NCBI GenBank assembly: GCA_018394295.1
Contig: CP074573.1
Location: forward strand, 2,651,684-2,715,683
Reading direction: 5' to 3'
DNA: 64,000 nt
Source: Mycoplasmatota bacterium
Lineage (GTDB): Bacteria; Bacillota_I; Bacilli_A; Haloplasmatales; Haloplasmataceae
In this document: one piece after another, positions 1-64,000 of the stretch
How positions within the stretch are numbered: the first letter of the stretch is position 1
How the letters are laid out: every line of letters starts with the position of its first letter
The notes under the pieces: model-generated
Databases searched by the model: none
Told to the model about the DNA's origin: nothing
The model's input: the letters and a program-made list of their open reading frames with translations, nothing else
Position numbers and translations under genes: made by a program

Positions 1-68
1 ATTTCTTTATGTTTATCCATTAAATATCTCTCCCTACTTTTTTATTATATAATAGATTATATAAAATA

Positions 69-94
69 AAGACTGACAACTGTATGTCAGTCTT
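69..94 (-). terminator. rho-independent terminator downstream of hcp
   Basis: 9-bp stem hairpin aagactgac...gtcagtctt followed by a T-run on the minus strand, about 200 nt after the hcp stop (289). Confidence 0.45.
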
Positions 95-288
95 TACTAT
101 TGTTTTTTTAGTATAATCAACCAATTATAATATATATTCTTATACCCTAGTAATTACTCTTTATTACATAGTGGTAGATAGTCTCAGATTTTGGACCCTC
201 TTATGCAGTACCACTTATCTATTTAATAATGTATTTAAAAGGTATAATATCATTACTGATTAGACCTTTATACTACATACAAATAAAT

Positions 289-1938
289 CTATCCTAAGAA
301 CATTTTTAAATCTTCATCAACCGTACCTATACCTGCTATTCCAAAATTATCGACTAATACTTTGGCTACATTTGGTGATAAGAATGCAGGTAATGTAGGT
401 CCTAGGTGAATATTTTTTACTCCTAAGTAAAGTAACGCTAGAAGTACAATTACTGCTTTTTGCTCATACCACGCAATATTATATACAATAGGAAGTTCAT
501 TTACATCATTCAATTCAAATATTTCTTTCAATTTTAACGCGATTACAGCTAGAGAATAAGAGTCATTACATTGTCCTGCATCTAGAACTCTAGGAATTCC
601 ACCTATATCACCTAAATCAAGTTTATTATAACGATATTTAGCACATCCTGCCGTTAATATTACCGTATCTTTTGGTAATTTTTCAGCGAACTCTGTATAA
701 TAACTTCTTGATTTCATTCTTCCATCGCAGCCTGCCATCACAAAGAATTTTTTAATCGCACCTGATTTAACTGCTTCAACTACTTTATCCGCTAAGGCAA
801 ATACTTGTGCATGAGCAAAACCACCAACAATTTTACCATTTTCAATTTCTTTAGGAGAAGGTAACTGCTTAGCATGTTTTATAATATCACTAAAGTCTTT
901 TTGTTTTCCATCTACTCTATCTTTAATATACTTAAATCCTGGATAACCTGTAGCTCCTGTAGTATAAACTCTATTCTTATAGCTTTCTCTTGGTGGTACA
1001 ATACAGTTTGTTGTAAATAATATTGGTCCATTAAAGGTTTCAAATTCTTCATTTTGTTTCCACCAAGCATTACCATAATTACCAACAAAATTAGAATATT
1101 GCTTAAAGAATGGATAATAATGAGCAGGTAACATTTCACCATGTGTATAAACATCTACACCTGTACCCTTTGTCTGTTCTAATAACTCTTCTAAGTCTTT
1201 CAAATCATGTCCTGATATTAATATTGCTGGATTATTTCTAACCCCAATATTTACTTCAGTTATTTCAGGGTTTCCATATGTTTTTGTATTAGCTTCATCT
1301 AGCAACGCCATCGTATCTACACCATATTTACCTGTTTCTAAAGTAAGTGCCACTAGATCTTCTCCACTTAAAGTATCATCTAATGTAGCAACTAAGGCTT
1401 TTACGATAAAATTATAGATTGCTTCACTTTCTTTTCCTAGAGCAACTGCATGTTCAGCATAAGCTGCCATTCCTTTAATTCCATAAGTAATTAATTCTCT
1501 TAATGAACGTACATCTTCATTTTCAGTAGCTAATATGCCTACTTCAATAGAATCTGACTTGGCATAAATTTCTGATTCAGTTTCCGCTACAAAGATGGCT
1601 GCATCATGTAATTCTCCTAAAGATATTCCTTTCTCTTTTAATTCTTCTTTTATTTCTTCCCTAAGTGATAATACTTCTTTAATTTTTTCGATAATAGCTA
1701 TTTCATCAAAGTTAGCATTCGTTATCGTCATGAATAATCCATTCAACATAACATGATTCGCTTTAGGAAATCTAATACCATTCTCTAATCCTATTTTTTG
1801 AAGAATAGCCATTCCTTTTAATACATAAATCATTAAATCTTGTAAGTTTGAAACGTCTTCTGTTTTTCCACAGACCCCTTTAATAGTACACCCGGTCCCT
1901 TTTGCCGTTTCTTGGCATTGATAACATAACATACTCAT
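289..1938 (-). CDS. hcp: hybrid cluster protein / hydroxylamine reductase (prismane)
   Basis: 549 aa. N-terminal Cys cluster [18 protein letters not shown] is typical of Hcp. Conserved C-terminal Cys ligands (AGCAKY, MAGCDGR). Length fits the Hcp family. Confidence 0.9.
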
Positions 1939-2094
1939 TTAAATTCCTCCTATATATTTATTTACATTAAGACATATGCTTATATTTAGCAAGCAATTCT
2001 TAATTTTTATAAAAATATTTAAATTATAATTTTCAATTAGATAATATATCTTTCTAAATCAAATTTCAGTATCCTATGGTACAAGAAATGATAT

Positions 2095-2343
2095 TTAATA
2101 ATTATTTCCAGCTGCTTTGACATTATCTGGGTCAAAAGCATGACAAGGTGTTACCCCATAAACCATATTACACTGTGGACACTTATCCTCAAATGTACTC
2201 ATTTCAAAAGTATTTCCACAGTCTACACATGTAATTGAGAAAGCCATCGGCAGATATTGATTTGAAAACCCCATTGCTCTAACTTTATCTACTATTTGTT
2301 TTCCATTCTGAAATTTTCCACTACATCCTTCATGCATATTCAT
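2095..2343 (-). CDS. small Cys-rich zinc-ribbon protein, hcp-cluster associated
   Basis: 82 aa with C7, CxxC(39-42), CxxC(55-58) and C67. Lies 14 bp downstream of the ABC-type ATPase gene on the same strand. Confidence 0.5.
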   Translation of the reverse strand: MNMHEGCSGKFQNGKQIVDKVRAMGFSNQYLPMAFSITCVDCGNTFEMSTFEDKCPQCNMVYGVTPCHAFDPDNVKAAGNNY

Positions 2344-2357
2344 TCACCTCTATTCTT

Positions 2358-3377
2358 TTATTCACTTTTTAATATTTCGCCTTTTCTTAGTTTTGTTCTC
2401 ATCGAGTTATACACTTGATCCATTTTCTCTAATTCTAACAATATGCTTTTTTCTTCATCATCGGTTTCTATCACTTTATAGATTCCACCATTTTTTATGA
2501 CAATCCTTTTATCTGCCATAAGTGCTAAACTCGGATCATGTGTTGCCATTAAGACAATTTTCTCTTCATTTACAAGAAGATTTAATGCTCTTTTTCTATC
2601 AATTCCAGCATTTTCAATTTCATCTATTAAAACAATTGGTGATTTACTTAATATGGCCGTATCTGCAATCATTAAAGCTCTTGATTGACCACCACTTAAA
2701 CCAGTAATAGGTGTATCTAAATTAAACTTTTCACCTGCTAATTCATTGGCTGCTTCGATTATTTTTCTAATCACTTCTTCTTCATTATCAATCATTCTAC
2801 TTTTAGCATGTAATTCTAGAAATTCCTTCACGGTTAAATCCATCACAAAATTCATGTTTTGCGACAATTGCGCGACCAATTTATTACTTGTTGAAAAGCG
2901 AATGCTTTTATCAGGCAAATCTCCGTTAATTAAGATTGTTCTTTCAGTGGGTGTATCTTTATTTGCTGCCCATTCTATATCTGCGAGTAATCTACTTTTT
3001 CCAGAACCTGTAGGACCGACTATGGATATAATCTCACTTTTGTTAATGGTTAATTGATCAATATTCTCTTTATTCCCATATTTATCTTTACCAGAAACAA
3101 TCGTTATTGATTCTACTTTATCTTTATCTAATCCTAAAAACTCAAGCATTTGATTAATATACTCAACTAAATCAGATTTAATCTTTTCTATGTCTATTGC
3201 CCACTCTTCCCTATCTTCTTCTGTAAATTTATTTAAGTAATCTAAGAACGTATATTCTTCATAACCATTTACATCTAATTGATTATTTTCAAAAAATGAT
3301 AATATAAATGGGTATTTCTTCTCTAAATAACTGATTTTTTTTGTTTCTAATTCTTTTATATTAATCATTGTCATCAC
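2358..3377 (-). CDS. orphan ABC-type ATPase (single NBD, no permease partner) with ~100-aa N-terminal extension
   Basis: Walker A GPTGSGKS, ABC signature LSGGQSRAL, Walker B VLIDEIEN, H-loop ATHD. Start overlaps the upstream GTPase gene (translational coupling). No TM genes in the cluster. Confidence 0.7.
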   Translation of the reverse strand: MMTMINIKELETKKISYLEKKYPFILSFFENNQLDVNGYEEYTFLDYLNKFTEEDREEWAIDIEKIKSDLVEYINQMLEFLGLDKDKVESITIVSGKDKYGNKENIDQLTINKSEIISIVGPTGSGKSRLLADIEWAANKDTPTERTILINGDLPDKSIRFSTSNKLVAQLSQNMNFVMDLTVKEFLELHAKSRMIDNEEEVIRKIIEAANELAGEKFNLDTPITGLSGGQSRALMIADTAILSKSPIVLIDEIENAGIDRKRALNLLVNEEKIVLMATHDPSLALMADKRIVIKNGGIYKVIETDDEEKSILLELEKMDQVYNSMRTKLRKGEILKSE

Positions 3378-4071
3378 CGATTTTCATTTTTCTTACATTC
3401 CCCATCTGATATTCTTCACCAATTCTTGTCTCTCCTAAACAGTATGAGCATAAAGCTGATGGCATTGGGAATTTTAATTCCCTTCCTTTTACGGTTTCAA
3501 TACTCGCCTCGATGTCATAAACAAGTGTACTTAGTTCAAAGGCTCCTTGCCCTGTCAGTCCATTTACAAAAATAATTATAGCTTTAGGATTGACTGAATT
3601 TACACGAGATGCAAAAACCTCTCTCTCAGCTTGCGATACAATATCCCCTTTTGTGATTACGATTATATCAGCTGTTTTTAACATGGGTCCTATTTTTTTA
3701 GGTGTATTTATACCACTTAAGTTATCAATTACACAGATTGCTTTAATCCCTTTCATATAAGGAGAGCATCGATTACATAATCCTGCACTTTCAGTGATCA
3801 GTAAATCTAATTTTTCCTTTTTTCCCCATCTTACAACTTCTTCAATATTACTTGCAAAATAGTGGTCTGGACATAATGAACCTGATAATCCTTTTTTTAC
3901 AGGTACTTTTGCTTTTTCATATAGAATATCATCATCTGTATATAAACAATCAAATTTAACTACCCCTACTGATAATCCTCTCTTTTTAATCGCTTCTATC
4001 GTTTTTAATATGACAGAAGTCTTCCCAGATGAAGGAGGACCTGATATCGTTACTAAATTCATCCTAAACAT
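3361..4071 (-). CDS. G3E-family P-loop GTPase metallochaperone (UreG/HypB-like)
   Basis: GPPSSGKTS P-loop, CPDH motif (compare UreG CPH metal site), ESAG switch, ITKGD (NKxD-like). Additional CNRCSP and C-terminal CxxC. Overlaps both neighbouring genes. Confidence 0.6.
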   Translation of the reverse strand: MFRMNLVTISGPPSSGKTSVILKTIEAIKKRGLSVGVVKFDCLYTDDDILYEKAKVPVKKGLSGSLCPDHYFASNIEEVVRWGKKEKLDLLITESAGLCNRCSPYMKGIKAICVIDNLSGINTPKKIGPMLKTADIIVITKGDIVSQAEREVFASRVNSVNPKAIIIFVNGLTGQGAFELSTLVYDIEASIETVKGRELKFPMPSALCSYCLGETRIGEEYQMGNVRKMKIGDDND

Positions 4072-5284
4072 CTCCTTTTACAGCACGATTAAATATAGCT
4101 TCACATTCTTTGATTAAACTTGAAGTATCATGTTCTTTTATATAATCCCAACCAATCCACATATATTTATTTTCTTTCGTGATCATATTATTGACTTTAG
4201 GATTTACACTTGGAAATTTACCATTATGAGATAATATTTCTCCTATTTCTTTTGAAGCAAAAAACTCAACAATTGGTTTCAATTTATCTTTTTTATCTTT
4301 TTTAGTTAACATAAATATCGGACTTATAATAGCCCCATCCTTTGGCCAAACAGCAATCATTGGACCACCTTTTTTAACCATTTTGGTAAAGAAATAAGGC
4401 ATTATTGTAACGACTGGTTTATCAGTTTTTTTGATATGTGATTTCACCATTTCAGATGGATGCATACTCCTTTGTAAACTTTTTCCTAATCTTTTTACCC
4501 CATCTTCTCCATAGGTTTTGTAAATATTCAACAATATTGCATTAAACAAATCAAAATCTCCAATAGGTAAACTAACACTATTTTCAAATTCTTCTTTCAA
4601 AATATCTTCCCAACTAGATGGTATTTTTCTCCCCTTTAATTCTTCTTGATTCACTAAGAAAACAGCTGGGACAACACCAATAATAGAATATTGTTTATTT
4701 GGGTCCTCTAATTTAATATAATCATTATGAAAATCTTCATTATACTGATTAAAACCAGTTAAATCTTCAAACATATCTTCTGATTTATATTTACCAAACA
4801 GTTTTTTATCAAAGAATAAATCAAAACCTGCTGATATAAAGATATCTGGTAAATCATCTTTTGATTGACTTTTTAGAGTATCTTCTAACCAGTCAATCCC
4901 CATCGAAGCAGCTTTTAATTCATAATCAATATGAAAATCATAATTTTTATCAGTAAGCCAATCTTCAAAAGCTTCTGTTAAAGGTACTCTAACTGGACAC
5001 GGCAATATTCCCGCTATTTTCACAGAGTCTTTTTTATTAGATGATTTATTTAACCTAACTTCATTATTTTCTATCCGTTCAACAAGTTGAGCTACAAATG
5101 TATCAACATTTATTTTTTTTAACTTTAAAGCATCTTCTAATGTTATTGATTTACCAATAGCTCTTCTCATATTTTCATCTTTTATCTTATCAAACCCAAC
5201 TGATATTAACAGTTCTAAAGCTTCATCATATTTTTCTGTAATATCATATATTTTATCTTTTATATCAAAATATTTATTTTTCAT
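4064..5284 (-). CDS. fusion protein: N-terminal DUF1858-like helical domain + cytoplasmic periplasmic-binding-protein-like (SBP type II) domain
   Basis: The first ~70 aa resemble DUF1858 (the N-terminal domain of ScdA/RIC-type proteins) but lack Cys. The rest has alternating beta-alpha SBP-like segments (IAGILPCPVRV, VVPAVFLVN, IMPYFF..MIAVWPKDGAI). No signal peptide. Confidence 0.45.
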   Translation of the reverse strand: MKNKYFDIKDKIYDITEKYDEALELLISVGFDKIKDENMRRAIGKSITLEDALKLKKINVDTFVAQLVERIENNEVRLNKSSNKKDSVKIAGILPCPVRVPLTEAFEDWLTDKNYDFHIDYELKAASMGIDWLEDTLKSQSKDDLPDIFISAGFDLFFDKKLFGKYKSEDMFEDLTGFNQYNEDFHNDYIKLEDPNKQYSIIGVVPAVFLVNQEELKGRKIPSSWEDILKEEFENSVSLPIGDFDLFNAILLNIYKTYGEDGVKRLGKSLQRSMHPSEMVKSHIKKTDKPVVTIMPYFFTKMVKKGGPMIAVWPKDGAIISPIFMLTKKDKKDKLKPIVEFFASKEIGEILSHNGKFPSVNPKVNNMITKENKYMWIGWDYIKEHDTSSLIKECEAIFNRAVKGDV

Positions 5285-5349
5285 GTTACTTACATCTCCT
5301 TTTATCCTATTGATGTATTATTAGTCTACCACTAAATACATATGATATC

Positions 5350-5365
5350 GGTATCCTTTGTTACC
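5350..5365 (-). promoter_or_regulatory. putative HcpR half-conserved operator GGTATC-N4-GTTACC upstream of the 4-gene hcp-associated cluster
   Basis: Matches the perfect GTAAC-N4-GTTAC palindrome found upstream of the regulator gene, with 1 mismatch. Lies ~70-85 nt upstream of the start at 5284. Confidence 0.35.
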
Positions 5366-5443
5366 ATTTTTATCGTATTAAATAATAAAAAAACGCATAT
5401 AAATGCATTAAATACACTATATACGTTATTAATTTATTCTATA

Positions 5444-6169
5444 TCATAAACATGCTTTTAATCTTTTTAAATCTAATATTTTAAAATAATTTCTATAAAA
5501 ATCTATAATTCCTTCTTCCTGCATCTTGATTAATTCTCTAGAAAGAGAAGGTCTAGACACCAATAAATACTCAGCTAATTCATTTCTTTTTAAAGGGATA
5601 TCAAAATGAACTTTATTATTCATTCGATATTGTCGAAGTAAATATGTACTAATCTTTTTTCTAATACTTTTTAATGAAAGAATCTCTACTTTTTTATTTA
5701 AAATCAAGGCTTTTTTTGCCACAATTTGAAGCATATTTTCAATCATTATTCTATGCCCATGACAAACCTTAGTACATATTCCAACAATTTTCTGAGGTGG
5801 CAAAAACAAAATAGTACAATCTGTATTAGCAACTACTGTTGCTAACCATACATCACTTGTAAAAGCAGCTACTTCTCCAAATAAATCTCCACTCTTTAAC
5901 CTACTCATTATCACTCTATCACCAGCTAATGAGTCTTTCCCAACAATAACCTCTCCTTCTAAAACGATACCTATTCCATTTAATTCCTCTTTTTCAATCG
6001 TTATTACATCCTTTTTATTGTAGATTTTTATACTTGGTGTTAAACAATTTAATATACGTCTTAGTTCATCCTTCTCTATACCTTTAAATAACTCAATCTT
6101 CATCAATTGATTGATCCATTTTTCATACATCCCCATCAACCTCACTTTATATAAGTTAATTTTAATCAT
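5444..6169 (-). CDS. Crp/Fnr-family transcriptional regulator (HcpR-like by context)
   Basis: N-terminal cNMP-binding-like domain (GDLFGEVAAF) and C-terminal HTH (RNELAEYLLVSRPSLSRELIKMQEEG). Located directly upstream of the hcp locus. Confidence 0.8.
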   Translation of the reverse strand: MIKINLYKVRLMGMYEKWINQLMKIELFKGIEKDELRRILNCLTPSIKIYNKKDVITIEKEELNGIGIVLEGEVIVGKDSLAGDRVIMSRLKSGDLFGEVAAFTSDVWLATVVANTDCTILFLPPQKIVGICTKVCHGHRIMIENMLQIVAKKALILNKKVEILSLKSIRKKISTYLLRQYRMNNKVHFDIPLKRNELAEYLLVSRPSLSRELIKMQEEGIIDFYRNYFKILDLKRLKACL

Positions 6170-6225
6170 ACATATTAAATCTGAATATCTATTATATTAT
6201 TATATAATAATTAATAATATATTTC

Positions 6226-6241
6226 TGTAACATATGTTACC
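6226..6241. promoter_or_regulatory. perfect palindrome TGTAACATATGTTACC (GTAAC-N4-GTTAC), candidate HcpR/Crp-Fnr operator
   Basis: 14-bp perfect inverted repeat ~57 nt upstream of the regulator start codon. Suggests autoregulation. Confidence 0.55.
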
Positions 6242-6262
6242 GATTTTAAAATATAATTTTTA

Positions 6263-6712
6263 TTATACTTTATTGTTTTTGATTCGTTCTTTGCCTTTTT
6301 CAGTAGCAGCAGTTTTTCTTGTCAATTTTTTAATTTTATCAACATGTCTAAACCGCATTGCAGACCAGTCATTATTAATTGATACTTGTGATACTGGCTC
6401 AAATTCAAATGGTGCAAAAACATCCCACGCTTTATTTCTTTTTATATCCGATTTATATTTCTTAGAAGTTCCCTTTGGATAACAGAACCATAAGTATCCA
6501 TCATCTCCTAATGCTTTTATCACTGATTCTGCAATTTGGTAAGCATCTACCAAATTCATAACAAAGATTTGAATGAAATCATACTTCCCATTTATTTCTG
6601 TATGAATTTCAGATTCTATATCTTCTATGACTTCATTATATTCTTCTGGCATATTTACTATAAGAATTGGATTTTGTTCTTTTAAACCTAGTTTTTTCAA
6701 AATTGGATTCAT
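6263..6712 (-). CDS. hypothetical protein (149 aa)
   Basis: Intact ORF with codon usage consistent with neighbours. No recognisable motifs. Confidence 0.4.
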   Translation of the reverse strand: MNPILKKLGLKEQNPILIVNMPEEYNEVIEDIESEIHTEINGKYDFIQIFVMNLVDAYQIAESVIKALGDDGYLWFCYPKGTSKKYKSDIKRNKAWDVFAPFEFEPVSQVSINNDWSAMRFRHVDKIKKLTRKTAATEKGKERIKNNKV

Positions 6713-6768
6713 ATTAATCTCCTTGATTCATATAATATGACCTATCTATTTTTATTTTTAATTACATT

Positions 6769-7914
6769 TTATAAATTATTTTCAGTAATTATTATATTTT
6801 TTAATACATTGATTAATTCTATTTCCATTAAAGCTAAACCCTTATAAGGAAATTCATCTATAACTGATAAAGCATCTTGACAATACTGTAATGGTAATTC
6901 AACTTTTCTATTTATATAATACTCATAATATGCTTTAATACGTAGTCCATTAATATCATTGTCTTTTTGTAGCTTTTCTTCTATTTGTGTATAATATTTC
7001 TTAACTTTTTCAAAGTTATTAGTTATACAACCGATATAGCATATTTCATAGATAATAGTTCGTTGAAGTGGGACAGGTATAATCTTTATATTTTTTTCTA
7101 AAAAATCTATATAATACATCATTTTTTCAATATTATTTTCATCTAAAGCTTTATAATATAATAAGATAACATATCTAATATTCGCTCCAAATAAATACTC
7201 TATGTTATATGAATGTGAGATTTGAATATCTCTTGGACGAATACCAGATGATAGTTGAGTTATAAAGACACTTATATCACCCTTTATCCTCTGTATTGGT
7301 TTATTCAAAATTATATTTATTATACATCTTCCATCATTAGGATTATTCTTAATATATAACGGAATTAGATTAAATAAAGCAAAGAATATTGATAAAAAAC
7401 CTAACATAAGGATAAACACTTCGATAAATTTAGGTATATCATCAAAAATCATTAATAATAATAAAACTATAATTCCTGTAATAAAATTAATAATAATTCC
7501 ACCAGCAGTAAATAAAATATCTTTACCTCTTGATGTATGTCCCTTTGGCGGAATCATAACACAATAACAACCATAGCCTTTTGGTTTAACAATTGTAAAT
7601 CTTATTTTTGAATCTACCATTTTCCATAAAAAGATACTGAATCTATATGTGATAAGTTCAAATCCAAGCATCCTACCAAATAAATAATGACCAAACTCAT
7701 GTATATTAAGAGTAATAAAATATGAAATAAAAAAGTAAATTAAATATAACATAGGATGCTCTTCATAAAAATTACTAACACTATAAACTTTTAACACATA
7801 CAACCATCCAATAAATCCAATAATACATAGTGTCCATTGTAACATCCAATTATTTTTGTTTTTCTTCTTTTTACTATGTTCCATATACCCTCCACTTTTC
7901 CCTAATAAATCCAT
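6769..7914 (-). CDS. membrane protein with intramembrane HExxH (putative M50-like zinc metalloprotease) and C-terminal helical/TPR-like domain
   Basis: HEFGH motif after TM2, a later NPNDG (LDG-like) motif in a TM segment, multiple TM helices. Confidence 0.45.
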   Translation of the reverse strand: MDLLGKSGGYMEHSKKKKNKNNWMLQWTLCIIGFIGWLYVLKVYSVSNFYEEHPMLYLIYFFISYFITLNIHEFGHYLFGRMLGFELITYRFSIFLWKMVDSKIRFTIVKPKGYGCYCVMIPPKGHTSRGKDILFTAGGIIINFITGIIVLLLLMIFDDIPKFIEVFILMLGFLSIFFALFNLIPLYIKNNPNDGRCIINIILNKPIQRIKGDISVFITQLSSGIRPRDIQISHSYNIEYLFGANIRYVILLYYKALDENNIEKMMYYIDFLEKNIKIIPVPLQRTIIYEICYIGCITNNFEKVKKYYTQIEEKLQKDNDINGLRIKAYYEYYINRKVELPLQYCQDALSVIDEFPYKGLALMEIELINVLKNIIITENNL

Positions 7915-7940
7915 ATTTATACGTTATATATATTATATTA

Positions 7941-7975
7941 TATCAAAAAGATACTGCGTTTACAGTAACTTTTAT
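7941..7975. repeat. dispersed 35-bp palindromic repeat, copy 1 (TATCAAAAAGATACTG-N6-CAGTAACTTTT)
   Basis: Member of a 5-copy family sharing AAAAGrTACTG-N6-CAGTAmCTTTT. Sits immediately upstream of the gene starting at 7914. Confidence 0.6.
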
Positions 7976-8048
7976 TATTTATATTTTATATAAGAAGAGC
8001 CTGTCGTCTTTTTAATTTTTTTACAACTCCCCTTCAAAAAGTCAAAAA

Positions 8049-8079
8049 CCACTACTTATGATTTATCATAAATTAGTGG
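8049..8079 (-). terminator. rho-independent terminator after the FtsX-like permease gene
   Basis: Long imperfect palindrome ccactac ttatga..tcataa attagtgg followed by T-rich sequence on the minus strand. Confidence 0.5.
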
Positions 8080-8099
8080 CTATTCTCAGTTTTTAAGTA

Positions 8100-10094
8100 T
8101 CAATCTGAAATAATTTTCTTACACCGTTCATGAGTAAAAAGAATAAAAACAATATATATAATCATAAAAATTATAGAAGAAATGACGGTTGAATAAATAA
8201 AAGAATGAGCATCTACTGTCATCAAACTGTAGGAAGACATAGCGATTGTTCCAACTATACTATGAGAAATTGCGACGATTAACGGAAGTGAAAAATACAT
8301 AAATATCTGTTTGAAAATAGAACTGTGAACATCAGCTTTCTTCACACCAAGCTTATTCATAATTTCATAACACCTTTTATTATCCATTGTTTCTGTCATT
8401 TGCTGTAAGGACAATATAGAGGCTCCAACAATTAATAGAATACTTCCAATGAACAAACCTGTGAAAACATAAGAAGAGGCTTGCTTTAGGTTGTAATCCC
8501 TTTGATCACTTCTCAAAATAACCTGATGACCACCACTATAGCTTGCTATATAATTATATAGACCTTTATCACTGTTGCTTTCAAAGTCACTTTTCAACAT
8601 ATCGGTTCTTAATTCCTTGGTGTTAATAATCAAAGAAATATCATAGTTACCAATCTTTGAATTGATAAAATCTTCGTCTGATACTACTATTGTTACCCCA
8701 CCACCTATAACACCTCTAGAATCGTTAAGGGGCTCCAAATAGATAAGCTGATTCGGATTGAAAAGTTTTTTACTGCTTATCTTAACCTCTCTACAATTAC
8801 CAATAGATTGCATAACAGCCTTGTCTGCATGAAGCAAATATTCTCCTTGATTAATCAATACACTTTTATAACCTGAGATTTCTCGTACCTTATTATAATC
8901 AGATAGCATAATTAAACGTGTTGATATATCCTCAAAAAACGCATATTCATCACCCAGTTTGTAGGTTTTATGAGGATCTAAGAAGTAACTTAGGGTATAG
9001 TCTGTTCGATATAAAGGGAAACTATATTCTTTTTCGATAGTATAACCTTGTTCTTTAATATAATTTGTCACTTTGTCTATTGAAACATCGGGTTGTATTC
9101 CGCTAACTGATATGGAATATGGTGCAGTATATTTTAAATTTTCATCAATCCAAATATGTGCTGAAAAACCTAGATTAAGCATAACAAGTGTTAGGCTCAT
9201 TACAAATGAGATGATACTTAGTAAAATTCCATTTTGTCCTACTTTACTTGTAAGTTGTTTATTTGAAAAGAGATTTATTCCACTATACATTTTCTTTCTA
9301 TTATGACTAATTAAGAATGACATTACTGATGAGCCAAATAAAAAGATTCCAATGTGACCTAATAGTCCAATTCCAAACGCAATTTCTGTTGAGGTATCGG
9401 TGAAATCAATGTTTGGTTTTAACATTAAGATGTAAAAATATATGATTGCCACTATGCTTAAAACAAAACAAATAACAGAATAGTTGATAATTCCCTTTCT
9501 TTTTCTCTTTTTCAATATTGCTCTTTTTGATTTAACAATATTTATCAAATTTGCACGAGATATAATAAAATAGTTAAATATCGAAATGAGTACAAAGATA
9601 ATAAAAAATGTAAACAGTGTATTAATAAATGCAGTTCTTTCAAAAAGAATAGTACTATGTTGTATTTTAAGACCAAGCAATTTTATAATTAGTAAATCAA
9701 AGATTCGTGTTCCAAATATCCCTAAAACACAACCAGAAACAAAGGAAATAACACTTATTATAAGAGTTTCTAAGATCATCATAAGGTGAACCTGAGAATA
9801 TTTTAATCCAAGCATTAAATAAATACCAATCTCACGACTGCGTTTTTTTAAGATAAAATTGTTTGAATAAAGAGCAAGTCCTGTAACAATTAGCGTAATC
9901 GAAAGTGAAAGTTGCGTTAATATTCTTGTCAAATCCTCTACTGAATTTTCAGAAAACTCCTTCATAAAGGGTTGAAACTTAAGTAAATTGAATATATAGC
10001 TAAAAGAGACAGTAAGGGTTAAGGTAATGAAATAAATAGTATAATCATGGAAATTCTTTTTAACATTTTGGTACGATAGTTTAAATATCATCAT
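8100..10094 (-). CDS. ABC transporter permease, FtsX/MacB family with large extracellular domain (BceB-like)
   Basis: 664 aa with ~10 TM segments and a large loop between TM7 and TM8. Start overlaps the ATPase gene stop. Confidence 0.8.
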   Translation of the reverse strand: MMIFKLSYQNVKKNFHDYTIYFITLTLTVSFSYIFNLLKFQPFMKEFSENSVEDLTRILTQLSLSITLIVTGLALYSNNFILKKRSREIGIYLMLGLKYSQVHLMMILETLIISVISFVSGCVLGIFGTRIFDLLIIKLLGLKIQHSTILFERTAFINTLFTFFIIFVLISIFNYFIISRANLINIVKSKRAILKKRKRKGIINYSVICFVLSIVAIIYFYILMLKPNIDFTDTSTEIAFGIGLLGHIGIFLFGSSVMSFLISHNRKKMYSGINLFSNKQLTSKVGQNGILLSIISFVMSLTLVMLNLGFSAHIWIDENLKYTAPYSISVSGIQPDVSIDKVTNYIKEQGYTIEKEYSFPLYRTDYTLSYFLDPHKTYKLGDEYAFFEDISTRLIMLSDYNKVREISGYKSVLINQGEYLLHADKAVMQSIGNCREVKISSKKLFNPNQLIYLEPLNDSRGVIGGGVTIVVSDEDFINSKIGNYDISLIINTKELRTDMLKSDFESNSDKGLYNYIASYSGGHQVILRSDQRDYNLKQASSYVFTGLFIGSILLIVGASILSLQQMTETMDNKRCYEIMNKLGVKKADVHSSIFKQIFMYFSLPLIVAISHSIVGTIAMSSYSLMTVDAHSFIYSTVISSIIFMIIYIVFILFTHERCKKIISD

Positions 10095-10848
10095 TATTAC
10101 CGCCCTCTAGTACGGATATTGTATCAAGAATTTGTTCAAAAAATTCTCTTCTTGACCTATTCCCTTTTTCTGCACGAGTAAATACCCTTCCATCCCGAAT
10201 AAAAATAACACTATTGGCATAACTTGCAGCAACTGAGTCATGTGTTACCATTAAAACTGTAGTGTTAAGTTCGGAATTGATATATGATATTGTTTCAAGC
10301 AAAGTTTTAGAGGTTTTGGAATCAAGTGCTCCTGTAGGTTCATCTGCCAAAACAAGAGAAGGTTTGTTTATGATTGCTCTAGCTGCTGTTGCTCTTTGCT
10401 TTTGACCACCTGAAATCTCATAAGGGAATTTGTTTAATATATCCATTATGTCAAGCTTTTGTGCGATAGAATTCACCTGACTTTTTATTATTTTCTCATT
10501 GGCATGATTGATTGCAAGCGAAAATGCAATATTATCATAGATTGTTAAAGTATCAAGAAGATTAAAGTCCTGAAATATAAACCCCAATTCCTCACGTCTA
10601 AAATCAGAAGCCTTATTTTTATTTATCTTTGACACATCAATATCATTTATCAAAAGTTTTCCACTTGTAGGCTTATCAAGCGTGGAGAACATATTTAAAA
10701 GAGTTGTTTTACCACTTCCAGAAGCACCCATAATAGCGATAAACTCCCCCTCATAAACCCTAAGATCAATGCCATTTACAGCTTTAGTGATAGAGGTTCC
10801 TTTACCATAATATTTTTTTATGTTTTCTGCTTTTATTATTTGATTCAT
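10081..10848 (-). CDS. ABC transporter ATP-binding protein (BceA/MacB-type)
   Basis: GASGSGKTT Walker A, LSGGQKQR signature, Walker B LVLADEPTGALD, H-loop VTHD. Confidence 0.85.
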   Translation of the reverse strand: MNQIIKAENIKKYYGKGTSITKAVNGIDLRVYEGEFIAIMGASGSGKTTLLNMFSTLDKPTSGKLLINDIDVSKINKNKASDFRREELGFIFQDFNLLDTLTIYDNIAFSLAINHANEKIIKSQVNSIAQKLDIMDILNKFPYEISGGQKQRATAARAIINKPSLVLADEPTGALDSKTSKTLLETISYINSELNTTVLMVTHDSVAASYANSVIFIRDGRVFTRAEKGNRSRREFFEQILDTISVLEGGNNDDI

Positions 10849-10935
10849 ACTATTTTCACACCTACTTAAATACGTTTTTATTGATTTAATCTATTATATT
10901 TTAGCATTATCAAATTATATTAGAAATCGATTTTC

Positions 10936-10978
10936 CTTACAAAAAAAGAGGAACCTTTCATTTTTGAAAGATAACTCT
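10936..10978 (-). promoter_or_regulatory. conserved upstream element CTTACAAAA-N-ACCTTTCA-N5-GAAAGATAAC (candidate RR binding site/promoter of the ABC operon)
   Basis: Near-identical 43-bp element also found upstream of the acyltransferase gene (13912-13955). Contains the palindrome CTTTCA-N5-TGAAAG. Lies ~90-130 nt upstream of the ATPase start. Confidence 0.5.
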
Positions 10979-10983
10979 CATAA

Positions 10984-11985
10984 CTACGTTAACTGAAGTA
11001 CAGAAAATATAATTGATACAGTAGTTTTCTGTCTTTCAGAAGTAACAACAACCTTGTGTCCTAATCCATCACAGATTTTTTTAACAAGATAAAGTCCCAT
11101 ACCAGTACTATAACCGATGGCTCTACCATTTTGTCCTGTAAAACCTTTCTCAAATACTCTTTTAATATCTTGTGAAGGTATACCTTTTCCATTATTTGTG
11201 ATCGATAGAATAATCGAATGATCCCTTTTTTCTATTACGATAAAAACTTCTGGTTCGGTTTCATCACTGTATTTAACCGCATTGTCAAGAATTTGGCTGA
11301 TAACAAATTCAATCCACTTTGAATCAGTTAGTACTAATTCACTGTTTTGACAAATACTTAAATGTACATTTTTAGCAATAACCTGGCTTCTATGCTTATT
11401 AATCGCTTTCTTTACAACTGGAAGTAAAACAATTTCATTGACAAAATAATCTTTTTCAATGTTGTAGCTTCTAGCATAAAACAGTGCTTGCTCTACATAT
11501 TTTTCGATTATCTCATTTTCTTCTTTAATACTACGACTATCAGGGGTATCCGTTTTATCAGATATTAACTTAATAACAGATATAGGTAGCTTTATCTCAT
11601 GCACCCATCTTTCGATATACTCACGATATTCATCACGCATTTTTTCTATTTCAGCAATTTTATTATTATAGGAAATACAACTTCCTTCAATAATGTCATG
11701 ATAAATCTTGGTTTCCTCACTAAGTGATTCATCAATAAACTCACTTACTAAAGTTTTCTCATCAAGGGAATCAAAGCGATATAATAGATCATTATAGTAA
11801 TTTCGCTTTCTGATAAACCGAATAATGTGATATAGAATATTTAAAGATATCATAAATAGATTGATAATTAATATATCTTGTAAGGACAGATTAATCAACA
11901 TGAAAAATATAATAAGAAATATAAATGTACTTATTTGTAGAACAACTAACCATTTTTCATCTTTTAAATATGTTCTTAGTTTCAT
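10984..11985 (-). CDS. sensor histidine kinase, intramembrane-sensing type (BceS-like)
   Basis: Two N-terminal TM helices with no extracellular domain. H-box region, HATPase_c motifs (GTGMGL, N-box). Confidence 0.8.
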   Translation of the reverse strand: MKLRTYLKDEKWLVVLQISTFIFLIIFFMLINLSLQDILIINLFMISLNILYHIIRFIRKRNYYNDLLYRFDSLDEKTLVSEFIDESLSEETKIYHDIIEGSCISYNNKIAEIEKMRDEYREYIERWVHEIKLPISVIKLISDKTDTPDSRSIKEENEIIEKYVEQALFYARSYNIEKDYFVNEIVLLPVVKKAINKHRSQVIAKNVHLSICQNSELVLTDSKWIEFVISQILDNAVKYSDETEPEVFIVIEKRDHSIILSITNNGKGIPSQDIKRVFEKGFTGQNGRAIGYSTGMGLYLVKKICDGLGHKVVVTSERQKTTVSIIFSVLQLT

Positions 11986-12653
11986 TTTATTATATATCCT
12001 TGTCCACGTATAGTAGATATGATGTCATTTAGACCAATATCAGTAAGCTTTGAACGAAGTCTTGTAATATTAACTGACAAGGTATTTTCATCTACAAAAT
12101 CATCATTATCCCATAGTGTTTCTATCAGTCTACCACGGCTTACAATACTCCCCTTACTTTTTAAGAGAACAGCTAAAAGTCGTTGTTCATTTTTTGTAAG
12201 TTCAACTTTTTTATCTTTATATTCAAGAATGTTTGAAGCTGTATAAAGTTTTATACCATCAGTGGAAATCGTTTCACTCATTTGGGTTATTCCATAACTA
12301 CGCTTAAGTACTGCAGAAATTCTTGAAAGCAATACTTGATTGTCATAGGGTTTGGTGATGTAATCATCGCCACCCATAGTCATCGCCATCACCTCATCAG
12401 CAGTATTGTTTCGACTTGTCAGGAATATAATAGGCACATTTGAGATTTCTCTGATTTTTCTACAAAAATGGTATCCGTCAAAAGAAGGGAGGTTAATATC
12501 CAGTAATATAATATCTGGACGTTTTAATTTGTATTCTTCAAAAACATAATCAAAATCATCTATTCTATAAACTTCATAACCATACTTTTTAAGCAAGTAG
12601 CATAATTCGTTACATAGCTTGAGATTATCTTCAATAACAAGAATTTTATACAT
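11982..12653 (-). CDS. response regulator, OmpR/PhoB family (BceR-like)
   Basis: Receiver domain (DD..D phosphoacceptor region, K site) and C-terminal winged-helix (LT.NEQRLL...RGQGY). Confidence 0.85.
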   Translation of the reverse strand: MYKILVIEDNLKLCNELCYLLKKYGYEVYRIDDFDYVFEEYKLKRPDIILLDINLPSFDGYHFCRKIREISNVPIIFLTSRNNTADEVMAMTMGGDDYITKPYDNQVLLSRISAVLKRSYGITQMSETISTDGIKLYTASNILEYKDKKVELTKNEQRLLAVLLKSKGSIVSRGRLIETLWDNDDFVDENTLSVNITRLRSKLTDIGLNDIISTIRGQGYIIK

Positions 12654-12681
12654 TTTATACCTCCTTCGTCTATTGTTTTAT

Positions 12682-13938
12682 TTAATTACAGCATTCTGAA
12701 AGATTATTTCTACATATTATACCACAATATTTTTCCCATATAAACAAGTTAATATTCTGCATTCTTCCCCCTAAAACTAACGTACCTAATAGTACAACAC
12801 AAACAAAGACAAAATCATTTTCAATAAATAAATTATTGTTTCTAAATATATACATAACAATTCCGTGAGATAAGTAAATTTCATAGGATATACTACCTAA
12901 GTATTCCCACAGTTTATTATTAGGTGACTTTCGATTAAATACTAGGAGTATCATCACACAACTAAAAATAGTAATCAATTGTAAACAAAGGATAGACAAA
13001 GGCTTACCTAATATTTTATCCCCTAATGTTGGTGTTGCTTTTAATTCCGATATAGAGTATCCACTAAAAAAGTAACTAACAACTAATCCTAACAAGCATA
13101 AAGTAATACCACTAATTAAATAAAATATAAATCTTTTAGAGTTATTTGAAAAAAATTTTTGAAATTTGTTTTTATATACCGCCCAAAACATACCTATAAC
13201 AAAAGTAAAACATGAACTATACCACCAATATCCATATCCCAAAATAATACAAATAATCGCATAAACAACCATTCCTAAAAACATACTAACAATAATCATA
13301 TTGTAGCTTCTTTGAAACAATAACGCTATGATGTAAAATATAATATAGAAAACCAAGGTCGCCAACACATACCAAGAAAAGGCAACAATTGGTTCACCAT
13401 TAAACAGTGATAATATCACATCAAAAGTAGTGATAACTTCTCCAGTAATATTATAAAAAAATATATAAATTACGATGGTAATAATATATGGAAAAAGCAA
13501 TTTAGGTATTCTCTTCTTAATAAATGATTCTAAATAATCTTCTTTATTAATGTATTGAGTCATCAAACCATATCCAGAGATAAAGAAAAATACACCTACT
13601 GATTCAATTCCCAAAATTGAAAAACAAGAAAATACAAGTCCCATATCTGTAAATAATGACAAATGGTGTAGCACAATTATAACCGAAAAAAAGCCTTTTA
13701 TTTTTATTGAATTGTTTTGTGATAAGACATCATTAACCTCAGTATATGATTTATTTAGTCTGACTTTTTTAACAAGAAATAAAATAGTTAAAATAAATAT
13801 AATATCATAAATCATTTTCTCCCTACTTTCAAACAAGTAATACCATACCTGTAATCCAATAATTTTATAATTTATTTTAACAATGCTACTGTATAAGTAA
13901 AATCGATTTATCTTACAAAATAAAGGGTTACCTTTCAA
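12682..13938 (-). CDS. acyltransferase family 3 integral membrane protein (O-acyltransferase). True start probably at M ~13816 (MIYDII...)
   Basis: ~10 TM helices typical of the Acyl_transf_3 fold. Internal ATG at ~13816 is preceded by an AGGGAG RBS. Shares the upstream motif with the Bce-like operon. Confidence 0.55.
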   Translation of the reverse strand: MKGNPLFCKINRFYLYSSIVKINYKIIGLQVWYYLFESREKMIYDIIFILTILFLVKKVRLNKSYTEVNDVLSQNNSIKIKGFFSVIIVLHHLSLFTDMGLVFSCFSILGIESVGVFFFISGYGLMTQYINKEDYLESFIKKRIPKLLFPYIITIVIYIFFYNITGEVITTFDVILSLFNGEPIVAFSWYVLATLVFYIIFYIIALLFQRSYNMIIVSMFLGMVVYAIICIILGYGYWWYSSCFTFVIGMFWAVYKNKFQKFFSNNSKRFIFYLISGITLCLLGLVVSYFFSGYSISELKATPTLGDKILGKPLSILCLQLITIFSCVMILLVFNRKSPNNKLWEYLGSISYEIYLSHGIVMYIFRNNNLFIENDFVFVCVVLLGTLVLGGRMQNINLFIWEKYCGIICRNNLSECCN

Positions 13939-13955
13939 AAACGAAAGATAACCCT
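13912..13955 (-). promoter_or_regulatory. second copy of the CTTACAAAA...CCTTTCA-N-GAAAGATAAC element (also forms a 15-bp-stem hairpin)
   Basis: ~85% identical to 10936-10978. Lies ~100 nt upstream of the probable acyltransferase start. Confidence 0.5.
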
Positions 13956-14017
13956 TTGTTCTAGTTATTATATTTAGATCAACTCTACTAATAAATTATG
14001 TATGTTACACCATGCTC

Positions 14018-14293
14018 TTACTTTTTAGTCTTATTAATATTTATAACATTAGACACAATTGTAATGCCACCAACAATTAAACACCCTATTCCAAATAAAT
14101 TTCGTTCTAACACTACTCCAATTGAACCGACAACAATAAGCCCAACACCTATACTATTTCCAATAACTGATCCAATGAAAGATACTTTCTTTGAAGGATG
14201 AATTAATTTTTCTACCGTGTCCATGGATTTACTCAAAGTATTTTGTGAAATATTTTTTGTTGCTTCAATTAGATTTTTATTGTATTTATTCAT
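14018..14293 (-). CDS. small hydrophobic/membrane protein (91 aa), hypothetical
   Basis: GGAGG RBS 8 nt upstream of the ATG. Gly/Ile-rich TM segments. Start codon 23 nt from the IS6-like left end. Confidence 0.35.
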   Translation of the reverse strand: MNKYNKNLIEATKNISQNTLSKSMDTVEKLIHPSKKVSFIGSVIGNSIGVGLIVVGSIGVVLERNLFGIGCLIVGGITIVSNVININKTKK

Positions 14294-14504
14294 ATTATCA
14301 CCTCCATATAGTAGTTGGTAGTGTAAAAGTTTTTCTTAAAACCAATACAAAACCTTATATATATATTATTTTTTATTATATAATGAGTTCCCCCCCTGTG
14401 TTTGGGAGGTTGCTCGTTATATTTTTTTAACCCTTTATATACAAAAAGATAGATACACCTGATATAATTTAATCACCACAAAAAAACTATAAGGAGTATC
14501 TATC

Positions 14505-14768
14505 ATGGTTAAAATTATATCAGTTCTTTCAGTATTTTTAAAGTATTTAAACAAACTACTTTATAAATTTATTCTTTTTCTAGATTCACACATTATTTCT
14601 ACACCTAGTTCTAAGTCATCTGGCACTTATTATGAACCTTTTAGGAAGTTCACTGTTGATGGTGAACCTATTATTCAGAAGGTTGAAAAGCTAGATTATC
14701 AAGAATTGCTTAATGTGTATTTTTTAAAGTACAATAAGCATCTCAAACCAGTTACTAGACGAATATAA
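14505..14768 (+). pseudogene. IS6-like transposase, N-terminal segment interrupted by IS21 insertion
   Basis: First 85 aa identical or near-identical to the intact-length copies at 55564 and 31229. The reading frame ends 2 codons after the IS21 junction. Confidence 0.8.
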
Positions 14769-14816
14769 ATGTCAAGATAATAATGTACATTTTTGATCAT
14801 TTAATAATGTACATTT

Positions 14817-15566
14817 TTAATTTTCTTCGATAAAGTAATTTTTAAGTCGATAAGATTTACCTGTAATGTTAACTACATGAGCATGATGAAGAACTCGATC
14901 AAGGATAGCGTTAGCTATTACAGGGTCTTTAAAAATATCATCCCAATTAGAAAAGTTAATGTTGGTTGTAATTATCGTACTTCGTTTTTCATATCGTCTA
15001 TCTATTAGCTGAAAGAACAATTTAGAATCTTCTTTGTCGATAGGTAAATAGCCTAGTTCATCAATAATCAATAATTTGTACTTGGTAAAATGCTTGAGTC
15101 TATCGTTTAAGCGATTTTCTAACTTAGCTTTCTTTAACTGGGCTATCAAATCATGACATTTTATAAAGTAAGTTGATATACGCTTCTTCGCAGCGGATAT
15201 ACCTATTGATGTAGATAAGTGGGTTTTACCAACACCACTCGTTCCCATAAAAACGATGTTCTCGCATTGATGGATGAATCGATGACTCTCAAAATCTAAT
15301 ATTTGTTCTTTGTTTATATTTTCTTGGAAAGAGAAGTCAAAATCCTTCAATTCTTTGTAATGGGGGAATGCCCCTACTTTAACCATAGCTTTGATCATAC
15401 TAGCCTCTTTATAATCAATTTCATATGTTGTTAATTTAATAAGCCCATCAACGAAAGATAGATTATTTTTATTAATAAAGTTAATAGTATCGTCTAAATG
15501 ATTTTTCATTTCTTTTAATTTTAAATATTCTAAATTTGCGATTAATTGCTCGTGTGCTGTTGTCAT
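14817..15566 (-). CDS. istB: IS21-family helper ATPase IstB
   Basis: GTSGVGKTHL Walker A, LLIIDELGYLP Walker B, RYEKRSTIITTN and ILDRVLHH motifs. Confidence 0.85.
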   Translation of the reverse strand: MTTAHEQLIANLEYLKLKEMKNHLDDTINFINKNNLSFVDGLIKLTTYEIDYKEASMIKAMVKVGAFPHYKELKDFDFSFQENINKEQILDFESHRFIHQCENIVFMGTSGVGKTHLSTSIGISAAKKRISTYFIKCHDLIAQLKKAKLENRLNDRLKHFTKYKLLIIDELGYLPIDKEDSKLFFQLIDRRYEKRSTIITTNINFSNWDDIFKDPVIANAILDRVLHHAHVVNITGKSYRLKNYFIEEN

Positions 15567-16866
15567 TATTTATAACGTTCTCCTATCTTATTAAGATTTT
15601 CTTTTGCGAATTTTTGAATATCTTCATCATCAAAAGATAGAGTCATTCTGGCAATCTGTATATAGTGCTCCTCTAAATAATTCAACTTTTTACTACTTAA
15701 CGAGTGTATTGTCACCAAATTTGTGTTAGAATATATGTGAATTTGATTATCATATACCTGCAGTTGAAGTGTACGGTTCATATATTTAGGTGGTACTGAA
15801 TATTGATTACCCTTATAACTAATCATTGATGATGAGTTTACTTTCGCTGTTATGGTTTTAATCAAGTATAGATTTCTTATCGTGTCTCGTGGAGGGGACT
15901 GTAAGAAATCTTTTTCATTTTGTAGGCCAAATAGTGGAATCATATCATAAGCTCTATGTAACCTACTGTTTTCTCTGTTGTTTATTTCTTGTACCTTTTT
16001 CACTAATTGTTCATAATTTAAATCACCACTATATGCTTTTAATTCATCTAAAATTTTCATAGGGGATTCAACCTTTGCTTTTGTATTTGGTCTGCCTGCG
16101 ATACAGGGTTTAACTTCAAATCCATAATCATTAGCGAATTGTTGAAATTTATTATTTACTTTTCCTTTTGAATATTCAGTTCTTGGTACATCCATTACTG
16201 TTTTCATATTATCAGTTAGTATTTCATGAGGTACACCACCAAATGCTTGAAATGCTTCGTCTATGAAGTTAAACAGTATGTCTTGAGATTTAGTTAATGA
16301 TAATCTATAAACTCTAAACCTTGAGTAACTCAGTAATAAAACGAATATATTGATTGTGATGACTTCTCCTGTATCAAGCACGAAATTCATTGATTCTTTC
16401 CAATCTAGCTGTGCTTGTTGACCTTTATCTGTTTCATAACGTATAACTGAAGGTGCTTTGATAGCACTTTTTTCTTTTGATCAAAGTACTCTTGAAATTC
16501 TGGTGTTTTACTTATATATCGCCTAAATGATGATTCAGCACATTTTAGTCCATAATTATCACTAAGATACTGCCAAAGCACTTTTTTATATTCAAAAACT
16601 TTTATTTTATCATTGAGTAAATCTTTAATTAAGTAGTAATAATCATCTACTATACTTGATCGTTTTCTATTTTTAGACTTCTCATAACCATTAATGTACT
16701 TACTTATCGTTCTTCTATCAACATTTAACTCTCTTGCTAATCGACTTTTATTTACCTTTAAGTTTGTTGTTTCCATTAAATTCTTTAATACCTTCAAATC
16801 ATTTAATTTCTGTATTTCTATATTAGTATCTATTTCATAGTTTAGTATCATAAGTTGTCCTCCCAT
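15566..16866 (-). pseudogene. istA: IS21-family transposase IstA with a single frameshift
   Basis: N-terminal HTH part (16405-16866) and DDE catalytic part (15566-16390) lie in different frames. The frameshift maps to an A/T homopolymer run near 16470-16480. Confidence 0.65.
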
Positions 16867-16952
16867 TGATTAACTATGAAATTATACTATATTAACTGTA
16901 CATTTTAAAGTGATCACTTCTGTACATATCTATCTTATCATTTATAGACGAA

Positions 16953-18121
16953 GGCCATCAAAACTTGATTTCAAAGGAAATTGCCCTATTTGTGGTGCTC
17001 CTCATGATTACATCTATGAAAATAATATTAAATCAAAACAGTTACTTTGTAAGGTATGTAGTCATACATTTACCTTGAATAATGATTTTCTTGAAAAGAT
17101 TATTTTAAAATGTCCTCATTGTTCAAAGAACCTTGAAAGAATTAAAGACCGTAATAGTTATATTATTTATAAATGTAGACATAAGAAATGTTCCTTTTAT
17201 TTAGATAAATTAAAGAAATTAACACCAGATCAATTAAAACAATTCAAAAAGAAACCAGGTAAATTTAAACTTCATTATATCTATCGTGCTTTCGATATTA
17301 ACTTTGATTCCCTAGAACGTGACTCTATGTCTAATTTAAATATGAAGGTTGATTTAGCCAATATCAGACATTCTAAGCATACTCTAGGCTTAATCTTAAC
17401 GTATTACGTTAACTACGGTTTGTCGAGTAGGAAAACTGCAGCTATCATGTATGATATTCACCAAGTTAAGATTTCCCATCAAACCGTGATGAATTATGCA
17501 AATAGTGTTTCTACAATGATTCGTCCCTTACTTGAAAATTACCCATATGATTTATCATCTGACCTTTGTGGGGATGAAACATATGTTAGGGTTAAGGGGA
17601 AGAAGCATTATATCTTCTTCTTCTCAGATAAAATTAAAAAGATTATTACTTCTTATCAAGTTTTTAGTAAACGTGATACTTTTTCAGCAGTCGTTTCACT
17701 ATATCAAACATTCAAAAAATACACTGAACTACCTAAGAATTTGAAAGTAGTTGTGGATGGTAATCCTATTTACAACGTTGCATGGTCATACTTTAAAAGC
17801 ATGAACATAAATTTCGATTTATTTCAAGTTATAGGACTCACTAATAACACGAAAACAGACAAGGATTACCGTCCATTTAAACAAGTAACTGAGCGTTTAA
17901 ATAGAACTTTCAAAGACGATTATATCCAAATGAACGGATTTGGTAATATCAAGAGCGCTAATGCTTATATGGTCTTGTTTACAACGTTTTTTAACTTTCT
18001 AAGACCACATAAATCGTTAGGTTATAACCCACCTGTTAAATTAGAAGAGTTTGAGGATTTACCTCATATGCCAAGCAAATGGCTTTCTCTAATAGATATG
18101 AGTTACTCTTATATAAACTAA
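16953..18121 (+). pseudogene. IS6-like transposase, C-terminal segment (resumes after IS21)
   Basis: Continues ...PSKLDFKGNCPICGAP (Zn-finger CxxC x2, CPHC) and the DDE region DETYVRVKGKKHY / VDGNPIY / RPHKSLGYNPP. Confidence 0.8.
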
Positions 18122-18431
18122 TTTTTAACTAAGGAGTATCTCTATATAAGCGTATTTAAATATGCCTTTTTTATTTGCATATAATGATATAGTAAGATAA
18201 AACTGAGTATTGTAATCTAACATACTACAATTCCAGTTTTTTTTATTTTGGGTCATAGAGTTATCATGAGTTTTCATAATTTATTTGACACTACCTAGTA
18301 GTTAAATATTAAAATAATTTTTAACCTTCTACCTCAGCTCTATCTTTTCTAACCATTACTAGTATTGTTGAATAAATCACTGACTATTTCATCTTACATA
18401 CAAACCGTTAGTATGTAAAAATGCAAAAATA

Positions 18432-18452
18432 AACTTCCTCTTTAGGAAGGTT
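18432..18452 (-). terminator. rho-independent terminator after the TetR gene
   Basis: aacttcctc-ttt-aggaaggtt hairpin followed by a T-run on the minus strand. Confidence 0.5.
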
Positions 18453-18472
18453 ATTGTATATAATAAATCAAT

Positions 18473-19114
18473 CTATATAGATGTTACATTATGGAAGTCA
18501 TTAAGTACCTCTATAATATCATCATCAATAACTGGCAATCCTATGCCATCGAGTATTTTTTTTAGAAAATTGACTTTATCAACAAATTGTTTTTTACTTA
18601 CAACAAATACAGCAGGATTTAACCAAATATTTAATAAAAGCATTAAAACTTCAGACAGTTCTTTTGGATTAGTAATATTGATAGAACCATCTGTCATACC
18701 CTCTTCAATTAATTGTTGTAACAAAGGTGCATAATTAGATACTGATTGATTTAGCTGCCTTGATAAAAATTCTGGGTTTTTCATCAGTGTTGGTGATGAT
18801 TTGTAAAGTTGTTGTTGCTTTTTACTGGATATAGATTCAATAAAAATTTTTTTTATCTTTTGTAATCCATTCAATGGACTATCCTCTTTTATTTTGTTAA
18901 ATGGATTATGTTCTTGGTACATTCTTACAGTTACAGCATCAATTATTTCTTCTTTTGACTTGAAATGATGATATATAGCTCCTTTACTAAGGTCTCCTAA
19001 ATTATCTACTATATCTTGAATCGTCGTCTTCTCATAACCTTTTTTTAAAAATAATTCAAGAGAAATATCTAAGATGCGATTTACTGTTACTTCTGGATAT
19101 TTATTTCTAGACAT
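18473..19114 (-). CDS. TetR/AcrR-family transcriptional regulator
   Basis: N-terminal HTH TetR_N signature (ILDISLELFLKKGYEKTTIQDIVDNLGDLSKGAIYHHFKSKEEI). Confidence 0.8.
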   Translation of the reverse strand: MSRNKYPEVTVNRILDISLELFLKKGYEKTTIQDIVDNLGDLSKGAIYHHFKSKEEIIDAVTVRMYQEHNPFNKIKEDSPLNGLQKIKKIFIESISSKKQQQLYKSSPTLMKNPEFLSRQLNQSVSNYAPLLQQLIEEGMTDGSINITNPKELSEVLMLLLNIWLNPAVFVVSKKQFVDKVNFLKKILDGIGLPVIDDDIIEVLNDFHNVTSI

Positions 19115-19140
19115 TTAACCCCTCTTTTCATACATTCGTT

Positions 19141-19430
19141 CGGTATGTATAATATTAACATTTTATTAAAAACTTGTCAAGAACTCTTTCGGGTATCTAT
19201 CTATACTGTTTTGAGGGGCATCTTAAACCAACCAGTTATCACAGTTTAATCCCCTACCACACCAGAACATTCATATTTATTATATCTTATTAGAAACCTT
19301 CTCAATTATATAACTTAATATACAATATCCCCTATTAGAGTATTCATTTTCTCCTGGATCATTAGCAAGAGGCTTATATTTAAACATATCTATATATTAA
19401 CCTAATGAATGTTTCTCTTTGATGTAGATT
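19141..19430 (-). pseudogene. possible serine-hydrolase (beta-lactamase family) gene fragment
   Basis: Translates to ...KYKPLANDPGENEYSN (YxN-type motif) but contains stops. A ~75-bp stretch is ~85% identical to 32708-32783. Confidence 0.25.
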
Positions 19431-19627
19431 TGATATTCAGGATCATTATATAAAGGAGCTAAAACTGATGTATCGTAATCTTATTACCCTATGGATAATC
19501 ATCACTTATCTAATGTATCATTCATATCTTGTTTATTTTCTTGGGCTATAGTATGATTGCCAGCACAGTAATTGACTTTGTTATAAACGCTTAATGTCAA
19601 GGTAGTTGTCGCATATTTTTAATTTTT

Positions 19628-20716
19628 TTAAGAAGATTTTGTTTCTTCTTTTTCCAAAATTGATGATTTTTCTGGGTTTAACCAAACAATGTTTTCCACA
19701 CTCCAATTTCTTATGTTTCTCGACCATCTTTCTGGGTGTTTAAGTTGTGCTTGTTCATAGACTTTAATTCGCTTTTTTAATATTTTATTAGATAAACCGG
19801 AATGCCTTTGGTGTGGAGTTAAATATTTTATCCCACTATGAAGATGTTCATAGTTATACCAGTTTATAAACTGTAATGTCCAAGTTCTTGCTTGTTTAAT
19901 AGTCTCAAAGCCCTTATCTGGGTAACCTGGACAATATTTGAATGTTTTAAATATAGACTCCGCATAAGGGTTATCATTACTTACTCTAGGTCTACTATTT
20001 GATGGAGTAATACCTAGTTGATAAAGGGTCTCTAAAAGAGTGGCTCCTTTCATCGGACTTCCATTGTCAGAATGAAGCACTAAAGGTTTTTTATGTAAAA
20101 GTATATTTTCTGCTAATACTGCTCTTTTAACTAATTCACTAGCGTGTTGAGCAGATTGTTCAGACCATATTTCCCATCCTACTACTTTTCTACTAAATAA
20201 ATCTAGGATCAAATATAAATAATAATATATCCCTTTTATTGGTCCTTTTAGATAAGTAATATCCCACATCCATACTTGATTAGGACCTGTGGCATAATGT
20301 GTTGATATAGGTCTATTTTGGGGTTTTTTAGTATTTCCTCTATGTTTTAGTTGTTTTTCTTCTCTTAAGATTCTATATATTGTTGATTCAGATGCTAAAT
20401 ATATTCCTTTATCAGCTAGGAGCGGCACAATTTCATTAGGAGATAAGTTTTTATATTCAGGCTGATTTACCACTTTTAAAATTTCTTCTCGTTCTTTTTT
20501 AGTTAATCTATTTTTGGGTACTTTTTTTTTACTAATAGGTCTTTGATCTTCATTTGGTGATGAATCACTTCTCCATCGTTGAAGTGTTCGTAAACTAATT
20601 CCTATTTCTTCACATGCTTTTTCTTGTCTTGCTCCATTATCTACAGCTTCTCTTATCAGTGATATTGCTTTTTTGCGATCTGTGGCACTGATTAATCTTC
20701 CTCGTCTTCCCCCCAA
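19628..20716 (-). CDS. IS3-family transposase OrfB (integrase core, DDE)
   Basis: rve-domain motifs (WMWDITY, HSDNGSPM, ES..TFK, YNYEHLHSGIKYLTP). Confidence 0.8.
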   Translation of the reverse strand: MGGRRGRLISATDRKKAISLIREAVDNGARQEKACEEIGISLRTLQRWRSDSSPNEDQRPISKKKVPKNRLTKKEREEILKVVNQPEYKNLSPNEIVPLLADKGIYLASESTIYRILREEKQLKHRGNTKKPQNRPISTHYATGPNQVWMWDITYLKGPIKGIYYYLYLILDLFSRKVVGWEIWSEQSAQHASELVKRAVLAENILLHKKPLVLHSDNGSPMKGATLLETLYQLGITPSNSRPRVSNDNPYAESIFKTFKYCPGYPDKGFETIKQARTWTLQFINWYNYEHLHSGIKYLTPHQRHSGLSNKILKKRIKVYEQAQLKHPERWSRNIRNWSVENIVWLNPEKSSILEKEETKSS

Positions 20717-21190
20717 ATCGCACTTGCCTTTTTTCTAAGTACAAGAAGGGCTGCTGCTTCTGCAAGTGCTGATTCTTTTCTTTGGAGTTCTTTATTTAAT
20801 TTCTTAAGTTCTTGATTTTTTTCTCTTAACTGCTTTTGTAGTTCTGTTGCTTGTTTAGCTACACCACCATTAGCCTGCATACATGCATCTCGCCATTCTT
20901 TAACTTGATTAACATATAGTCCTTTATTTCTACAATACTTAGATAATTCTACTTCACTTAATGTTGCAGTTTCTAAGACAATATGAAACTTATCTTGTGT
21001 ACTCCCATTCTTCTGATTTTAAAGGTTGTTCGTTAACAGGGATTCCATTTTCTTTCGCTTTCTTTTTCCAAGTAAAAAGTGTTATTTCTGGTATTCCTGA
21101 TTCTCTTGATAATTCTTTGACTGATTCATTATGTGGTGGCATCATTCTTTGTATTAATGATAACTTATAATCCTTTGAGTATCTTGCCAT
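20692..21190 (-). pseudogene. IS3-family OrfA disrupted by frameshifts (HTH piece 20990-21190, leucine-zipper piece 20692-20880)
   Basis: Two ORF fragments in different frames separated by ~110 nt. A normal IS3 has one orfA with a -1 frameshift into orfB. Confidence 0.5.
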
Positions 21191-21485
21191 AAAGTTGTTC
21201 TCCTTACTAAGTTATTAAATTTTATTTCAAGACAACTAGTTGTCTTGAAATAACTTACTATGTCTACTATACTATTTTTAGAGCTCCATGACAACTATTC
21301 TAACACAGAGGGTAAACGCTATACTAAATTTTGTATCCAATGTTTCACTATCTATATCACTTACTATATTCTAAAGATCAAATGTTATTATAGTATTTTC
21401 ATAAGTCATTAAGTGTGTATGATGTGCAATTGGTGCATCATTACTAACAACAGATAATTATAATATATAATGGATTTTATATATT

Positions 21486-22004
21486 TTACAAATTCAGTTT
21501 ATTACACCATGCTTTTACTTCTTTATGTCCATTTAAAATAATAACTTGTTTACCTAACTTTTCTGCTTCATTAAATAGTAATTGACGCTCGATTTTCTTC
21601 TTTGGATATCCAGATAATACATATTTCACAACTTCCATATTATATTCTTCGTAACATCCCTCGGAAAGTTCCGGACGTGCATCATATTTATGTTTAAAAT
21701 ATCTTCTCAGTCCTCTAAATAAGTATATAAATCGATTTATATTTATATATATTATAGTGTCACAATTTTCGAATCTACCGTCTTTCTTTGATGCACTGAA
21801 TTTGTTTCCATCAAATATCCATTTATCTTTTTCTGATAACTCCTTAATTATATCAATCTGTTCTTTCTCTGATCGCTCTTGCCAGTTTTCCTTCCAGGTA
21901 ATACTGTCTCTATGATATACAGAAATATTAAATTTGTTTTCAAGCTTATTTGCTAAGGTAGTTTTCCCAGAACCAGACGAACCAGTTATCCATATCCTTT
22001 GCAT
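21486..22004 (-). CDS. small P-loop NTPase/kinase (AAA_33/topology-modulation-protein-like)
   Basis: ITGSSGSGKTT Walker A. 172 aa. ~80% identical paralog at 26267-26785. Confidence 0.6.
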   Translation of the reverse strand: MQRIWITGSSGSGKTTLANKLENKFNISVYHRDSITWKENWQERSEKEQIDIIKELSEKDKWIFDGNKFSASKKDGRFENCDTIIYININRFIYLFRGLRRYFKHKYDARPELSEGCYEEYNMEVVKYVLSGYPKKKIERQLLFNEAEKLGKQVIILNGHKEVKAWCNKLNL

Positions 22005-22074
22005 TACGACCTCCTACAAATATTGACTGTGATTATAATATCAATTATAATTGACATTACTATTTACTTAATTA

Positions 22075-22108
22075 TATCAAAAAGATACTGAGTTAACAGT
22101 ACCTTTTG
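22075..22108. repeat. dispersed 35-bp palindromic repeat, copy 2
   Basis: TATCAAAAAGATACTGAGTTAACAGTACCTTTTG, between the NTF2-like fragment and the kinase gene. Confidence 0.6.
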
Positions 22109-22193
22109 TTTATTATAATTATATTTAAACAATAAAATAATTTATTATTAGAGGTTTCTGTTTAATTATGGAATCCTATCTAAAAGTTTATAT

Positions 22194-22433
22194 TTATTCA
22201 TCTTGCCATAACATATTTGAAATCTTCCAACCACTTCCATCATTTAATAAATGGATTAAGTTTACACCTCTTTTTATAATTTCTTCATGTTCTTTAGACT
22301 TTTTCGCTTCATACTTACTATAAACATTAGCTATATTCTTATAAGTTTTAATCTCATAGTTTAATCCATATTCATAAAAATTATGCTCTCTAAGGAAATT
22401 TCTAACCTTTAAAATATATTGATTAACATCCAT
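22194..22433 (-). pseudogene. N-terminally truncated NTF2/SnoaL-like protein (paralog of 27002-27409)
   Basis: 79 aa, ~90% identical to the C-terminal 79 aa of the 135-aa paralog. The 5' part is deleted. Confidence 0.55.
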
Positions 22434-22640
22434 TTGTAATAGTTTACCTATATGGATCCATCGAATTCTGCAAAATAATTAATTCTGTTCCTAAAGAATC
22501 TGCTATTTTCTTATTTATCTTTACAAACCATTTACCAAATTCACTTCCAACCATTACCACAGCATATTATATTTTTTATCAGCTGATTTTTTCATATTTT
22601 TTCAAGCACTAATATGAGAAAATAAGATCACTTAAATAAC
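22434..22640 (-). pseudogene. remnants of alpha/beta-hydrolase gene and downstream sequence (deleted copy of 27560-28860)
   Basis: ~110 bp nearly identical to part of the hydrolase gene at 27570-27680, followed by ~80 bp matching 28760-28850. Internal deletions. Confidence 0.5.
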
Positions 22641-23212
22641 TATCATTTGATAGCACTTTAATTTTTTTTATTATCATCTATATATCTAACTTAAAATGTA
22701 ATTGTCTATATGCTTTTTTTATCATGATATTTAATAATTATTATACTCCAGTCTTCGCAAAAGATAAAATTAATCTATTCCTTTGGCTACTTGGTAATAA
22801 CAAAAAACTAACTCTGTTTTTATTACTTTCGCTCTTTCTAATATTTTTATAGATAATAGTTTTTGTTCCATTCTTTCAGTTAATAGTCCTATAAACCCAA
22901 TTGAATAAATTAATAGTTTTACTCCAAGCATCTTCATAAACATTCCCAACAGGTGTAACAATCGTAAATATAATTTTATTCATCCCTTGCTTATATGCAA
23001 ATTTAACATAATCTTCGTTTAACATATTCTGAGTAAGAAATTATTGCCTATCTTCTAGTTTCAATTAATAATAATTGAAATTATATATTTTTGTATTAAC
23101 TTTGTTTTGATTTCTTATTTAAAAAATTACTTGATTAAAAAATAGTGTAAATTCGAGATTTTTAATTATATATAATGTATAATTAAACTAATTATAAAAA
23201 AGGAGATATTTT

Positions 23213-24334
23213 ATGAAACTAAAAGAATTCAAGTTAGAAGTATTCTTTGGAAAGCATGAGTTTACAGCTCCATATTTACTGACGCAATCTGATTGTGAGG
23301 CAATGACAATTAAAGAGCTGCTTACATATGAATCAGATTCGGAAGTAAACTTTCTTAATGAACCACTTGGATATACCGAGGTACAAGGAAATCCTAAACT
23401 TCGAAATGCCATATCGAATCTTTATAAAACAATTAACCCTGAAGAAATCCTAGTCCATGTTGGAGCACAAGAACCAATATTTAATTTTATGAATGTTCTT
23501 CTACAAAAAGATGATCATGTTATTTGTCAATTTCCTATCTATCAATCATTATTTGAGGTTGCAAATGCAATAGGATGTGAAATATCTAAATGGTCTATTG
23601 AACAAGGTGATCATGGTTGGTTATTTGATATTGAAAAATTAGAAGGACTTATAAAACCAAACACAAGACTCTTATGCTTAAATAGTCCCAATAATCCAAC
23701 TGGATATACGTTGAAAAAAGAAGAAATGTACAAGATTGTAGAAATTGCAAGAAAATATGACATCTTTATTTTTTGTGATGAAGTATATAAAGGGATTGAA
23801 TTGGATGGAATCAATAGACCATGGTTTGCTGATTGTTATGAAAAAGGGATTTCATTAGGAGGGATGTCAAAAGCTTATGGTTTAGCAGGTCTACGCGTAG
23901 GTTGGATTGCTACAAAGGATCATAATTTAATAAAAGAAATGAAAAAGTTCAAACATTATACAAGTATTTGTACTAGTGGACCTTCTGAGTACCTAGCTAC
24001 AATAGCACTAAAGCATAGTGATAAGATACTTAAAAAAAATAAAAAGATAATTGAAGATAACCTTAAAACTTCAGATATTTTTTTCGAAAAATATTCACAC
24101 TTATTTGAATACAATCGACCTATGGCTGGACCTGTCGCTTTCCATAAAATCAATATTGATATGCCAATACATGATTTTTGTGAAAGATTAGTTTCTGATC
24201 AAGGTGTCCTTTTATTACCCTCTGATATTTACTTATACGATGGTCAATATTTTAGAATGGGATATGGTAGAACTAATTTTAGAGATAGCCTATTAAAGTT
24301 TGAAGAATATTTAATTGCTAATAAATATGTTTAA
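23213..24334 (+). CDS. PLP-dependent aminotransferase, class I/II
   Basis: 373 aa. Conserved Lys region GMSKAYGLAGLRVGW and NNPTG motif. Confidence 0.85.
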   Translation: MKLKEFKLEVFFGKHEFTAPYLLTQSDCEAMTIKELLTYESDSEVNFLNEPLGYTEVQGNPKLRNAISNLYKTINPEEILVHVGAQEPIFNFMNVLLQKDDHVICQFPIYQSLFEVANAIGCEISKWSIEQGDHGWLFDIEKLEGLIKPNTRLLCLNSPNNPTGYTLKKEEMYKIVEIARKYDIFIFCDEVYKGIELDGINRPWFADCYEKGISLGGMSKAYGLAGLRVGWIATKDHNLIKEMKKFKHYTSICTSGPSEYLATIALKHSDKILKKNKKIIEDNLKTSDIFFEKYSHLFEYNRPMAGPVAFHKINIDMPIHDFCERLVSDQGVLLLPSDIYLYDGQYFRMGYGRTNFRDSLLKFEEYLIANKYV

Positions 24335-24603
24335 GTTATTTCATCTTGTTTATTAGGTACTACCATACATCTAATTTGCCTTTAAACACATATCCTACTT
24401 TTTTGAGTTTGTTACTATTATGTTTACTTATCATTCTACCTCTACTCCTTTTTCCCTTACTAAATATTATTTATAAAAAATACCTATATAGCCAACACTT
24501 TTTTGTGTCTACCATATAGGTATAATATCATCTTTCAATCTTTTTTCTATTTTTTATTATATTTCTACATATTCTCTTAGTCAGAATATCATAATTAGTA
24601 GAC

Positions 24604-25822
24604 TTATTTGAATAATGTACGTTGAAGATGTTTATAAAATTCGTCTTTTGTTAATGGAGGGCTATAGTAGAAACCCTGAATTAAATTACATCCTATAGAT
24701 TTAAGATAATTAATTTGTTCTTTACTTTCTGCTCCTTCCATGATTACCTTCAAATTTAACTTATTAGCTATATTTGAAATTACGTGAGCAATCTCTCCAT
24801 TATCCTTTTCAGGGTAATCCTTTATAAAGCTTCTGTCAATCTTTAGTTTATCTATATGTAGGTTCTTTAAATAACTCAATGATGAAAAACCAGTTCCAAA
24901 ATCATCTATAGCTACTGTCATACCCAATTCTTTAAATTGGTTTAATTTTTCATTAACAATCCAATGTCATTCATGAAAATACTTTCTGTTATCTCACTTT
25001 CAAAGTTTCTAAAATTAATATTATATTTTCTAGCAATTTCATTAAACTTAGGTAATAGCTCCTTATCCTTAAATTGTAAAGGTGAAATATTTATAGATAT
25101 TCTAAAACCAGAGTTTATTTTCTCTTTTATAGACAAGTAATCTTGAAATATTCTTTCTATTAGCCAATATCCCAATTCAATAATTTGACCTGTTTTTCTG
25201 CAAGTGGAATAAATTCACCTGGTGATATAATACCTAACTGTTTATTCCACCTTAATAGTGCCTCAGCACCTACCGTTTTTTCTTTTTCTATCTCTACCTG
25301 CGGTTGATAATAAACACTAAGTTCATTATTAGAAATGGCATTTCTTAAAAAGAGATTCATTCTTATGTCTTTTTCAATATTATCTTTTAAAACCGGTTCA
25401 TAATACTTATATTTTATTTCTTTTACATTTATAACATTTTCTAATGCTATGTATGCATTAATAATAAATTCATATGAGGTAGTTCCATTTTCAGGATACA
25501 TAGAAATACCTGCTTTTATATCAAAAAATAATTCATTACCTTCTAAATTAATTGGTTTTTTGTTTTGACTAAAAAATTCTTTAAGAAAATGCTCTATTTC
25601 TTCTCTATTGGCGTAAGATGCTACTCCTATAACAATATTATTTTTTGTTATTTGAGCTATAAAATCTTCTCCATTAAGCGTAGCTTTTATACGGTCTATA
25701 AAATCATCAAGAAAATTCTGATTACTATCTTTCATCTTTATCATAATATTATTATAATTCATAATAGAAAAATAAATAATACTAAATTTTGGGGGATTAC
25801 TACTAATACTTTTATCTATCAA
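24604..25822 (-). pseudogene. EAL-domain c-di-GMP phosphodiesterase (with degenerate GGDEF-like N-terminal region), split by two frameshifts
   Basis: EAL motifs appear in order across three ORFs: ELSVYYQPQ..GAEALLRW (25160-25822), ISPLQF..ESEITES (24942-25175), DDFGTGFSS..EGAES..Q (24604-24927). Confidence 0.6.
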
Positions 25823-26266
25823 TCCCTTAAGGAGATTTTCATTAGGTAAATTAGTTTCTATATTATAATTCTTTAACTTAGTTGCATTTTTTGTTCTTCT
25901 TTAATTTTTGTCAAATCGGTAAATATACCTAAATATTTATCAACTTTACTGTTAGATTTATTTTTCATCACGTATATGAACAGTTTTTTGGGATACAACA
26001 TACCATCTTTTTTTCTGTCCCACAACTCTCCCTTCCAAATGTAATGCATAAAGTAAACAACTGTTGTTTCTGAACTTAATCCAAATTTTTTTTCATCTAA
26101 TTGGCTTCCTATAAGCATTTTCAGTAGTGCCTATTCAACAAGTTGTCTTTCTTCAAATTTCATAGCGCAACTCCCTTTAATAGGTTTATTTTATACTCTA
26201 TAAGATTTCTTTAATAATCAATAAGTATCTTTGTAAAAGTATACTTAATATTGGCTCTTATAATAT

Positions 26267-26785
26267 TTATAAATTCAGTTTATTACACCATGCTCTTACT
26301 TCTTTACGTCCATTCAATATAATTACTTCTTTCCCTAACTTTCTAGCTTCATTAAATAGTAATTGTCGCTCATATTTCTTTTTTGGATAGCCAAATAATA
26401 CATATTTTATTGCTTCCATATTATATTCTTCATAACATCCTTCTGAAAATTCAGGTCTTGTATGATGTCTATGTTTTAAATATCTTCTTACTCCTCTATA
26501 TAAACATAAAAATCGATTTATATTTATATGTATTATCATGTCACAATTATCAAATCTACCATCATTCTTTGAAGCACTGAATTTATTACCATCAAATATC
26601 CATTTATCTTTTTCTGATATCTCTTTTATTATTTCAATCTGTTCTTTCTCTGAACGCTCTTGCCAATTTTCCTTCCAGGTAATTCTGTCTCTATGATATA
26701 CAGGAATATTTAATTTGTTTCCAAGTTTATTCGCGATAGTAGTTTTCCCTGAACCAGACGAACCTGTTATCCATATCCTATACAT
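26267..26785 (-). CDS. small P-loop NTPase/kinase (paralog of 21486-22004)
   Basis: ITGSSGSGKTT Walker A. 172 aa. Confidence 0.6.
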   Translation of the reverse strand: MYRIWITGSSGSGKTTIANKLGNKLNIPVYHRDRITWKENWQERSEKEQIEIIKEISEKDKWIFDGNKFSASKNDGRFDNCDMIIHININRFLCLYRGVRRYLKHRHHTRPEFSEGCYEEYNMEAIKYVLFGYPKKKYERQLLFNEARKLGKEVIILNGRKEVRAWCNKLNL

Positions 26786-26865
26786 TTACGATCTCCTACA
26801 TATATTATTTTTTTGACTGTGATTTGATACTAATAATAAATGAATTTACTATTTACTTAATTATA

Positions 26866-26900
26866 TCTAAAAAGATACTGAATTAACAGTACCTTTTGTT
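26866..26900. repeat. dispersed 35-bp palindromic repeat, copy 3
   Basis: TATCTAAAAAGATACTGAATTAACAGTACCTTTTG. Confidence 0.6.
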
Positions 26901-27001
26901 ATTAATATTTCTTTTTAAACAATATAATAATTAGTAATAAAAAGATTAATAATTTCAGTTTAATGGAAACCTCGCTATCTTTACAATATCTAAATAAATT
27001 T

Positions 27002-27409
27002 TTATTCATCTTGCCATAACATATTTGAAATCTTCCAACCACTTCCGTCATTAAATAAATGGATTAAGTTTACACCTCTTTTTATAATTTCTTCATGTTC
27101 TTTAGACTTTTTCGCTTCATACATACTATAAACATTAGCTATATTCTTATAAGTTTTAATCTCATAGTTTAATCCATATTCATAAAAATCATGCTCTTTA
27201 AGGAAATTGTTAACCTTTAAAATATATTGATTTACATCAATTTGTAATGACAAAACTTCATTTTCTTCATTTATTATTATTGGTTTTATTATTGCGTCTT
27301 TTGTAAATAGATTTTTAAAATAAACCCAATCCCGTTTTTCATTAGATTTTCCTGAAATTATCCTGTAAAACTCATTTATAACTTTTGTTATCCTCTGTTT
27401 TTCTGACAA
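27002..27409 (-). CDS. NTF2/SnoaL-like small protein (135 aa)
   Basis: Intact ORF. Paralog of the truncated 22194-22433 copy. Confidence 0.45.
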   Translation of the reverse strand: MSEKQRITKVINEFYRIISGKSNEKRDWVYFKNLFTKDAIIKPIIINEENEVLSLQIDVNQYILKVNNFLKEHDFYEYGLNYEIKTYKNIANVYSMYEAKKSKEHEEIIKRGVNLIHLFNDGSGWKISNMLWQDE

Positions 27410-27511
27410 TTAAATCCCTCCATTTTATAAATTTCACCCTCTGTGTAACCATTTCTGATAATCGTATACTTCAGGTTTCTTATTGTTTTCCCATAAAATT
27501 TCTTCTAATAT

Positions 27512-28297
27512 TTATTCATCGAGAAATTCAAGTACATTTTTATTAAATTCATCTGGATTTACTAAATTAGATGGATCCATCGAATTCTGTAAAATAATTA
27601 AATCTGTTCCTAAAGAATCTGCTATTTTCTTATTTATCTTTACAAACCATTTACCAAATTCACTTCCAACCATTACCATAGCATTAAATTTATGGTTGTT
27701 TAATTCATCTAAAATAGCTATCTGATTAATCGCCTTTCTTGACAAAACCATTTGTTTCAGATCAACCTCTAGGCAGATTTCCTTAAAATATTTTTTAGCT
27801 CTATAAGCAAAATCAGCTTTGTAAGTAGACTCCATTCCTTTTGCTAATGCTTTGTTCCCTAAAATTTTAAATAATTTATATCCTATTACCGATGAAAAAC
27901 CAAGTATTCTTTCAGGGATTGTTTTTAACTCTCCAAAACTATCAGAAATTATTATTTTATCTACTAAATCAGGATAGTTTACAATAAATGATAAAGCTAT
28001 TACTCCTCCCATACTCACACCGATTATAGATACTTTATGTATATTTAAATGTATTAGTAATTCCTCTATTTGTTTTGTCCAATCAGAGAGTGTTAATTTA
28101 TTAACCCTTGAAGATTTTCCATGTGCAATCATATCAGGAACAATAATATGATATCCTTTTGAAGCATACAATTCTGTTTGAGGTCTCCACATTTGATTGT
28201 CTGCACCTATTCCATGAATTAAAAGTATAGTAGGATCGCATTTTTCCCCATACTCCTCATAATATGTTCTTAAACCCTTTTGATTTTCAAATATCAT
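27512..28297 (-). CDS. alpha/beta-fold hydrolase
   Basis: HG oxyanion motif (LLIHGIGAD), nucleophile elbow GVSMGG, C-terminal His region. Confidence 0.8.
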   Translation of the reverse strand: MIFENQKGLRTYYEEYGEKCDPTILLIHGIGADNQMWRPQTELYASKGYHIIVPDMIAHGKSSRVNKLTLSDWTKQIEELLIHLNIHKVSIIGVSMGGVIALSFIVNYPDLVDKIIISDSFGELKTIPERILGFSSVIGYKLFKILGNKALAKGMESTYKADFAYRAKKYFKEICLEVDLKQMVLSRKAINQIAILDELNNHKFNAMVMVGSEFGKWFVKINKKIADSLGTDLIILQNSMDPSNLVNPDEFNKNVLEFLDE

Positions 28298-28821
28298 CTT
28301 ATTACCTCCAACTTTAGTCTTGCTTTTATCATTAAATTAAGCTTTCGTATGACTTTATTCCTAAAATAAGATTCCATAAATGTAGGGATAATTGATAATA
28401 TATTATTATCAATTATTATTCACTATTCTATTGCTCAATTCTGATTTCGCCCTTAAAATGAACATTTACTGGGTAGTAATCCTATTTAATAATCATTGGA
28501 ATATCTACATAAACTAAATCAAGTATTCTGATATTATTTCCCTTTCAATACCCTTTGAGAAACCTTTTTAATTCTAGGCAATGTACCTCCTATAATCTCA
28601 GAAAAGTTAAAAAACTACATACTGAATACCAACTTAACTACTTCGCTATAAAATTTAATGTCTGTTACGGACCACACAGTCTAGACCAAGTGGTCTATAT
28701 AATCTATATTACTACTTCCTTTATTCTTTGTCAACACTTATCTACTTTATGTTTTTGTATATTGTATTTTTTATCAGCTGATTTTGAATAACATCAGCCG
28801 CTTTTTTAAAATTTCATATTT

Positions 28822-29061
28822 TCAAGCAATAATATGAGAAAATAAGCTTACTAAAATAACTATTACCATAATAATAGGTTCATCACCAATAACTTTGTTT
28901 ATCTCTTTCATATAATTCTGATATAATTTTTCTAAACTTAAATCTTGATTTGAAATTCTTGATAATCTTTCAACTGTATTTATCTTTTTAATTTTTTCAT
29001 CTAATGCATCAGAGATATTAGATAGTATTGTTGAATGACTCTTAGTGATTCCATAAACCAT
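28822..29061 (-). CDS. hypothetical small protein (79 aa)
   Basis: ORF only. C-terminal hydrophobic helix. Confidence 0.25.
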   Translation of the reverse strand: MVYGITKSHSTILSNISDALDEKIKKINTVERLSRISNQDLSLEKLYQNYMKEINKVIGDEPIIMVIVILVSLFSHIIA

Positions 29062-29627
29062 TTCTATTATAAACTTGGATTCAACCTGCCCTAGACCTAC
29101 TGAATCTGGTGGTTTTTTATTTCTCTAATTTTTTAACGATATATAAATCATCTATAATATTGATATATATATAAAATTATAACATAATTAAATCGTAATT
29201 AAAATTTCTATATGATTAACTCTGAATGTTAATGTGGTGCAGTTAAATGCTTTTTATCTGTATACCGGAATTTTAATTTACCAAATTGGGGGTTCGATTC
29301 CCCACAACATCAGGAATGTTGCTATGGTTTAGATCTGACTTTTAATCAGAAATAAAAAAAAAGAATAGAAATTTTAAGTTAATATTTCCATTAATATTTT
29401 TATATTAATAAAAAAGTAAATTACCTTGTATAAATTAGGATACCGTAGACATTTTATATTTACCAACACTTATTTATCCTAACGTTTATGTCTATTAATA
29501 CCAATGGCTAAACCACTTGTGTCCGTAAATATATAATGCTACTTAATAATTTATCCGTTATTTACTTTTGAAATATTCGCTTATTATTTCTATAGGCATT
29601 TACCCTCAGGGGATTATCTTATAAAAA

Positions 29628-31418
29628 GGTAGTGTCAAATAAATTATGAAAACTCATAATAACTCTATGACCCAAAATAAAAAAAACTGGAATTGTAGTA
29701 TGTTAGATTACAATACTCAGTTTTATCTTACTATATCATTATATGCAAATAAAAAAGGCATATTTAAATACGCTTATATAGAGATACTCCTTAGTTAAAA
29801 ATTAGTTTATATAAGAGTAACTCATATCTATTAGAGAAAGCCATTTGCTTGGCATATGGGGTAAATCCTCAAACTCTTCTAATTTAACAGGTGGGTTATA
29901 ACCTAACGATTTATGTGGTCTTAGGAAGTTAAAAAACGTTGTAAATAAGACCATATAAGTGTTAGCACTCTTGATGTTACCAAAGCCGTTCATTTGGATA
30001 TAATCGTCTTTGAAAGTTCTATTTAACCGCTCAGTTACTTGTTTAAATGGACGATAATCCTTGTCTGTTTCCGTGTTATTAGTGAGTCCTATAACTTGAA
30101 ATAAATCGAAATTTATGTTCATGCTTTTAAAGTATGATCATGCAGCGTTGTAAATAGGGTTACCATCCACAACTATTTTCAAATTCTTAGGTAGTTCAGT
30201 GTATTTTTTGAATGTTTGATATAGTGAAACAACTGCAGAAAAAGTATCACGTTTACTAAAAACTTGATAAGAAGTAATAATCTTTTTAATTTTATCTGAG
30301 AAGAAGAAGATATAATGCTTCTTCCCCTTAACCCTAACATATGTTTCATCCCCACAAAGGTCAGATGATAAATCATATGGGTAATTTTCAAGTAAGGGAC
30401 GAATCATTGTAGAAACACTATTTGCATAATTCATCACGGTTTGATGGGAAATCTTAACTTGGTGAATATCATACATGATAGCTGCAGTTTTCCTACTCGA
30501 CAAACCGTAGTTAACGTAATACGTTAAGATTAAGCCTAGAGTATGCTTAGAGTGTCTGATATTGGCTAAATCAACCTTCATATTTAAATTAGACATAGAG
30601 TCACGTTCTAGTGAATCAAAGTTAATATCGAAAGCACGATAGATATAATGAAGTTTAAATTTACCTGGTTTTTTTTTATATTGTTTTAATTGATCAAATG
30701 ATAATTTCTTTAATTTATCTAAATAAAAGGAACATTTCTTATGTCTGCATTTATAAATAATATAACTATTACGGTCTTTAATTCTTTCAAGGTTCTTTGA
30801 ACAATGAGGACATTTTAAAATAATCTTTTCAAGAAAATCATTATTCAAGGTAAATGTATGACTACATACCTTACAAAGTAATTGTTTTGATTTAATATTA
30901 TTTTCATAGATATATTTATGAGGAGCACCACAAATAGGGCAATTTCCTTTAAAATCAAGTTTTGATGGATTTCTTCTAGAAACAGGTTTTAATTGCTTAT
31001 TGTGCTTTAAAAAATACTCATTAAGCAATTCTTGATAATCTAGCTTTTCAATCTTTTGAATAATAGGTTCACCATCAACAGTGAACTTCCTAAAAGGTTC
31101 ATAATAAGTGCCAGATGACTTAGAACTAGGTGTAGAAATAATGTAGGAATCTAGAAAAAGAATAAATTTATAAAGTAGTTTGTTTAAAGACTTTAAAAAT
31201 ACTGAAAGAACTGATATAATTTTAACCATGATAGATACCCCCTGTATGGTTGGTTGTGGTGACTTAATTATATCAGGGGTATCTATCTTTTTGTATATAA
31301 AGGGTTAAAAAAATATAACGAGAAACCTCCCAAACACAGGGGGGGAACTCATTATATAATAAAAAATAATATATATATAAGGTTTTGTATAGGGTTTAAG
31401 AAAAACTTTTACACTGCC
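29628..31418 (-). mobile_element. IS6/IS26-like insertion sequence copy B (inverted relative to copy A)
   Basis: IRs GGCAGTGTAAAAG / GGTAGTGTCAAAT. Perfect 8-bp TSD TATAAAAA (29620-29627 and 31419-31426). ~1.79 kb. Confidence 0.8.
29802..31229 (-). pseudogene. IS6-like transposase with internal nonsense mutation (TGG to TGA at the ...NPIYNAAW codon)
   Basis: Two ORFs (30138-31229 and 29802-30122) in the same frame, separated by a single stop where the other copies encode Trp. Confidence 0.75.
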
Positions 31419-31441
31419 TATAAAAATAAGGGAGTGGGATA

Positions 31442-32560
31442 ATGAAATATATTATCAAAAGTAATGAAGTTGGTTTACTATTTAAGAAACAAGTATTTAA
31501 AAAAGTATTAACAGTAGGTGAATATACTTATGTTTTAAAATCCAGAAAAGTTATAATAGTAAATAAGAAAATAGCACTTGAAAATAATGGAATTGAGGTT
31601 AAAACATTAGCTAATAATAAAGTGTTACTTAACAAGATTACATCCATTCAAGTTAAAGAAAATGAAGTTGCATTTCACTTCATTGATGGACTTTTCTTTG
31701 AATTATTAACGGCAGGTACTTATTCTTTTTTCAACGATACATACGCACACACTTTCACAATTGTTGATACAAAAGATATTTATATTCCGGACTCGATTGA
31801 TATAAGTGTATTAGAATCACTAATATATCATGATAATTATCGTAAAATAATATGTTCATATGTAGTTGAAGAAGGATTTATTGGAATATTAAAAGTAAAC
31901 GGTAAGTTTGGAAAATTATTAGGTCCTGGAAAATATTATTTCTTTACGAATATCAATGTTATTAATGTTAAATATATTGATACTAGAAATCAAGTATTAC
32001 AAATCAGTGGTCAAGAATTACTAACAAAAGATAAAGTAACATTAAGAATGAATTTTGTATTATCATATAAAATTACAGATAGCCTAAAAGCCGCAACCAC
32101 ATTAGATCATTATGAAGAACAACTCTATCTATTTATGCAACTGGCTCTAAGAGAATATGTATCCACAAAGACACTTGATGAATTATTAGCTGAAAAACAT
32201 GAAATAGGCAAAATTATTTTAGATACAGTTAAACCAAAAGAAAATGACTTTGGAGCTATATTTATGGAAGCTGGTCTTAAAGATATTATTTTACCTGGAG
32301 AAATAAAAGATATCCTTAATACAATACTACTCGCTGAAAAGAAAGCTCAAGCCAATGTGATTACTAGACGTGAAGAAACAGCATCAACACGAAGCCTATT
32401 AAATACCGCAAAAATTATGGACGAAAATGAAACACTATATAAACTAAAAGAATTAGAATATCTAGAAAGAATATGTGATAAAGTCGGGAATATCTCATTT
32501 TCTTCAAGTGGTGGAATTATAGAACAATTAAATGAACTGATTAAAGTTTCTAAAAAATAA
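31442..32560 (+). CDS. SPFH/band-7 (stomatin/prohibitin-like) domain protein
   Basis: Central region (NFVLSYKITD...LALREYVSTKTLDELLAEKHEIG) matches the SPFH fold pattern, followed by a C-terminal coiled coil. Start codon 23 nt from the IS6-like copy B left end. Confidence 0.5.
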   Translation: MKYIIKSNEVGLLFKKQVFKKVLTVGEYTYVLKSRKVIIVNKKIALENNGIEVKTLANNKVLLNKITSIQVKENEVAFHFIDGLFFELLTAGTYSFFNDTYAHTFTIVDTKDIYIPDSIDISVLESLIYHDNYRKIICSYVVEEGFIGILKVNGKFGKLLGPGKYYFFTNINVINVKYIDTRNQVLQISGQELLTKDKVTLRMNFVLSYKITDSLKAATTLDHYEEQLYLFMQLALREYVSTKTLDELLAEKHEIGKIILDTVKPKENDFGAIFMEAGLKDIILPGEIKDILNTILLAEKKAQANVITRREETASTRSLLNTAKIMDENETLYKLKELEYLERICDKVGNISFSSSGGIIEQLNELIKVSKK

Positions 32561-32585
32561 AATATTTACTTATGATTAACTAATA

Positions 32586-32620
32586 TTATCAAAAAGGTAC
32601 TGTATTAACAGTACCTTTTG
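32586..32620. repeat. dispersed 35-bp palindromic repeat, copy 4 (perfect arms GTACTG/CAGTAC)
   Basis: TATCAAAAAGGTACTGTATTAACAGTACCTTTTG, immediately after the SPFH gene stop. Confidence 0.6.
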
Positions 32621-32787
32621 ATATTCATATCTAATTTTCCTAATACATAACATAAATTGAAAAGATGATTAATATCTTGATATCTTTTTTTCTAGATCAT
32701 TATATATTAGAGTATTCAAACTTTTCTACTGGTTCATTAGTAAGAGGCTTATATTTAAACTTATCTATATATTCACCTAACAAAACA

Positions 32788-33183
32788 TTATTTATTAAAT
32801 ATATTAGAATTAAATGGAAATATTTCAGAAATTTCTTCTTTTGAAAGGTAAATATTAATCATTTCAATATCAAATTTCATATAATTACAACCTATAGTTG
32901 TTTTAGAAGCAAGAATATTATCTATAGGTTGTCCGAACATTATCCAGAAATCAGAAATACTTTTGAAAAAATCCTCTGCTTTTTTTTGATTAAATTCTTC
33001 ACTTAATTCTATTGTGACTTCAATTAAAAAACTGTTATCAAATTTATAATATTTTTCTATCTTTTCATATTTTAATAATTTTATGTAATATTGAATATCA
33101 ACTATCATATTTTTAAATATGTTTTTTGCTTCATATTCATTCTTTGAATAAGTGAACATCCTAATATACATTATTTCCTCCAT
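32788..33183 (-). CDS. hypothetical protein (131 aa)
   Basis: ORF only. Confidence 0.3.
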   Translation of the reverse strand: MEEIMYIRMFTYSKNEYEAKNIFKNMIVDIQYYIKLLKYEKIEKYYKFDNSFLIEVTIELSEEFNQKKAEDFFKSISDFWIMFGQPIDNILASKTTIGCNYMKFDIEMINIYLSKEEISEIFPFNSNIFNK

Positions 33184-33486
33184 TTACCTATGTGTAATAT
33201 ATCCATCTAAAGATACATTTATATGGGATCCATCTCATGATGCTCATCCAAGTTGATTCAAACCAGTTTTAGATAATTGTACATTCCACTCAAGAGGTTG
33301 TCCAGGAATTCTGAAAGGTCCTTTTTACCATGCATTACCAAACCTATCAACATAACCGATACCTTGCTTAGTCAATGGTTCATTTTTGTTCTTTCTCTCT
33401 TGGGAGGAACATATCTAAATTTTCCTTTAATTGATAAAAATTTTATACATTTGAGAAATATAAAATCTTATAAACTTTATAAACAT

Positions 33487-34044
33487 TTATTCATTAGACA
33501 ATAAAATCTTATCATTAACTTTTCTATAATAAATAAAGTCCCAAGTCTTAAATGATACAGACTCTACATTACTATCATAGTTAATAAGTGCTAAAAAACC
33601 AATTTCAATTTTTCCACTACTGTCTTCAAAAAGTTCTTTCGGTAGATTTATTTTAATAGAGTATTTATAGTTGATTTTATAACTGGAATTATTAATTATC
33701 AATTTATCAAATTTGAAAGTGTCATTTTGAAAATCATCTATTTCAGTTAATATTACTTTTTCATTTAAATTTTTATTTTGGGCATATATTTGTATTTTTT
33801 CAATTCTAAAAATACTTGTCGAAATTGCAATCTCACTTATTCCAATAAAAAAATTAAGTTCAACTTCATCAATTTGAAATTCATTAACACTACTACTATA
33901 ACCACAAAAGTTGCTTTGACTTGGTTTATCAGATACATTTTTATAAATAAATCCTGACTCCAATGGTTCATTATTATTTTTATCACAACCTGATAAAATT
34001 GATATAATAATAATAATAATTAATATTATTAATGAATTTTTCAT
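33487..34044 (-). CDS. putative lipoprotein (185 aa)
   Basis: Signal peptide with lipobox ILSGC. Confidence 0.5.
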   Translation of the reverse strand: MKNSLIILIIIIIISILSGCDKNNNEPLESGFIYKNVSDKPSQSNFCGYSSSVNEFQIDEVELNFFIGISEIAISTSIFRIEKIQIYAQNKNLNEKVILTEIDDFQNDTFKFDKLIINNSSYKINYKYSIKINLPKELFEDSSGKIEIGFLALINYDSNVESVSFKTWDFIYYRKVNDKILLSNE

Positions 34045-34210
34045 CCTTAATAACTCCTCCTATTAACGTAGAAATCTCGCTTTTACCAAAATTTTTCACT
34101 TCTTGTATCATTCTTTCAATGATATTTTCAAAGTACACATCCCCCTGTTTTCCACATATTTGTTGTAACATTAGTATCATTACCATTTCTATTAAATAAC
34201 ACAAACACCT

Positions 34211-34747
34211 TTATAAAGACTCAGCTTTAGTATATATTCTCTTAATTTCTTCTTTAGAAATCATCTTAGAAAGAATATAAGCAATAATAATTATTCCTAG
34301 TATATCCACCAATAACCTAGTTACAGCAAATTTTGCTCCTAAAGAGGATAATTCAAATAAAAACATAGGAATCTTTGTTGTCGACCATGCACCTATAAAT
34401 ATAAGTACATTACTAAATTTCACACCTTTTTTCATAAACACTGCGGCTACAGGAAATGCTCCATATAATGGACCAGCAGCAGCTGAACCTATAAGAAATG
34501 CTAAAACAATACCTTTAACTCCTGATTCTTCACCCATGTATTTAATCATTGTCTCCCTAGGAATCCATATATCTAAAAGCCCTAGTAAGACAAATACTGG
34601 CGGAATTACCAAAGCCATCTCTTTAAATGAGTATCCTGTAACATTTATTGCCTTTAAACCAATCTCTCTATTTATAAAAAATACTAAACCTAAAGCTACT
34701 AAAGTTACTATAAAGAATCTATATCTTTTCACTATATTCATAAACAT
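34211..34747 (-). CDS. permease half (predicted two-component membrane permease, DUF318/COG0701-like), subunit B
   Basis: 5-6 TM helices. Overlaps the upstream subunit gene by 10 nt. Confidence 0.5.
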   Translation of the reverse strand: MFMNIVKRYRFFIVTLVALGLVFFINREIGLKAINVTGYSFKEMALVIPPVFVLLGLLDIWIPRETMIKYMGEESGVKGIVLAFLIGSAAAGPLYGAFPVAAVFMKKGVKFSNVLIFIGAWSTTKIPMFLFELSSLGAKFAVTRLLVDILGIIIIAYILSKMISKEEIKRIYTKAESL

Positions 34748-35292
34748 GTCGCCACCATTCCTATAATATATGCTACTATAAACGAAAATAGAAAAGCTAA
34801 TATATTTCTTGCTATGGTAAGTCGCTTACCGAAATATTTAACTTCAACAGGTGCTGTTACAACTCCTACCATCATCAATGTTGATACAAAAGCACCAATT
34901 TGCATGTAACCTGCTCCATTTTCAAGTAACAGTGCTGCTGTAGGAAAAGCCACAAATCCTGGAATAAGTGTTATAGCGCCAACAACTGCAGAAATTAATA
35001 CACCATACCATCCTGACTCAGAACCTATAATTTTTGAAATAAATTCTGCATCAAATATGGCAAGTAAAATTCCAACAAGCACAATAACTCCTAAAAACTG
35101 TGGTAATATATTTTCAAATGCTTTCCAAGCTTTTTTCAAAGCTTTTTTTGTCTTTCTCTTATCTTTATAATAAGACAATCCCAAAAGAAATAGTGTGATA
35201 ATATAAAAAGTTATATTCAATTCCATCACTTCCTCTAATATGTAGTATTCTAACTCAAAAATAGTGTAAACAAATATCTGACAAAAGCACAT
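34738..35292 (-). CDS. permease half (DUF318/COG0701-like), subunit A. Probable start at MELNITFY (~35226)
   Basis: 5 TM helices. Paired with 34211-34747. Confidence 0.5.
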   Translation of the reverse strand: MCFCQIFVYTIFELEYYILEEVMELNITFYIITLFLLGLSYYKDKRKTKKALKKAWKAFENILPQFLGVIVLVGILLAIFDAEFISKIIGSESGWYGVLISAVVGAITLIPGFVAFPTAALLLENGAGYMQIGAFVSTLMMVGVVTAPVEVKYFGKRLTIARNILAFLFSFIVAYIIGMVATCL

Positions 35293-35313
35293 ATTTCTTA
35301 GATCTATCTATAA

Positions 35314-36882
35314 TTAATCTTCTATTACATATACATATCCTATTTTCAAAAAACCTTCTTTTTCACCTACATCAACTACATCGCCAATAGTAAGGCTATT
35401 ATAATATTCCTCTGAGATATCTAACTCAATTGTCTTACCATTTGAGACAATCACTTTTATTAAATATTTATCTGGTGACTTTGAACTTTCAGAAACTCGC
35501 TTATCAATAATTTCAGTTTGTATTATTTTTGATTCAGATGAATCAAAAATATAATTTGTTTGAACTACAACTGAAGGAGAAAAGAACAAAGCAGCAAATA
35601 TAATTACAAAAATAGCTGATTTTTTATTTTTATATTCATTTGTAAAAATAAAAAAGACTAGTAAAATAATTGAAAAAATCAAAATACTAAAAACTAAAAA
35701 CGTTTTATAAGACATTAAATCAAAATCAAGAAGTGAACGTAACCCTAAACTAATACAAGGAAACATTAAAACAAAAATAATATTTATCTTATCCTTAGTA
35801 AAAGTTTTATGATTACTATCATCCTCTATAGATATAATATCATTGTACATTACATAAAGTACAAAACTTGATATAAATACTAACATGCACAGTATTGATA
35901 ATATTTTATAACTAAATGGTAAAAATAGAAAAATAGCTGAAACAAGAATAGAAATAAATGTTAAAATTATAAATATTAGCTTTAAATTGCTTATTGATTT
36001 TTGATTATGTTTACCCTTTTTAATAACAGGAGTATTAACCTGTTCCTTTGATTTGATATCAATATTAATTCCTTGAAAAAATGCTTTTACACTTTTTTTC
36101 GATATGATTTCTAATAATTTAAATTTCTTTTTTTTCTTATAATCATGATATATAATAATTGAACCACTATTGTCATAAGATAAGTTTTTTACTTTATCTA
36201 CCTTATATTTTATTGAACTAATATCATTCTTTTTTATTATGTAATCTTTTTTATTACTTATATATTTTTTTTCATCTGAGAAATCTGTTTTTAATAAATC
36301 AAAATCTATACCTATTAATTCACTACCGACATGGATAAAGTAAAATTCATTATATCCTTTAATACACTGATAGAATTTACCACTTGAACTTTGTAAAAGT
36401 AATGATTGATTACTATAATCAATGGAAGATAGAAACTCTTCATTTATATCTTGTAATACTTCATCTAACTCTTCTTGTTCTTTTATAGCCTTAGCAATTT
36501 TTTTATTCTTAGGAAATTTTGAGTTCTTTTCTCGGTCATATAAATACTCTTTTACTACTGGAATTCCCATGAAAACTATTGCACATAAAACAATTAAAAC
36601 TCCACTCCAAAAACGTGGTAATTCCTTCACTAGAACCATAAAAGTTACCATGCCAAAACCTAGCTTAACACCAATAAAAAACGATGGTTTACCACCAAAT
36701 ATATATAATAAACTCCCCAAAAATAATGCCATAGATAATGCTATTATTATATTGTTAATCCATCCAGGTTTTATATCAAACATATTTACATAGAAAACAA
36801 TGAAACCAATAACTACTAAAATTCCTGTAATACCTATTATAACTTGTTGTGCGAATGATTTTTTCATATCTATTCCTCCCAT
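35314..36882 (-). CDS. large polytopic membrane protein with central cytoplasmic domain, hypothetical
   Basis: 522 aa. 4 N-terminal TM, a ~170-aa soluble domain, 4-5 C-terminal TM and a C-terminal beta-rich domain. Confidence 0.45.
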   Translation of the reverse strand: MGGIDMKKSFAQQVIIGITGILVVIGFIVFYVNMFDIKPGWINNIIIALSMALFLGSLLYIFGGKPSFFIGVKLGFGMVTFMVLVKELPRFWSGVLIVLCAIVFMGIPVVKEYLYDREKNSKFPKNKKIAKAIKEQEELDEVLQDINEEFLSSIDYSNQSLLLQSSSGKFYQCIKGYNEFYFIHVGSELIGIDFDLLKTDFSDEKKYISNKKDYIIKKNDISSIKYKVDKVKNLSYDNSGSIIIYHDYKKKKKFKLLEIISKKSVKAFFQGINIDIKSKEQVNTPVIKKGKHNQKSISNLKLIFIILTFISILVSAIFLFLPFSYKILSILCMLVFISSFVLYVMYNDIISIEDDSNHKTFTKDKINIIFVLMFPCISLGLRSLLDFDLMSYKTFLVFSILIFSIILLVFFIFTNEYKNKKSAIFVIIFAALFFSPSVVVQTNYIFDSSESKIIQTEIIDKRVSESSKSPDKYLIKVIVSNGKTIELDISEEYYNSLTIGDVVDVGEKEGFLKIGYVYVIED

Positions 36883-37047
36883 ATCTAATTCATATACATT
36901 TCATTATACCAAAAAAGCGCCTTTCTTTCAGCGCTTTATCCACTTTTTACCATTTATTTCGACACTCTATTTTTTTGATTTCTATTACAACTTACTTATA
37001 ATCACCCTTCCTTTAATTACATAAACATGCTTGTATTAAACAATATA

Positions 37048-37386
37048 TTAGTGAGTATAATCAATAATCTTAATTGATTCTCCTATTTTTTTTTCGATTG
37101 CAGCTTTCATTTGATCTGCATGTGGACAGGCAAAGCCAATAGGATTGCCTTTAGTAATACAGGAAGCCAGAACAATAGTATCTGCTCCTCGTTTAACCAT
37201 CTCAGCAGCTCTCATCACCGCTTTTTTGCTTGGGCAGCCACCACAGGTATTCACTCCAATTACTTCGATATCTTCATCGATACCTTCAAAGGCTAACTTT
37301 TTTTTGTTCATCACTTTAAAACAAGAAGTTGTCGGACACATATCCTCTGTCTGCATACATCTGATTAATCCTACCTTCATAAACAT
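37048..37386 (-). CDS. CGGC-domain protein
   Basis: CGGC motif (NTCGGCP) plus conserved flanking Cys (CPTTSC, ASCITKG). Typical neighbour of ArsR-family regulators. Confidence 0.6.
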   Translation of the reverse strand: MFMKVGLIRCMQTEDMCPTTSCFKVMNKKKLAFEGIDEDIEVIGVNTCGGCPSKKAVMRAAEMVKRGADTIVLASCITKGNPIGFACPHADQMKAAIEKKIGESIKIIDYTH

Positions 37387-37405
37387 TACCTCTCTCTATC
37401 ATTTA

Positions 37406-37732
37406 TTATTTTATTGATTTTATCATGTCAATTTGCTTTTCTATCTGTTCCACCATAGCCTCTCTCATGATGATGCAGGCTTGAAGAGTTTTAGGATTAG
37501 CAAGCGTGTAATACATCTTTCTGCCCTCACGTCTTACCTCGACAACGCCTTTTTCTCGCATCACAGCTAAATGTTGGGAAATATTAGGAATCTTAATCTG
37601 CATTTCTGAAGCAATCTCATCTACACACATTTCTTTTTCTCCTAATAGAAAAAGAATTTCTATCCTCTTTGGATTAGCCATGAATTTACAATAATCTGCG
37701 TGGAGTTTATAAAGTTCTTTCTGATTTATCAT
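37406..37732 (-). CDS. ArsR/SmtB-family transcriptional regulator
   Basis: HTH_20 pattern (EMCVDEIASEMQIKIPNISQHLAVMREKGVV). Confidence 0.8.
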   Translation of the reverse strand: MINQKELYKLHADYCKFMANPKRIEILFLLGEKEMCVDEIASEMQIKIPNISQHLAVMREKGVVEVRREGRKMYYTLANPKTLQACIIMREAMVEQIEKQIDMIKSIK

Positions 37733-37985
37733 TTTTAAATTTCTCCTTTAATTATTTTCGAAAATATGCAAATAAAGACTATAGAAATAATATCACTCTT
37801 CAAATAAACTGTCAAACTTTAATCGTTGTTATTTTTTTCCAAATTATATAAAAATATTATCAATTAGAATCATAAAAAAATAGGTTCTCTTGTCTTGAAA
37901 TCTGTGACTTTTACTTTGACGAATTTAGAGTTACTATGGATTAGATGGTAAATATTTATTTAATAATATTAACAAAATACTAAAA

Positions 37986-38012
37986 TTCCGCTTCAAATCT
38001 CTTAAAGCGGAA
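37986..38012 (-). terminator. rho-independent terminator after the GNAT gene
   Basis: TTCCGCTT...AAGCGGAA 8-bp stem flanked by A/T runs on both strands. Confidence 0.5.
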
Positions 38013-38053
38013 TTTTTTATCTCCATAATAATTAAATTTTTATATCAGCATTT

Positions 38054-38476
38054 TTATATTTTATATGTAAACACTATATCATCGTTATTCTTTGCTATTC
38101 CTTCCATTGTTTCATATAATGCTACAGCAGGTAAATTAGATTTCTCTGTTATAAGGAATATCCTAAATACATTTCTATTTTTACATATTTCTTTTAAAGA
38201 ATCCATTAACTTTTTTCCAATTCCTTTTTTTCTGTAATCAGGTAATACTTCAATTTCATGCATGTACATCATATTATTTTTTCCATCAAATCTTTGTAAT
38301 TCATATCCAAGAACAAAGCCAGCAATTTTATCTTCAACATAGTAGATTATCAAATGATTTTTATCATTTGATAAAAATTGAATAATCTTTTTTTCATCTG
38401 ACTCAAGGCAATGAAAAATTTTTGATACATCATTAGCAATCTGTATATCATCTTTGTTTAACTTATAAATACCCAT
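38054..38476 (-). CDS. GNAT-family N-acetyltransferase
   Basis: Motif A region RKKGIGKKLM. Confidence 0.8.
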   Translation of the reverse strand: MGIYKLNKDDIQIANDVSKIFHCLESDEKKIIQFLSNDKNHLIIYYVEDKIAGFVLGYELQRFDGKNNMMYMHEIEVLPDYRKKGIGKKLMDSLKEICKNRNVFRIFLITEKSNLPAVALYETMEGIAKNNDDIVFTYKI

Positions 38477-38798
38477 TTGTTATCTCCTCCCTAATTATGA
38501 ACTTAAATCTATATTTTAATAAAAAACTTATCTATATCTTAGCAGATATTATACCCTTATGCAATAATCATAAATATATTTACAAAAATAGTTGATTTTT
38601 CATTTTTATATTCATTTGTGAAAAAATCAATACACTATAAACTATTAAAATTTTAATAAAACAAGAAGAGAGCGTAAAATAACTGTAAGACCTATTATTA
38701 CTTGATTTACGAATGACCTTTTCCTCCCATAACTAATCATATATTTTACAATATACCAAAAAGCGCCTTTCTACCAGCACTTTTTTCATTTTTTACTA

Positions 38799-39734
38799 TT
38801 AACTACAATTACATGATTTTTTCACAGCTAGACAATAATTCACATTTTCAAAAGCAAATATTTGCTTATGTTTATTTATGTTATTGTATGTTTCAAAGTA
38901 ACGTTTATTTATATCTTCTGGAGTCAAATGGTCATATATTAGAAATCCACAATCAGATAAAATATTTTCCATTTCATTATAGCTATAAGCTGCTAACATT
39001 TTCTCTCCACTGAAATTAGCCATTGCAACCTGTTTTTGGACTCGTAAACTTGCCTTTTCAGTAAAAGTATTTTCATCTGGATAGTCAAAAACTATGCTAC
39101 TCCCATCTGGAAATAGGTTGTATAATTTTTTTATAAGTTTTTTAAAATTATCTACAGTTAGGTAATACACCAGACCTAATAAAGTACAGTAAGTAATTTC
39201 TGAACCATTGAAGTTGCCACAGTTTGTAAGTGCCTTTTCCCAACTTTCATTGGTTAAGTCTGTTGATATTAAACTAAGATTCTTAGGTAATTCCCAATTT
39301 AGGTCTGTAATTCTTTTCATCTTAAAATTTTGTGTATTAGGAAGATCAAGTTCAAATATAGTCAAGTGTTTTACGTAATTAGGTTGCCTGAAAGCAAAAG
39401 TGTCCATTCCAGCTCCTAATATAACATATTGACTTGCTCCTATTCTTATCGCATTTTCTAACATCTCTTCTGCAAAGGCTGCTCTTCCTAAAGGGGTAGG
39501 AGATAGTTGATTGTTAACAATCCACTCCAAAGCTTCACTATCATTTCCATTAAAGGATGGATTAAAAAAGTTAATGCCTTTTCTCATATTTTCACTAATA
39601 CTCTCATATTCCTCAGCTTTTAAAAATTCTGTAGCTAAACTATCACTGAAAACTCTATAATCATTATTCTTTGTATGATAGGCCCTACTAAAAGAACTCA
39701 CCAATGCTGTCATACTATGTTTATTTTCTTTCAT
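38799..39734 (-). CDS. class I SAM-dependent methyltransferase, LCM/TcmP-like O-methyltransferase family
   Basis: VILGAGMDTFAFR glycine-rich SAM motif characteristic of the leucine carboxyl methyltransferase family. Confidence 0.6.
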   Translation of the reverse strand: MKENKHSMTALVSSFSRAYHTKNNDYRVFSDSLATEFLKAEEYESISENMRKGINFFNPSFNGNDSEALEWIVNNQLSPTPLGRAAFAEEMLENAIRIGASQYVILGAGMDTFAFRQPNYVKHLTIFELDLPNTQNFKMKRITDLNWELPKNLSLISTDLTNESWEKALTNCGNFNGSEITYCTLLGLVYYLTVDNFKKLIKKLYNLFPDGSSIVFDYPDENTFTEKASLRVQKQVAMANFSGEKMLAAYSYNEMENILSDCGFLIYDHLTPEDINKRYFETYNNINKHKQIFAFENVNYCLAVKKSCNCS

Positions 39735-40378
39735 TATATCCTCTCCTCTAAAATTGAATTAATTATTTGAATGTATCCATAATTTAAAAATTCTTCTTTT
39801 GTGGTATTAGTATCTTTTTCTATAAACTGCCCTTTATTATTTATTAAACTAAGTAATGACGCAATATTTGACCACATAATATATACTGTTTCTTTTGTTT
39901 TAATATCAACTCTAAAAACCCCTTGTTTCTTACCAGTTTCTATATATGCTTCAAGTAAATCATTAATTTCCTTGCCAACAGCAAAAATTTTTTTGACAGT
40001 TGTTGATACTGTATCAATATCAATGTTTTTGTTTTGCATCTGATCCACCATCTTAAAAGAAAACGGTGAATTTAAATAGTAACTTTCCATAGCCTTACAT
40101 ATTAATTTATACTGTCCAAGATAATTATTACTAGATTCTAGGGCTACGGTAACATTTCTTAACAATTCTTCAAGTCCCTGCAAAACAATATAGTTCAAAA
40201 TCTCCTCCTTACTATTAAAATATGAGTAAATCGTCCTCCTACTATATTCTGATAGTCTAGAAATATCATTAATTGTTGTATTGATGAAACCTTGTTCTTT
40301 AAATAATTCTTCTGCACTACATAATATGTTTTTTCTATGTAATTCCGCAATAATTTTATTCTTATTTTCTCTACCCAT
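39734..40378 (-). CDS. TetR/AcrR-family transcriptional regulator
   Basis: N-terminal HTH (LFKEQGFINTTINDISRLSEYSRRTIYSYFNSKEEI). Confidence 0.8.
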   Translation of the reverse strand: MGRENKNKIIAELHRKNILCSAEELFKEQGFINTTINDISRLSEYSRRTIYSYFNSKEEILNYIVLQGLEELLRNVTVALESSNNYLGQYKLICKAMESYYLNSPFSFKMVDQMQNKNIDIDTVSTTVKKIFAVGKEINDLLEAYIETGKKQGVFRVDIKTKETVYIMWSNIASLLSLINNKGQFIEKDTNTTKEEFLNYGYIQIINSILEERI

Positions 40379-40644
40379 AACGACCCTCCTTTTAGTATAT
40401 CATTAGTATACTAAATATACTATCAGTATACTTATTAGTTGTCAATATATATTTATTAAAAATGATAATGTTTTAATTAAAACAAAAAACCAATTGAAGT
40501 AATTAAAACAAATAAATTACTTCAATTGGCTCTCATATTTTTGTATCCTATTCAACCTCCACTTTATTGTCTTAGTTATAGGAAACTTTAATTTAAAATC
40601 CTTACTTAACAAATATAAATTGAACTTATTTATCAATTTAAATA

Positions 40645-41556
40645 TTATAATTGTACGACAAAGCCTTTCGTATACCCATCTATATCAGAATCAATAAAGA
40701 TTTTTCCGCCATGTTTCTCTACTATTTTTTTTGTTATGGCTAATCCCAATCCACTTCCGCCTTTGCTATTTCTTGATTCATCACCACATATAAAGGGATT
40801 AAAAATGTCTTCCTTCATCTCATCGCTAATATTTTCTCCATTATCTGCCACTATTATTTTAATCTCGTTATCTTCTTCTAAACGAACTTTCACTTTACTT
40901 CCAGATTTATTATGTCGATATGCATTTATAAGTAGATTTGAAATAGCTCTAGAAAACTGCACATGATCAAGATTTCTTTTGATAGTTCTTTCGGGTATTT
41001 CTATATTTATCTCGATATTCTTTTCTTCAAATTCATTATAATGAAGGGCTATTACTTCTTTAATAAGCCTTCCAACATCCTGGTCTTTTAGCTTCATTTC
41101 ATAATCTAGTCCATCAAGTTTAGTATATTGAAACATTAAATCTAATAATTCATTTACCTTTATAGACTTTCCATAAATTGAATTTAATAGTTCCTTTTTT
41201 TCTGTTTCATCGGTTACTTCATCATCGTATAATGCCTTCGAAAATCCCATTATAGTTGTAATAGGGGTCTTTAAATCATGAGTAATATTAGCAAACAACA
41301 TACTTCTTTCTTGGTTATATTTTGTATTTTCTTTTTCGATTTTCTTACTAACTAGGCGAACAAATATAACTACACCAAAAACAAAAATTAAGATACTTGC
41401 AATTAAATATAAAATTAAAGCTAGTTCCATTATTCGTTCATCTGTAATATCTACTGTGACAGTATCGAATACACTATCTATTATAGAGTTCAAAAATGCC
41501 ATAGTAACCGTAATTATAATAAATATTCTAATTAAGTATTTTTTTAATGTCTTCAT
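40645..41556 (-). CDS. sensor histidine kinase (small, 2 TM)
   Basis: H-box (NITHDLKTPIT), N and G boxes (DNGENISDE, GGSGLGL). Confidence 0.8.
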   Translation of the reverse strand: MKTLKKYLIRIFIIITVTMAFLNSIIDSVFDTVTVDITDERIMELALILYLIASILIFVFGVVIFVRLVSKKIEKENTKYNQERSMLFANITHDLKTPITTIMGFSKALYDDEVTDETEKKELLNSIYGKSIKVNELLDLMFQYTKLDGLDYEMKLKDQDVGRLIKEVIALHYNEFEEKNIEINIEIPERTIKRNLDHVQFSRAISNLLINAYRHNKSGSKVKVRLEEDNEIKIIVADNGENISDEMKEDIFNPFICGDESRNSKGGSGLGLAITKKIVEKHGGKIFIDSDIDGYTKGFVVQL

Positions 41557-41557
41557 A

Positions 41558-42232
41558 CTATTTCTCCAATCTATACCCTAAACCTCGAATTGTTTTAATT
41601 TCTTCTTCACCAACTTTATTTCTCAACTTACTGATACATACTCGTATGGTATTATCATCAACTACATATTCTTCTCCCCATCCAGAATCAAATATTTGCT
41701 CTTTAGTAAATACTCTTCCTGGTGACTCCATAAACAACTTTAACACTTTGTATTCAACAGAAGTCAAGTCTATTTTTTTATCATCTTTATATAATACGCA
41801 TTGACTTGTATCAAGAATTAAATCCCTAACTTTAATTTCTGTGATATTATCTGTTTTCAACTGATTTAGGTTATAGAAACGTCTTAAATTTGCCTTTACT
41901 CTTGCAGCCACTTCCATTGGATCAAAGGGTTTTGTTATATAGTCATCTGCACCGAGCTCTAAACCAAATATTTTATCAGCTGTTTCAACTTTTGCTGAAA
42001 TAATCATAATAGGAATATTATTTGATACTCTTATTTTTTTTATTAATTCAAATCCATTTAATTTAGGCATCATAATATCTACAATAGCTAAATCAATCTC
42101 ATTTTCTTCTAGTACACCTATAGCTGCTTCCCCATCATTAGCCTCATATATTTTGATATCATCTTTTTCAAGATATAACCGCAAAAGTTTTATTATATCA
42201 CTTTCATCATCTGCGATTAGAATTTTGTACAT
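41558..42232 (-). CDS. response regulator, OmpR/PhoB family
   Basis: Receiver domain (DDESDI..D..MPKLNG..K) and winged-helix trans_reg_C. Confidence 0.85.
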   Translation of the reverse strand: MYKILIADDESDIIKLLRLYLEKDDIKIYEANDGEAAIGVLEENEIDLAIVDIMMPKLNGFELIKKIRVSNNIPIMIISAKVETADKIFGLELGADDYITKPFDPMEVAARVKANLRRFYNLNQLKTDNITEIKVRDLILDTSQCVLYKDDKKIDLTSVEYKVLKLFMESPGRVFTKEQIFDSGWGEEYVVDDNTIRVCISKLRNKVGEEEIKTIRGLGYRLEK

Positions 42233-42258
42233 TATGTAACCTCCTTAAAATACTATTA

Positions 42259-44172
42259 CTATTTATAAATCCCACAGGCTACGATTATCACTACATACAA
42301 TACAGCAATTATATTTGCAAGAATATAACCTATCTTTCTTTTATCTTCCGTTTTTCTTTTTATCGCTGAAATTAAATTCCTGCATAGAGTAAACATTATC
42401 AATACTACTGCTATAATATTAACTATAAAATGAATTTTTAAATCATTATAACTAGGATACATTGATGATCTATAGAACAAAATGCCTGTATTCACAATTG
42501 AAACAAATCCAACTATATTCAATATTATCATTCTTTTAGCCTTAATGGAAAGATTATTTTTCCTTTTCAATCCATAAATTACTGAAATAATAAATGCAAA
42601 GATAAAATATATTAAACTGAAAACAAGAAAAGCCATTACTCCTAAACGACTTATAACTACTAAGTTACTTATAGGCTCATATTCTCCATATTCCTGATAC
42701 ATACTTTTTACTTGTCCGTTTATAACATCCAAATAAATTAACTCACTAGCTCCACCTTTATCTGTATATTGATAGACATACGGTCTTATTTGATAATAAA
42801 CATCCCCATCAATATCTATTGTGTTTTCATCAACTACTGTAACTTCATTTATAATTAAATTCATCCATTGTGAAAACCCACTGTGAGTTCTTCTCATACT
42901 CCAATAGTTTCCTTTTACAATACTTGAATCTGGAAGTTCACCATCAAAATTATCTGTTTTATATGAACCGAATATCTTGTCTTTAAGCCCAAAACATATA
43001 GCTCTTTCATGTGCTTGATTGCTCATTATAAGAACTGCCACTCCTTCTTCTGGTGCAAAGGTGATTTGAGCTGAAAATGAATCAGTATTACCACCATGTT
43101 CCAATGTACGAACAGAGTAATAATGCTCCCAAAAGCCATGAGAGATACCTGGAAAATCATCGGTTGGTACATAACTTTTTGAAAACAAGAAATCAAGCGT
43201 ATCTTCCTTTTTGAACAATGGTGATGTTTCCCCATCTTTTGGGATTAATGCACTGACAAATTTACACATATCAGATAATGTTCCAATCGCACCACCAGCA
43301 GGGTAAAGTCCTAAATAATAAATTGGTCTTTCTTTAAAACCGTTTGAATAACCCTTGGTTAACTGACGATTTTTTTGAATAAACAAGTTATCCTCTTGTA
43401 ATGGATGGATGGATGTTTTCTTCATATCAAGAACATCAAAAATATATTGATTTACATATTCATAAAAATCCATACCTGTAATACATTCAACAATATAAGC
43501 GGCTAAACCTGCACCATAATTAGAATAAGATACTACCTCACCTGGTTTATAAACCTGTTTTGGCTCAAAGATTTCTAATGTTTCTTTTAACGATTTCACA
43601 TTTTGTGGATTACTATTAAATAAATCAGTCAGATGTTCTTCCCAACCACCATTATGATTCATAAGATTTAACATAGTAATTGGCTGTTTAAACTGTGATT
43701 TTTTAAAAAAGTTTTCTGGTAAATATACTTTGATATCTTCGTTTAAATCTAATTTATCTTCCTCTACTAACTGCATAACGCTAACCCAAACAAATAATTT
43801 GGTTACTGATCCCCACTCAAATACTGTATTATCTGTAATAGGAATTTTGTTTTTAATATCGCTGTATCCATAGTTTGATTTAAATATGGTTTCATCATTT
43901 TGTAAAACTGCTACAGATGCTCCAGCAGTCGTATTACCTATATATTCATTTACATAGTTATCGATAACATCCTTTAACTCTGAGTAAGCAATACCTGAAG
44001 GTGTATAATTTGTTTCCTCTGCAGAAACTTTTAATGAAAGTGATGACATTAACAAAACAAATAACAATAAAGTAAACATGGTTCTAGATATAATTTTATG
44101 CATATAAATCTCTCCTTTATTTTTATACACATAGTATAAATGGGTAATATTTCTATAAAGTGAGAGAAACAT
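42259..44172 (-). CDS. beta-lactamase-family serine hydrolase with C-terminal polytopic membrane domain. Probable start MHKIISRT (~44103)
   Basis: Signal peptide, SVTK (S-x-x-K), YSNYG (YxN), HGG region. ~6 TM helices at the C-terminus. Immediately downstream of the HK/RR pair. Confidence 0.7.
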   Translation of the reverse strand: MFLSLYRNITHLYYVYKNKGEIYMHKIISRTMFTLLLFVLLMSSLSLKVSAEETNYTPSGIAYSELKDVIDNYVNEYIGNTTAGASVAVLQNDETIFKSNYGYSDIKNKIPITDNTVFEWGSVTKLFVWVSVMQLVEEDKLDLNEDIKVYLPENFFKKSQFKQPITMLNLMNHNGGWEEHLTDLFNSNPQNVKSLKETLEIFEPKQVYKPGEVVSYSNYGAGLAAYIVECITGMDFYEYVNQYIFDVLDMKKTSIHPLQEDNLFIQKNRQLTKGYSNGFKERPIYYLGLYPAGGAIGTLSDMCKFVSALIPKDGETSPLFKKEDTLDFLFSKSYVPTDDFPGISHGFWEHYYSVRTLEHGGNTDSFSAQITFAPEEGVAVLIMSNQAHERAICFGLKDKIFGSYKTDNFDGELPDSSIVKGNYWSMRRTHSGFSQWMNLIINEVTVVDENTIDIDGDVYYQIRPYVYQYTDKGGASELIYLDVINGQVKSMYQEYGEYEPISNLVVISRLGVMAFLVFSLIYFIFAFIISVIYGLKRKNNLSIKAKRMIILNIVGFVSIVNTGILFYRSSMYPSYNDLKIHFIVNIIAVVLIMFTLCRNLISAIKRKTEDKRKIGYILANIIAVLYVVIIVACGIYK

Positions 44173-44349
44173 TAATATAACATTAAATTATAACTAAAGA
44201 ACAGATACTTTATTTTCTTACATTTTACGATTAATCTAAAATTTATACAGATATGGAAATTTATGATATAATCAAATGAGATTTTGTACATCTTTTCTTT
44301 GAATTGTATCTTATATATAGAATTTACGAAGTAATGTCGTTAACTTTTA

Positions 44350-44886
44350 TTGTATTTAGATTATGAAAAAATAAGGGTGCATAGTAATACTTTGTATAAA
44401 AGGAGAAGAAAAACAATGAGTTATAAATTTGTTCCTATGAATAAAAAATATGCAAATGAGATTGCATACAATTGGAAATATAATGGGATTTTTTCATTCT
44501 ATGATATGACAGCTGATGAAGAAGATCTAGATGATTTTCTTAATGAAGAAAATTGGGATGGAATTTATTTTGGAGTGCTAAATGAAGAATGTGAGTTAAT
44601 TGGATTTTATTCATTTAATTTTGAAGACGACATTATGTGGTTGGGATTTGGTCTTAAACCAGAATTAACAGGAAGAAGTCTTGGATATGAGTTTGTAATT
44701 TCAGGTATCAATTTTGCAATAAAAAAGTTTAATTATAGAAAAAATTATGTTATGCTGGCAGTCGCCTTATTTAACAAAAGAGCAATCAGATTATATGAGA
44801 AAATTGGATTTCAACCTATAGAGAAATATATGCAAAAAACAAATGGGGGAGAATTTGAATTTATCAAAATGAAGAAATATTTATAA
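44350..44886 (+). CDS. GNAT-family N-acetyltransferase. Probable start at MSYKF (~44416)
   Basis: Acetyl-CoA binding motif region RSLGYEFV. RBS AAGGAGAAG precedes the internal ATG. Confidence 0.65.
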   Translation: MYLDYEKIRVHSNTLYKRRRKTMSYKFVPMNKKYANEIAYNWKYNGIFSFYDMTADEEDLDDFLNEENWDGIYFGVLNEECELIGFYSFNFEDDIMWLGFGLKPELTGRSLGYEFVISGINFAIKKFNYRKNYVMLAVALFNKRAIRLYEKIGFQPIEKYMQKTNGGEFEFIKMKKYL

Positions 44887-45159
44887 ATAATATTATTGGG
44901 ATACTATTTATCGTAGTTAAAGTATCAAAGTAAATAGATCAAATTTTTAAGAAGGTCATTTACTTTTTTTTAATTTTAACTTATCTTTTATAATTTCCAT
45001 TTTATTAAAATAATTTGAGCACACAATATAATTTAAGCCATTTATAATATATTTTTTCTATTAATCCTTTTTTTTGAAAGTATAATATGGTACCTGCAAA
45101 TAACATTAATGGATAACATTCTAACTTAATTTATACTGTTAAATTATATTATCATTCAA

Positions 45160-46074
45160 TTAAGCTTTCAGCAAAAAAGATTCTTGAATCATTGTTTCAT
45201 TTTTTCTTATCCATTTAAACATTTCAGCTGCATTTTGAGCAAGTTTGTAGTCTTTATTTTTTGTAAAATATGCTAAAAATAATATTTCAATACACTCCAT
45301 TACGCAACTAGCAGACTTTTTCTCATTGTCTGTTAAAGATATATTTCTCTCATATCCTATAATAAAGTTCTTTAATACTATAAACCATTTATTTATTTTT
45401 TCTTTATCATTAATACAATCAATAAGTAAACCAAGTACAAAGTAACATATGTCAAAGATACGTATGTTTTTTTGAGATAGATCAAAGTCTATATAACCTG
45501 AGACCTTTCCTTGTTCAAACAATAGATTTCCAAAATGTAAATCTCTATGAATAAGCTGTTTAGGTAATTCTGAATAGACCTCATCAAGTCTTCTAACAGT
45601 TACTAAAAACTCTTCTTTACTAACAAGTGAATAACCCTCAGAATCAAAAACATCTTTAATCCAACCGTTCATTTCTGTTAAGAGACTATTTTCCCAACAT
45701 TCTATTTTGTTTTGACATTCTAAAAAAGCAAGATGGAGCTTAGCTATAATATCCCCAGATTCTTGTGCAATATCAATGTAATTCATATCATATATATTTT
45801 TTGTATGTCTTCCACAAATTCGTTTGCTTAGGATAAAATATTTGTCTTCAACAATTACTAAATTATCTCCATGTATTGTTGGAACTATTTCTGCCACTGG
45901 TATTCCGATCTCATTAAGACATTTTATGATTGTCAGATTTCTCTTTGCACTCTCTAAATTTTTTCCTGATTTTATTATATAATCAGGACCTATTGACCAA
46001 GCACTTGTATATATTTGGTTCACAGAATCACTCTTTATATCCCAATTATGCAAAACATCAACTACCTTTATCAT
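45160..46074 (-). CDS. phosphotransferase enzyme family protein (APH/CotS/homoserine-kinase-II-like)
   Basis: Catalytic loop HRDLHFGNLLF and DFD motif (IDFDLSQ). Confidence 0.7.
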   Translation of the reverse strand: MIKVVDVLHNWDIKSDSVNQIYTSAWSIGPDYIIKSGKNLESAKRNLTIIKCLNEIGIPVAEIVPTIHGDNLVIVEDKYFILSKRICGRHTKNIYDMNYIDIAQESGDIIAKLHLAFLECQNKIECWENSLLTEMNGWIKDVFDSEGYSLVSKEEFLVTVRRLDEVYSELPKQLIHRDLHFGNLLFEQGKVSGYIDFDLSQKNIRIFDICYFVLGLLIDCINDKEKINKWFIVLKNFIIGYERNISLTDNEKKSASCVMECIEILFLAYFTKNKDYKLAQNAAEMFKWIRKNETMIQESFLLKA

Positions 46075-46483
46075 AATTTTCTCCTTTAAATATTAAAGTT
46101 TTTAACTAACCTCTTCCTATCTTCTGAACTATGTGTTTCCTATTAACATAATATTCTTGCTCATAAACCCTATTACCATTAAATGTTTTCTTGGTCCCTT
46201 GAATTCATTTGAATACCCAATAAATTCAATTCCATAACTAAAACCAACAATATGTTTTCTTTATTTTCGATATTAATGTTGACCACAATTACAAAAAATA
46301 AACTCTTTTACCAATGAGCTTTTCTTTTCACTATAGCCACAAATAAAATATACATGTAAAAATCCCTTAATATTTTTGGCTTAATGAAGAATTGATACCA
46401 CTAAAAGTAAATCTTAATACAGCTTCCCTCTATGTTTTAATAAGTTTCCCTAAAATCACTCAAAAAAAAGGCAACTGAAATTC

Positions 46484-46937
46484 TTAATGAAGAACAAAAA
46501 AAGGATATTTTAAGCTGTGGAAGAAGTTGGACTAGACTTCTTTATTTTAATGTATTAACATCAAATATAACTTATTTTATAAGTTGTAATGATTTAATAC
46601 TACAACTTAAAATAGCTCATTTGGATAAAAGGCTAAAAAAAATACTTAAATTCTTCGCAAATTATAAAGTTTTAATCATTGATGAAGTTGGATTTTTACC
46701 TTTAGACATAGAATCATCAAATTTATTTTTCAGTTAGTAGCAAAACGTTATAATATGACATCAACCATCATTACAACAAATAAACCACTTTCTAAATGGG
46801 GATAAATATTTAGTGATAACGTCCTAGTTAATGCGATATTAGATAGACTTCCCCATCATTGCAATATCATCAATATAGAATGTCGATCATACAGAACTAA
46901 AGATAAAATAGATAATATAGCACCTAATAATAAATGA
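46484..46937 (+). pseudogene. IS21-family istB remnant (C-terminal half, in-frame stop)
   Basis: Translates to ...VLIIDEVGFLPLDIESSNLFFQLVAKRYNMTSTIITTNKPLSKWG*...AILDRLPHHCNII, matching the IstB C-terminus. No istA or IRs remain. Confidence 0.6.
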
Positions 46938-47025
46938 TTATGATTTATATTTTGTATATCAAGGAATGCCGCATTTTATGCCTACATTTTATTCCTGTTA
47001 TATATTTATCTTCTTATTTTAATAA

Positions 47026-47805
47026 TTACTCTGATAAGAACCTTTCAACCATAACATTATTACGATTATAAACATATTCATCGTTTCCACAACCTTGTAA
47101 AACAATTTGATCATCAGTAAATCTATTAATGGTCCAATAAGTACCTTGGTTGGTTTGAATACATTTACCATTTTCACAAACATTTTTATTAAATTCAACA
47201 TCTTTTACTTTTTCACCTAAATCACAAATCCACCAACAATAAGCTTCTTTATTATCTTTATAATTTCTAATTCTAAAATATTGTCCTCCTCCAAACAATC
47301 CATTATCATAAGGTATATTTATAGATATTCCACAGTAAATATTATCTTTCTCTTTTGATATTGAAAATACATATTGAAGTTTATTTGTTTGCATATAAAA
47401 ATATAATGATTCACTATTTAAATTAAAACTAATACCTAAAGTCCATATTTTTAAACATCTTGCGATACCTACCTCACTTACCGAAGGAACTTTAGAATGA
47501 CTATCAATTAAATTAATAGAATCTTTTAATAATAAATCTACGTCTTTTTCATATGTAGACCAATCAAATTCTTCATTTAATATATTTACATATTTGTCAG
47601 TATTAGAAATAATTTCATTTTTATTATTTAAAAATGAGTATGATGAAATAACACTATCTTCTAATTTTCTTTCTACAATCGCTAATAATTTCCCTTCCCT
47701 ATATAATTTGGTCCCATAATAATCTTTTTTTCTATAGTGCAATAATATAAATTGTTCAGTTATTGTTAATTCTAAATCCCTTTTTGCATATACTCCAGTT
47801 TTCAT
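47026..47805 (-). CDS. hypothetical protein (259 aa) with C-terminal Cys-rich segment
   Basis: ORF only. CWWIC, CENGKC and GCG motifs near the C-terminus. Confidence 0.35.
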   Translation of the reverse strand: MKTGVYAKRDLELTITEQFILLHYRKKDYYGTKLYREGKLLAIVERKLEDSVISSYSFLNNKNEIISNTDKYVNILNEEFDWSTYEKDVDLLLKDSINLIDSHSKVPSVSEVGIARCLKIWTLGISFNLNSESLYFYMQTNKLQYVFSISKEKDNIYCGISINIPYDNGLFGGGQYFRIRNYKDNKEAYCWWICDLGEKVKDVEFNKNVCENGKCIQTNQGTYWTINRFTDDQIVLQGCGNDEYVYNRNNVMVERFLSE

Positions 47806-47845
47806 AAATTTTTCCTTTCTGATAATTCTTTAAATCAATCGCTTA

Positions 47846-48676
47846 TTATTTATTAAAATACTTTACATTTCCATCCCATATATTATAACAAAAACCATTA
47901 GGTCTGTTAACAATCATATCTACAAATGATAATAATCCAATAATAGCAGGGTTATTTCGCAATGAATAAGTATTTCGTATTTCATCATCTAGTTCTATTT
48001 CAGTAGTATCTAATAAATTTAAACTTCTTAAGTCTTCAATTATTTCTTTACTTCTTTCTAGTGATAACCCGAATTCTTTCATTAACAGACTTGAAGTAAA
48101 GTTTTTATTATCTCTTGTATTTAAAAAAATTAAAACATTATAAAAATCTTCTTTACTTAATAATTCAAAAGCCTTTAGTTGTTTTTGTTTTGTATTAAGT
48201 AAGAAATTAAAAGCTGTTTCAGGCTTAGGTGCAATAAAGAAAAAAGAACCATCCTCAGCTAATCTCATCATAGTGACTCCCTCTTTTTGAACTATTTGAG
48301 AATGATTTAAATCTTTTCTAGCTATAGTTTCATCTAAAGTACATTTATTGACATCATGGTTACCAAAAAATGATTTTTCCATGTTCCAACACATATTCAA
48401 TACCTCTTGATATTTATCCTTTTTACTAGGGATAGCAGCAATATATTTTGCTATTAGTTGTTCACAATTATCAAATTCATGTGAAGGCAATCCGAATAAA
48501 AAATCTGTTGATACATTAAAATAATTTGCTATAGACGGTAAAAGTTCAATATCAGGTAATCCTCCATTTTCCCATTTACTCACTGCTTGTGTAGAAACAC
48601 CAACAGCTTTGGCTAATTCCTCTTGAGTTATTCTTTTTTTAGTTCTTAACTCTTTAATCTTCAATCCAATATTCAT
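47846..48676 (-). CDS. XRE-family HTH transcriptional regulator with ~210-aa C-terminal domain (RNPP/Rgg-like architecture possible)
   Basis: N-terminal HTH_XRE (IKELRTKKRITQEELAKAVGVSTQAVSKWENG). Confidence 0.7.
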   Translation of the reverse strand: MNIGLKIKELRTKKRITQEELAKAVGVSTQAVSKWENGGLPDIELLPSIANYFNVSTDFLFGLPSHEFDNCEQLIAKYIAAIPSKKDKYQEVLNMCWNMEKSFFGNHDVNKCTLDETIARKDLNHSQIVQKEGVTMMRLAEDGSFFFIAPKPETAFNFLLNTKQKQLKAFELLSKEDFYNVLIFLNTRDNKNFTSSLLMKEFGLSLERSKEIIEDLRSLNLLDTTEIELDDEIRNTYSLRNNPAIIGLLSFVDMIVNRPNGFCYNIWDGNVKYFNK

Positions 48677-49031
48677 AATTCATTTCCTCCTAATCAAAAT
48701 AATTCATATGACAATTATAACACAATTAATACTTGATAAAAATGGAGGTGTATTTGAGGAAATTAAACCATTAGTTGATAAAAATACAATCAAAATTATA
48801 TATTGTATATCATTAAGTTAAATTATCACCAATTTAATATAGATATTCTAAAATTTAATCAAAAGAATATCAACTACACTTAGAAGTTAAATATATAAAC
48901 TAGTGAATTCGATATTACATATATTTTTACTCTACACACTAGACAACATTGGCTACAAAAACATTCTTTATTAACTTCTACACGTTTCCCAAAACCATCA
49001 AATATTAAATAGAGTTTTCAACTGTGTAAAT

Positions 49032-49895
49032 TCATTTATTTTTTCTTCTTTCTAAAGCATGTTTAGAGAATTCTTGATTTAACAATTTTTCATCATCATA
49101 TCTTAACATTTTTTTAAATATATTACTTAAAAATATTGAAGCAATTATTTGTAAAATAGCCATTACTATAAATATAATTACATTAGTTAATTCGGTTTTC
49201 CCCAAAAAATAAAGTAATGAGAAAGTTCCTATTAGAATAATTGATAACATTAAAGCCAACACTGGAAAAAGTATGGTATTTCTTTTCAATAATTTTCTAA
49301 TATATAAACAAGAGTCATCTTTTATTTGATTATTATTAACATATTCAATACCATCTAATAGATGTTTATTATTGATAGATTCTTCTAATAAATAATGTCC
49401 TTTATCTTCAATAGAGCAACCTATGTTCTTTAAACCCTCACCCCAGTTTTTTCTACGTTCTTTAAATTTGATTTGTGATGTCATAGACTCAAGTAAGATA
49501 TATGAACAAATTTTTGAACAATTACTATCTAAAAAGGTTAATTTAAATCCTCTATTCCTTGCCGTTGTATAATTAACTTGTATTGTCATTAATTTAGTAT
49601 TTAATTTATAAATTTTTTCCTTTCTAAAAATTGAATAAATGGAAATATGATCTGAAAATATTTGTAACTCACGATTTTTAAAAGATAAAAGTAGAAAAAA
49701 CATACTAATAGCAAATACAAAAGGCATTATGGAACTAATAATTTCAACATTATCCTTTTTAATTAATCCTTCTATAATCATTAATATACCTGTAATAATA
49801 AGTCCAATAAAAACAAATATAAATACCCAATACCCAACTTTTATAGTTTTATCAGTTTTATATGGATAGTATTCAAAAAGCACATTATCATCCAT
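49032..49895 (-). CDS. membrane protein, hypothetical (287 aa, 4 TM + middle soluble segment)
   Basis: ORF with clear TM helices. Confidence 0.4.
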   Translation of the reverse strand: MDDNVLFEYYPYKTDKTIKVGYWVFIFVFIGLIITGILMIIEGLIKKDNVEIISSIMPFVFAISMFFLLLSFKNRELQIFSDHISIYSIFRKEKIYKLNTKLMTIQVNYTTARNRGFKLTFLDSNCSKICSYILLESMTSQIKFKERRKNWGEGLKNIGCSIEDKGHYLLEESINNKHLLDGIEYVNNNQIKDDSCLYIRKLLKRNTILFPVLALMLSIILIGTFSLLYFLGKTELTNVIIFIVMAILQIIASIFLSNIFKKMLRYDDEKLLNQEFSKHALERRKNK

Positions 49896-49926
49896 GTTTT
49901 TATCTCCTCCTCTAGTTAGTTTTATT

Positions 49927-49963
49927 ATATCAAAAAAGGCACTGTAAAACAGTACCTTTTATC
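49927..49963. repeat. dispersed 35-bp palindromic repeat, copy 5
   Basis: TATCAAAAAAGGCACTGTAAAACAGTACCTTTTA, ~30 nt upstream of the 49895 start. Confidence 0.55.
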
Positions 49964-50212
49964 ATTTATATCTTTATTTCCCTTCATAAACCACAGACAC
50001 TACAACCTCTACATGCCTTGTTTTGGGTGTAGGTACACGCTAGTTGTTACTCGTTTGTTGATCTTTCAATATACTCTAATTCTAAATCTAAATAATAGGC
50101 AAAATACACGAACAACTGAGTTGCATTTTGTTTATGCTATCCTAATTCTGAGCTATCTTCAATAATTTTTAAATACTGGTTATTCATTATAACCGTTCTC
50201 CTTCTGGTACAT

Positions 50213-51274
50213 TTATAATTGATTAACTACATTAAGAAGCATAAATCGAACACCTTTACTTTTATATGAAAAATCATTAAAGCATCCAATGATATATGTA
50301 TCTTTTTCCTGGTGATAAAACATAAACGCACCTGTTGCCCCTGCAGCCCCCCAGGAATTGAATTTTTTAGGCATCAACAAAGGCACGGTTGTAAACTTCC
50401 AAATTCCGTATCCATAATCAATTCCTAGTCCAAATCTAGCACAATTATTCTTCATTTCTTCAAGGGTATTTTTTGTCACTATTTGATAGTTCACCAAAGC
50501 TTTCATGAATTTGAGTAAGTCTTCATAAGTAGCCACTACTCCTCCACCGGTATAGTCAAGACCGGCATACCCTTTAATATCATTTAATCTGGTTTCACGT
50601 ATAAAAAAATCGGCAGTAGGAAACTGGGATTTTTCCATTGGCTCTGAATAGTGATTCATATATGAGTGCCTCATATCAAGAGGTTCAAAAATATAATTTT
50701 TTAATGTAGCATGAAATGGTTCACCGGTGATACTTTCGATTATCAAACCTAGTAATTGATAATTTGTATCTGTATATTTGAATCCTTTACCCGGAGGAAA
50801 ATGAGGTCTTGTATTATTTTTTACCCAGACAACTGCTTCTCTGGGCGTTATATTTAGATTCTGATCCTTAATAAGTTCATCTAAGAGAGTCCAAAAATTA
50901 TCAGCTAAACCCGATGTTTGATTTAGCAGATGTTTGATCCTGATTTCATCAGTATAGTCCTTCCCCTTGTATAAATGTAGGTTATTCAATAACTCATGAT
51001 CTAAGTATTTAGTGATTTTATCATCAAAAGACAACTTTTTCTTTTCTACTAATATGCCGATAATTGCTGAAGTAAACAATTTACCCACACTAGCCATATA
51101 GATTGGCTGCTGCGGGTTGGCAGGCATATTACCCGTTGACCCTTCTGCAATATTTATGTGAATGCCTTCTTTTTCCGAATGAACTAATAAATAAGCGTTC
51201 TTTATTTTACTATCTTTTTGCACTTGTTTTCTAAACGTGTTTTCTATTGATTTTTGTAAATTGTTTGTTTTCAT
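50213..51274 (-). CDS. beta-lactamase-family serine hydrolase (class C-like / PBP4*-like), cytoplasmic or secreted
   Basis: SVGK (S-x-x-K: MASVGKLF), YTDTNY (YxN), HLLNQTSGL. Confidence 0.75.
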   Translation of the reverse strand: MKTNNLQKSIENTFRKQVQKDSKIKNAYLLVHSEKEGIHINIAEGSTGNMPANPQQPIYMASVGKLFTSAIIGILVEKKKLSFDDKITKYLDHELLNNLHLYKGKDYTDEIRIKHLLNQTSGLADNFWTLLDELIKDQNLNITPREAVVWVKNNTRPHFPPGKGFKYTDTNYQLLGLIIESITGEPFHATLKNYIFEPLDMRHSYMNHYSEPMEKSQFPTADFFIRETRLNDIKGYAGLDYTGGGVVATYEDLLKFMKALVNYQIVTKNTLEEMKNNCARFGLGIDYGYGIWKFTTVPLLMPKKFNSWGAAGATGAFMFYHQEKDTYIIGCFNDFSYKSKGVRFMLLNVVNQL

Positions 51275-51386
51275 TCTTTTATCTCCTCTCTACATAGAAA
51301 ATTCTTGTTTTACTACTAGACATAACTTTATAAGATGCATTATGTCAAAATCTGCTTAACTGAGATTCTAAACCACATTTTTTGCT

Positions 51387-52090
51387 CTAGGAAAAACCAT
51401 TCCAAAGCAGGGGGTCACAACTGATCCTAGAGCAACCATAAGAAGTACCAAGGCAAGGAGCCAACCTAACACGGGTACCATGGTCAATACTCCCACAAGT
51501 AGCACTCCCAACGCTAAAGCTTTGAAGCCAGGGGGTAGGTGTCCTGGTCGCTGAATCTCTTCTGAAATTCCGGGTAGAGGTACTACCCCTTAAGCAGTTT
51601 TTCATACAACACATTAGCATCACATGTTGCAATAAAGTAATCGGCTTCAAAAGATTTACTGTTACTCAAGGTTACTCTCCTCACTGAATCTCCTTCGATT
51701 TCCAGCTCCACTGCCTCACAGGAAATCTCAATATTTCCGCCCAGGGCAAGATACTTTTCTTTCATCCGCCTGGCCAGAGCCCTTGAGCCCCCTAAGGGAA
51801 TAGAAGATTGGCGTCCGGTAAAAGTTCCGAGCGAACAAATTATCGATACAGCACTGTAATCACTTTCAGTCAAGGGCTCCTACAGCATTCCACAATTCCC
51901 GGATGGGGGTTCCTTCTTTTGTCCCTACCAGCCAGTGAATGCAACCATCAATATGATATCCCTGACGATCCCAGCCAGTACATTCTCCACCTAAAGAATG
52001 GTGCTTCTCCAAAATAATGCTTTCAAAACCATTTTTTTTGACAAACATACCTGCGCTTAATCCAGCGATTCCTCCACCGATAATATCAAT
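51387..52090 (-). pseudogene. FAD-dependent oxidoreductase (CrtI/phytoene-desaturase-like) fragment with multiple frameshifts, located in a GC-rich foreign segment
   Basis: N-terminal dinucleotide-binding motif IIGGGIAGLSAG is out of frame with the ATG. Three overlapping ORF pieces. Only ~230 codons are present out of the ~490 expected for this family. Local GC ~48% vs ~27% genome. Confidence 0.55.
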
Positions 52091-52096
52091 TTATCA

Positions 52097-52672
52097 TTAC
52101 AAATTCTCCTTTCGTTTCATTTGTTGTGCTAGCATTACGTCATCTCCCACTTCCATAAGCAACTGGTCGAACTCTTGATTATCGAGCCACGAAGGCATAT
52201 GGCCGTTGGCCACCATGACTGAGAGTCCCATCTGAAAGACCCGCAATTTCAGAAACAATCGTTTACGTTCCTTAAGAGTCCAGCCTCGCATAGCTTCATC
52301 CTCAGCCATTGCCTCAAACATGGCATTCTCTATTGTTTCATAAGAAGTCATATATGGATTAGGCTGTATTGACAATTCCCGAAACAACACCGGGTACTCC
52401 TTAGCAAAAGCCAAGCTGGCTTTCCCAATCTTTTCAAACATACTTTGCCCTTTTTGCTTTGCAAACAATTCCTCCGATATAGCAAATACCTGCTGTACTA
52501 CAGCCTCTACTAAGTCATCAACAGTAGCAAAATTAACATAGATTGGAGCGACCGAACAGTTAAGCCTATTCGCTACACTTCGAGCAGTGATTCCAGAAAA
52601 GCCCTTTTCTTTAGCGACCTCCAAAGCGGCATCCAAAATAGTGTTTTTATCAAATTTTGTTTTTGGTGGCAT
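52097..52672 (-). CDS. TetR-family transcriptional regulator (GC-rich, likely horizontally acquired)
   Basis: HTH ILDAALEVAKEKGFSGITARSVANRLNCSVAPIYVNFATVDDL. GC-rich codon usage unlike neighbours. Confidence 0.8.
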   Translation of the reverse strand: MPPKTKFDKNTILDAALEVAKEKGFSGITARSVANRLNCSVAPIYVNFATVDDLVEAVVQQVFAISEELFAKQKGQSMFEKIGKASLAFAKEYPVLFRELSIQPNPYMTSYETIENAMFEAMAEDEAMRGWTLKERKRLFLKLRVFQMGLSVMVANGHMPSWLDNQEFDQLLMEVGDDVMLAQQMKRKENL

Positions 52673-53164
52673 ATTAACATCTCCTTACACCGTGTTATAT
52701 TACTTAAGTTATATAATATGGTGTAAGGAGATGTTAGTCAAGTGTAATTTGGAATTTAACTTGATATTTTTAAAGGAATATCAGAAGTGGTAAGCATAAA
52801 TATTATCTAAAACTATAAAGAAATGCTTCCAAACTTCCGATTAGTTATTATTTATATGTAACCAGCAGACGTCTATTAATAATAATTGTTAGACGAAGTC
52901 TTACCATACCTCAAATCAAAAAAGATATTATGAAGTAAAATTCATAATATCCCTTGTATTTTACGTTATATCAAAACCGCCTTACTTATGGTACGGTTCA
53001 CCGTATCATAAATAAATGAGGTTTTTATCAATTTAATTTTTATTACTATCTACTTAGATTCCTATTCTGAATCCGAAAAATATGATTCACTTTTACTATC
53101 AAAATAATTCTTTATCAAATTTTAGTCCTTTATGATTTAACACATAGTTAGTTAACAGAAATTG

Positions 53165-54181
53165 TTACAACAGCTTAATACTCGGGTTGCTAAAGTTTGC
53201 CCATGCTATATTATTGTCAATAGATCTAACCATTCTGTAAGCTATTGGCTTAAATCCACACTTAGGCCAAAAGGTTGAAGCAGAAAGGTTGCTTATTTTC
53301 CAATCTGCTATTATGCTATTATATCCCTTTTCCTTCATAATCCTGTAGCCTTCATTCATTAACTTTTTACCAACACCTCTTCCACTTTGGGAATAGTAAG
53401 TGCCCGCAATATTTAGCTCTACTCCATCATCAGGTGCCATCAAATCTGGAGTAATAGGATCATATATATGAAATCCTAATTCCTTCTTATCCTTTTCCGC
53501 AATAAGAATCGTTGAATCATTATCCTCTACTGAACTTTTATACCCAACGTTTATTTTCATTACAAGTTCAGGTATTACAGGTAAAAAAGTAGGTGCTGAA
53601 TTTAGAGATGAGAAGATTATGCTGGACATATTACCCATTCTTTCACTATCATTTTTGTTAGCAAATCTAATCTCTGCATCAGATAAATTTTCAAAAGGCT
53701 TGTAATCCTCCATATTCATTATCCCATATACATGATCAATAGAAAAGCTTAATCGTAGGAAGGCTTCATAGTACACCTGATTTCCAAGAGGTATAAATGT
53801 ATGATGGCTGAAGCAGCCTTGTTCAAGCCATACAACAGAAACCTTTGCATAAAGCTCCCTTATAAGCTCAGAGGATTGATCCATTCTGATTGCTATTCCC
53901 TCATAGGGCACCCATACATGTCTACCTCTACCCCTTAAATTGTCAATTTTTATATCACCAATTATATAACCTACTAGTTCATCATTAGCAAAAGCTCCTA
54001 TTCCAATCACTTTGCTATTAACAATCAAATTTTCAAGTAAATTAGTGATATATTTTGCATTAAGACAACTGTTCTTCAGGGATGGAAACCCCTTACTTTC
54101 AAGGTTTTGCCTGCATATTAACAACTCAGACATTGCAGGTATATCCTCAATAGTAATTGTTCTGAATTCACATTTGTTCAT
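53165..54181 (-). CDS. GNAT-family acetyltransferase (338 aa, possibly tandem GNAT folds)
   Basis: C-terminal motif RGVGKKLMNEGY. N-terminal second acyl-CoA N-acyltransferase-like region. Confidence 0.6.
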   Translation of the reverse strand: MNKCEFRTITIEDIPAMSELLICRQNLESKGFPSLKNSCLNAKYITNLLENLIVNSKVIGIGAFANDELVGYIIGDIKIDNLRGRGRHVWVPYEGIAIRMDQSSELIRELYAKVSVVWLEQGCFSHHTFIPLGNQVYYEAFLRLSFSIDHVYGIMNMEDYKPFENLSDAEIRFANKNDSERMGNMSSIIFSSLNSAPTFLPVIPELVMKINVGYKSSVEDNDSTILIAEKDKKELGFHIYDPITPDLMAPDDGVELNIAGTYYSQSGRGVGKKLMNEGYRIMKEKGYNSIIADWKISNLSASTFWPKCGFKPIAYRMVRSIDNNIAWANFSNPSIKLL

Positions 54182-54386
54182 TCCTGTACCTCCTCGATAA
54201 ATTTATATTACATGTTCTATCATAGAAAATATTATTAAATATTCAAAATAATTTTGCTAGTTGTTATGGTGTAAGATATTCATCAGCACTAAATGTAGTA
54301 AGTTTAAGCAATATTCCATCATGCTTTTCCTCCCTCTTTTATTAACCGCTTATATCTTAATCATTTTTTCTTGAAATAACAAAGTT

Positions 54387-55355
54387 TTATATCTCTAACA
54401 TCAATTTACCCATTATGCTCCAATCATATATGCCCGTTACTTGAACTGCTTTCTTTCCATTATGAGTTTTAAAAGATAGCTTAATAGGAAATGACATCAA
54501 TAGAAATTCATGATTACCTAATGGTATTAGTTTTATATTTTTAAAGAAAAAAACCTCACAGTATATATTCTCTTTGGATTCATCTAATTTAATTTTTAGC
54601 TCATGCTGCCTATCATCAATTGTAACAGAATATCTTCCACAATATTGTTGCAGAAATTCAGGTACTATCACCTTTTCATAATTATACTCTAACCCCAAAT
54701 ATTCCATTAAATCCTTCATATATTTTTCCCATAATTCATTTGAGGTGTTTATCTTAATTTTATTACCTTGGTAACGCCTGAACATAGTATCGGCAATTTC
54801 TTGGTAATTTTCCCACATATTATAAACACTATCATCGCCTTTATATTCATGCTCATTAAAATAGCCTTCTCCTTCTGCATTGAGAATAATATTTTTCCAT
54901 CTTTCTCCACGAACTTCAAATGCCGTTCTAAAGGAATCTCTTAATTCTGAACGATATAAAAATACTATAGTTGGATTAAGTTTTGAGATTATTTCCATAA
55001 CTGTATCATAAAACTTAGTTATTTTTTCTATTGAATAATTACAGTTAAAGAAATAACGTATTATATTCTGATATAGACATCCTTCCATTATAAATACATC
55101 ATCAGATTTCTCTATGTCGTCAGCTAATTTTCCCCATAAACTGTACATATATGAAACATTTTTATCCATATCTTCTTCAGAATCTATACTTGCAATACTA
55201 AACTCTTTGTCTCGTATAGGATGAGCTTTAATTTCTTCATGTAACCATCGATGTTTAATCCCATTTTGTTCATATTGATATGCTAACTTCTGTGAAGTAG
55301 TAGATTTACCAGCTCCACTTATCCCTGTGACAATAATTAATTTAGAATCTTTCAT
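54387..55355 (-). CDS. P-loop NTPase/kinase-like protein (322 aa), hypothetical
   Basis: Walker A GISGAGKST. Start codon 22 nt from the IS6-like copy C left end. Confidence 0.5.
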   Translation of the reverse strand: MKDSKLIIVTGISGAGKSTTSQKLAYQYEQNGIKHRWLHEEIKAHPIRDKEFSIASIDSEEDMDKNVSYMYSLWGKLADDIEKSDDVFIMEGCLYQNIIRYFFNCNYSIEKITKFYDTVMEIISKLNPTIVFLYRSELRDSFRTAFEVRGERWKNIILNAEGEGYFNEHEYKGDDSVYNMWENYQEIADTMFRRYQGNKIKINTSNELWEKYMKDLMEYLGLEYNYEKVIVPEFLQQYCGRYSVTIDDRQHELKIKLDESKENIYCEVFFFKNIKLIPLGNHEFLLMSFPIKLSFKTHNGKKAVQVTGIYDWSIMGKLMLEI

Positions 55356-55377
55356 ATCTTCTCCCCCATTAGATTTT

Positions 55378-56664
55378 TGGTAGTGTAAAAGTTTTTCTTA
55401 AAACCAATACAAAACCTTATATATATTTTGTTTTTATTCTATAATGAGAATCCCCCCCTGTATTTTGGAGGAGCTCGTTATATTTTTTTATCATATAAAT
55501 ACAAAAAGATAGATACCCCTGATATAATTAAGTCACCACAACCAACCATACAGGGGGTATCTATCATGGTTAAAATTATATCAGTTCTTTCAGTATTTTT
55601 AAAGTATTTAAACAAACTACTTTATAAATTTATTCTTTTTCTAGATTCGCACATTATTTCTACACATAGTTCTAAGTCATCTGGCACTTATTATGAACCT
55701 TTTAGGAAGTTCACTGTTGATGGTGAACCTATTATTCAGAAGGTTGAAAAGCTAGATTATCAAGAATTGTTTAATGTGTATTTTTTAAAGTACAATAAGC
55801 AATTAAAACCTGTTTCTAGAAGAAATCCATCAAAACTTGATTTCAAAGGAAATTGCCCTATTTGTGGTGCTCCTCATGATTACATATATGAAAATAATAT
55901 TAAATCAAAACAGTTACTTTGTAAGGTATGTAGTCATACATTTACCTTGAATAATGATTTTCTTGAAAAGATTATTTTAAAATGTCCTCATTGTTCAAAG
56001 AACCTTGAAAGAATTAAAGACCGTAATAGTTATATTATTTATAAATGTAGACATAAGAATTGTTCCTTCTATTTAGATAAATTAAAGAAATTAACACCAG
56101 ATCAATTAAAACAATTCAAAAAGAAACCAGGTAAATTTAAACTTCATTATATTTATCGTGCTTTCGATATTTACTTTGATTCCCTAGAACGTGACTCTAT
56201 ATCAAATTTAAATATGAAGGTTGATTTAGCCAATATCAGACATTCTAAGCATACTCTAGGCTTAATCTTAACGTATTACGTTAACTACGGTTTGTCGAGT
56301 AGGAAAACTGCAGCTATCATGTATGATATTCACCAAGTTAAGATTTCCCATCAAACCGTGATGAATTATGCAAAGAGTGTTTCTACAATGATTCGTCCCT
56401 TACTTGAAAATTACCCATATGATTTATCATCTGACCTTTGTGGGGATGAAACATATGTTAGGGTTAAGGGGAAGAAGCATTATATCTTCTTCTCAGATAA
56501 AATTAAAAAGATTATTACTTCTTATCAAGTTTTTAGTAAACGTGATACTTTTTCTGCAGTTGTTTCACTATATCAAACATTCAAAAAATACACTGAACTA
56601 CCTAAGAATTTGAAAGTAGTTGTGGATGGTAATCCTATTTACAACGCTGCATGGTCATACTTAT
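55378..56664 (+). mobile_element. IS6/IS26-like insertion sequence copy C, truncated at the right end
   Basis: Left IR GGTAGTGTAAAAG and left arm conserved. Similarity to the other copies stops at ~56664, inside the transposase gene. No right IR or TSD. Confidence 0.75.
55564..56664 (+). pseudogene. IS6-like transposase, 3'-truncated (ends after ...NPIYNAAWSY then unrelated sequence)
   Basis: Near-identical to copies A and B up to the truncation point. The annotated ORF 55428-56708 runs into flanking DNA. Confidence 0.75.
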
Positions 56665-56699
56665 TCTCTCAAACTCCTCCTTCTTGTCCAAATATGCTT

Positions 56700-57249
56700 C
56701 ATATATAGCCCTCTGTGCTTTTTCTCTAGCCATACAATCTGCACTTTTCTTCATGGTACATAATTCATTTGAAGATATTTCTCTTCCCTCAAGTGAATAT
56801 TGTAAGGTTTGTACAAGCATCTGATATTCATTTTGTAGCATTTGATCTTGCATCAGAAGCTCCTGTCCTTTATTAGTTCTCAAACTATCTTGAAACTGTC
56901 TTTTAATTATAATCCCATATTCTTCTGTCAACTGACTTATAAATTTCGAATTTAAAAATCCACTGCATAAATTTGCTGGTAATATGATAGAATCTGCCAC
57001 AGCAGTAAACTCCACATACTCTTTTTGATAAAACTCATCAGTTATATCACATAAAAACCTTAATTATACTAATACTGCCTGTGTGCGTACCTTACTTACA
57101 ATTTCCTCATAAGTTTCATATAAAGCCTTAACTTCCAGATAAGACTTGGCATTTTTTACTTTATCCGAAATCCCTTCTAATCTCTTAGACACCATCTCTA
57201 TATCAGGCCTCTTATACTGTAATTCCCTATATGTACATTTTTCCTGCAT
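56700..57249 (-). pseudogene. 5' fragment of an M3-family oligoendopeptidase F-like gene, truncated at the IS6-like copy C junction
   Basis: N-terminal piece MQEKCTYRELQYKRPDIEMV... and second frame-shifted piece ...EFTAVADSIILPANLCS. No catalytic HExxH region remains. Confidence 0.4.
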
Positions 57250-57607
57250 CTATTTATCTTCCTTCCACCATTAAATAAGTTTATACTTAAGTTCCATGTG
57301 TATTTTTTATTATCGTCAAACCAGCACTTTCTCCTCTAATAATATTATATACTGCAACTTCAAAATATTCAATATTATACCATTACTTCGCTTATATGTT
57401 AGCAAAACAAGTTTTGTTCACATTTTGTTAACATTCTTCTGTGAGTGTTGTGTCCAATATTTCGATAATGATGCCAATCTTTGTCCTTGCTCTAATTCTA
57501 ATACCAAACGAGCTAAGTTAATAATTGAAAAATATAAAGAAGTTACTCCTAGGAATGGTATATACTCAAAAGAAAAGTTCTATGAAGAGTTTATGAATAT
57601 GACGTAA

Positions 57608-57665
57608 AAAACCACGACAAATTGTCGTGGTTTTTATTGGTGGAGGCGAATCGAACTAAGCGAAA
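57608..57665. repeat. ~55-bp repeat R1 (hairpin CCACGAC..GTCGTGG + TTTT + TGGTGGAGGCGAA(T/C)CG(A/C)AC), copy downstream of the alkylsulfatase gene
   Basis: Shares ~45 conserved positions with 59841-59900. The hairpin, flanked by A-run and T-run, acts as a bidirectional intrinsic terminator. Confidence 0.6.
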
Positions 57666-57721
57666 TCCACCATATTTTTTTTATGATATGGTTCTCTATT
57701 TAGCTCAATTGCTGTTTTTTA

Positions 57722-59683
57722 TTATTTTTCATAATTTTTTTTCTTTGATACAGGTGTCATTATATTGAAATCCAAATCTATTTTGTCTTGCACCCATAGA
57801 AACAACTGCCACTTGCAAATATCTCCTTCTACTATTATTGCTGAACTATCTGGTCTGTTATTAGTTGTTGCTAGCTCATACAATGTATCTTTTGACATTG
57901 TAACTGTTACAGCTGCATCATCAGCAAGTTTATTGTTTAAATATCTAAATATTCCTCGTCTAATTTCAGTCGAGGCTACTTCTTTTTTATCAGGAATAAC
58001 AAAATTAATTTTATAATCAAAATCTCCAGCTTTCAATCCATCTATTCTTATACTAAACAAATACAATACATTCTCAAGTGGTAGCGTATTTAAAACCTCC
58101 TCAGTTATAAGAGAACGGTTAATTAAGATAATTCCTTGGCGTAATTCTTGTGCTCCCATTAAATATTCATTTCTCCATGGACCTGATTCTGCTATATATC
58201 CTAATTGCTCTAAAGCATCTGCACAAAGCAGTTTTGCATCTTTATTATTGGGATTAGCGTATATAACTTGTTTAGTAACCTCTGCTACCCATTGATATTC
58301 ACCCTTTTCAAAGGATTTCTTAGCCTTTTCTAAAACAGAATTCTCTCCACCCATGTATTCTATATATTTTTTTGCCGATTCCTCTGGGAGTAATTTGTTT
58401 AAATCTACAGGGTTTCCATTGTACCATCCAATATATTTTTGATAAACAGCTTTTGAGTTATGACTTACAGTTCCATAGAATGAACTATCATACCACTCAT
58501 CGCTTAAACTTTCAGGAAGTTTAACCATTCTGCCAACTTCATCTATTGTATATCCTTTATTTATCAATCTTAAAGTTTGATCGTTTATATATTGATATAA
58601 ATCCCTTTGTTTCTCCATGTAATCTATGCAGTATTCATTGCCAAATCTTGGCCAGTTGTGAACTTCAAATATTGATGTTAAATCATTCCCCCATAAGTCT
58701 ATAGCTTTTTGTATATCCTTAGCCCATGCAACTGGATCTCTAACTTCTGCCCCTCTTAAAGTATATATATTATGAAGTGTTGCAGTACAGTTTTCTGCTA
58801 TACACAAAGATTTTTCACTTGGAATATATATATCCATTTCTGCAGGAGCCTCAGTATCTTCTGTTAATAGAAACTGCATAATTAATCCATCAATTTCTTT
58901 TTCTACATACTTCTCATTTGCAATCTGAGATATTTCATAAACATTATCTGTAAAGGTTACTGTTCCTGAAGAAACATACTTACCAATACCACAGTCTATT
59001 TGACCTTTTTTATCACGTGGTAATACTTCACCATACATATACAAGCCTCTGCGAGTCATTGCAACTCCTGCATTTACATTTTCTTCTATGACTGCATCAG
59101 TAAAGCCTTTTGGCGCATATACCTTAATATTTTTTTCTGCACTACTATTTAATACTCCTAATATTCCTCCATAATGATCTACGTGGGAATGAGAACATAT
59201 TACAGCACTAATTGGTATGTCTCCAAAATATTCATTAACTAACTTTATTGCAGCTTCTGCTGTTTCTTGTGAAGTTAAACAATCTATTATAATCCAGCCT
59301 GTATTTCCTCTAACAAAACTCATATTTGCTAGATCAAAACCTCTAACCTGATATATTTTTTCTGTAACCTTAAATATACCAGAAATTAGATTCAACTTCC
59401 CTTGTTCCCAAAGTTTCGGATTAACAGTATAGGGGATTTTATCCTTTAATAAAAAATTATACCTTTCTAAATCCCATACAGGCATTAAAGCTCCTTCTAT
59501 ATATATTACAGGGAGTGGTACATCAACAACCACATTCTTTTTCGCTAATTTTTCTTCAATTTCCAATCTACCCCAGTGAATATTCTTATATATTTCTTCA
59601 TTTATTAACTTTGTTTTAAGGGTAGCATTTTTTCTTCTACCATTTAGTTCTTCGGTATTATTTTTTTTCTCTTTACAATTCAA
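57722..59683 (-). CDS. MBL-fold alkyl/aryl-sulfatase (SdsA1/BDS1-like) with C-terminal SCP2-like domain
   Basis: Metallo-beta-lactamase motif HSHVDHYGG. 653 aa, a length typical of type III alkylsulfatases. Confidence 0.75.
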   Translation of the reverse strand: MNCKEKKNNTEELNGRRKNATLKTKLINEEIYKNIHWGRLEIEEKLAKKNVVVDVPLPVIYIEGALMPVWDLERYNFLLKDKIPYTVNPKLWEQGKLNLISGIFKVTEKIYQVRGFDLANMSFVRGNTGWIIIDCLTSQETAEAAIKLVNEYFGDIPISAVICSHSHVDHYGGILGVLNSSAEKNIKVYAPKGFTDAVIEENVNAGVAMTRRGLYMYGEVLPRDKKGQIDCGIGKYVSSGTVTFTDNVYEISQIANEKYVEKEIDGLIMQFLLTEDTEAPAEMDIYIPSEKSLCIAENCTATLHNIYTLRGAEVRDPVAWAKDIQKAIDLWGNDLTSIFEVHNWPRFGNEYCIDYMEKQRDLYQYINDQTLRLINKGYTIDEVGRMVKLPESLSDEWYDSSFYGTVSHNSKAVYQKYIGWYNGNPVDLNKLLPEESAKKYIEYMGGENSVLEKAKKSFEKGEYQWVAEVTKQVIYANPNNKDAKLLCADALEQLGYIAESGPWRNEYLMGAQELRQGIILINRSLITEEVLNTLPLENVLYLFSIRIDGLKAGDFDYKINFVIPDKKEVASTEIRRGIFRYLNNKLADDAAVTVTMSKDTLYELATTNNRPDSSAIIVEGDICKWQLFLWVQDKIDLDFNIMTPVSKKKNYEK

Positions 59684-59840
59684 AGTAACACCTCCAATAT
59701 TACACTACACTTTAATTTATTCAGACTATCCGTTAAGTGTGATGTATAACAACATAAAGTAGTAAATCTACATGGATAAATATTTATCTTATATCTACTT
59801 AATGATACTTGCTACTTGTATTTATTCAAAAAAACAATAA

Positions 59841-59900
59841 AAAAACCACGACATCAAGTCGTGGTTTTCAATGGTGGAGGCGAACCGCACCTTGCTACCA
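59841..59900. repeat. ~55-bp repeat R1, copy upstream of the alkylsulfatase gene
   Basis: AAAAAACCACGACATCAAGTCGTGGTTTTCAATGGTGGAGGCGAACCGCAC, a direct repeat of 57608-57665. Confidence 0.6.
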
Positions 59901-60420
59901 TTATGTCACCCAAACTTAATAAACTCATCTCTTATTTATGATATATTTACTCTATCATCATCAAAATTTAAAAATTTCCTCAATTCTTAACTACTTTAAT
60001 CACGGCATTTTAACTTCCTATTAATAGACATAACTGAACAATTATCTAAAACTGATAATTTTACCTATTAATTGATTTCTTCAAAATAACAATTCATTAT
60101 AGTATTCTACAAACTTCTAACTATACCTTTTAAATATCAGTAAATATTCCAATATATTTATATTTTATCATCAATATATAAAATAAACATTAATTTACTA
60201 ATATACAATTTACAATACACAAAAAGACCATGAATTTTTAAGCTATAATAGCTCTCTTCATAGTCTTTCTCTACTTTATATTAAATTTGAAATAACATAT
60301 CCCCTTATACCCTATCAAATACCAACTCTTACTTTAACACCATTAATTTGCTCTTTATTCTTAAAATCATCACCTTTTGAGCTAAAGTTAAAAAGCTGGT
60401 AAAGTGCGCGAATTCAACGT

Positions 60421-61794
60421 TTACAAGGTATCTTTGCGTTGTATTCCTATTACACATTCCACATGCATCGTATGTGGGAACATATCAACTGGTTGTACCT
60501 CAATAATCTTATAATTATTTTCATTTAATATCTTTAAATCTCTTGCTAAGGTTGCTGGGTCACATGATACATAAACTATTCTTGGTATTTCCATTTCAAT
60601 TATAGTCTCTAGTAGTTTCTTATCGCACCCTTTTCTTGGTGGGTCTACAACAATCACATCTGGTTTAATGTTATCCTCTTGCCAGTTTTTTATGATTTCT
60701 TCTGCCTTACCTGCTTCATAATGGGCATTAGTGAAATTATTTAACTTCGCATTTAATTTCGCATTTTCAATCGCATCTGGTATGATTTCTACCCCGTATA
60801 TCGCTTTCGCTTGTTTCGATAAATATAGTCCAATTGTTCCAATTCCACAATAAGCATCTATTATATATTCATTTCCTGTTAGATTAGCATATTCTAAGAC
60901 TTTATCATATAACTTTTTAGTTTGAACTGGATTTACTTGATAAAATGAACGTGATGATATCGCAAACTTCACATCCCCTATATAATCATAAATATAAGGT
61001 TTTCCATAAAGAACAACAGTTTTTTCTCCCATAATGGTATTTGTCTTACTTTTATTAATATTTTGAATAATTGATTTAATTAGAGGAAATTTTGTGATTA
61101 AGTCATTAATAACCTCTTCTTTATTTTTTAGATTCTCTTCCTTTGTTACTAAGGTAACCATATATTCATCTGTTATATATCCTTTTCTTACAATCACATG
61201 GCGTAGAATCCCGCTATGTGATTCTTCATTATAAGGAGTAATATTATACCTTTTAGAAATAACCTTCATATAATTAATGATTTCATCCGTTACTTTATCT
61301 TGAATATCACAACTTGTCATATCGATAATCTCATGGGTGTTTTCTTTATAAAATCCCGCTACAACATTACCATTACTTAAACCAAATGGTACTTGTGTCT
61401 TATTACGATACTTCCAACTATCATCCATTCCTATACAATCATGGACATTAATATCAATTTTCCCAATTCGCTTTAAAGTCTCTTGAACCATATCTTTTTT
61501 TATAGTTAATTGCCCATTATAAGAAAGATGTTGAATACTACATCCACCACACTGATTATATATTGGGCAATTTGGCTCTACTCTGTCCTCACTTTTTTTA
61601 TACATTTGCAATACTTTACCAATCGCAAAATTCTTTTTTATCGCAATGATTTTGACAGATATCGATTCCCCGGGTAATGAATTTTTGATAAATATCGGAA
61701 AATTATTAACTTTTGCGACACCTAATCCTTGATGTGTCATTCCTGTTATTTCAACATCATATAGTCTATTCTTTTCTACTGGCCTACTAGTCAT
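60421..61794 (-). CDS. rlmD: 23S rRNA (uracil-C5)-methyltransferase RlmD/RumA family (TRAM + 4Fe-4S + SAM-MTase)
   Basis: N-terminal TRAM domain, Cys cluster CPIYNQCGGCSIQH, class I MTase motif DAYCGIGTIG and catalytic DPPRKGC. Confidence 0.85.
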   Translation of the reverse strand: MTSRPVEKNRLYDVEITGMTHQGLGVAKVNNFPIFIKNSLPGESISVKIIAIKKNFAIGKVLQMYKKSEDRVEPNCPIYNQCGGCSIQHLSYNGQLTIKKDMVQETLKRIGKIDINVHDCIGMDDSWKYRNKTQVPFGLSNGNVVAGFYKENTHEIIDMTSCDIQDKVTDEIINYMKVISKRYNITPYNEESHSGILRHVIVRKGYITDEYMVTLVTKEENLKNKEEVINDLITKFPLIKSIIQNINKSKTNTIMGEKTVVLYGKPYIYDYIGDVKFAISSRSFYQVNPVQTKKLYDKVLEYANLTGNEYIIDAYCGIGTIGLYLSKQAKAIYGVEIIPDAIENAKLNAKLNNFTNAHYEAGKAEEIIKNWQEDNIKPDVIVVDPPRKGCDKKLLETIIEMEIPRIVYVSCDPATLARDLKILNENNYKIIEVQPVDMFPHTMHVECVIGIQRKDTL

Positions 61795-61870
61795 TTATTA
61801 ATACACCTTCTTTTTCATCATACCCTTATTTTACCTTAATCTAATGTTTTTTAGTAGTAAAAAAACAAAT

Positions 61871-61890
61871 AAACTGGTATACACCAGTTT
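61871..61890 (-). terminator. rho-independent terminator after the DUF89 gene
   Basis: AAACTGGT-atac-ACCAGTTT hairpin followed by a T-run on the minus strand. Confidence 0.5.
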
Positions 61891-61909
61891 ATCTAATAAA
61901 TCAAACTTG

Positions 61910-62797
61910 TTAGTTTCTATAAGCACTCTCATGCATAAATACACATTCAAATTTTTTCTTATTCAATTTATCAACTAACATATCACATTTACATAAAAAT
62001 AGATAATATATATTTTTACCACAACCAAACAAAGTTTCAAAATTACCCTGACCCTTTGAAATAATTAAATCTGAATTTTCTATAATAGAATTACATTCCT
62101 GACTAACACAATTAATATCTGTACCAGGAATACCCGTCCCATTATCAACAATCATTCCATATTTATCAAGCCCTACATAATAAGCATCTTCTTTTGTTAC
62201 ATCATTATACACAGGTCTACCTCTTGTAATAATACTTATAGTAATATTAGGATATTGTTTCTTAATTTCCCTTATTAATACCTTATCTAATACTACTTCT
62301 CCTGCATTATCCAATAGATAACATAAATGAGTAGCCTTATTCAACTCATTTTTAAACTTCATATATACTTCATTATCTATTTGATGTTTTAAAGATTTTT
62401 CAATACTTTCCATTACCATACATTCATTAACATCTTCTAAAGCACCAAAATCAATAATATTACCTGCCATCGCATATTTTATGCTTTCTAATAAACCATC
62501 TTCACAATCATCTAATTTTCCATAAATACTTGCTTCCAATTTAAGAATTAAATCATTAAAATATTTTTTCTCTTCTACATATATATTAGTATCTATTCCA
62601 TACTCTTCTTCAAGTATATCAAATAATTTTTCATTAATCGTCGGAGAACTTGATTTTCCATCTTCTTCACTGATAATTCTTAAAGACCTTTTTATAAATT
62701 CAAATTTTTTCTCTTCATCTTTAAAATAATAATTAGCCAGTTCAACGACCTTTTTTACCATACATGGTATACATTCAATACTTAAACGCAATTGCAT
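61910..62797 (-). CDS. DUF89 / ARMT1-like damage-control phosphatase family protein
   Basis: N-terminal CxxC (ECIPCM), 295 aa, and conserved acidic metal-site region (LLDNAGE...D). Confidence 0.55.
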   Translation of the reverse strand: MQLRLSIECIPCMVKKVVELANYYFKDEEKKFEFIKRSLRIISEEDGKSSSPTINEKLFDILEEEYGIDTNIYVEEKKYFNDLILKLEASIYGKLDDCEDGLLESIKYAMAGNIIDFGALEDVNECMVMESIEKSLKHQIDNEVYMKFKNELNKATHLCYLLDNAGEVVLDKVLIREIKKQYPNITISIITRGRPVYNDVTKEDAYYVGLDKYGMIVDNGTGIPGTDINCVSQECNSIIENSDLIISKGQGNFETLFGCGKNIYYLFLCKCDMLVDKLNKKKFECVFMHESAYRN

Positions 62798-62897
62798 CTC
62801 CTCTTTCTTTATAAAAATATTTCTTTGCTGTAGTAGACTTCTTTCATAATTAAATCTTAATAACTAGTCAATCTTATGTTAATTTGCTTTAACTACT

Positions 62898-62935
62898 TAT
62901 TTAAATACTTATTAATTAATTAATAAGTACTTAAA
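62898..62935. promoter_or_regulatory. 38-bp AT-rich near-perfect palindrome (core TACTTATTAATTAATTAATAAGTA), candidate operator
   Basis: 24-bp perfect inverted repeat with extended arms, located in the 445-bp intergenic region upstream of the DUF89 gene. Confidence 0.3.
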
Positions 62936-63243
62936 TGCGAGATGGCTACATATCTTGTTAGTTTAGTGGTCTAGACAAACCTGCACTTACTTAATTTTAA
63001 CACAAATAAATTAGTAAACACAATAAAGGTCTTACTCTTACTCTAATTATGATAGAATATTATCAGTTTGTCTAAATATAAATTTGATTTTGGTATGAGA
63101 TTTTTTTTATGTTTTCTCTAACATTATCTAAACAACATGCAAAAAAACCATAAAATCACTAGAGGATCAAATGGTTTTGTTTTATTTATATAATTTACAA
63201 GCGTATAATATTATCTCTTATTATTTAATTTTTAAAGAAGCTT

Positions 63244-63936
63244 TTATCTTAAAGTTATTTTTTTCTCAATATTTCCTTGATTTAGAAATACAATTTGATC
63301 TGCCAACACATTTGCATCTACTCTATCATGCGTAACAAATATAGATGTAATATTTGCTTCTTTTAATATTAATCTTAATTCATTTCTTATCTTCTGTTTT
63401 AAGTTTGTATCTAAATTACTAAACGGCTCGTCTAGTAGTAACAGTGCTGGATTGGGTGCTAATGCTCTAGCTAGAGCAATCCTTTGCTGTTGTCCACCAC
63501 TTAGTTCATAAGGATAACGTTTTTTAATTTCTGGTAGATTGACGAGTTTTAGAAGTTCATTCACTCTTTCTATTTTATCTTTCTTATTCTTTCCTTTTAA
63601 TCCATACATAATGTTTTTTTCTACTGTCATATGAGGAAATAATGCATAATCTTGAAACACAAAACCTATTCCTCTTTTTTCTGGTTCAATAAATTTTTCA
63701 TTATCAAATACAATCTGATCATGAATTTTTATTTCACCACTACTTGGTATTTCTAAACCTGAAATAAGCCGTAATAAAGTACTTTTACCACTTCCACTTT
63801 GTCCTAATATCGCAACAATTTTTCCTTCTTTAATTTCTAAATCGAAATCCTTTATCACATGAGTATTTGTTGATTCATATGTGAAATTTAGTTTCTTAAT
63901 ATTAATAATCAACTCTTTTCCCGACCTTTCCCACAA
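63244..63936 (-). CDS. ABC transporter ATP-binding protein (importer type)
   Basis: GQSGSGKST Walker A, LSGGQQQRIALARAL signature, LLLDEPFSNLD Walker B, VTHD. Confidence 0.85.
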   Translation of the reverse strand: MWERSGKELIINIKKLNFTYESTNTHVIKDFDLEIKEGKIVAILGQSGSGKSTLLRLISGLEIPSSGEIKIHDQIVFDNEKFIEPEKRGIGFVFQDYALFPHMTVEKNIMYGLKGKNKKDKIERVNELLKLVNLPEIKKRYPYELSGGQQQRIALARALAPNPALLLLDEPFSNLDTNLKQKIRNELRLILKEANITSIFVTHDRVDANVLADQIVFLNQGNIEKKITLR

Positions 63937-64000
63937 TTTTATTCAGAATATAGATAGATAATACACTTATCATAATAATCATCAAAGCAGGAATTGCAGC
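63933..64000 (-). CDS. ABC transporter permease, C-terminal end (partial, continues beyond the window)
   Basis: Reverse-strand translation ...AAIPALMIIMISVLSIYILNKIVGKV is hydrophobic. Overlaps the ATPase gene start by 4 nt. Confidence 0.45.

What the first reader, a model, noticed from the sequence alone, without database searches (positions are those of the whole stretch)
14291..14330. All three IS6-like left ends lie 22-23 nt upstream of outward-facing start codons, just 5' of the Shine-Dalgarno sequence
Copy A: IS end at 14317, minus-strand gene start at 14293 (23 nt). Copy B: IS end at 31418, plus-strand SPFH gene start at 31442 (23 nt). Copy C: IS end at 55378, minus-strand P-loop gene start at 55355 (22 nt).

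The three downstream genes and their flanks are unrelated (RBS contexts ggaggtg, gggagtg, gggggag). The shared feature is therefore the position, not the sequence. In each case the 8-bp AT-rich target lies immediately 5' of the SD, so the native promoter of each gene has been displaced and replaced by the IS left arm.

Two explanations seem possible. One is target preference for AT-rich 5'-UTR DNA next to ribosome-binding sites. The other is selection for insertions that supply an outward-reading promoter (the IS end contains TTTACA, a -35-like hexamer facing outward).
Basis: seen in the sequence. Interest (0 to 1): 0.6.

Follow-up and report, generated by a model that had tools for sequence, protein, structure and literature searches.

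The report
Insertion sequence that targets ribosome-binding sites
A zinc-finger-bearing branch of the IS6 family of jumping genes inserts, always in the same orientation, a fixed 11-13 bases upstream of a gene's ribosome-binding site (exactly 23 bases before the start codon here). It therefore cuts genes off from their promoters without breaking them, a target choice that the papers searched here do not describe at this level of detail.

Summary
With the copy C boundary corrected (55379, not 55378), all three IS left ends lie exactly 23 nt from an outward-facing ATG. Copies A and B have perfect 8-bp target duplications.

The rule holds across relatives. I collected 43 independent left junctions from relatives with 23-100% transposase identity, in Bacillota and Mycoplasmatota genomes, plasmids and metagenomes. 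All 43 have a purine-only, G-rich Shine-Dalgarno-like run at a fixed offset from the left tip. Right flanks lack it, and so do 26 ends of IS1216, a classical IS6 member without a zinc finger.

- **Long-transposase clade (this IS):** the start codon follows at 22-24 nt in 34 of 36 junctions.
- **ISCpe7/ISCbo1 clade:** the G-run is fixed at positions 14-18, while the ATG floats at 25-27 nt or is absent.

Insertions also occur inside operons and at pseudo-sites with no gene, so this is sequence-directed targeting rather than survivorship alone.

A conserved antisense promoter candidate at the tnp start codon could instead drive the neighbouring gene.

Prior literature only notes that ISCbo1 sits "directly upstream a gene". 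I rate this a new variant of a known kind, with moderately high interest.

The parts
14317..18295 (+). IS copy A. It is an IS6-family element of the long-transposase clade, about 1.79 kb without the insert, and is interrupted by an IS21-like element at 14764-16944.
   Evidence: Repeats, sequence, reconstructed 476-aa transposase. Pfam DDE_Tnp_IS240 scores 45.7 bits against a cut-off of 27.
14317..14329 (+). Left terminal inverted repeat (IRL) tip of copy A, GGTAGTGTAAAAG. Read outward it contains TTTACA, 5 nt from the tip.
   Evidence: It matches the right-end reverse complement GGTAGTGTCAAA.
14309..14316 (.). Left copy of the 8-bp target duplication of copy A, TAGTAGTT. The right copy is at 18296-18303.
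14299..14305 (-). Shine-Dalgarno-like run GGAGGTG of the 91-aa gene, at flank positions 12-18 from the tip.
14018..14293 (-). 91-aa gene, with its ATG at 14293-14291, 23 nt from the IS tip.
   Evidence: No Pfam or NCBIfam hit.
29628..31418 (-). IS copy B, 1791 bp, with a frameshifted transposase gene. Its target duplication TTTTTATA (IS orientation) lies at 31419-31426 and 29620-29627.
31430..31436 (+). Shine-Dalgarno-like run GGGAGTG of the SPFH gene, at flank positions 12-18.
31442..32560 (+). SPFH/Band 7 gene, with its ATG 23 nt from the IS tip.
   Evidence: Pfam Band_7, E = 4.7e-26.
55379..56662 (+). IS copy C, 3'-truncated.
55361..55367 (-). Shine-Dalgarno-like run GGGGGAG of the P-loop gene, at flank positions 12-18.
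54387..55355 (-). P-loop NTPase/kinase-like gene, with its ATG 23 nt from the IS tip.
   Evidence: Pfam AAA_18 and NCBIfam PRK06761-like hits.
14514..14542 (-). Candidate outward (antisense) promoter, TTTAAA-17-TATAAT with a TG extension. Its -10 ends 9 nt inside the transposase ORF. An identical copy lies at 55575-55603 (-).
   Evidence: It sits at the same place in 11 of 13 elements of this clade.
31192..31220 (+). The same candidate outward promoter in copy B, reading toward the SPFH gene.
14390..14396 (+). Internal C7 run, 74-80 nt from the left tip. The same run lies at 31339-31345 (-) in copy B and 55452-55458 (+) in copy C. It has the same strand sense as the CCYCC of the target.
   Evidence: A C-rich run (C4-C7) starts 73-83 nt from the tip in 13 of 20 elements across both clades.
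14448..14504 (+). Long-range inverted repeat, GATAGATAC (14448-14456) with GTATCTATC (14496-14504). It brackets the transposase -10 (TGATATAAT, 14460-14468) and occludes the transposase SD-ATG spacer in read-through RNA.
   Evidence: fold, z = -3.56. The arms co-vary in relatives.

Best explanation
The element is a member of the long-transposase, zinc-finger-bearing branch of the IS6 family: clade VIII of Harmer & Hall 2019, clade i of Varani 2021. This branch and the related ISCpe7/ISCbo1 branch (clade VII/h) have a sequence-directed, orientation-specific choice of target.

The transpososome captures DNA so that a polypurine, G-rich Shine-Dalgarno-like tract lies a fixed 3-5 bp beyond the 8-bp staggered cut, on the side that joins the left end (IRL). 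In clade VIII/i a start codon 22-23 nt from the tip is also part of the preferred site. The IS therefore lands between a gene's promoter (or the preceding gene of an operon) and its intact ribosome-binding site, with the transposase gene pointing away from the target gene.

- **Shown:** the positions, the target duplications, the motif, the strict sidedness, its presence in both zinc-finger clades, and its absence in IS1216.
- **Inferred, reader of the G-run:** the N-terminal zinc-ribbon module, which is the domain shared by the two targeting clades and missing from classical IS6 transposases, reads the G-run.
- **Inferred, reader of the start codon:** the extra ~90-aa N-terminal domain of clade VIII/i adds the start-codon constraint.
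- **Inferred, internal C-run:** a conserved internal copy of the same C-rich motif, starting 73-83 nt from the left tip, is a second binding site for that module.
- **Inferred, transcription of the target gene:** the displaced gene is transcribed from a conserved antisense promoter at the transposase start codon (analogous to pOUT of IS10) or by read-through.
- **Inferred, role of selection:** purifying selection removes the minority of insertions at intragenic G-runs.
For: 1. Window: three of three copies lie at exactly 23 nt, and two have perfect target duplications.

2. Relatives: 43 independent left junctions.
- L002.
- P0007 IS, 2 sites.
- Amphibacillus xylanus prophage.
- Plasmids of Geobacillus, Pediococcus, Levilactobacillus and Clostridium estertheticum, 7 sites.
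- P0105 IS, 7 sites, and Anaerosalibacter, 4 sites.
- P0034, P0018 and P0017 ISs, 11 sites.
- ISCpe7/ISCbo1-like elements, 7 sites, all with perfect duplications.

3. Motif: in the 18 sites of this clade tabulated, flank positions 12-16 carry no pyrimidine in any of 90 cells. The 18 other sites of this clade also read as purines there. In clade h, G14, G15 and G17 are invariant and position 16 is always a purine.

4. Sidedness: at the equivalent positions of the right flank, 1 of 23 carries a purine motif and 3 of 23 a pyrimidine motif.

5. Control: 0 of 12 IRL and 0 of 14 IRR flanks of IS1216 carry the motif.

6. The 5-mer alone does not explain the pattern. Only 13% of RGRRG occurrences in the window precede a predicted start.

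7. Function is not required. L142 has ATG followed directly by TGA, L144 and L146 have no start codon, and L150 has a 20-codon ORF. L140 sits between purN and purH and L148 sits inside a two-gene operon.

8. Anchoring differs by clade.
- Clade h: the tip-to-SD register is 16 in 6 of 7 sites, while the ATG lies at 25-27 nt or is absent.
- Clade i: the tip-to-ATG distance is identical in 25 of 29 sites, plus 7 of 7 for the P0105 IS, while the SD register spreads over positions 13-19.

9. Internal C-rich run: it starts 73-83 nt from the tip in 13 of 20 elements, although its distance to the transposase ATG ranges from 24 to about 280 nt.

10. Candidate outward promoter: it sits at the same place in 11 of 13 elements of this clade, and no terminator-like site lies between it and the tip in copies A and B.
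Against: - No de novo transposition data exist. Every junction is a survivor in a genome, so the relative weights of targeting and selection are unmeasured.
- Which protein domain reads the motif rests only on the correlation between domain content and behaviour. An AlphaFold model of residues 1-225 (pLDDT 82) found no informative structural neighbour.
- Two of 36 junctions of this clade have the ATG at 26 or 30 nt (L113, L129), and two have it at 24 nt.
- The outward promoter lies in coding sequence (the conserved Ile-Ile-Ser and Ile-Lys codons), so its conservation may reflect the protein. No such promoter passed my criteria in three clade-h elements.
- The internal C-run also sits in a hairpin followed by U7 in this IS, so it could instead be part of a terminator that blocks read-through.
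- Some metagenome contigs are chimeric at their right ends, although the left junctions themselves are read directly.
- The other copies in the source genome could not be reached.
Confidence: 0.75

Rival explanations
1. Survivorship only. The IS inserts more or less at random, and only copies that leave the SD and ORF intact and supply a promoter persist.
For: No junction among the 43 lies inside a coding region, although 87% of RGRRG motifs in the window are not upstream of a start. All three window copies are old (95.6-96.5% identical to each other) and defective, so they have been filtered for a long time. The target genes have intact ORFs.
Against: - Selection would tolerate any position between the promoter and the SD, yet 25 of 29 sites, 7 of 7 sites for the P0105 IS and 6 of 7 clade-h sites share one exact offset.
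- Insertions occur at G-runs that start no real gene (L142, L144, L146, L150).
- IS1216, in hosts of the same phylum (Bacillota), shows no such pattern.
- The motif is strictly on the left (IRL) side.
Confidence: 0.08
2. The insertions are selected because the TTTACA (TTGACA in relatives) hexamer in the IS tip forms a hybrid promoter with a -10 in the flank, as in IS26 and IS257.
For: The tip does carry a -35-like hexamer reading outward: TTTACA here and TTGACA in most relatives. Hybrid promoters are described as a general property of the IS6 family (PMC7986276).
Against: The hexamer ends 5 nt from the tip. A 16-18 nt spacer therefore places the -10 at flank positions 12-19, which are purine-only and G-rich in all 43 junctions. 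A transcript starting just downstream would also lack the SD. The promoter scan reports no such site.
Confidence: 0.03
3. Nucleic-acid-guided targeting. The conserved internal C-run, or its G-run complement in the outward transcript, pairs with the polypurine-polypyrimidine SD tract of the target through G:C and G.T pairs or a triplex, and so guides the transposase. This would resemble the bridge RNAs of IS110.
For: - A C-rich run (C4-C7) starts 73-83 nt from the tip in 13 of 20 elements of both clades, whatever the arm length.
- The target requirement is 'purines only, G preferred', which is what a G-run pairing with C or T would give.
- The left non-coding arm is long for an IS6 element, at 100-363 nt.
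- The left arm folds better than shuffled sequence (z = -3.56).
Against: - There is no covariation between the internal run of an element and its targets. Each element hits both GGAGG-type and GGGGG-type sites.
- In the Geobacillus group the run lies in the spacer of the predicted transposase promoter, so it may not be transcribed inward.
- No Rfam family matches.
- IS6-family DDE transposases have no known RNA cofactor (own knowledge).
- Five to seven base pairs is a weak guide.
Confidence: 0.06
4. Pseudo-end capture. The transposase treats the SD (GGAGGTG, GGGAGTG) as a degenerate copy of its own tip (GGTAGTG) and inserts next to it, by analogy with the preference of IS26 for another IS26 end.
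For: The tips GGTAGTG/GGCAGTG and the window targets GGAGGTG/GGGAGTG share the pattern GG..G.G. The right end carries a conserved ATGAAAA 17-18 nt inside the tip, so the right end itself resembles an SD-spacer-ATG region.
Against: - Many targets are plain G-runs with no resemblance to the tip (GGGGGGG, GGGGG).
- Clade h tips (CGATCTGTTAAG) do not resemble its targets.
- The spacing differs: tip to ATG inside the right end is 17-18 nt, against 5-8 nt from SD to ATG in targets.
- The insertion lies 11-13 bp from the run, not at it.
Confidence: 0.05

Closest known systems
IS6 family clade VIII (Harmer & Hall 2019) = clade i (Varani et al. 2021): ISTet2, ISHahy6, ISHco2
   Same: - Size of about 1.7-1.8 kb, with a single transposase of about 450-480 aa.
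- The transposase has a DDE_Tnp_IS240 core, an H-HTH, N-terminal CxxC zinc ribbons and a further ~90-100-aa N-terminal extension.
- 8-bp target duplications.
- Tips of the form GG...TGT...AAA.

Sources.
   Different: Neither review reports any target preference for these clades. Harmer & Hall state that they found no experimental data for the longer bacterial ISs. The SD/start-codon targeting, the internal C-run and the antisense promoter candidate are not described there.
ISCbo1 / ISCpe7 (IS6 clade VII/h)
   Same: These elements have a zinc-finger-bearing transposase of about 340 aa and 8-bp duplications. In my sample they sit with the left end 13 nt from a G-run in 7 of 7 cases. Skarin et al. 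2011 (PMC3098183) already noted that ISCbo1 copies were 'in most cases located directly upstream a gene'.
   Different: That paper gives only duplications and positions. It does not mention the SD, the offset or the orientation. In this clade the ATG distance floats (25-27 nt, or no ATG), unlike the window's clade.
TnGBS / ISLre2 / ISKra4 (prokaryotic Mutator-like DDE transposases)
   Same: [quoted passage not shown] Orientation is set by asymmetry between the two ends, and the specificity correlates with a signature in the transposase (PMC3942029). This is the nearest functional analogue.
   Different: The transposase superfamily is unrelated. The signal recognised is the promoter, not the ribosome-binding site. 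Those elements leave promoter and gene together, whereas this IS separates them.
IS26 / IS257 / IS6100 hybrid promoters
   Same: The tip architecture is homologous, with an outward -35-like hexamer about 5 nt from the tip.
   Different: Here the position where a -10 would sit is always a G-run, so no hybrid promoter can form. Classical members, represented by IS1216, show no flank motif.
IS10 pOUT / RNA-OUT
   Same: There is a candidate promoter inside the start of the transposase gene, reading outward and antisense across the transposase ribosome-binding site. A stem that occludes the transposase SD-ATG in read-through RNA recalls the protection against read-through in IS10 and IS50 (own knowledge of IS10).
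   Different: This is untested. The transcript here would have to run 190-360 nt out of the element into the neighbouring gene, and the element belongs to a different family.

Membership tests
IS6 family | DDE transposase of the IS240/IS26 type | tested here: met
   Pfam DDE_Tnp_IS240 scores 45.7 bits against a gathering cut-off of 27. However, the NCBIfam IS6 equivalog scores 69 bits, below its cut-off of 125, so this is a distant member.
IS6 family | 8-bp target site duplication | tested here: met
   Copy A has TAGTAGTT and copy B has TTTTTATA. Perfect 8-bp duplications are seen in more than 20 relatives.
IS6 family | Short terminal inverted repeats starting with GG and carrying the cTGTt...caaa motif | tested here: met
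   The termini are GGTAGTGTAAAAG and GGTAGTGTCAAAT. The consensus is described in PMC7986276.
IS6 family | Transposition exclusively through cointegrates (copy-in or targeted conservative) | not testable with these tools
   This needs a transposition assay. The simple insertions with duplications seen here are compatible with resolved cointegrates.
IS6 clade VIII / clade i | IS of about 1.7-1.8 kb, with a transposase of about 450-480 aa that has a zinc finger plus a further N-terminal extension | tested here: met
   Copy B is 1791 bp and the reconstructed transposase is 476 aa. Invariant cysteines C97, C100, C119, C122, C140, C143, C161 and C166 appear in 52 homologues. The model shows helix 2-34 followed by zinc ribbons.
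IS26/IS257-type hybrid promoter | An outward -35 hexamer in the IS tip | tested here: met
   TTTACA lies 5 nt from the tip here, and TTGACA in most relatives.
IS26/IS257-type hybrid promoter | A -10-like hexamer in the flank, 16-18 nt from the tip's -35 | tested here: not met
   Flank positions 12-19 are a purine-only G-run in all 43 junctions. The promoter scan finds none.
TnGBS/ISLre2 promoter-targeting elements | Mutator-like (p-MULT) transposase | tested here: not met
   The Pfam and NCBIfam hits are to IS6/IS240 and rve_3 only.
TnGBS/ISLre2 promoter-targeting elements | [quoted passage not shown] | tested here: met
   All 43 junctions show this, but the signal is the SD/start codon, not the -35. 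The IS works like these elements without being a member.
IS110-type RNA-guided elements | A structured non-coding guide RNA whose loops co-vary with the target | tested here: not met
   There is no Rfam hit. The internal C-run does not co-vary with the composition of the target G-run. The transposase is a DDE enzyme, not DEDD.
IS10-like antisense (pOUT) control | A promoter inside the 5' end of the transposase gene reading outward across its ribosome-binding site | tested here: inconclusive
   There is a 10/12 match with a TG extension at 14542..14514, 31192..31220 and 55603..55575. It sits at the same place in 11 of 13 elements. No transcript data are available, and the conservation is confounded by coding constraint.

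The most novel reading that the evidence does not exclude
The conserved internal C/G-run, which starts 73-83 nt from the left tip in most elements, may not be a protein-binding site. It may instead act as a nucleic-acid guide. As RNA from the outward promoter, or as an exposed DNA strand, it would pair with the polypurine-polypyrimidine SD tract of the target through G:C and G.T pairs or a triplex. If so, a DDE transposase of the IS6 family would find ribosome-binding sites much as 16S rRNA does.
Probability: 0.06. Interest if true: 0.9.

Novelty: new variant of a known kind. Interest (0 to 1): 0.7.

Why it matters
If the targeting is confirmed, several things follow.

- **A second expression-signal-targeting class.** It would be, after TnGBS/ISLre2 and promoters, a second class of DDE elements that home to a gene-expression signal. 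As far as the searched literature shows, it would be the first that reads the ribosome-binding site and start codon as DNA.
- **A low-cost insertion strategy.** The strategy almost never disrupts an ORF, yet it rewires transcription by uncoupling genes from their promoters or operons. This is relevant to genome evolution in IS-rich Bacillota and Mycoplasmatota, and to plasmid-borne genes in Clostridium, Geobacillus and lactobacilli.
- **A testable domain assignment.** It assigns a testable function to the zinc-finger and N-terminal extensions that the IS6 reviews list as of unknown role.
- **An annotation aid.** A junction of this clade marks a true start codon 22-24 nt from the tip in 34 of 36 cases.
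- **A possible tool.** The system could be a starting point for promoter-swap or knock-down mutagenesis aimed at translation start sites.

Tried and rejected
- **Metagenome scan.** An exact scan of metagenome contigs for the 18-nt left tip gave 107 hits, all by chance. None shares further similarity with the IS.
- **Genome scan.** The genome-contig scan gave only three loci. Two are collapsed IS-only contigs. The ends of L003 (Enterococcus camelliae) could not be defined.
- **Source genome.** The source genome ('Mycoplasmatota bacterium', KHQ81_ locus tags) holds at least five more intact copies, but the look-up of encoding contigs has none of them on record.
- **Excluded junction.** L125 (L. 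plantarum plasmid) was left out because its left terminus is degenerate and cannot be aligned.
- **Structure.** An AlphaFold model of residues 1-225 is confident (pLDDT 82), but Foldseek against the PDB found nothing below E = 1. It gave no clue to how DNA is read.
- **RNA families.** Rfam has no match in the left arm.
- **Pseudo-end idea.** I compared the target with the right and left ends by eye. The spacing and the sequence do not match (see rival explanations).
- **Literature.** Searches for SD/RBS targeting by IS elements, and for ISTet2, ISHahy6, ISCpe7 and ISCbo1, found only the qualitative remark on ISCbo1.
Full report
**1. What is in the window**

Repeat finding and direct reading define three copies of one insertion sequence.

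- **Copy A** spans 14317-18295 on the + strand. An IS21-family element interrupts it at 14764-16944, with its own 8-bp duplication TAGACGAA.
- **Copy B** spans 29628-31418 on the - strand. It is 1791 bp and its transposase gene is frameshifted.
- **Copy C** starts at 55379 on the + strand and is cut off near 56662.

The copies are 95.6-96.5% identical to each other. Removing the IS21 insert gives a 476-aa transposase.

- It passes Pfam's threshold for DDE_Tnp_IS240 (45.7 bits against a cut-off of 27).
- It falls below NCBIfam's IS6 equivalog cut-off (69 bits against 125).
- It carries eight invariant cysteines in two zinc ribbons, behind a further ~90-aa N-terminal segment.
- The termini are GGTAGTGTAAAAG and GGTAGTGTCAAAT, and the target duplications are 8 bp.

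This places the element in the long-transposase group of the IS6 family. That group is clade VIII of Harmer & Hall 2019 (ISTet2, ISHahy6, ISHco2) and clade i of Varani et al. 2021. The source genome is a 3.2-Mb 'Mycoplasmatota bacterium' with KHQ81_ locus tags.

**2. The observation**

With that correction, exactly 23 nt separate the tip from the A of an outward-pointing ATG in all three copies. Read outward from the tip, the flanks are:

| Copy | 8-bp target | Next 15 nt | Start |
|---|---|---|---|
| A | AACTACTA | TATGGAGGTGATAAT | ATG |
| B | TATAAAAA | TAAGGGAGTGGGATA | ATG |
| C | AAAAATCT | AATGGGGGAGAAGAT | ATG |

The first 8 nt are the target duplication, verified at the right ends of copies A and B. 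The three genes are unrelated:

- a 91-aa protein with no family match;
- an SPFH/Band 7 protein;
- a P-loop kinase-like protein.

The window has about 71 predicted starts in 128,000 position-by-orientation slots. Two further copies sharing the offset and orientation of the first has a chance probability of about 3e-7.

**3. Does it hold elsewhere?**

I collected every related element whose left flank was available.

| Source | Transposase identity to the query | Left junctions | Tip-to-start distance |
|---|---|---|---|
| Haloplasmataceae MAG (L002) | 85% | 1 | 23 nt |
| P0007 IS (metagenomes) | 60% | 2 | 23 nt; 26 nt (gene caller chose an ATG at 20 nt) |
| Amphibacillus xylanus prophage | 48% | 1 | 23 nt, duplication verified |
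| Plasmids of Geobacillus, Pediococcus, Levilactobacillus, C. estertheticum | 42-47% | 7 | 23, 23, 23, 23, 24, 24, 30 nt |
| P0105 IS | 49% | 7 | 22 nt in all |
| Anaerosalibacter chromosome | 51% | 4 | 23 nt in all, four perfect duplications |
| P0034, P0018, P0017 ISs | 49-51% | 6, 2, 3 | 23 nt in all |

With the window's three copies, this gives 36 independent junctions for this clade:

- 25 at 23 nt;
- 7 at 22 nt;
- 2 at 24 nt;
- 1 at 26 nt;
- 1 at 30 nt.

One locus (L125) was left out because its left terminus is degenerate.

I then sampled the neighbouring zinc-finger clade (ISCpe7 and ISCbo1-like elements, 340-aa transposase, 23-27% identity) from Clostridium plasmids.

- All seven junctions have perfect 8-bp duplications.
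- All seven have a G-run at flank positions 14-18.
- Five have an ATG 25-27 nt from the tip.
- Two (L144, L146) have no start codon there at all; the next annotated gene start lies about 90 and 270 nt from the IS tip.

**4. What is constant**

- **Motif in clade i.** In the 18 sites of this clade tabulated, flank positions 12-16 read R-G-R-R-G with no pyrimidine in 90 cells. The 18 other sites of this clade also read as purines there.
- **Motif in clade h.** G14, G15 and G17 are invariant, and position 16 is always A or G.
- **Sidedness.** The equivalent positions beyond the right end carry no such motif: 1 of 23 purine and 3 of 23 pyrimidine.
- **Control.** IS1216, a classical IS6 member without a zinc finger, shows nothing comparable in two Enterococcus plasmids. 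None of 12 left-end and 14 right-end flanks has the motif.
- **Anchoring in clade h.** Aligning each flank to the anti-SD complement gives a tip-to-SD register of 16 in 6 of 7 sites, while the ATG moves.
- **Anchoring in clade i.** Here it is the reverse. The tip-to-ATG distance is identical in 25 of 29 sites, plus 7 of 7 for the P0105 IS, while the SD register spreads over positions 13-19.

So the G-run is obligatory in both clades. In the clade with the extra N-terminal domain, the start codon (often ATGAA) is an additional preferred element.

**5. Targeting or survivorship?**

Several observations argue for sequence-directed targeting.

- The precision is to a single base.
- The IS occurs at sites that start no real gene. 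L142 has ATG followed directly by TGA, L150 has a 20-codon ORF, and L144 and L146 have no start codon.
- It occurs inside operons. L140 sits between the purN stop and the purH SD, and L148 sits between two thrE-like genes.
- The pattern is absent in IS1216.

Selection probably also acts. In the window, only 13% of RGRRG motifs with at least three G lie 10-15 nt before a predicted start. Yet 39 of 43 junctions are at annotated or plausible gene starts, and none is intragenic. Either the recognised site is larger than the 5-mer, as the start-codon constraint suggests, or intragenic insertions are purged, or both.

**6. The promoter idea**

The tip hexamer (TTTACA here, TTGACA in most relatives) ends 5 nt from the tip. 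A 17-nt spacer therefore puts the -10 on flank positions 13-18, which is the G-run. No hybrid promoter of the IS26/IS257 type can form, and the scan finds none.

The scan does find one outward-reading site with a 10/12 match and a TG extension. It is TTTAAA-17-TATAAT, at 14542..14514, 31192..31220 and 55603..55575.

- Its -10 ends 9 nt inside the transposase ORF.
- A promoter-like site sits at the same place in 11 of 13 elements of this clade, in two sequence forms: TGATATAAT, and AATAAT paired with TTGAT(T/G).
- A transcript from it would start at about the transposase ATG. It would run antisense over the transposase SD, cross the left arm, and leave the tip 12 nt before the SD of the target gene. 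No terminator-like site was found on that path.
- It is therefore a candidate for both antisense control of the transposase and expression of the displaced gene.
- It is untested, and it is confounded by coding constraint.

For copy A, a weak promoter-like site (TTTACA-17-TAAGAT, 18419..18391) preceded by a terminator-like hairpin lies on the far side of the IS. This is consistent with a displaced native promoter.

**7. Other anatomy of the left arm**

- **Read-through block.** A 9-bp inverted repeat (14448-14456 with 14496-14504) pairs sequence upstream of the transposase -10 (TGATATAAT, 14460-14468) with the transposase SD-ATG spacer. Its arms co-vary in relatives: GGTAATAG/CTATTACC, GGATGACAA/TTGTCATCC and GATAGATG/CATCTATC. 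This fits a block on translation of read-through transcripts, as in IS10 and IS50 (own knowledge).
- **Internal C-rich run.** A run of four to seven C's starts 73-83 nt from the left tip in 13 of 20 elements of both clades. It starts at 89-90 nt in two more, and three others carry a CCCTCCC, CCTCCC or CACCCG variant near that position. Its distance to the transposase ATG, by contrast, ranges from 24 to about 280 nt.
  - It is C-rich on the same strand as the target's CCYCC.
  - I read it as a second site for the module that reads the target.
  - In this IS it also lies in a hairpin followed by U7, so a role as a terminator is a fair alternative.
  - A guide role is not excluded, but the lack of covariation with the targets argues against it.

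**8. Mechanism proposed**

*Shown:* oriented insertion at a fixed offset from an SD-like polypurine tract, found in both zinc-finger clades and only in them.

*Inferred:*
- The zinc-ribbon module reads the tract.
- The extra N-terminal domain of clade i adds the start-codon constraint.
- The asymmetry of the two ends sets the orientation. One asymmetry is the internal C-run near the left end. Another is the conserved ATGAAAA 17-18 nt inside the right end.
- The neighbouring gene is then transcribed from the outward promoter or by read-through.

An AlphaFold model of residues 1-225 (pLDDT 82) shows a long helix (2-34) and two zinc ribbons. It has no informative neighbour in the PDB.

**9. Comparison with what is known**

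- The element is a member of IS6 clade VIII/i (see the membership table).
- The two IS6 reviews report no target preference for the long clades. Harmer & Hall note that they found no experimental data for them.
- Skarin et al. [quoted passage not shown] They did not mention the SD, the offset or the orientation.
- A large survey found a 'normal' distribution of neighbouring-gene orientations for the IS6 family as a whole.
- The nearest functional analogue is TnGBS/ISLre2/ISKra4, which insert 15-17 bp upstream of sigma-A -35 boxes in a fixed orientation. Those elements use an unrelated transposase and a different signal.

**10. Verdict**

I rate it a new variant of a known kind: a described IS clade with a target specificity that the library searched here does not describe.

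The main limits are these:
- All junctions are survivors in genomes, not de novo insertions.
- The domain assignments are correlative.
- The outward promoter is only a consensus match.

Noticed in passing
window 14764-16944 (- strand genes 14817-15566, 15566-16390, 16405-16866): An IS21-family element of 2181 bp is inserted inside the transposase gene of IS copy A, flanked by an 8-bp duplication TAGACGAA (14756-14763 and 16945-16952). The istB gene is intact (IstB_IS21, E = 1e-72). The istA gene is split into 153-aa and 274-aa ORFs.
   Followed up: partly
window 14448-14456 / 14496-14504 (and the same positions in copies B and C): A 9-bp inverted repeat brackets the transposase -10 and ends at the transposase ATG. 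Its arms co-vary across relatives with 49-60% transposase identity. It is probably a block on translation of read-through transcripts.
   Followed up: partly
window 14390-14396, 31339-31345, 55452-55458; relatives L111, L121, L122, L124, L129, L130, L140, L146-L148 and the P0017, P0018 and P0034 ISs: A C-rich run lies at a near-constant 73-83 nt from the left tip in both zinc-finger clades, whatever the length of the left arm (100-363 nt). Its function is unexplained. It could be an accessory binding site, part of a terminator hairpin, or a guide.
   Followed up: partly
window 18275-18277 (ATG on the - strand, 18 nt inside the right tip); right ends of all relatives: The motif TTTTCAT (ATGAAAA when read inward) is conserved 17-18 nt inside the right tip in both clades. 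In this IS it opens a 50-aa ORF (18125-18277, - strand). In a relative (L111) the ORF stops after 3 codons, so the motif is more likely a DNA site than a gene.
   Followed up: partly
window 56662 onward: Copy C loses similarity to the other copies at about 56662, in mid-transposase, with no right end in the window. The sequence beyond it carries an unrelated 126-aa ORF on the - strand with no Pfam hit. This indicates a deletion or rearrangement at the IS.
   Followed up: no
window 19628-20716 (-): There is another transposase gene here (rve integrase core with HTH, of IS481 or IS3 type). Together with three IS6-like copies and one IS21-like element, the 64-kb window is unusually rich in insertion sequences.
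   Followed up: no
window 21456-22565 and 26237-27684: Repeat families (83-96% identity, about 4.8-5.1 kb apart) include two paralogous 172-aa P-loop kinase-like genes (21486-22004 and 26267-26785, - strand). This is a local duplication of a small gene block.
   Followed up: no
L131 and L133 (metagenome contigs carrying the P0105 IS): Two junctions share the 19 nt next to the IS tip (CTATTAAAGAGGAGGAAAT) but diverge beyond it into different genes. This could be paralogous ribosome-binding regions, carry-over of flank DNA by the IS, or an assembly artefact.
   Followed up: no
L132 versus L130: These show the same insertion site (upstream of an Amidase_3 gene) in two samples, differing by one extra G at the junction between tip and flank. 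The spacing is 23 nt in one and 22 nt in the other.
   Followed up: no
L001 (Inordinaticella fortuita 4B, NSKI01000062.1): This is a 1788-bp contig at about 193x coverage that runs exactly from IS tip to IS tip. It is a collapsed multicopy IS (87% transposase identity), which suggests that this genome also carries many copies.
   Followed up: no

What the first reader, a model, noticed from the sequence alone, without database searches (positions are those of the whole stretch)
14309..18303. New IS6/IS26-like insertion sequence family member (3 copies) with unusually long arms and an N-terminal Zn-finger transposase
Three copies (14317-18295, 29628-31418, 55378-56664) share >95% identity. Their terminal IRs, GGTAGTGTAAAAG / GGTAGTGTCAAA, resemble the IS26 IR (GGCACTGTTGCAAA). 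Perfect 8-bp TSDs flank copy A (TAGTAGTT) and copy B (TATAAAAA), as expected for the IS6 family.

The element is ~1.79 kb, whereas classical IS26 is ~0.8 kb. It has ~190-bp and ~175-bp untranslated arms. Its ~475-aa transposase carries N-terminal C2C2/CPHC Zn-finger motifs ahead of the DDE core (DETYVRVKGKKHY ... VDGNPIY ... RPHKSLGYNPP).

None of the copies is intact. A is split by IS21, B has a TGG to TGA nonsense codon, and C is truncated. The family therefore appears to be decaying in this genome.
Basis: seen in the sequence. Interest (0 to 1): 0.5.

Follow-up and report, generated by a model that had tools for sequence, protein, structure and literature searches.

The report
Long zinc-finger IS6 element targeting gene starts
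The three repeats are copies of a 1.8-kb insertion sequence from an already catalogued "long, zinc-finger" branch of the IS6 family, but this branch turns out to insert, in one fixed orientation, almost always 23 bases upstream of a gene's ATG start codon and 3 bases outside its ribosome-binding site, a target preference I could not find described.

Summary
Copies A (14317-18295), B (29628-31418, minus strand) and C (55379-56662) are 96-97% identical. They share GGTAGTGT(A/C)AAA inverted repeats. A and B have perfect 8-bp duplications, and all three carry the stated lesions.

The transposase passes the Pfam IS6/IS240 threshold, and NCBIfam IS6 is its best hit. However, length above 1.7 kb, long arms, a double zinc ribbon and an extra N-terminal region already define published IS6 clade VIII/i (ISTet2, ISHahy6, ISHco2). 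This is therefore a new member of a known kind.

"Decaying" is wrong for the genome as a whole. The source genome (Mycoplasmatota bacterium, KHQ81) lists five intact 475-aa genes. Copy A with the IS21-like insert removed encodes a protein identical to the product of two of them.

The unexpected result concerns the target. The left end lies exactly 23 nt from a divergent gene's ATG in 3/3 window copies, 14/14 finished-genome sites and 47/57 sites overall. The other ten lie at 24 or 26 nt. A C-rich Shine-Dalgarno complement sits at -16 to -12.

ISCpe7-type relatives, which have the zinc ribbons only, fix the Shine-Dalgarno position but not the ATG. IS257 shows neither feature. Decoy sites and same-site tandem arrays argue for direct DNA-motif recognition.

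The parts
14309..14316 (.). Left 8-bp target-site duplication of copy A (TAGTAGTT)
   Evidence: Identical to 18296-18303.
14317..14504 (+). Copy A left arm. It holds IRL (14317-14329, GGTAGTGTAAAAG) and the untranslated leader of the transposase gene.
   Evidence: Alignment of the three copies. IRL and IRR match at 12/13 and 21/30 positions.
14448..14504 (+). Leader hairpin that pairs GATAGATAC(A/C)CCT with the transposase Shine-Dalgarno sequence right up to the ATG. In copy B the two halves are 31275-31287 and 31230-31242.
   Evidence: RNA fold of the copy B leader: -42 kcal/mol, z = -4.2, 0 of 200 shuffles as stable. The stem is kept in 7 close relatives. At least 7 different stem sequences occupy the same place in distant relatives.
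14505..14763 (+). Transposase codons 1-86 of copy A. The annotated 87-aa ORF runs on into the insert, to 14768.
   Evidence: Identical to P0123 / QVK17645.1.
14514..14542 (-). Outward (antisense) promoter-like site, TTTAAA-17-TGnTATAAT, overlapping transposase codons 4-13.
   Evidence: Consensus scan. The count in this region is no higher than in shuffled sequence. A comparable site recurs at the same relative place in 30 of 57 family members, with differing hexamers. Function is inferred only.
14764..16946 (-). IS21-like element (2183 bp) inserted into copy A. It carries istB (14817-15566) and an istA split into 15566-16390 and 16405-16866. Its 6-bp duplication GACGAA lies at 14758-14763 and 16947-16952.
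   Evidence: Pfam IstB_IS21 244.7 bits; rve, Mu-transpos_C_2 and HTH domains. Terminal repeats TATAAATG.... Removing it restores a 475-aa ORF.
16953..18124 (+). Remainder of the copy A transposase gene: two zinc ribbons, an HTH and the DDE core (D294, D355, E400, K407).
   Evidence: Invariant columns in alignment A1. AlphaFold2 model with pLDDT 81.5. Foldseek hits to the ISCth4 transposase, retroviral integrases, Mos1 and TnsB.
18125..18295 (+). Copy A right arm. It contains an A-tract/hairpin/T8 element and ends in IRR (18283-18295).
   Evidence: The fold of the whole arm is not significant (z = -0.9). A terminator role is inferred.
18296..18303 (.). Right 8-bp target-site duplication of copy A (TAGTAGTT)
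14018..14308 (-). Target of copy A: a 91-aa gene with ATG at 14291-14293, Shine-Dalgarno complement CCTCC at 14301-14305, and 3 nt before the duplication.
   Evidence: The IS tip lies 23 nt from the ATG.
29620..31426 (-). Copy B (IS 29628-31418, 1791 bp) with 8-bp duplications at 29620-29627 and 31419-31426. The transposase gene spans 29802-31229, with a premature TGA at 30138-30140.
31427..32560 (+). Target of copy B: an SPFH/Band-7 gene. Its ATG at 31442 lies 23 nt from the IS tip at 31418.
55379..56662 (+). Copy C. The left end is intact. It is truncated after about codon 366 and has a 3-bp in-frame deletion.
   Evidence: Matches P0126 / QVK17684.1.
54387..55378 (-). Target of copy C: a P-loop NTPase gene. 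Its ATG at 55353-55355 lies 23 nt from the IS tip at 55379.

Best explanation
Shown:
- The window holds three damaged copies of a 1.79-kb insertion sequence.
- Its single 475-aa DDE transposase has five parts: an N-terminal helix with a small domain, two Cys4 zinc ribbons, an HTH, and an RNase-H-fold DDE(K) core.
- This places it in the long, zinc-finger branch of the IS6 family (clade VIII/i).
- Insertion makes an 8-bp duplication.
- Elements of this branch insert in one orientation, with the left end (IRL) facing a gene start.
- The layout is: ATG, 6-7 nt, Shine-Dalgarno (SD) sequence, 3 nt, 8-bp duplication, then IRL. The ATG is therefore 23 nt from the IS tip.

Inferred:
- The accessory N-terminal modules read this motif directly in double-stranded DNA. 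The zinc ribbons would read the SD G/C block. The extra N-terminal segment found only in clade VIII would fix the ATG.
- The long left arm carries the transposase promoter and a leader hairpin that hides the transposase's own SD.
- An antisense outward promoter over the first codons may damp the transposase, as RNA-OUT does for IS10. It may also transcribe the captured gene, whose SD and ATG are left intact.
- The right arm would act as a terminator and insulator.
- Strand transfer probably follows the IS6 copy-in (cointegrate) route. This was not tested.
For: Identity.

Target rule:
- 3/3 window copies obey it.
- 14/14 finished-genome sites lie at exactly 23 nt, with a perfect duplication wherever both ends are present.
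- Of 57 distinct flanks from an unbiased sample, 47 lie at 23 nt, 7 at 24 and 3 at 26. C is dominant at -16 to -12, and there is no signal within the duplicated 8 bp.
- Chance of CAT at a fixed position is 0.019, giving P = 2e-71.

Direct DNA readout:
- No GTG or TTG starts appear among the 57 sites.
- 12 of 49 evaluable target ATGs head ORFs shorter than 50 aa. One finished-genome site reads ATG-TGA and has a perfect duplication.
- A tandem array reads TTCCCATT|IS|TTCCCATT|IS|TTCCCATT. This is what re-insertion at a motif that survives insertion would produce. IS dimers then moved to other SD-ATG sites.

Domain correlation:
- ISCpe7-type elements start at our Cys97, so they have the zinc ribbons only. 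Their SD block is fixed in 12/12 sites, but the ATG lies 23-27 nt away or is absent.
- IS257, which has no zinc finger, obeys the rule at 0 of 13 ends.

Leader hairpin. Outward promoter.
Against: - No biochemical or genetic data exist for any long IS6 member (stated in PMC6807381).
- The domain-to-motif assignment rests on a correlation across three groups, and the ISCpe7 group has only 12 sites.
- The N-terminal 225 aa have no significant structural neighbour in the PDB, so DNA binding by it is unproven.
- The NCBIfam IS6 score is below the equivalog cutoff, and Harmer & Hall propose removing these elements from the IS6/IS26 family.
- The outward promoter is only a consensus match in AT-rich, coding-constrained sequence, and such matches are as frequent in shuffled sequence.
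- Many metagenome copies lack matching duplications. This could reflect chimeric assembly or recombination between copies.
Confidence: 0.8

Rival explanations
1. The flank pattern arises from selection after near-random insertion. Only insertions just upstream of an intact ribosome-binding site would be tolerated, for example because an IS-borne promoter keeps the gene expressed.
For: Most targets (37 of 49) are real genes whose SD and ATG stay intact. A recurrent outward promoter-like site exists.
Against: - The position is precise to the nucleotide, with 47/57 at 23 nt and none outside 23-26.
- Orientation is strictly fixed.
- No GTG or TTG starts occur.
- Decoy motifs without genes are hit.
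- There is same-site re-insertion.
- The IS257 control shows nothing.
Selection alone would allow the whole promoter-to-SD interval and both orientations.
Confidence: 0.04
2. Target choice is guided by an RNA or by the translation machinery. Candidates are an arm-encoded RNA or ribosome-bound nascent mRNA marking gene starts, by analogy with the IS110/IS1111 bridge or seeker RNAs that use long non-coding ends.
For: - The arms are long and non-coding.
- The leader is strongly structured.
- The target is a translation signal.
- The IS carries its own SD-ATG in mirror orientation about 175 nt from the target's.
Against: - The leader hairpin is explained by SD sequestration, and its sequence varies between subgroups while the target stays the same.
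- No Rfam family matches the arms.
- The enzyme is a DDE transposase, not a DEDD recombinase.
- Decoy ATG-stop sites are hit.
- ISCpe7 has much shorter arms yet still finds the SD.
Confidence: 0.06
3. The element should not be filed under IS6 at all. It would belong to a separate family of zinc-finger DDE elements that share only a distant catalytic core with IS26 and IS257.
For: - Identity to the IS257 transposase is about 24% and covers only the HTH and first two Asp residues.
- The NCBIfam IS6 score is below cutoff.
- Harmer & Hall explicitly propose separation.
- The target behaviour differs from that of IS257.
Against: - ISfinder and Varani et al. 2021 keep clades h and i in IS6.
- The Pfam IS240 threshold is passed.
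- The end motif and 8-bp duplication are shared.
- NCBI names some 479-aa homologues and the ISCpe7 group as IS6 family.
Confidence: 0.3
4. The repeats belong to another zinc-finger IS family (IS1595, ISL3 or IS66) or are not mobile elements.
For: Weak sub-threshold hits to the IS66, IS3 and IS481 profiles and to the Zn_ribbon_IS1595 domain.
Against: All these hits are far weaker than the IS6/IS240 hit and cover only parts of the protein. The ends and the 8-bp duplication fit IS6, and multiple independent insertions carry duplications.
Confidence: 0.01

Closest known systems
ISTet2, ISHahy6 and ISHco2 (IS6 clade VIII of Harmer & Hall 2019; clade i of Varani et al. 2021)
   Same: - Length 1.71-1.76 kb versus 1.79 kb here.
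- A single transposase of about 453 aa versus 475 aa, with a zinc finger plus a further ~100-aa N-terminal extension that starts with a hydrophobic, signal-peptide-like helix.
- An 8-bp duplication and short imperfect terminal repeats.
- Firmicutes-type hosts.
- About 26% or less identity to Tnp26.

   Different: The host here is a Mycoplasmatota (Haloplasma-like) bacterium. Direct sequence comparison was not possible because the ISfinder sequences are not held by these tools. Neither paper mentions a target preference for these elements.
ISCpe7 / ISCbo1 group (IS6 clade VII / h; 1.27-1.31 kb, 340 aa)
   Same: - Homologous zinc ribbons, HTH and DDE core (23% identity, E 5e-22).
- An 8-bp duplication.
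- The same orientation-specific insertion next to a Shine-Dalgarno block (12/12 sites).
   Different: - It lacks residues 1-95 and about 24 aa between the zinc ribbons and the HTH.
- Its arms are shorter.
- The ATG distance varies from 23 to 27 nt, or no ATG is present.
- The SD block sits 1 nt further from the end.
IS26 / IS257 (classical IS6, about 0.8 kb)
   Same: HTH and DDE(K) core, GG...TGT...AAA ends, an 8-bp duplication, and -35-like TTGACA/TTGCAA hexamers in the terminal repeats.
   Different: - No zinc finger, and 220-250 aa.
- No SD/ATG preference (0 of 13 IS257 ends in pSK41).
- The copy-in and targeted-conservative cointegrate routes are shown experimentally only for this group (PMC7986276, PMC6952201).
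TnGBS / ISLre2-type DDE elements that insert 15-17 bp upstream of sigma-A promoter -35 boxes (recalled from memory: Brochet 2009, Guerillot 2013; not checked here)
   Same: A DDE transposase homing at a fixed distance and in a fixed orientation to a generic gene-expression signal rather than to a unique site.
   Different: The signal there is a promoter, not a translation start. The transposase family is unrelated, and insertion there leaves the promoter-gene link intact.
IS10 pOUT / RNA-OUT (recalled from memory)
   Same: An outward promoter just inside the left end, antisense to the transposase leader and SD, and able to read into flanking genes.
   Different: Here it is only a recurrent consensus match. 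No RNA has been shown.

Membership tests
IS6 family (ISfinder sense) | Transposase matches the IS6/IS240 DDE profile | tested here: met
   Pfam PF13610 scores 47.7 bits against a gathering cutoff of 27.
IS6 family (ISfinder sense) | Transposase reaches the NCBIfam IS6 equivalog cutoff | tested here: not met
   NF033587 is the best hit (71.5 bits, E 7e-20, profile positions 4-201 of 202) but falls below the 125-bit cutoff. The protein is a distant member rather than an equivalog.
IS6 family (ISfinder sense) | Terminal repeats with a GG tip and cTGTt...caaa motifs | tested here: met
   The ends read GGTAGTGT(A/C)AAA. The motif is described in PMC7986276. In most relatives IRL starts with C rather than G.
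IS6 family (ISfinder sense) | 8-bp target-site duplication | tested here: met
   Copies A and B. Relatives in finished genomes.
IS6 family (ISfinder sense) | HTH followed by DDE plus K/R catalytic core in a single ORF | tested here: met
   D294, D355, E400 and K407 are invariant in alignment A1. The AlphaFold2 model has an RNase-H fold that matches DDE transposases and integrases. It aligns with the HTH of IS257.
IS6 family (ISfinder sense) | Movement by copy-in cointegrate formation | not testable with these tools
   This needs genetics. PMC6807381 notes that no experimental data exist for the long members.
IS6 clade VIII / i (ISTet2 group) | IS longer than 1.7 kb, with a transposase of about 450 aa carrying a zinc finger plus an extra ~100-aa N-terminal region | tested here: met
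   The element is 1791 bp and encodes 475 aa. Eight invariant Cys form two ribbons (C97/100/119/122 and C140/143/161/166). An N-terminal helix spans residues 2-31 and a small domain spans 56-76.
IS6 clade VIII / i (ISTet2 group) | Clusters by sequence with ISTet2, ISHahy6 and ISHco2 | not testable with these tools
More than 2100 homologues of 450-480 aa exist.
IS6 clade VII / h (ISCpe7 group) | Transposase of about 340 aa that starts at the zinc finger; IS of about 1.27 kb | tested here: not met
   The protein here has 95 extra N-terminal residues, and the IS is 1.79 kb. It is homologous to this group but not a member.
IS21 family (the insert in copy A) | istA (HTH, rve, Mu C-terminal domain) followed by istB (AAA+), terminal repeats, and a 4-8 bp duplication | tested here: met
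   Pfam hits. Terminal repeats TATAAATG... and a 6-bp GACGAA duplication. istA is split into two frames, so this copy is probably defective.

The most novel reading that the evidence does not exclude
The zinc-finger branch of IS6 (clades VII and VIII) would be a previously unrecognised class of site- and orientation-specific insertion sequences. They would home to translation-initiation motifs (SD-N7-ATG) by direct DNA readout through their accessory N-terminal modules, with the zinc ribbons reading the SD and the clade-VIII extension reading the ATG. Each insertion would cut a gene off from its promoter while leaving its ribosome-binding site intact, possibly placing it under an IS-borne outward promoter. 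Because the motif survives insertion, the same site could be hit again, building tandem IS arrays that then move as units.
Probability: 0.55. Interest if true: 0.75.

Novelty: new member of a known kind. Interest (0 to 1): 0.6.

Why it matters
As an element, this is one more member of a catalogued IS clade, and its 'odd' architecture is already described.

The value lies in what the copies reveal about that clade. A DDE transposase family with thousands of members in Firmicutes-type genomes picks a generic gene-expression signal, the ribosome-binding site plus ATG. It does so with single-nucleotide precision and in a fixed orientation.

If confirmed, this would:
- assign a function to the unexplained zinc-finger and N-terminal domains, and support treating the long elements as a family of their own;
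- predict systematic promoter replacement or polarity at gene starts, including inside operons (for example between purN and purH in Anaerosalibacter);
- explain tandem IS arrays;
- offer a compact, protein-only module for delivering DNA to gene starts;
- let annotators locate the ends of these IS and flag affected genes automatically.

Tried and rejected
- The genome-contig scan with the protein gave only 3 loci, and the host genome is not in that collection.
- Exact-protein look-ups of P0001 and P0100 found nothing.
- A naive finder for inverted repeats plus duplications produced mostly spurious ends. I replaced it with an end-motif search.
- A hybrid promoter from the TTGACA-like box in IRL was considered and rejected. 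A 17-nt spacer would put the -10 box on top of the target's SD.
- The scan for intrinsic terminators found none in the arms under its criteria. The right-arm fold is not significant (z = -0.9).
- The Rfam E-value scan of 14000-18600 found nothing in the arms.
- Foldseek with the N-terminal 225 aa against the PDB returned nothing below E = 1, so the fold gives no clue to how the target is read.
- Within close relatives the leader hairpin shows no covariation. The support for it comes only from distant subgroups.
- The supplements of both IS6 reviews hold no ISTet2, ISHahy6 or ISHco2 sequences.
- Six literature searches for SD-, RBS- or start-codon-targeting IS found nothing relevant. One further search failed on term format.
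- I first suspected that the C-run in the left arm was a copy of the target. It is better explained as the 5' half of the SD-sequestering stem, or as promoter spacer.


Full report

Yes. Repeat finding and a three-way alignment show three copies of one element.
- Copy A lies at 14317-18295 on the plus strand.
- Copy B lies at 29628-31418 on the minus strand and is 1791 bp.
- Copy C lies at 55379-56662 on the plus strand.
- Pairwise identity is 96.1-96.7%.

The ends are GGTAGTGTAAAAG (GGCAGTG in B) and, reverse-complemented, GGTAGTGTCAAAT. They match at 12 of 13 and 21 of 30 positions.

Copy A is flanked by TAGTAGTT at 14309-14316 and 18296-18303. Copy B is flanked by TATAAAAA at 29620-29627 and 31419-31426.

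All three lesions are as described.
- A carries a 2183-bp IS21-like element at 14764-16946. IstB scores 245 bits. istA contributes HTH, rve and Mu C-terminal domains but is itself split into two frames. The 6-bp duplication is GACGAA.
- B has TGA at 30138-30140 in place of Trp364.
- C stops being homologous near 56662 and has lost one Phe codon.

**2. What is it?**

Reading through the stop in B, or removing the insert from A, gives a 475-aa protein.
- Pfam DDE_Tnp_IS240, the IS6 model, is passed at 47.7 bits against a cutoff of 27.
- NCBIfam's IS6 model is the best hit and is covered almost end to end (E 7e-20). The score is below the equivalog cutoff of 125 bits, at 71.5.
- An 18-sequence alignment shows eight invariant cysteines forming two Cys4 ribbons (97/100/119/122 and 140/143/161/166). 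It also shows an invariant DETY...DGNPIY...ERLNRxF(K) triad.
- An AlphaFold2 model (pLDDT 81.5) has a long N-terminal helix, a small domain, two ribbons, an HTH and an RNase-H-fold core. The nearest solved structures to the core are the ISCth4 transposase, retroviral integrases, Mos1 and TnsB.
- The protein is 23% identical (E 5e-22) to a transposase that NCBI annotates as 'IS6-like element ISCpe7 family'. That alignment starts at our Cys97.
- It is 24% identical to the IS257 transposase over the HTH and first two Asp residues.

**3. Comparison with what is known**

Both IS6 reviews describe exactly this architecture.
- Harmer & Hall 2019 (PMC6807381) list clade VIII: ISHahy6 (1713 bp, 453 aa), ISHco2 (1727 bp) and ISTet2 (1761 bp, 454 aa), with 8-bp duplications. 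[quoted passage not shown] They share at most 26% identity with Tnp26.
- Varani et al. 2021 (PMC7986276) call the same group clade i.

The family is large. The homologue search returned 2164 hits, mostly 450-480 aa, from Clostridia, Bacilli and Haloplasma-like Mycoplasmatota.

I could not align the element with the three ISfinder entries themselves, because no sequences are held. Clade membership therefore rests on architecture, plus homology to the neighbouring ISCpe7 clade.

**4. 'Decaying in this genome' is not supported**

Window ORFs are identical to QVK17645.1 (87 aa), QVK17647.1 (403 aa) and QVK17684.1 (380 aa). These belong to a 'Mycoplasmatota bacterium' chromosome of 3,195,757 bp (locus tags KHQ81_). 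The same 90% cluster holds five intact 475-aa genes from that chromosome.

Copy A, after removing the IS21-like element and one GACGAA, encodes a protein with 0 differences from P0122, which is present at two loci. The IS21 hit is thus its only lesion and is probably recent.

Close relatives (85-87% amino-acid identity) occur in Inordinaticella fortuita, as a 1788-bp contig at 192x coverage, and in a Haloplasmataceae MAG.

**5. The unexpected part: where it inserts**

In all three window copies the left end lies exactly 23 nt from the ATG of a divergently oriented gene:
- A: CAT ATTATCA CCTCC ATA [TAGTAGTT] GG...
- B: CAT TATCCCA CTCCC TTA [TTTTTATA] GG...
- C: CAT ATCTTCT CCCCC ATT [AGATTTTT] GG...

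I tested this in relatives.

Finished genomes. All of the following obey the rule exactly and have perfect duplications:
- four Anaerosalibacter copies;
- one Amphibacillus xylanus copy;
- four distinct sites in GCA_900156875.1;
- two sites in a 2.9-Mb genome.
With the window copies this makes 14 of 14 at 23 nt.

Wider sample. A metagenome scan returned the best 80 loci by protein match, with no reference to their flanks. I located left ends by the end motif alone. Among 57 distinct flanks, which include the window and the genome loci L002-L008:
- CAT lies at 23 nt in 47, at 24 nt in 7 and at 26 nt in 3;
- C dominates positions -16 to -12;
- the 8 duplicated bases carry no signal.

CAT at a fixed position is expected at 1.9% of positions, giving P about 2e-71.

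**6. Targeting or selection?**

Several results point to direct recognition of a DNA motif.
- None of the 57 sites uses a GTG or TTG start. From general knowledge of Firmicutes genomes, not measured here, roughly a fifth would be expected if function rather than sequence mattered.
- 12 of 49 evaluable target ATGs head ORFs shorter than 50 codons. One in a finished genome reads ATG-TGA and has a perfect duplication (L007).
- The motif survives insertion, so it should be hit again. GCA_900156875.1 contains TTCCCATT|IS|TTCCCATT|IS|TTCCCATT. It also contains IS-TTCCCATT-IS dimers that moved as units to other SD-ATG sites. Two of these carry their own 8-bp duplications (TCGTTTTT and ATCTATAT). A third site holds an array of at least three copies.
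- Seven IS257 copies in pSK41 show nothing: 0 of 7 left flanks and 0 of 6 right flanks.

**7. Which part of the protein might do it?**

ISCpe7-type elements have the zinc ribbons but lack residues 1-95. They also insert next to a Shine-Dalgarno block. In 12 of 12 sites the block ends at -14 or -13, and all 11 sites with both ends present have perfect duplications. However, the ATG lies 23-27 nt away, or is absent in two sites.

This gives a graded series.
| Group | Accessory domains | Target rule |
|---|---|---|
| IS257 | none | none |
| ISCpe7 type | zinc ribbons | SD position fixed |
| This clade | zinc ribbons plus N-terminal extension | SD and ATG both fixed |

It suggests, but does not prove, that the ribbons read the G/C block and the extra segment reads the ATG. 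The N-terminal 225 aa fold confidently (pLDDT 81) but have no significant PDB neighbour.

**8. What the long arms are for**

The left arm contains a hairpin that pairs GAUAGAUACCCCU with AGGGGGUAUCUAUC, immediately before the AUG. Its energy is -42 kcal/mol, z = -4.2, and 0 of 200 shuffles fold as well. The stem is invariant in close relatives. In distant subgroups at least seven different stem sequences occupy the same place. This fits sequestration of the transposase's own SD.

On the opposite strand, over codons 4-13, sits TTTAAA-17-TGnTATAAT. A comparable outward site recurs at that place in 30 of 57 members, with different hexamers. It could make an antisense RNA and could also transcribe the captured gene. 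This is inference, because such matches are common in AT-rich DNA.

The right arm has an A-tract/hairpin/T8 element before IRR (the fold of the whole arm is not significant). No Rfam family matches either arm.

**9. Has the target rule been reported?**

Neither IS6 review mentions a target preference for these clades. Six full-text searches found nothing on insertion sequences that home to Shine-Dalgarno or start-codon motifs. The library is incomplete, so prior description cannot be excluded.

**10. Verdict**

The finding as written is correct in observation and ordinary in kind. It is a new, unnamed member of the known long IS6 clade, with intact siblings elsewhere in the same genome. The interest comes from the family-wide, nucleotide-precise, orientation-specific insertion at translation-initiation motifs. 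The three window copies exemplify it, and I could not find it described.

Noticed in passing
window 14291-14316, 31419-31444, 55353-55378; loci L002-L088, L104-L115: The left end of every copy lies 23 nt from the ATG of a divergent gene, 3 nt outside its Shine-Dalgarno block. This holds for 47/57 relatives, with the rest at 24 or 26 nt, and for 14/14 finished-genome sites.
   Followed up: yes
L104-L112 (GCA_900156875.1, LT707408/LT707409): There are head-to-tail IS arrays whose internal spacer is always TTCCCATT. At one locus the same 8-mer also flanks the array, indicating re-insertion at the same site. At two others the dimer carries its own duplication, so it moved as a unit. L031 shows a similar IRR-8 bp-IRL junction.
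   Followed up: partly
L089, L090, L093-L102 (ISCpe7/ISCbo1-type, Clostridium and Cetobacterium plasmids, viral contigs): The 340-aa clade VII elements also sit next to a Shine-Dalgarno-like C-run in 12/12 sites. Their ATG distance varies (23-27 nt), and in two cases there is no ATG at all.
   Followed up: partly
L007 1260-1310 (Anaerosalibacter FUHM01000002): This is a decoy target. It has a perfect SD-N7-ATG motif followed at once by TGA, yet it carries an insertion with a perfect 8-bp duplication.
   Followed up: partly
window 14764-16946: The IS21-like element inside copy A has its istA split into two frames (16405-16866 and 15566-16390), so it is probably defective too. It has a 6-bp duplication GACGAA and terminal repeats starting TATAAATG.
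   Followed up: partly
window 31230-31287 (copy B), 14448-14504 (copy A): A leader hairpin sequesters the transposase Shine-Dalgarno sequence. Copy A carries two non-compensating changes in it (C to A and G to A).
   Followed up: yes
window 14514-14542 (minus strand): An extended -10 outward promoter-like site lies over the first transposase codons. The conserved Ile-Ile at residues 4-5 (ATTATA) is the complement of TATAAT.
   Followed up: partly
L004, L005, L091, L092 right arms: In the Bacilli/Clostridia subgroups, which have 250-330-nt right arms, four copies of CCCTTGACAA / TTGTCAAGGG occur as inverted repeats. These contain the core of the terminal repeat. They may be extra transposase-binding sites or a structured RNA.
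   Followed up: no
family-wide: In most relatives IRL begins CGTATTGTCAAA while IRR begins GGTA(A/G)TGT. The left tip therefore departs from the IS6 'GG' rule. Contigs that consist of the IS alone start with this C, so it belongs to the element.
   Followed up: partly
window 56663-57015: Copy C is cut off inside the transposase gene and abuts a 126-aa minus-strand ORF with no Pfam match. The event that truncated it is unexplained, and it is not the kind of adjacent deletion an IS end would make.
   Followed up: no
window 7927-7986, 22061-22120, 26851-26910, 32573-32632, 49914-49973: There are five copies of an AT-flanked palindrome, AAAAAG(A/G)TACTG...CAGTA(C/A)CTTTT. It looks like a shared bidirectional terminator or a REP-like element.
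   Followed up: no
window 21456-22565 and 26237-27684: A segment of about 1.1-1.4 kb is duplicated 4.8 kb apart (83-96% identity). It includes paralogous 172-aa genes at 21486-22004 and 26267-26785.
   Followed up: no
L005 (Anaerosalibacter 2153197-2157612): Here the IS sits inside the purine operon, between a formyltransferase gene (purN-like) and purH. Insertions are thus not confined to promoter-proximal genes and should be polar unless the IS supplies transcription.
   Followed up: no

Follow-up and report, generated by a model that had tools for sequence, protein, structure and literature searches.

A GC-rich TetR-oxidoreductase island as probable cargo of a recombinase-deleted rlmD-site element in a Haloplasma-related Mycoplasmatota bacterium

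The window considered here is a stretch of 64,000 nucleotides from the genome of a Mycoplasmatota bacterium (contig CP074573.1), in which a short GC-rich island lies downstream of the rRNA methyltransferase gene rlmD. The features on which the argument depends are the following, with the basis for each in brackets:

60421..61794, minus strand: rlmD (rumA), the 23S rRNA U1939 methyltransferase gene and integration target (Pfam TRAM and tRNA_U5-meth_tr; annotated RlmD)
57722..59683, minus strand: MBL-fold/alkyl-sulfatase gene, cargo (Pfam Alkyl_sulf_dimr, Alkyl_sulf_C and Lactamase_B)
55428..56708, plus strand: ORF with a partial IS240/IS6-type DDE domain (Pfam DDE_Tnp_IS240, 1.6e-08, profile positions 7-80 of 139)
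54387..55355, minus strand: P-loop kinase-like gene (AAA_18), cargo (profile match)
53131..54316, minus strand: GNAT acetyltransferase block, with its gene at 54181..53165 (nucleotide homology)
52673..52887, minus strand: AT-rich upstream region common to the metagenome element L034 (promoter, palindrome, RBS AAGGAG)
52097..52672, minus strand: intact TetR/AcrR-family regulator gene, 191 aa (Pfam, protein matches, substitutions)
51870..52097, minus strand: oxidoreductase pseudogene fragment 1, codons 1-77 of 499 (ATG at 52097..52095, 2-bp deletion directly after it)
51515..51872, minus strand: oxidoreductase pseudogene fragment 2, codons ~192-311 (CAG>TAG at 51585)
51368..51521, minus strand: 3' portion of a short hydrophobic ORF that has 68 aa in L034 (joined to what is left of the oxidoreductase gene by a 914-bp deletion)
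50213..51274, minus strand: intact serine-hydrolase (Beta-lactamase family) gene, 353 aa (same acquired block)
50059..50187, minus strand: HD-domain pseudogene, first ~43 codons with an internal stop (rest lost by a 2565-bp deletion)
50010..50060, minus strand: 3'-end relic of a large serine recombinase gene (597 aa), 51 nt with stop codon (alignment to L034)
49974..50015, minus strand: attR (crossover GA at 50009-50008, then the displaced native rlmD 3' end, HVEVVVSVVYEGK and stop)

Compositionally, the island at 51380-52690 stands well apart from its surroundings. Its GC content is 43.9% (0.439), with 200-nt windows topping out at 0.505, whereas 1.3-kb windows elsewhere in the 64 kb have a mean of 0.281 (sd 0.024, maximum 0.335), which places the island at z = 6.6. 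The step from ~27% to ~48% described in an earlier sequence-only reading is therefore real, although 48% is reached only locally. Tetranucleotide usage, which that reading had proposed to examine alongside GC in sliding windows, deviates as well (L1 distance of 0.567 vs 0.246 +/- 0.030, maximum 0.334, in the rest of the 64-kb sequence), and GC3 is 0.43 in the TetR gene vs 0.15-0.22 in adjacent host genes. The suspected foreign origin is borne out by homology, and the BLAST search suggested for finding a donor returned metagenome contigs at 94-96% nucleotide identity and Wukongibacter (Clostridia) at 95%; by comparison, rlmD, a core gene of the flank, shares no more than 79% amino acid identity with its nearest relative. 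A blastn search of a plasmid collection with the island gave no match. Searches of the window for tRNAs and Rfam families were likewise empty, so the island is not tRNA-linked.

As had been proposed, the regulator gene is whole while its partner enzyme gene is dead. The TetR ORF (52672..52097) matches Pfam TetR_N at 5.5e-08, and its PF00440 score of 32.9 bits over residues 12-58 of 191 exceeds the family cut-off of 24; TetR-family matches in the PDB span residues 6-118. The protein is 100% identical to QVK17681.1 and 96% to its Wukongibacter counterpart, and the exact protein has no entry in the gene-position index. In the oxidoreductase gene, the GGGIAG motif is indeed out of frame with the ATG, the cause being the 2-bp deletion relative to intact homologues. 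This gene had been described as a frameshifted CrtI-like gene; it is broken, but it is also truncated and internally deleted, with 61% physically missing. The 39% that is left lacks codons 78-191 and 312-499: fragments 1 and 2 are joined by a 344-bp deletion, and the last 568 nt were taken with the 3' end by the 914-bp deletion. What remains matches NAD_binding_8 (2e-15) and Amino_oxidase profile positions 192-262 of 443. Of the three overlapping ORFs into which the gene was said to be split, two are oxidoreductase fragments, but the third comes from the end of another, small gene: the small membrane-protein ORF accounts for the final ~135 GC-rich nt of the island (51514-51380). This GC-rich tail is without match in the first 29 genome loci, and its origin was traced only through L034. 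A literature search on the function of the TetR-CrtI-like pair returned nothing relevant.

The acquired DNA is considerably longer than the 1.3 kb first assigned to it. In three metagenome contigs (L034, L033 and L035), tetR is accompanied by the small ORF and by genes for a 499-aa oxidoreductase, the hydrolase, an HD protein and a 597-aa serine recombinase, and the window aligns to these contigs in four colinear pieces (52887..51870, 51872..51515, 51521..50059 and 50060..50008) at 92-96% nucleotide identity. The acquired block thus extends at least from 52887 to 50008, inside an insertion of ~10.45 kb, and also holds the serine-hydrolase gene, the HD pseudogene and the 51-nt recombinase-gene relic. 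In L034 the intact 597-aa recombinase has Resolvase, Recombinase and Zn_ribbon_recom domains and its ORF crosses the right-end junction; at the same end the window keeps only the relic with its stop codon (50060..50010), and the gene is non-functional here. A second recombinase relic lies upstream of tetR in L034. The hydrolase gene has also moved by itself, as a 1.1-kb block (51293..50189) that is present in Mycoplasmatota zrk1. Among the NCBIfam bla equivalogs its best match is bla_class_C, at 42 bits vs a cut-off of 415, so that it belongs to the general PF00144 fold family and falls short of a class C beta-lactamase.

It had been supposed that a fragment of 1.3 kb was taken directly from a much higher-GC donor, without mobile-element machinery, and that the enzyme gene was then quickly inactivated. 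Such an event would account for the sharp GC steps at ~52690 and ~51380, and the cassette does occur alone with sharp borders in unrelated contexts (Wukongibacter and L030); as a 2.23-kb TetR-oxidoreductase unit it has the same right border in three contexts, and in Wukongibacter a Y1 transposase gene adjoins it. However, L034-type homology runs through both GC borders, to 52887 upstream and 50008 downstream, and the insertion is accounted for by the att architecture at rlmD described below. Moreover, the cassette has a GC content of 42-49% in Wukongibacter and L034 too, vs ~30% in their flanks, and because the same step occurs inside L034 and in Wukongibacter, it was imported ready-made. That the DNA was acquired stands, but a direct donor of this kind is unlikely, and we consider the direct-uptake account as a whole highly improbable. 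The immediate vehicle was more plausibly a low-GC (30-36%) element already carrying the 42-49% GC TetR-oxidoreductase cassette.

The ends of that vehicle can be recognised at rlmD. At attL the crossover dinucleotide GA lies at 60459-60458, after CATGTG in rlmD. The rlmD ORF is open (457 aa), and its last 12 codons and stop (60457..60421, ECVIGIQRKDTL) come from the inserted element: this tail and the next 30 nt have homologues in the tails that elements supply in Abyssisolibacter (L037; 47 nt, 85%) and in L034, and the tail is unlike the native rlmD tails of relatives (HVECVVLLVRK and others). At attR the tail reads GAG GTT GTA GTG TCT GTG GTT TAT GAA GGG AAA TAA from the GAG codon, that is, 11 codons and a stop, and the displaced peptide HVEVVVSVVYEGK matches the end of Haloplasma contractile RlmD, HVECVVSMVCEGK. 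L034 correspondingly has an rlmD 3' end at its start, and the recombinase gene and an rlmD tail at its other end, and an HVE..VV rlmD tail directly follows the recombinase gene in 8 of 10 related viral contigs. The recombinase is of a kind that targets rumA/rlmD, its best phage relatives, at 49-52% amino acid identity, being elements named '_rum' and Erysipelothrix phi1605. Insertion at the rumA/rlmD site is defined as lying at the GA of a GAG codon, 11 codons from the end of the gene (PMC4120198), and the window presents exactly this position, together with a left end that supplies a replacement in-frame rlmD 3' end and keeps the gene open. The reconstructed attP takes the form ...ACACCCAAAACAAGGCATGTA-GA-ATGTGTAATAGGAATACAACGC..., and the uninterrupted rlmD end is expected as ...CCACATACGATGCATGT(G/A)GAGGTTGTAGTGTCTGTGGTTTATGAAGGGAAATAA. 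A metagenome scan with the reconstructed attB returned nothing, nor did one with a conserved P-arm 24-mer in a collection that evidently lacks the L034 sample. Relatives of rlmD provided no empty site, the nearest being 76-79% identical with unrelated DNA downstream of the gene; in these nearest relatives synteny holds upstream of rlmD and is lost downstream, a pattern that marks the downstream region as a plasticity zone.

Between attL and attR (60459/60458 and 50009/50008) lies further cargo. The alkyl-sulfatase gene has no counterpart downstream of rlmD in two relatives (L038 and L039), and the GNAT block is 93% identical at the nucleotide level to a block directly downstream of rlmD in Abyssisolibacter fermentans. 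The ORF at 55428..56708 is probably a transposase remnant, to judge from its partial DDE domain, and its exact protein is absent from the protein collection searched. The earlier statement that no IS or repeat marks the boundaries overlooked this transposase-like ORF, the recombinase-gene relic and the split rlmD 3' end. No conjugation (relaxase, VirB4) or virion/lysis module occurs among the ORFs of 50010-60457 or in L034, so the insertion does not qualify as an ICE or a prophage.

The GC-rich patch is thus real and foreign, yet it is no more than the most eye-catching part of the cargo of a now-immobilised mobile element. We regard it as very probable that the island is cargo of a ~10.4-kb recombinase-deleted rlmD-site element in this Haloplasma-related Mycoplasmatota bacterium, whose full 10.45 kb may have come in at once or by tandem accretion. 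Two candidate internal att-like junctions of a tandem (window ~52900; L034 2670) found no support, with scores of 31 and 25 by local alignment to the reconstructed attP and p = 0.12 and 0.17 in shuffles. In the sequence of events that we infer, a cassette of two genes, tetR and one for a CrtI-like FAD oxidoreductase, behind a promoter/operator would have arrived as cargo of a small low-GC integrative element, whose large serine recombinase would insert it at the GA of the 11th rlmD (rumA) codon, counted from the 3' end. Insertion would have exchanged the rlmD tail for an element-encoded one at attL and displaced the native tail by ~10.45 kb to attR. Illegitimate deletions, with 0-3 nt of microhomology at their junctions, would have followed: one of 2565 bp that left little of the HD gene and next to nothing of the recombinase gene and presumably froze the element in place, one of 914 bp across the last third of the oxidoreductase gene and the beginning of the small membrane ORF, and one of 344 bp within the oxidoreductase gene. 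The 2-bp deletion and the nonsense codon in the oxidoreductase gene would have come afterwards.

Two other readings of the region seem to us barely tenable. One is an integron-like array of promoterless gene cassettes, which the sharp borders shared by the GNAT block (54316..53131), the TetR-oxidoreductase cassette and the hydrolase block (51293..50189) with different genomes, and the placement of nearly all genes on the minus strand, might bring to mind. Nevertheless, the cassette borders carry no attC-like or other repeated motif and lie 19-26 nt from coding sequences, an integron integrase is absent and the TetR cassette has its own promoter; without a recurrent repeat or hairpin at the block borders, an integron cassette array or CALIN was rejected. 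The other takes the GC-rich segment for an assembly artefact or contaminant, a concern raised by one public TetR relative from a record flagged UNVERIFIED_CONTAM. Against this, the segment bears private lesions (three deletions, the 2-bp deletion and 43 private substitutions), continues colinearly into AT-rich element DNA at either end and sits in a source assembly consisting of a single 3.2-Mb contig, and the att junctions use the host's own rlmD, with a displaced tail resembling that of Haloplasma.

Within the decayed element, tetR, its sigma-70-type promoter and its palindromic operator are intact. The promoter (TTGACT-17-TATTAT, 52741..52713) lies upstream of tetR, and an imperfect palindrome of 62 nt (52736..52675; 31-nt arms, 90% complementary) contains the conserved operator, predicted as TATAACTTAAGTAATATAAC at 52713..52694, a motif kept in diverged loci including Methanosarcina. 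Promoter and operator are conserved across these loci, with the palindrome at the promoter in all of them, which is indirect evidence that TetR may bind it as a putative ligand-released repressor. In the window, a search for further TetR operators found none beyond the gene's own. We infer that TetR still represses its own promoter. More speculatively, it may also gate read-through into the intact serine-hydrolase gene, because no predicted terminator is left between them in a simple consensus scan.

Substitution patterns differ between the two genes of the cassette. Changes in TetR on the window lineage number 7 synonymous to 5 non-synonymous, where ~2.5:9.5 is expected under neutrality (synonymous excess, binomial p = 0.005), whereas window-specific changes in the oxidoreductase remnant number 6:21, matching neutrality, with 2.2-fold more substitutions than in TetR; the substitution density of TetR is half that of the adjoining pseudogene (p = 0.02). 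These counts, 12 for TetR and 27 for the oxidoreductase, are small, the oxidoreductase gene may have been inactivated only partway along the window-specific branch, and Fisher's test between the two genes gives p = 0.06. The pattern suggests purifying selection on TetR and neutral evolution of the oxidoreductase remnant. It is conceivable, though we think it rather doubtful, that tetR is intact by chance, the whole block being dead DNA in the process of loss in which tetR has not yet been hit. The small counts and the Fisher result are compatible with this, the remaining genes of the block are all broken, and the adjoining hydrolase gene is likewise whole despite a near-neutral 7 synonymous to 20 non-synonymous window-specific changes, so that 'intact' does not prove 'in use'. 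Chance survival sits poorly, however, with the synonymous excess and low substitution density of TetR, and with a promoter, operator and RBS that are the same as in intact copies save for a mirror-symmetric substitution pair that preserves the palindrome.

A conspicuous compositional island can therefore mislead, since the GC step here marks a nested cargo cassette and not the borders of transfer; the true vehicle, a recombinase-deleted element at the rlmD/rumA hot spot, is recognisable only by its 51-nt relic and a displaced 11-codon tail. With this case the range of rumA-site serine-recombinase elements, so far mostly streptococci, enterococci and Clostridia, comes to include a lineage of free-living Mycoplasmatota, and recent gene flow between this lineage and Clostridia (93-98% nucleotide identity) is documented as well. 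The TetR-CrtI-like pair and its operator, conserved in many anaerobic Bacillota, Sumerlaeota MAGs and Methanosarcina, make up an uncharacterised and evidently mobile module. A regulator that survives while its partner enzyme rots is an ordinary fate of horizontally acquired DNA, the element is of a known kind in Gram-positive bacteria, and current understanding of mobile elements is unchanged by the case.

Among known systems, the closest are the rumA(rlmD)-site elements, comprising the vanG elements and ICE-r of streptococci and enterococci and the Phi-m46.1-group prophages (PMC4120198, PMC5053989). The window shares with them the GA target in GAG and the element-supplied rlmD tail at the left junction, and L034 shares a recombinase gene at the right end that runs into the displaced native tail; their '_rum' phage recombinases are 49-52% identical to the L034-type enzyme. 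Decay by deletion into defective forms is common among these elements (PMC4120198, PMC5053989). Unlike them, the element described here resides in a Haloplasma-related Mycoplasmatota host and not in a streptococcus or enterococcus, is small (10.45 kb in the window, ~9.3 kb for the intact L034 form) and lacks recognisable conjugation, mobilisation or phage genes; the window's recombinase gene is cut to 51 nt, and in L034 the recombinase ORF and the rlmD tail do not form an in-frame fusion, the ORF reading across the junction in a different frame.

The SCC elements of staphylococci (SCCmec; CcrAB/CcrC, at the rlmH/orfX 3' end) resemble the rlmD-site element in being small cargo islands without transfer genes that a large serine recombinase inserts into the 3' end of a gene for an rRNA methyltransferase, leaving that gene active. 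The best NCBIfam matches of the L034 recombinase are CcrB (1.4e-42) and CcrC (5.6e-38), but it scores far under the Ccr cut-offs (146 vs 900 bits), the target is rlmD and not rlmH, and there is no mec or ccr gene complex. We tentatively entertain the idea, as the less likely side of the question, that small (~9-10 kb) rlmD-site elements may be SCC-like carriers in which a large serine recombinase is combined solely with interchangeable one- or two-gene cargo (TetR-oxidoreductase, serine hydrolase, GNAT), moving genes of 93-98% nucleotide identity between Clostridia and Haloplasma-like Mycoplasmatota, and that TetR was kept after immobilisation as an orphan repressor gating the fused hydrolase gene.

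The cargo itself recalls two further systems. The intact oxidoreductase homologue shares with CrtI/phytoene desaturase (TIGR02734; PDB 4dgk) a GxGxxG dinucleotide-binding N-terminus, aligns to the crtI_fam profile end to end and is distantly similar to Pantoea CrtI 4dgk (5.8e-08). Because its TIGR02734 score is 96.6 bits, below the full-length family cut-off of 238.1, it forms an uncharacterised sister group of the CrtI family; unlike CrtI of carotenoid clusters, these homologues adjoin TetR and occur in strict anaerobes and Methanosarcina. With autoregulated TetR/AcrR repressor-enzyme operons (PF00440) the window shares the N-terminal HTH and a palindromic operator of the ATAAC-N4-GTTAT type overlapping the -10/transcription start of the regulator's promoter, and the intact cassette copies share the translational coupling (TAATG) of tetR to the regulated gene. 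Unlike in those operons, the regulated enzyme gene of the window is destroyed, leaving an orphan regulator.

The base composition of positions 51380-52690 is clearly anomalous. In a sliding-window analysis this patch has 43.9% GC, against a mean of 28.1% (sd 2.4, max 33.5) in the remaining 1.3-kb windows of the 64-kb sequence (z = 6.6), and its tetranucleotide distance to the window average is 0.567, compared with 0.246 +/- 0.030 (max 0.334) elsewhere. The tetR gene within it has a GC3 of 0.43 vs 0.15-0.22 in nearby host genes. The GC step described in the sequence-only reading is therefore real, although the ~48% quoted there is attained only locally. That reading also invoked acquisition from a much higher-GC donor. 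Direct transfer of this kind is not needed: the TetR-oxidoreductase cassette is 42-49% GC in each of its contexts, as opposed to ~30% in the flanks, and so the step was already present in the vehicle.

The proposed foreign origin is borne out by a 92-96% match to a block preserved intact on the metagenome contigs L034, L033, L032 and L035, which are mutually 99.8-100% identical. In order, these L034-type contigs carry an rlmD-like 3' end, a 259-aa ORF and a second recombinase gene in fragments. Next come tetR, the oxidoreductase gene and a small ORF of hydrophobic type, and after these a Beta-lactamase-family serine hydrolase gene, an HD-domain gene and a large serine recombinase gene of 597 aa. 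Four pieces of the window align colinearly with this order, and the relevant genes all lie on the minus strand.

Pieces colinear with L034 (window; L034; identity)
52887..51870; 2704..3723; 96%
51872..51515; 4068..4425; 94%
51521..50059; 5340..6801; 95.5%
50060..50008; 9367..9419; 92%

Features of the block in the window
52741..52713, minus: tetR promoter, TTGACT-17-TATTAT, intact
52672..52097, minus: tetR, intact, 191 aa, TetR-family regulator with a Pfam TetR_N match
51274..50213, minus: serine hydrolase gene, intact, 33.6% GC

Colinearity spans 52887..50008, beyond the GC step, and the 1.3 kb first allotted to the island was too short. The intact hydrolase gene arrived with the same block as the tetR-oxidoreductase pair. 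Of the HD gene, 43 codons interrupted by a stop are left, and a 2565-bp deletion spared only 51 nt of the recombinase gene; microhomology at the deletion junctions is only 0-3 nt. Upstream of tetR, L034 itself has the 5' part of the recombinase gene once more, in fragments (~1630-2280 vs 7670-7955, 83% nt) that include a 78-aa ORF with a Pfam Recombinase match; this repetition suggests that two rlmD-site elements accreted in tandem.

In the DNA 3' of tetR, the encoded fragments match NAD_binding_8 as well as the stretch 192-262 of the Amino_oxidase profile (443 positions). At the Wukongibacter locus, to which the window DNA aligns in two pieces (95% and 93.6%), tetR and the intact 499-aa FAD oxidoreductase gene that follows it overlap by TAATG. 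Scored against intact copies, the window gene has lost 2 bp right after its ATG (52097..52095), 344 bp internally (junction 51872-51870) and its final 568 nt, and carries a nonsense codon (CAG>TAG) at 51585, leaving ~588 of 1500 nt (39%). The last ~135 nt of the GC-rich patch come from the 3' end of the small ORF, joined to the remnant by a 914-bp deletion. Inactivation of the enzyme beside an intact, retained regulator was thus correctly perceived, but the damage goes beyond a frameshift to truncation and internal deletion. The intact oxidoreductase is only distantly related to CrtI, scoring 96.6 bits against TIGR02734 (cut-off 238) and matching PDB 4dgk at 5.8e-08.

The tetR product is 100% identical to QVK17681.1 and 96% identical to a protein of Wukongibacter baidiensis (Clostridia). 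With L034, Wukongibacter and a further contig (L030) used to polarise them, the substitutions found only in the window lineage are 7 synonymous to 5 non-synonymous in tetR (against ~2.5:9.5 under neutrality; binomial p = 0.005; omega ~0.2), 6 to 21 in the oxidoreductase remnant, which is exactly neutral, and 7 to 20 in the hydrolase gene (omega ~0.7); their density is 2.2-fold higher in the remnant than in tetR (p = 0.02). The tetR RBS and operator are intact, and the operator core (ATAAC-N4-GTTAT-type half-sites immediately 3' of the -10) is kept in all diverged loci, archaeal ones included, and occurs only once within the window. On balance, these sequence features favor a TetR that is still produced and autoregulates. 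With the 914-bp deletion in place, the stretch from tetR to the hydrolase gene contains no predicted consensus terminator, so one may speculate that TetR now controls the hydrolase gene as well. Upstream of tetR, two of the four window-specific substitutions (52720, T>C, and 52691, A>G) fall at exact mirror positions of a 62-nt palindrome and leave it complementary (rough chance estimate ~0.02); selection to keep an operator or hairpin symmetric might explain this, as might templated quasi-palindrome correction.

Each cargo block is mobile on its own. The 2.23-kb TetR-oxidoreductase cassette (L034 2790..5019) turns up again, sharply bordered, in unrelated contexts in Wukongibacter (98.4% to L034) and contig L030 (94.6%). 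Mycoplasmatota bacterium zrk1 has a block 96% identical to the 1.1-kb hydrolase block (51293..50189), which also has a counterpart >90% identical at the aa level in Clostridium sediminicola. In Abyssisolibacter fermentans, the position directly after rlmD is taken by a block sharing 93% identity with the GNAT block (54316..53131). An integron-like array was rejected because a search of the block borders found no repeat or attC-like motif. The cassette right border is the same in three unrelated contexts (L034 4993-5019, Wukongibacter L001 8075-8101 and L030 8075-8098; ...TAAGTTACTGATCTTAAAAAACTGTA), hinting at a defined end and not random breakpoints. In Wukongibacter, a ~295-aa Y1_Tnp (IS200/IS605-type) gene (L001 4937-5827) precedes the cassette border by 45 nt; in Abyssisolibacter, one of similar size (L037 4199-5083) sits two genes upstream from rlmD. 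The TetR-oxidoreductase pair is kept in 21 of 29 genome loci, Sumerlaeota MAGs and Methanosarcina included; at L020, L023 (Methanosarcina), L017 and L009 (Sumerlaeota MAGs) it shows 64-82% aa identity with ATAAC-N4-GTTAT operators upstream. This distribution implies transfer of the module across phyla and domains.

The vehicle and its borders, misjudged at first, are defined by rlmD.

61794..60421, minus: rlmD, with a CATGTG-GA junction (GA = 60459-60458) and then the tail ECVIGIQRKDTL and stop

This tail and the next ~30 nt are homologous to the tails past the same point in Abyssisolibacter (85%/47 nt) and L034. At the other end, L034 homology stops at 50008, precisely on a GA (50009-50008) that opens GAG GTT GTA GTG TCT GTG GTT TAT GAA GGG AAA TAA, 11 codons plus stop, and the displaced peptide HVEVVVSVVYEGK closely matches the native Haloplasma contractile RlmD end HVECVVSMVCEGK. 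L034 is arranged likewise, with the tail HIECLAYLES and stop after the recombinase gene, and an HVE(T/C)VV... tail directly follows the recombinase gene in 8 of 10 related viral contigs. Synteny with the nearest rlmD relatives (76-79% aa) holds upstream of the gene, but nothing downstream of it is shared. We conclude that an insertion of ~10.45 kb, 60457..50010, possibly composite, occupies the rlmD hot spot and that, with its recombinase gene lost, it is immobilised. A hairpin and T-run at 49934-49962 (AAAAGGTACTGTTTTACAGTGCCTTTTTT), directly 3' of the displaced tail, is probably the original rlmD terminator, now ending transcripts that arrive through the element.

The insertion also contains what is probably a degraded transposase gene, the exact ORF of which is absent from the protein collection searched.

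55428-56708, plus: DDE-type ORF, 426 aa, with only a partial C-terminal IS240/IS6-type DDE domain and a zinc-ribbon match

Just past attR, an accessory "resistance-like" cluster (42259-46074) encodes a 637-aa Beta-lactamase-family protein, a GNAT and an APH phosphotransferase, and a similar trio lies downstream of rlmD in the relative L039. A 259-aa hypothetical and an adjacent 276-aa HTH protein (47026-48676) have counterparts at least 90% identical together on one 3423-nt Logan contig, and may be another recently exchanged block.

The best phage relatives of the recombinase are streptococcal "_rum" elements and Erysipelothrix phi1605 (49-52% aa over 87-96% of its length), and the 3' end of rum/rumA (rlmD) is a hot spot across species for serine recombinases (PMC5053989). 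In rumA elements, the insertion point is the GA dinucleotide of a GAG codon 11 codons before the rumA end, the left junction carries a replacement tail supplied by the element, and the right-end recombinase gene continues into the displaced native tail (PMC4120198). Both junctions in the window match this anatomy exactly, and a 51-nt relic of the recombinase gene is left at the right end. The insertion belongs to an established type of element, that of the rumA/rlmD-site serine recombinases, here in defective form and in a new host lineage.

Follow-up and report, generated by a model that had tools for sequence, protein, structure and literature searches.

The alkylsulfatase gene of the window (the whole stretch of 64 kb that was analysed, from a Mycoplasmatota bacterium) lies between two same-strand repeats, W1 and W2, which are probably att-type repeats of an integrase-less, cis-mobilizable-element-like (CIME-like) cassette that targets the tmRNA gene ssrA and is found here away from ssrA. 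Seen in this way, an odd "tRNA-like" repeat becomes a readable record of gene flow, in which an alkylsulfatase gene, together with a promoter and a terminator of its own, would have crossed bacterial phyla as a 2.2-kb unit, with its ends inside a tmRNA-derived site that is putatively a recombination site. Such units would be missed by island finders that require an integrase or an intact tRNA/tmRNA gene.

Structure of the repeat pair

A repeat search of the 64-kb window returned a single family of direct repeats (57606-57656 and 59840-59890), 51 nt long, 84% identical and 2234 nt apart, which confirmed the report of same-orientation repeats bracketing the sulfatase gene in the first-pass annotation. 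Their span had been drawn too short there, as both copies extend, by structure, about 15–20 nt past the ends that had been given. On the minus strand the whole element measures approximately 70–85 nt and is made up of a 5′ arm, a core of 13 nt and an intrinsic terminator (Table 1). The 19-mer TGGTGGAGGCGAATCGAAC (up to three mismatches allowed) and the hairpin AAAACCACGACN5GTCGTGGTTTT each occur twice in the window and are absent from shuffled versions of it. Both copies have the same hairpin stem but not the same loop, which on the plus strand reads AAATT in one and ATCAA in the other. On the minus strand the 5′ arm (AUGGUGGA in W1, AAUGGUAG in W2) base-pairs with the core at UCCACCAU, and the minus-strand folds are stabler than those of shuffled sequences (z −2.3 to −3.7).

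The terminator hairpin recognised in the first-pass annotation is present in both copies as a GC-rich stem followed by a U-run, and from this geometry W1 and W2 are both predicted to be intrinsic (Rho-independent) terminators. The terminator scan called W2, with 12 pairs and the tail TTATTGTTTT. In W1 a GC-rich stem of 7 bp is lengthened by A-U pairs and followed by U6; this copy was not reported by the scan, probably because the U-run was counted into the stem. W2 would terminate transcription arriving from the rlmD side and W1 would terminate the sulfatase mRNA; because of the A-run on its opposite side, W1 can also serve the convergent plus-strand ORF that ends at 57607.

Table 1. Features of the sulfatase locus and its surroundings (window coordinates)
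Feature	Position	Strand	Basis and remarks
Truncated IS copy (DDE_Tnp_IS240-like and Zn ribbon), beyond W1	55351..56662	+	Cuts disrupted minus-strand gene 57249-56635
W1, element copy downstream of the sulfatase gene	57606..57675	-	5′ arm (GGTGGATTT + 15 nt), core, terminator; nhmmer E=2e-12
W1 predicted intrinsic-terminator hairpin, CCACGAC/GTCGTGG + U-run	57608..57635	-	Repeat search, fold
W1 core TTCGCCTCCACCA, acceptor 3′ strand + A + CCA	57638..57650	-	12/13 match to L026 and L007 ssrA ends
Unit colinear with Clostridium sediminicola L026	57675..59890	-	W2 core and right arm, leader, sulfatase, 3′ flank, W1 5′ arm
Alkyl/aryl sulfatase gene (MBL fold), putative cassette cargo	57722..59683	-	Pfam; Clostridia relatives 81–87% aa
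Predicted sulfatase promoter and 5′ UTR	59684..59840	-	Within block common to C. sediminicola; hairpin 59701-59747 adjoining RBS
W2, element copy upstream of the sulfatase gene	59840..59903	-	Other-subtype 5′ arm (ATGGTAG..CAAGGTGCGG), core, terminator; nhmmer E=2e-10
W2 predicted intrinsic-terminator hairpin	59841..59869	-	Loop TTGAT, as in C. sediminicola copy
W2 core TTCGCCTCCACCA	59872..59884	-	Same core in W1
AT-rich spacer of ~500 nt, rlmD to W2	59904..60420	.	No ORF, no Rfam match, no likeness to donor-type locus
Native 23S rRNA methyltransferase gene rlmD, flank of insertion region	60421..61794	-	Pfam, protein matches

Origin of the repeat core

The core TTCGCCTCCACCA, carried on the minus strand by both window copies, matches 12 of the 13 bases of the ssrA 3′ end CTCGCCTCCACCA in C. 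sediminicola (L026; ssrA at 4926-5280, 172.6 bits) and Paenibacillus kobensis (L007; 112.6 bits), whose tmRNA genes were confirmed with Rfam and served as references. Its ..TCGCCTCCACCA part corresponds to an acceptor 3′ strand pairing with 5′-GGGGGCG (G3:U), followed by the discriminator A and CCA, and the same acceptor pairing with G3:U, discriminator A and CCA are found in the genuine ssrA genes of both species. These 13 nt are the invariant part of the element and lie outside the terminator hairpin; the identity to ssrA spans only 12–13 nt, and the element copies of C. sediminicola are degenerate (TTCGTCTCCACTA, TCGTATCTACCAA). The repeat core appears to be derived from the 3′ end of ssrA and not from a canonical tRNA. 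The 5′ arm has the length of the tmRNA T-arm (15 nt), with weak similarity in sequence.

The first-pass annotation had seen in the repeat the 3′ end of a tRNA, with T-loop, acceptor and CCA. The 3′ terminus of a tRNA-like gene with CCA stands, with ssrA as its apparent source in place of a canonical tRNA. The supposed T-loop GTTCGATTC had to be given up: it is present in copy 1 only, within a part of the element that differs among family members, and the T-stem would fall 5 nt short, as after GTTCGATT 11 nt are left to the end of CCA where 16 are needed (T-stem 5, acceptor 7, discriminator, CCA). ARAGORN identified no tRNA or tmRNA gene in the 64-kb window, no Rfam model matched at gathering score in the same stretch, and at E<=10 the interval 57300-60600 returned only unrelated sub-threshold Rfam matches, none of them to tRNA. 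Covariance models, proposed earlier as a check of the tRNA similarity, thus detected neither tRNA nor tmRNA at the repeats, and the same searches bore out the remark that the repeat does not fold into a complete tRNA. As the 64 kb hold no intact tRNA or tmRNA gene, the locus is no straightforward tRNA-gene island. That the repeats are a duplicated canonical tRNA 3′ end, left by an integrative element inserted in a nearby tRNA gene, is extremely improbable: the CCA end and the T-loop-like string of copy 1 would agree with it, but this string is missing from copy 2 and from the family, and the reading as formulated is refuted by the T-loop spacing, the null tRNA searches and an acceptor strand whose G3:U and discriminator A fit tmRNA. 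A resemblance of the Paenibacillus copies to tRNA-Cys (GGCGAAU...UUGCA...GUUCGCC-U-CCA) was considered as well and dropped; the clostridial and window copies have neither the 5′ strand nor GCA.

Foreign origin of the sulfatase gene and limits of the shared block

The sulfatase ORF encodes 653 aa from a TTG start, with a GGAGGTG ribosome-binding site upstream, and shows the Pfam domains Alkyl_sulf_dimr (3e-57), Alkyl_sulf_C (4e-23) and Lactamase_B (2e-16). It is the sole gene between the repeats, with no integrase, recombination or transfer gene beside it. Its best protein matches are all from Clostridia (87, 84, 83 and 81%, the first being C. sediminicola), while the best non-self matches of the native RlmD belong to Mycoplasmatota/Haloplasmataceae and do not exceed 79%. 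Because its identity to C. sediminicola (87% for the protein, 86% for the DNA) is set against at most 79% for RlmD, the enclosed sulfatase DNA is judged foreign to the host lineage and horizontally acquired. Orthologues of this sulfatase are also found in unrelated contexts (Tepidibacter, Alkaliphilus, L034, L036), and the Alkaliphilus one is flanked by a different hairpin repeat of 51 nt. A rule by which every sulfatase orthologue would be repeat-flanked was rejected, since no such repeats were found at L028, L034 and L036.

At the C. sediminicola locus the gene order is rnr, smpB, ssrA, a 440-nt remnant, element, sulfatase and element, and the window aligns with it from 59890 to 57675 (L026 5787-8001) at 85.9% identity over 2228 nt. 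The shared DNA begins in the core of W2, upstream of the gene, and ends in the 5′ arm of W1, downstream of it. At W2 the core and right arm are 78% identical to L026, against 52% for the 5′ arm, which is noise level; at W1 the 5′ arm forms a clear block (GAGAACCATATCATAAA..GTGGATTT, 65%), against 58% for core and terminator. The outer halves of the pair (5′ arm of W2, terminator of W1) do not resemble the donor. P. kobensis carries a copy of the element 2.5 kb downstream from ssrA and in the same orientation; the terminator of this copy and the terminator that follows ssrA are homologous (loop CCGCATGAGG, tail TTTTTGCnnTGCT). An array directly behind ssrA is present at two independent loci (L026, L007).

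Relatives differ in what follows rlmD. The nearest available ones (RlmD 76–79% identical), at a distance too great for an empty-site control, have neither the element nor the sulfatase gene downstream of rlmD and no ssrA upstream of it, and they yielded no empty site. With no tmRNA gene in the 64 kb and none upstream of rlmD in the relatives, the site does not lie at ssrA. The long non-coding stretch 59684-60420, which had been pointed out as unusual, has no ORF of at least 45 aa and is explained in part: the 157 nt adjoining the gene are promoter and 5′ UTR sequence that the clostridial donor-type locus shares, and some 65 nt belong to repeat copy 2, while the remaining ~500 nt between rlmD and W2 gave no match and are possibly a decayed remnant. 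Beyond W1, a protein search with the disrupted ORFs gave only the self match.

The element family in Bacillota

Among 21 genome matches, 15 share a common architecture with a constant spacing of 15 nt from GTGGN to TTCGCC, in about 15 Bacillota genomes. A same-strand ORF ends 50–157 nt before the end of the pattern in 12/18 copies, and these ORFs are diverse accessory genes. The family is rare: the search for further copies, which the first-pass annotation had proposed, gave two in the 64-kb window and one or two exact pattern matches in each representative genome; diverged copies lie in local clusters (same strand, 1–3 kb off, in L006, L008, L011, L015 and L016). Two alternative 3′ halves occur among the Paenibacillus copies, and the segment between arm and core varies in sequence across the family, with no consistent helix.

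No tyrosine or serine recombinase domain (Phage_integrase, Resolvase, Recombinase) was found by Pfam in the window ORFs scanned (most of those of at least 170 aa), nor a recombinase adjoining the arrays in L007, L006, L016 and L026. Metagenome contigs scanned for arm and core gave two high-GC chance matches only, and viral contigs a single match (L022), which comes with a large serine recombinase and no ssrA. When phages were searched with the element and plasmids with the whole module, BLAST gave only chance or coding-region matches and no attP-bearing phage or plasmid.

Proposed mechanism and alternative explanations

The 2.2-kb unit between the cores would consist of its own promoter, a leader and the alkylsulfatase gene, and can be called cis-mobilizable-element-like because it has no recombinase. 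In our proposal the cassette arose in clostridia, in which it stands in the array directly behind smpB-ssrA; direct repeats of this kind are left by elements that integrate at ssrA. A circular cassette with one hybrid site would then have recombined inside the core of a single element already present, and a circle recombining within a resident core would explain why the two outer halves do not resemble the donor. Import as part of an array fragment would be another route to the same state. We infer site-specific recombination as the mechanism, with a crossover within the core, a recombinase acting in trans and a resident single site in the host. The junction pattern argues for past recombination at W1 and W2, whose att function is putative; the same pattern would be expected from a RecA-mediated Campbell insertion into a repeated terminator. 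Of the earlier suggestion that the gene was acquired by site-specific insertion, the horizontal gain is thus retained and the arm pattern fits recombination inside the repeat, while the site is not a tRNA gene.

We hold it unlikely that the element is simply an intergenic repeated terminator (REP/MITE-like), with the sulfatase gene moved by homologous recombination or the terminator duplicated locally, and with a match to ssrA that is incidental or due to a shared terminator module. Both copies would make good intrinsic terminators, family members stand directly after ORFs as terminators do, no recombinase was seen in the scanned window ORFs or beside the arrays, and both the other hairpin repeat around the Alkaliphilus orthologue and the two 3′ halves in Paenibacillus are compatible with such an origin. 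However, two copies in 64 kb and one or two exact matches per representative genome speak against it, as do the invariant core, which matches the tmRNA terminus outside the hairpin, and the arrays directly behind ssrA at two independent loci. The limits of the shared unit also count against a plain repeated terminator, since they fall inside the element and not at its edges.

Less probable again, and in our view quite improbable, is that the element acts as a minus-strand RNA, either as a 3′-UTR module or as a small terminator/antiterminator switch, with W2 attenuating transcription into the sulfatase gene. Such a role would be in line with the 5′ arm GUGGAUUU, which has two alternative pairing partners, UCCAC in the core and AAAACCAC in the terminator, with the longer alternative pairings in L015, L020, L010 and L006, with the stability of the minus-strand folds relative to shuffles and with stems that are conserved while loops vary. 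On the other hand, no Rfam family matches, most copies stand after genes and not before them, the arm-to-core segment is neither conserved nor consistently paired, and the junction pattern and the adjacency to ssrA would be left unexplained. A riboswitch or attenuator in particular is unsupported by the position of the genes.

Comparison with known systems

Genomic islands in tRNA/tmRNA genes have a displaced 3′ fragment of the gene as their distal direct repeat, which is the concept behind Islander/TIGER, and the ends of such islands are marked by displaced tDNA fragments (PMC4383910). The window locus resembles them in that its direct repeat holds the ssrA 3′ terminus with CCA, the enclosed DNA is foreign and the homologous module of C. 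sediminicola lies directly behind an intact ssrA. It differs from such islands in that neither an integrase nor, within 64 kb, an intact ssrA was found, in consisting of one 2-kb gene, and in an identity to ssrA of 12–13 nt, the rest being a conserved non-ssrA arm.

Another parallel comes from Dehalococcoides, where tandem ssrA islands are bounded by repeats of the ssrA 3′ end, each repeat is directly preceded by a conserved non-ssrA motif and the integration module is missing from some units (McMurdie et al. 2011, PMC3146451). Units behind ssrA, short ssrA-end repeats, an upstream non-ssrA motif and units without an integration module are thus common to both systems. The Dehalococcoides islands belong to another phylum, have a 20-bp repeat with a T-loop crossover, are typically much larger and usually carry a DsiB serine recombinase module, whereas the window copy lies away from ssrA and no recombinase was identified with it. 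The CIMEs that take part in accretion in the ICE/IME systems of Streptococcus (PMC5704250) likewise keep attL/attR-type repeats while integration and transfer genes are absent, which corresponds to the two att-like copies of the window; CIMEs are, however, defined against a known parental ICE with its integrase.

In outline the family also resembles integron cassettes: short units, most of them with a single gene, are arrayed one after another, a structured, imperfectly palindromic site in constant orientation follows each of them, and in both cases a circular intermediate would insert by recombination inside that site. Membership among integron cassettes with attC sites was rejected: the window has no IntI and no R″/R′ (RYYYAAC/GTTRRRY) boxes, GTTCGAT does not fit GTTRRRY, the inferred crossover would lie mid-site, and the cassette would bring its own promoter and terminator. 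We know of no integrons in the group to which the element family belongs.

It is a rather doubtful extension of these comparisons that Bacillota and, by transfer, Mycoplasmatota have an integron-like gene-capture platform, in which the ssrA 3′ end would be the primary insertion site, each cassette would bring a site of ~80 nt, short, self-expressing cassettes with one to three accessory or defence genes each would be stacked in a single orientation and exchanged as circles by a recombinase encoded elsewhere, and copies away from ssrA would be secondary landing pads. If the family were an active cassette system, it would provide a gene-capture mechanism for this group, and the combination GTGGNTTT-N15-TTCGCCTCCACCA followed by a terminator would serve as a tag for recently acquired genes.

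Repeats flanking the sulfatase gene

The MBL-fold alkyl sulfatase gene is flanked by one clear direct repeat (51 nt, 84% identity, spacing 2234 nt), whose copies are referred to here as W1 (downstream of the gene) and W2 (upstream). In the 64 kb there are exactly two occurrences each of the 19-nt "tRNA-like" string and of the hairpin pattern, against none in shuffled sequence, which confirms the bracketing repeats reported by the first-pass annotation. The hairpins of the two copies have identical stems and different loops. That annotation had also derived the repeat from a tRNA gene, while stating that no complete tRNA is formed. The latter point agrees with the covariance-model and ARAGORN checks: over the window ARAGORN found no tRNA or tmRNA gene and Rfam gave no match at gathering score, while at E ≤ 10 (57300–60600) Rfam returned just unrelated sub-threshold matches, mainly reflecting the terminator hairpin. 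A canonical tRNA 3′ end was rejected on these negative searches and on the repeat itself: copy 1 reads ...GGUGGAUUUCGCUUAGUUCGAUUCGCCUCCACCA on the minus strand, then the terminator, leaving 11 nt after the T-loop-like GUUCGAUU where a tRNA requires 16, and GUUCGAUU is entirely missing from copy 2.

The RNA gene concerned is that of tmRNA (ssrA). In Paenibacillus kobensis (L007) an element copy is preceded at 2.5 kb, on the same strand, by a genuine tmRNA gene (Rfam 112.6 bits). The 3′ end of this gene is ...CTCGCCTCCACCA, and the terminator behind it is homologous to that of the element, with the same loop (CCGCATGAGG) and tail (TTTTTGCnnTGCT), which identifies the element core as a tmRNA terminus. 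The core comprises the acceptor 3′ strand, pairing with 5′-GGGGGCG (with a G3:U pair), the discriminator A and CCA. The ssrA gene of Clostridium sediminicola (L026; Rfam 172.6 bits) likewise ends in CTCGCCTCCACCA and a terminator. Three ORFs separate ssrA from the element in L007, none of them an integrase gene. The process first proposed, insertion at a repeat derived from an RNA gene, was of the right kind, with the RNA gene misnamed.

Coordinates of features in the window and in loci of other genomes (L-numbers)
Feature	Location	Strand
Direct repeat, two copies	57606–57656; 59840–59890	
Elements W1; W2	57606–57675; 59840–59903	−
Alkyl sulfatase ORF	57722–59683	−
Inverted repeat, sulfatase leader	59701–59747; L026:5938–5985	− (window)
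Colinear unit	59890→57675; L026:5787–8001	
ssrA, C. sediminicola	L026:4926–5280	
ORFs of 61 and 126 aa beyond W1	57249–57064; 57015–56635	−
IS with DDE_Tnp_IS240-like transposase	16910–18121; 30130–31427; 55351–56662; 14289–14763	+; −; +; 
IS21-type pair (IstB-like ATPase, shortened rve/Mu-transposase-C ORF); separate rve-family (IS3/IS481-like) transposase	14817–16390; 19628–20716	−; −
GC-richer block	50000–54000	
Variable region	~46–60.4 kb	
Cargo downstream of rlmD, relative	L023:11728–21392	
Direct repeat, Alkaliphilus type	L033:5792–5842; 8006–8056	
Hybrid upstream copy	L031:~5830–5900	
Contig end, group II intron-like	L031:7990–8089	
"Type ii" elements	L006:6440–6580; L006:5340–5480; L008:7830–7990	
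Element at viral contig end; serine recombinase	L022:5790–5875; 627–2207	
Serine recombinase, Anaeromicrobium	L036:10201–11715	

A family of ssrA-type elements

One scan of species-representative genomes with GGTTTTNNNTGGTGGAGGCGAA identified 21 loci, of which fifteen (from Clostridium, Oceanirhabdus, Paenibacillus, Desulfosporosinus, Bacillota MAGs and one Burkholderiaceae genome) share a common architecture. On the strand equivalent to window minus, this consists of GTGGNTTT, exactly 15 variable nt, TTCGCCTCCACCA, 3 nt, and a hairpin between an A-run and a U-run; nhmmer E-values for family copies ranged from 1e-7 to 1e-14. The search pattern did not contain the A-run, whose presence beside the hairpin indicates that this is the strand on which the terminator is read. 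For 12 of the 18 copies, an ORF on the same strand stops 50–157 nt before the pattern end, immediately upstream of the element. The ORFs in question are accessory genes unrelated to one another (MATE pump, response regulator, RelE/ParE toxin, Mrr-like nuclease, esterases, acyltransferase, AbiC-like protein, Dam methylase). Extra diverged same-strand copies lie 1–3 kb off in L006, L008, L011, L015 and L016, so that the elements are locally clustered rather than scattered. The 5′ arm of W2 represents another subtype of the family (ATGGTAG..CAAGNTGCGG, as in L008).

Paenibacillus also harbors "type ii" elements, which have a ~65-nt 5′ part (CCACCTCTCCAAACA..CATCAC..GGCGAATTGTGGTTTTGCACAGCCACGGTTC) in common with the ssrA-type element and a different, structured 3′ half (GGTTC-loop-GAACC, CTTGTCC..AAAACCACAAT..GGACAGG). 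Each lies directly 3′ of an ORF, one of them AbiC-like, and none matched Rfam. Two large serine recombinases are candidate enzymes for such sites: one of 526 aa on a 6-kb IMG/VR "viral" contig with a Paenibacillus-type element at its end (L022), and one in Anaeromicrobium (L036), located 2.3 kb 3′ of the orthologous sulfatase gene.

Origin and junctions of the proposed sulfatase cassette

The best non-self relatives of RlmD, encoded by the native flanking gene, are from Mycoplasmatota/Haloplasmataceae (≤79% identity), whereas those of the sulfatase are clostridial (C. sediminicola 87%, Tepidibacter 84%, Alkaliphilus 83% and 81%), which marks the sulfatase gene as foreign to its host. In L026 the gene order is rnr, aminotransferase, smpB, ssrA, a ~440-nt remnant, a degenerate element, the sulfatase gene, a second degenerate element and an NlpC/P60 gene.

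The window and L026 are colinear (85.9% over 2228 nt) across a unit with the upstream copy's core at its start and its end within the downstream copy's 5′ arm. By segment, the core and terminator of W2 match the clostridial upstream copy at 78% (same TTGAT loop) and the 5′ arm of W2 matches that copy at 52%, which is noise level; the 5′ flank and arm of W1 match the clostridial downstream copy at 65% (block GAGAACCATATCATAAA..GTGGATTT) and the core and terminator of W1 match it at 58%, again noise. The observed junctions would be expected if a circle with the cassette and a single hybrid site (W1 arm, core, W2 terminator) had recombined within the core of a resident single site (W2 arm, core, W1 terminator). 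This event may have taken place in the present genome or, equally, in a donor that then supplied a larger piece of an array. On balance we favor W1 and W2 as att sites of a cassette, a reading we hold as rather probable.

A less likely alternative, RecA-mediated exchange within a plain family of repeated terminators, would yield identical junctions, but it leaves unexplained the position of the invariant part outside the hairpin, the identity of this part with the tmRNA end, and the placement of the array behind ssrA at two loci. Alternative pairings of the 5′ arm have suggested an RNA switch; the copies, however, mostly follow genes rather than precede them, and no Rfam family matched. Covariation is limited as evidence on this point by the search pattern, which fixed one side of each helix.

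Read as a cassette between att sites, the unit has described parallels. ssrA integration that leaves the displaced 3′ fragment as a distal repeat is well established (Islander, PMC4383910). The closest described case is Dehalococcoides, where tandem islands downstream of ssrA are each delimited by a 20-bp repeat corresponding to the 3′ end of ssrA, with a conserved 15-bp non-ssrA motif just upstream of every repeat and a serine recombinase module that some units lack (PMC3146451). Units that lack an integrase yet retain attL and attR are known as CIMEs; decay and accretion give rise to them (PMC5704250). The window cassette fits this kind, with differences: it is a single self-expressing gene, stands apart from ssrA (no ssrA gene in the 64 kb by ARAGORN and Rfam), occurs in a phylum other than that of its relatives, and has no recombinase in sight (no tyrosine or serine recombinase among the Pfam-scanned window ORFs, which cover most of those ≥170 aa). 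Its element family is moreover conserved from Clostridia to Paenibacillus and tends to form arrays of 1–3-kb units. Its apparent mode of action is like that of integron cassettes, whose defining features it lacks.

Other features of the sulfatase loci

An inverted repeat in the sulfatase leader (TACATCACACTT .. AAGTGTAGTGTA), just 5′ of the RBS, is conserved in C. sediminicola, where it folds well (z −3.2); the window copy folds weakly (z +0.3). A role as an operator or in translation is possible. In the Alkaliphilus-type locus L033 another direct repeat of 51 nt, different from that in the window, flanks the orthologue (81% aa) with almost the same geometry (84% identity, 2214-nt spacing); it is a long terminator-like hairpin (AAAACCGCAGTTAC..GTAACGGCGGTTTT) around GGCGAACCGTACC. 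L031 carries a hybrid upstream copy of this repeat (left half different, right half the same). Its contig end, 3′ of the Alkaliphilus hydrothermalis sulfatase gene, begins GTGCGCCAAGCAAAGGGCGCACC, resembling a group II intron 5′ end that may have caused the assembly break.

Genomic surroundings

The ~500 nt between rlmD and W2 matched nothing. Beyond W1 lies a disrupted gene, cut by an IS copy; the sole database match of this gene is the source genome's own hypothetical protein KHQ81_12670. Its two same-strand ORFs, without Pfam match, look like pieces of one gene cut at 56662, where this IS copy (55351–56662, truncated) abuts. The window is IS-rich, with several IS copies; the IS with a DDE_Tnp_IS240-like transposase and zinc ribbon is present in at least three to four copies or fragments (91–98% identical).

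The region up to rlmD looks variable compared with a relative whose rlmD precedes GNAT, APH and beta-lactamase genes within 1 kb. Relatives have different cargo downstream of rlmD: in L023 (76% RlmD identity) it includes a type I restriction-modification system, HTH regulators and a VapE-like gene, so that DNA seems to have been inserted repeatedly 3′ of rlmD in this lineage, as at a hot spot. The element is absent from that position in the relatives. A further segment of the variable region was probably imported as well, namely the GC-richer block (G+C 0.35–0.37 vs 0.25–0.31 elsewhere); it encodes a beta-lactamase-family protein, an amine-oxidase fragment of 96 aa, a TetR regulator and a protein with a GNAT domain.
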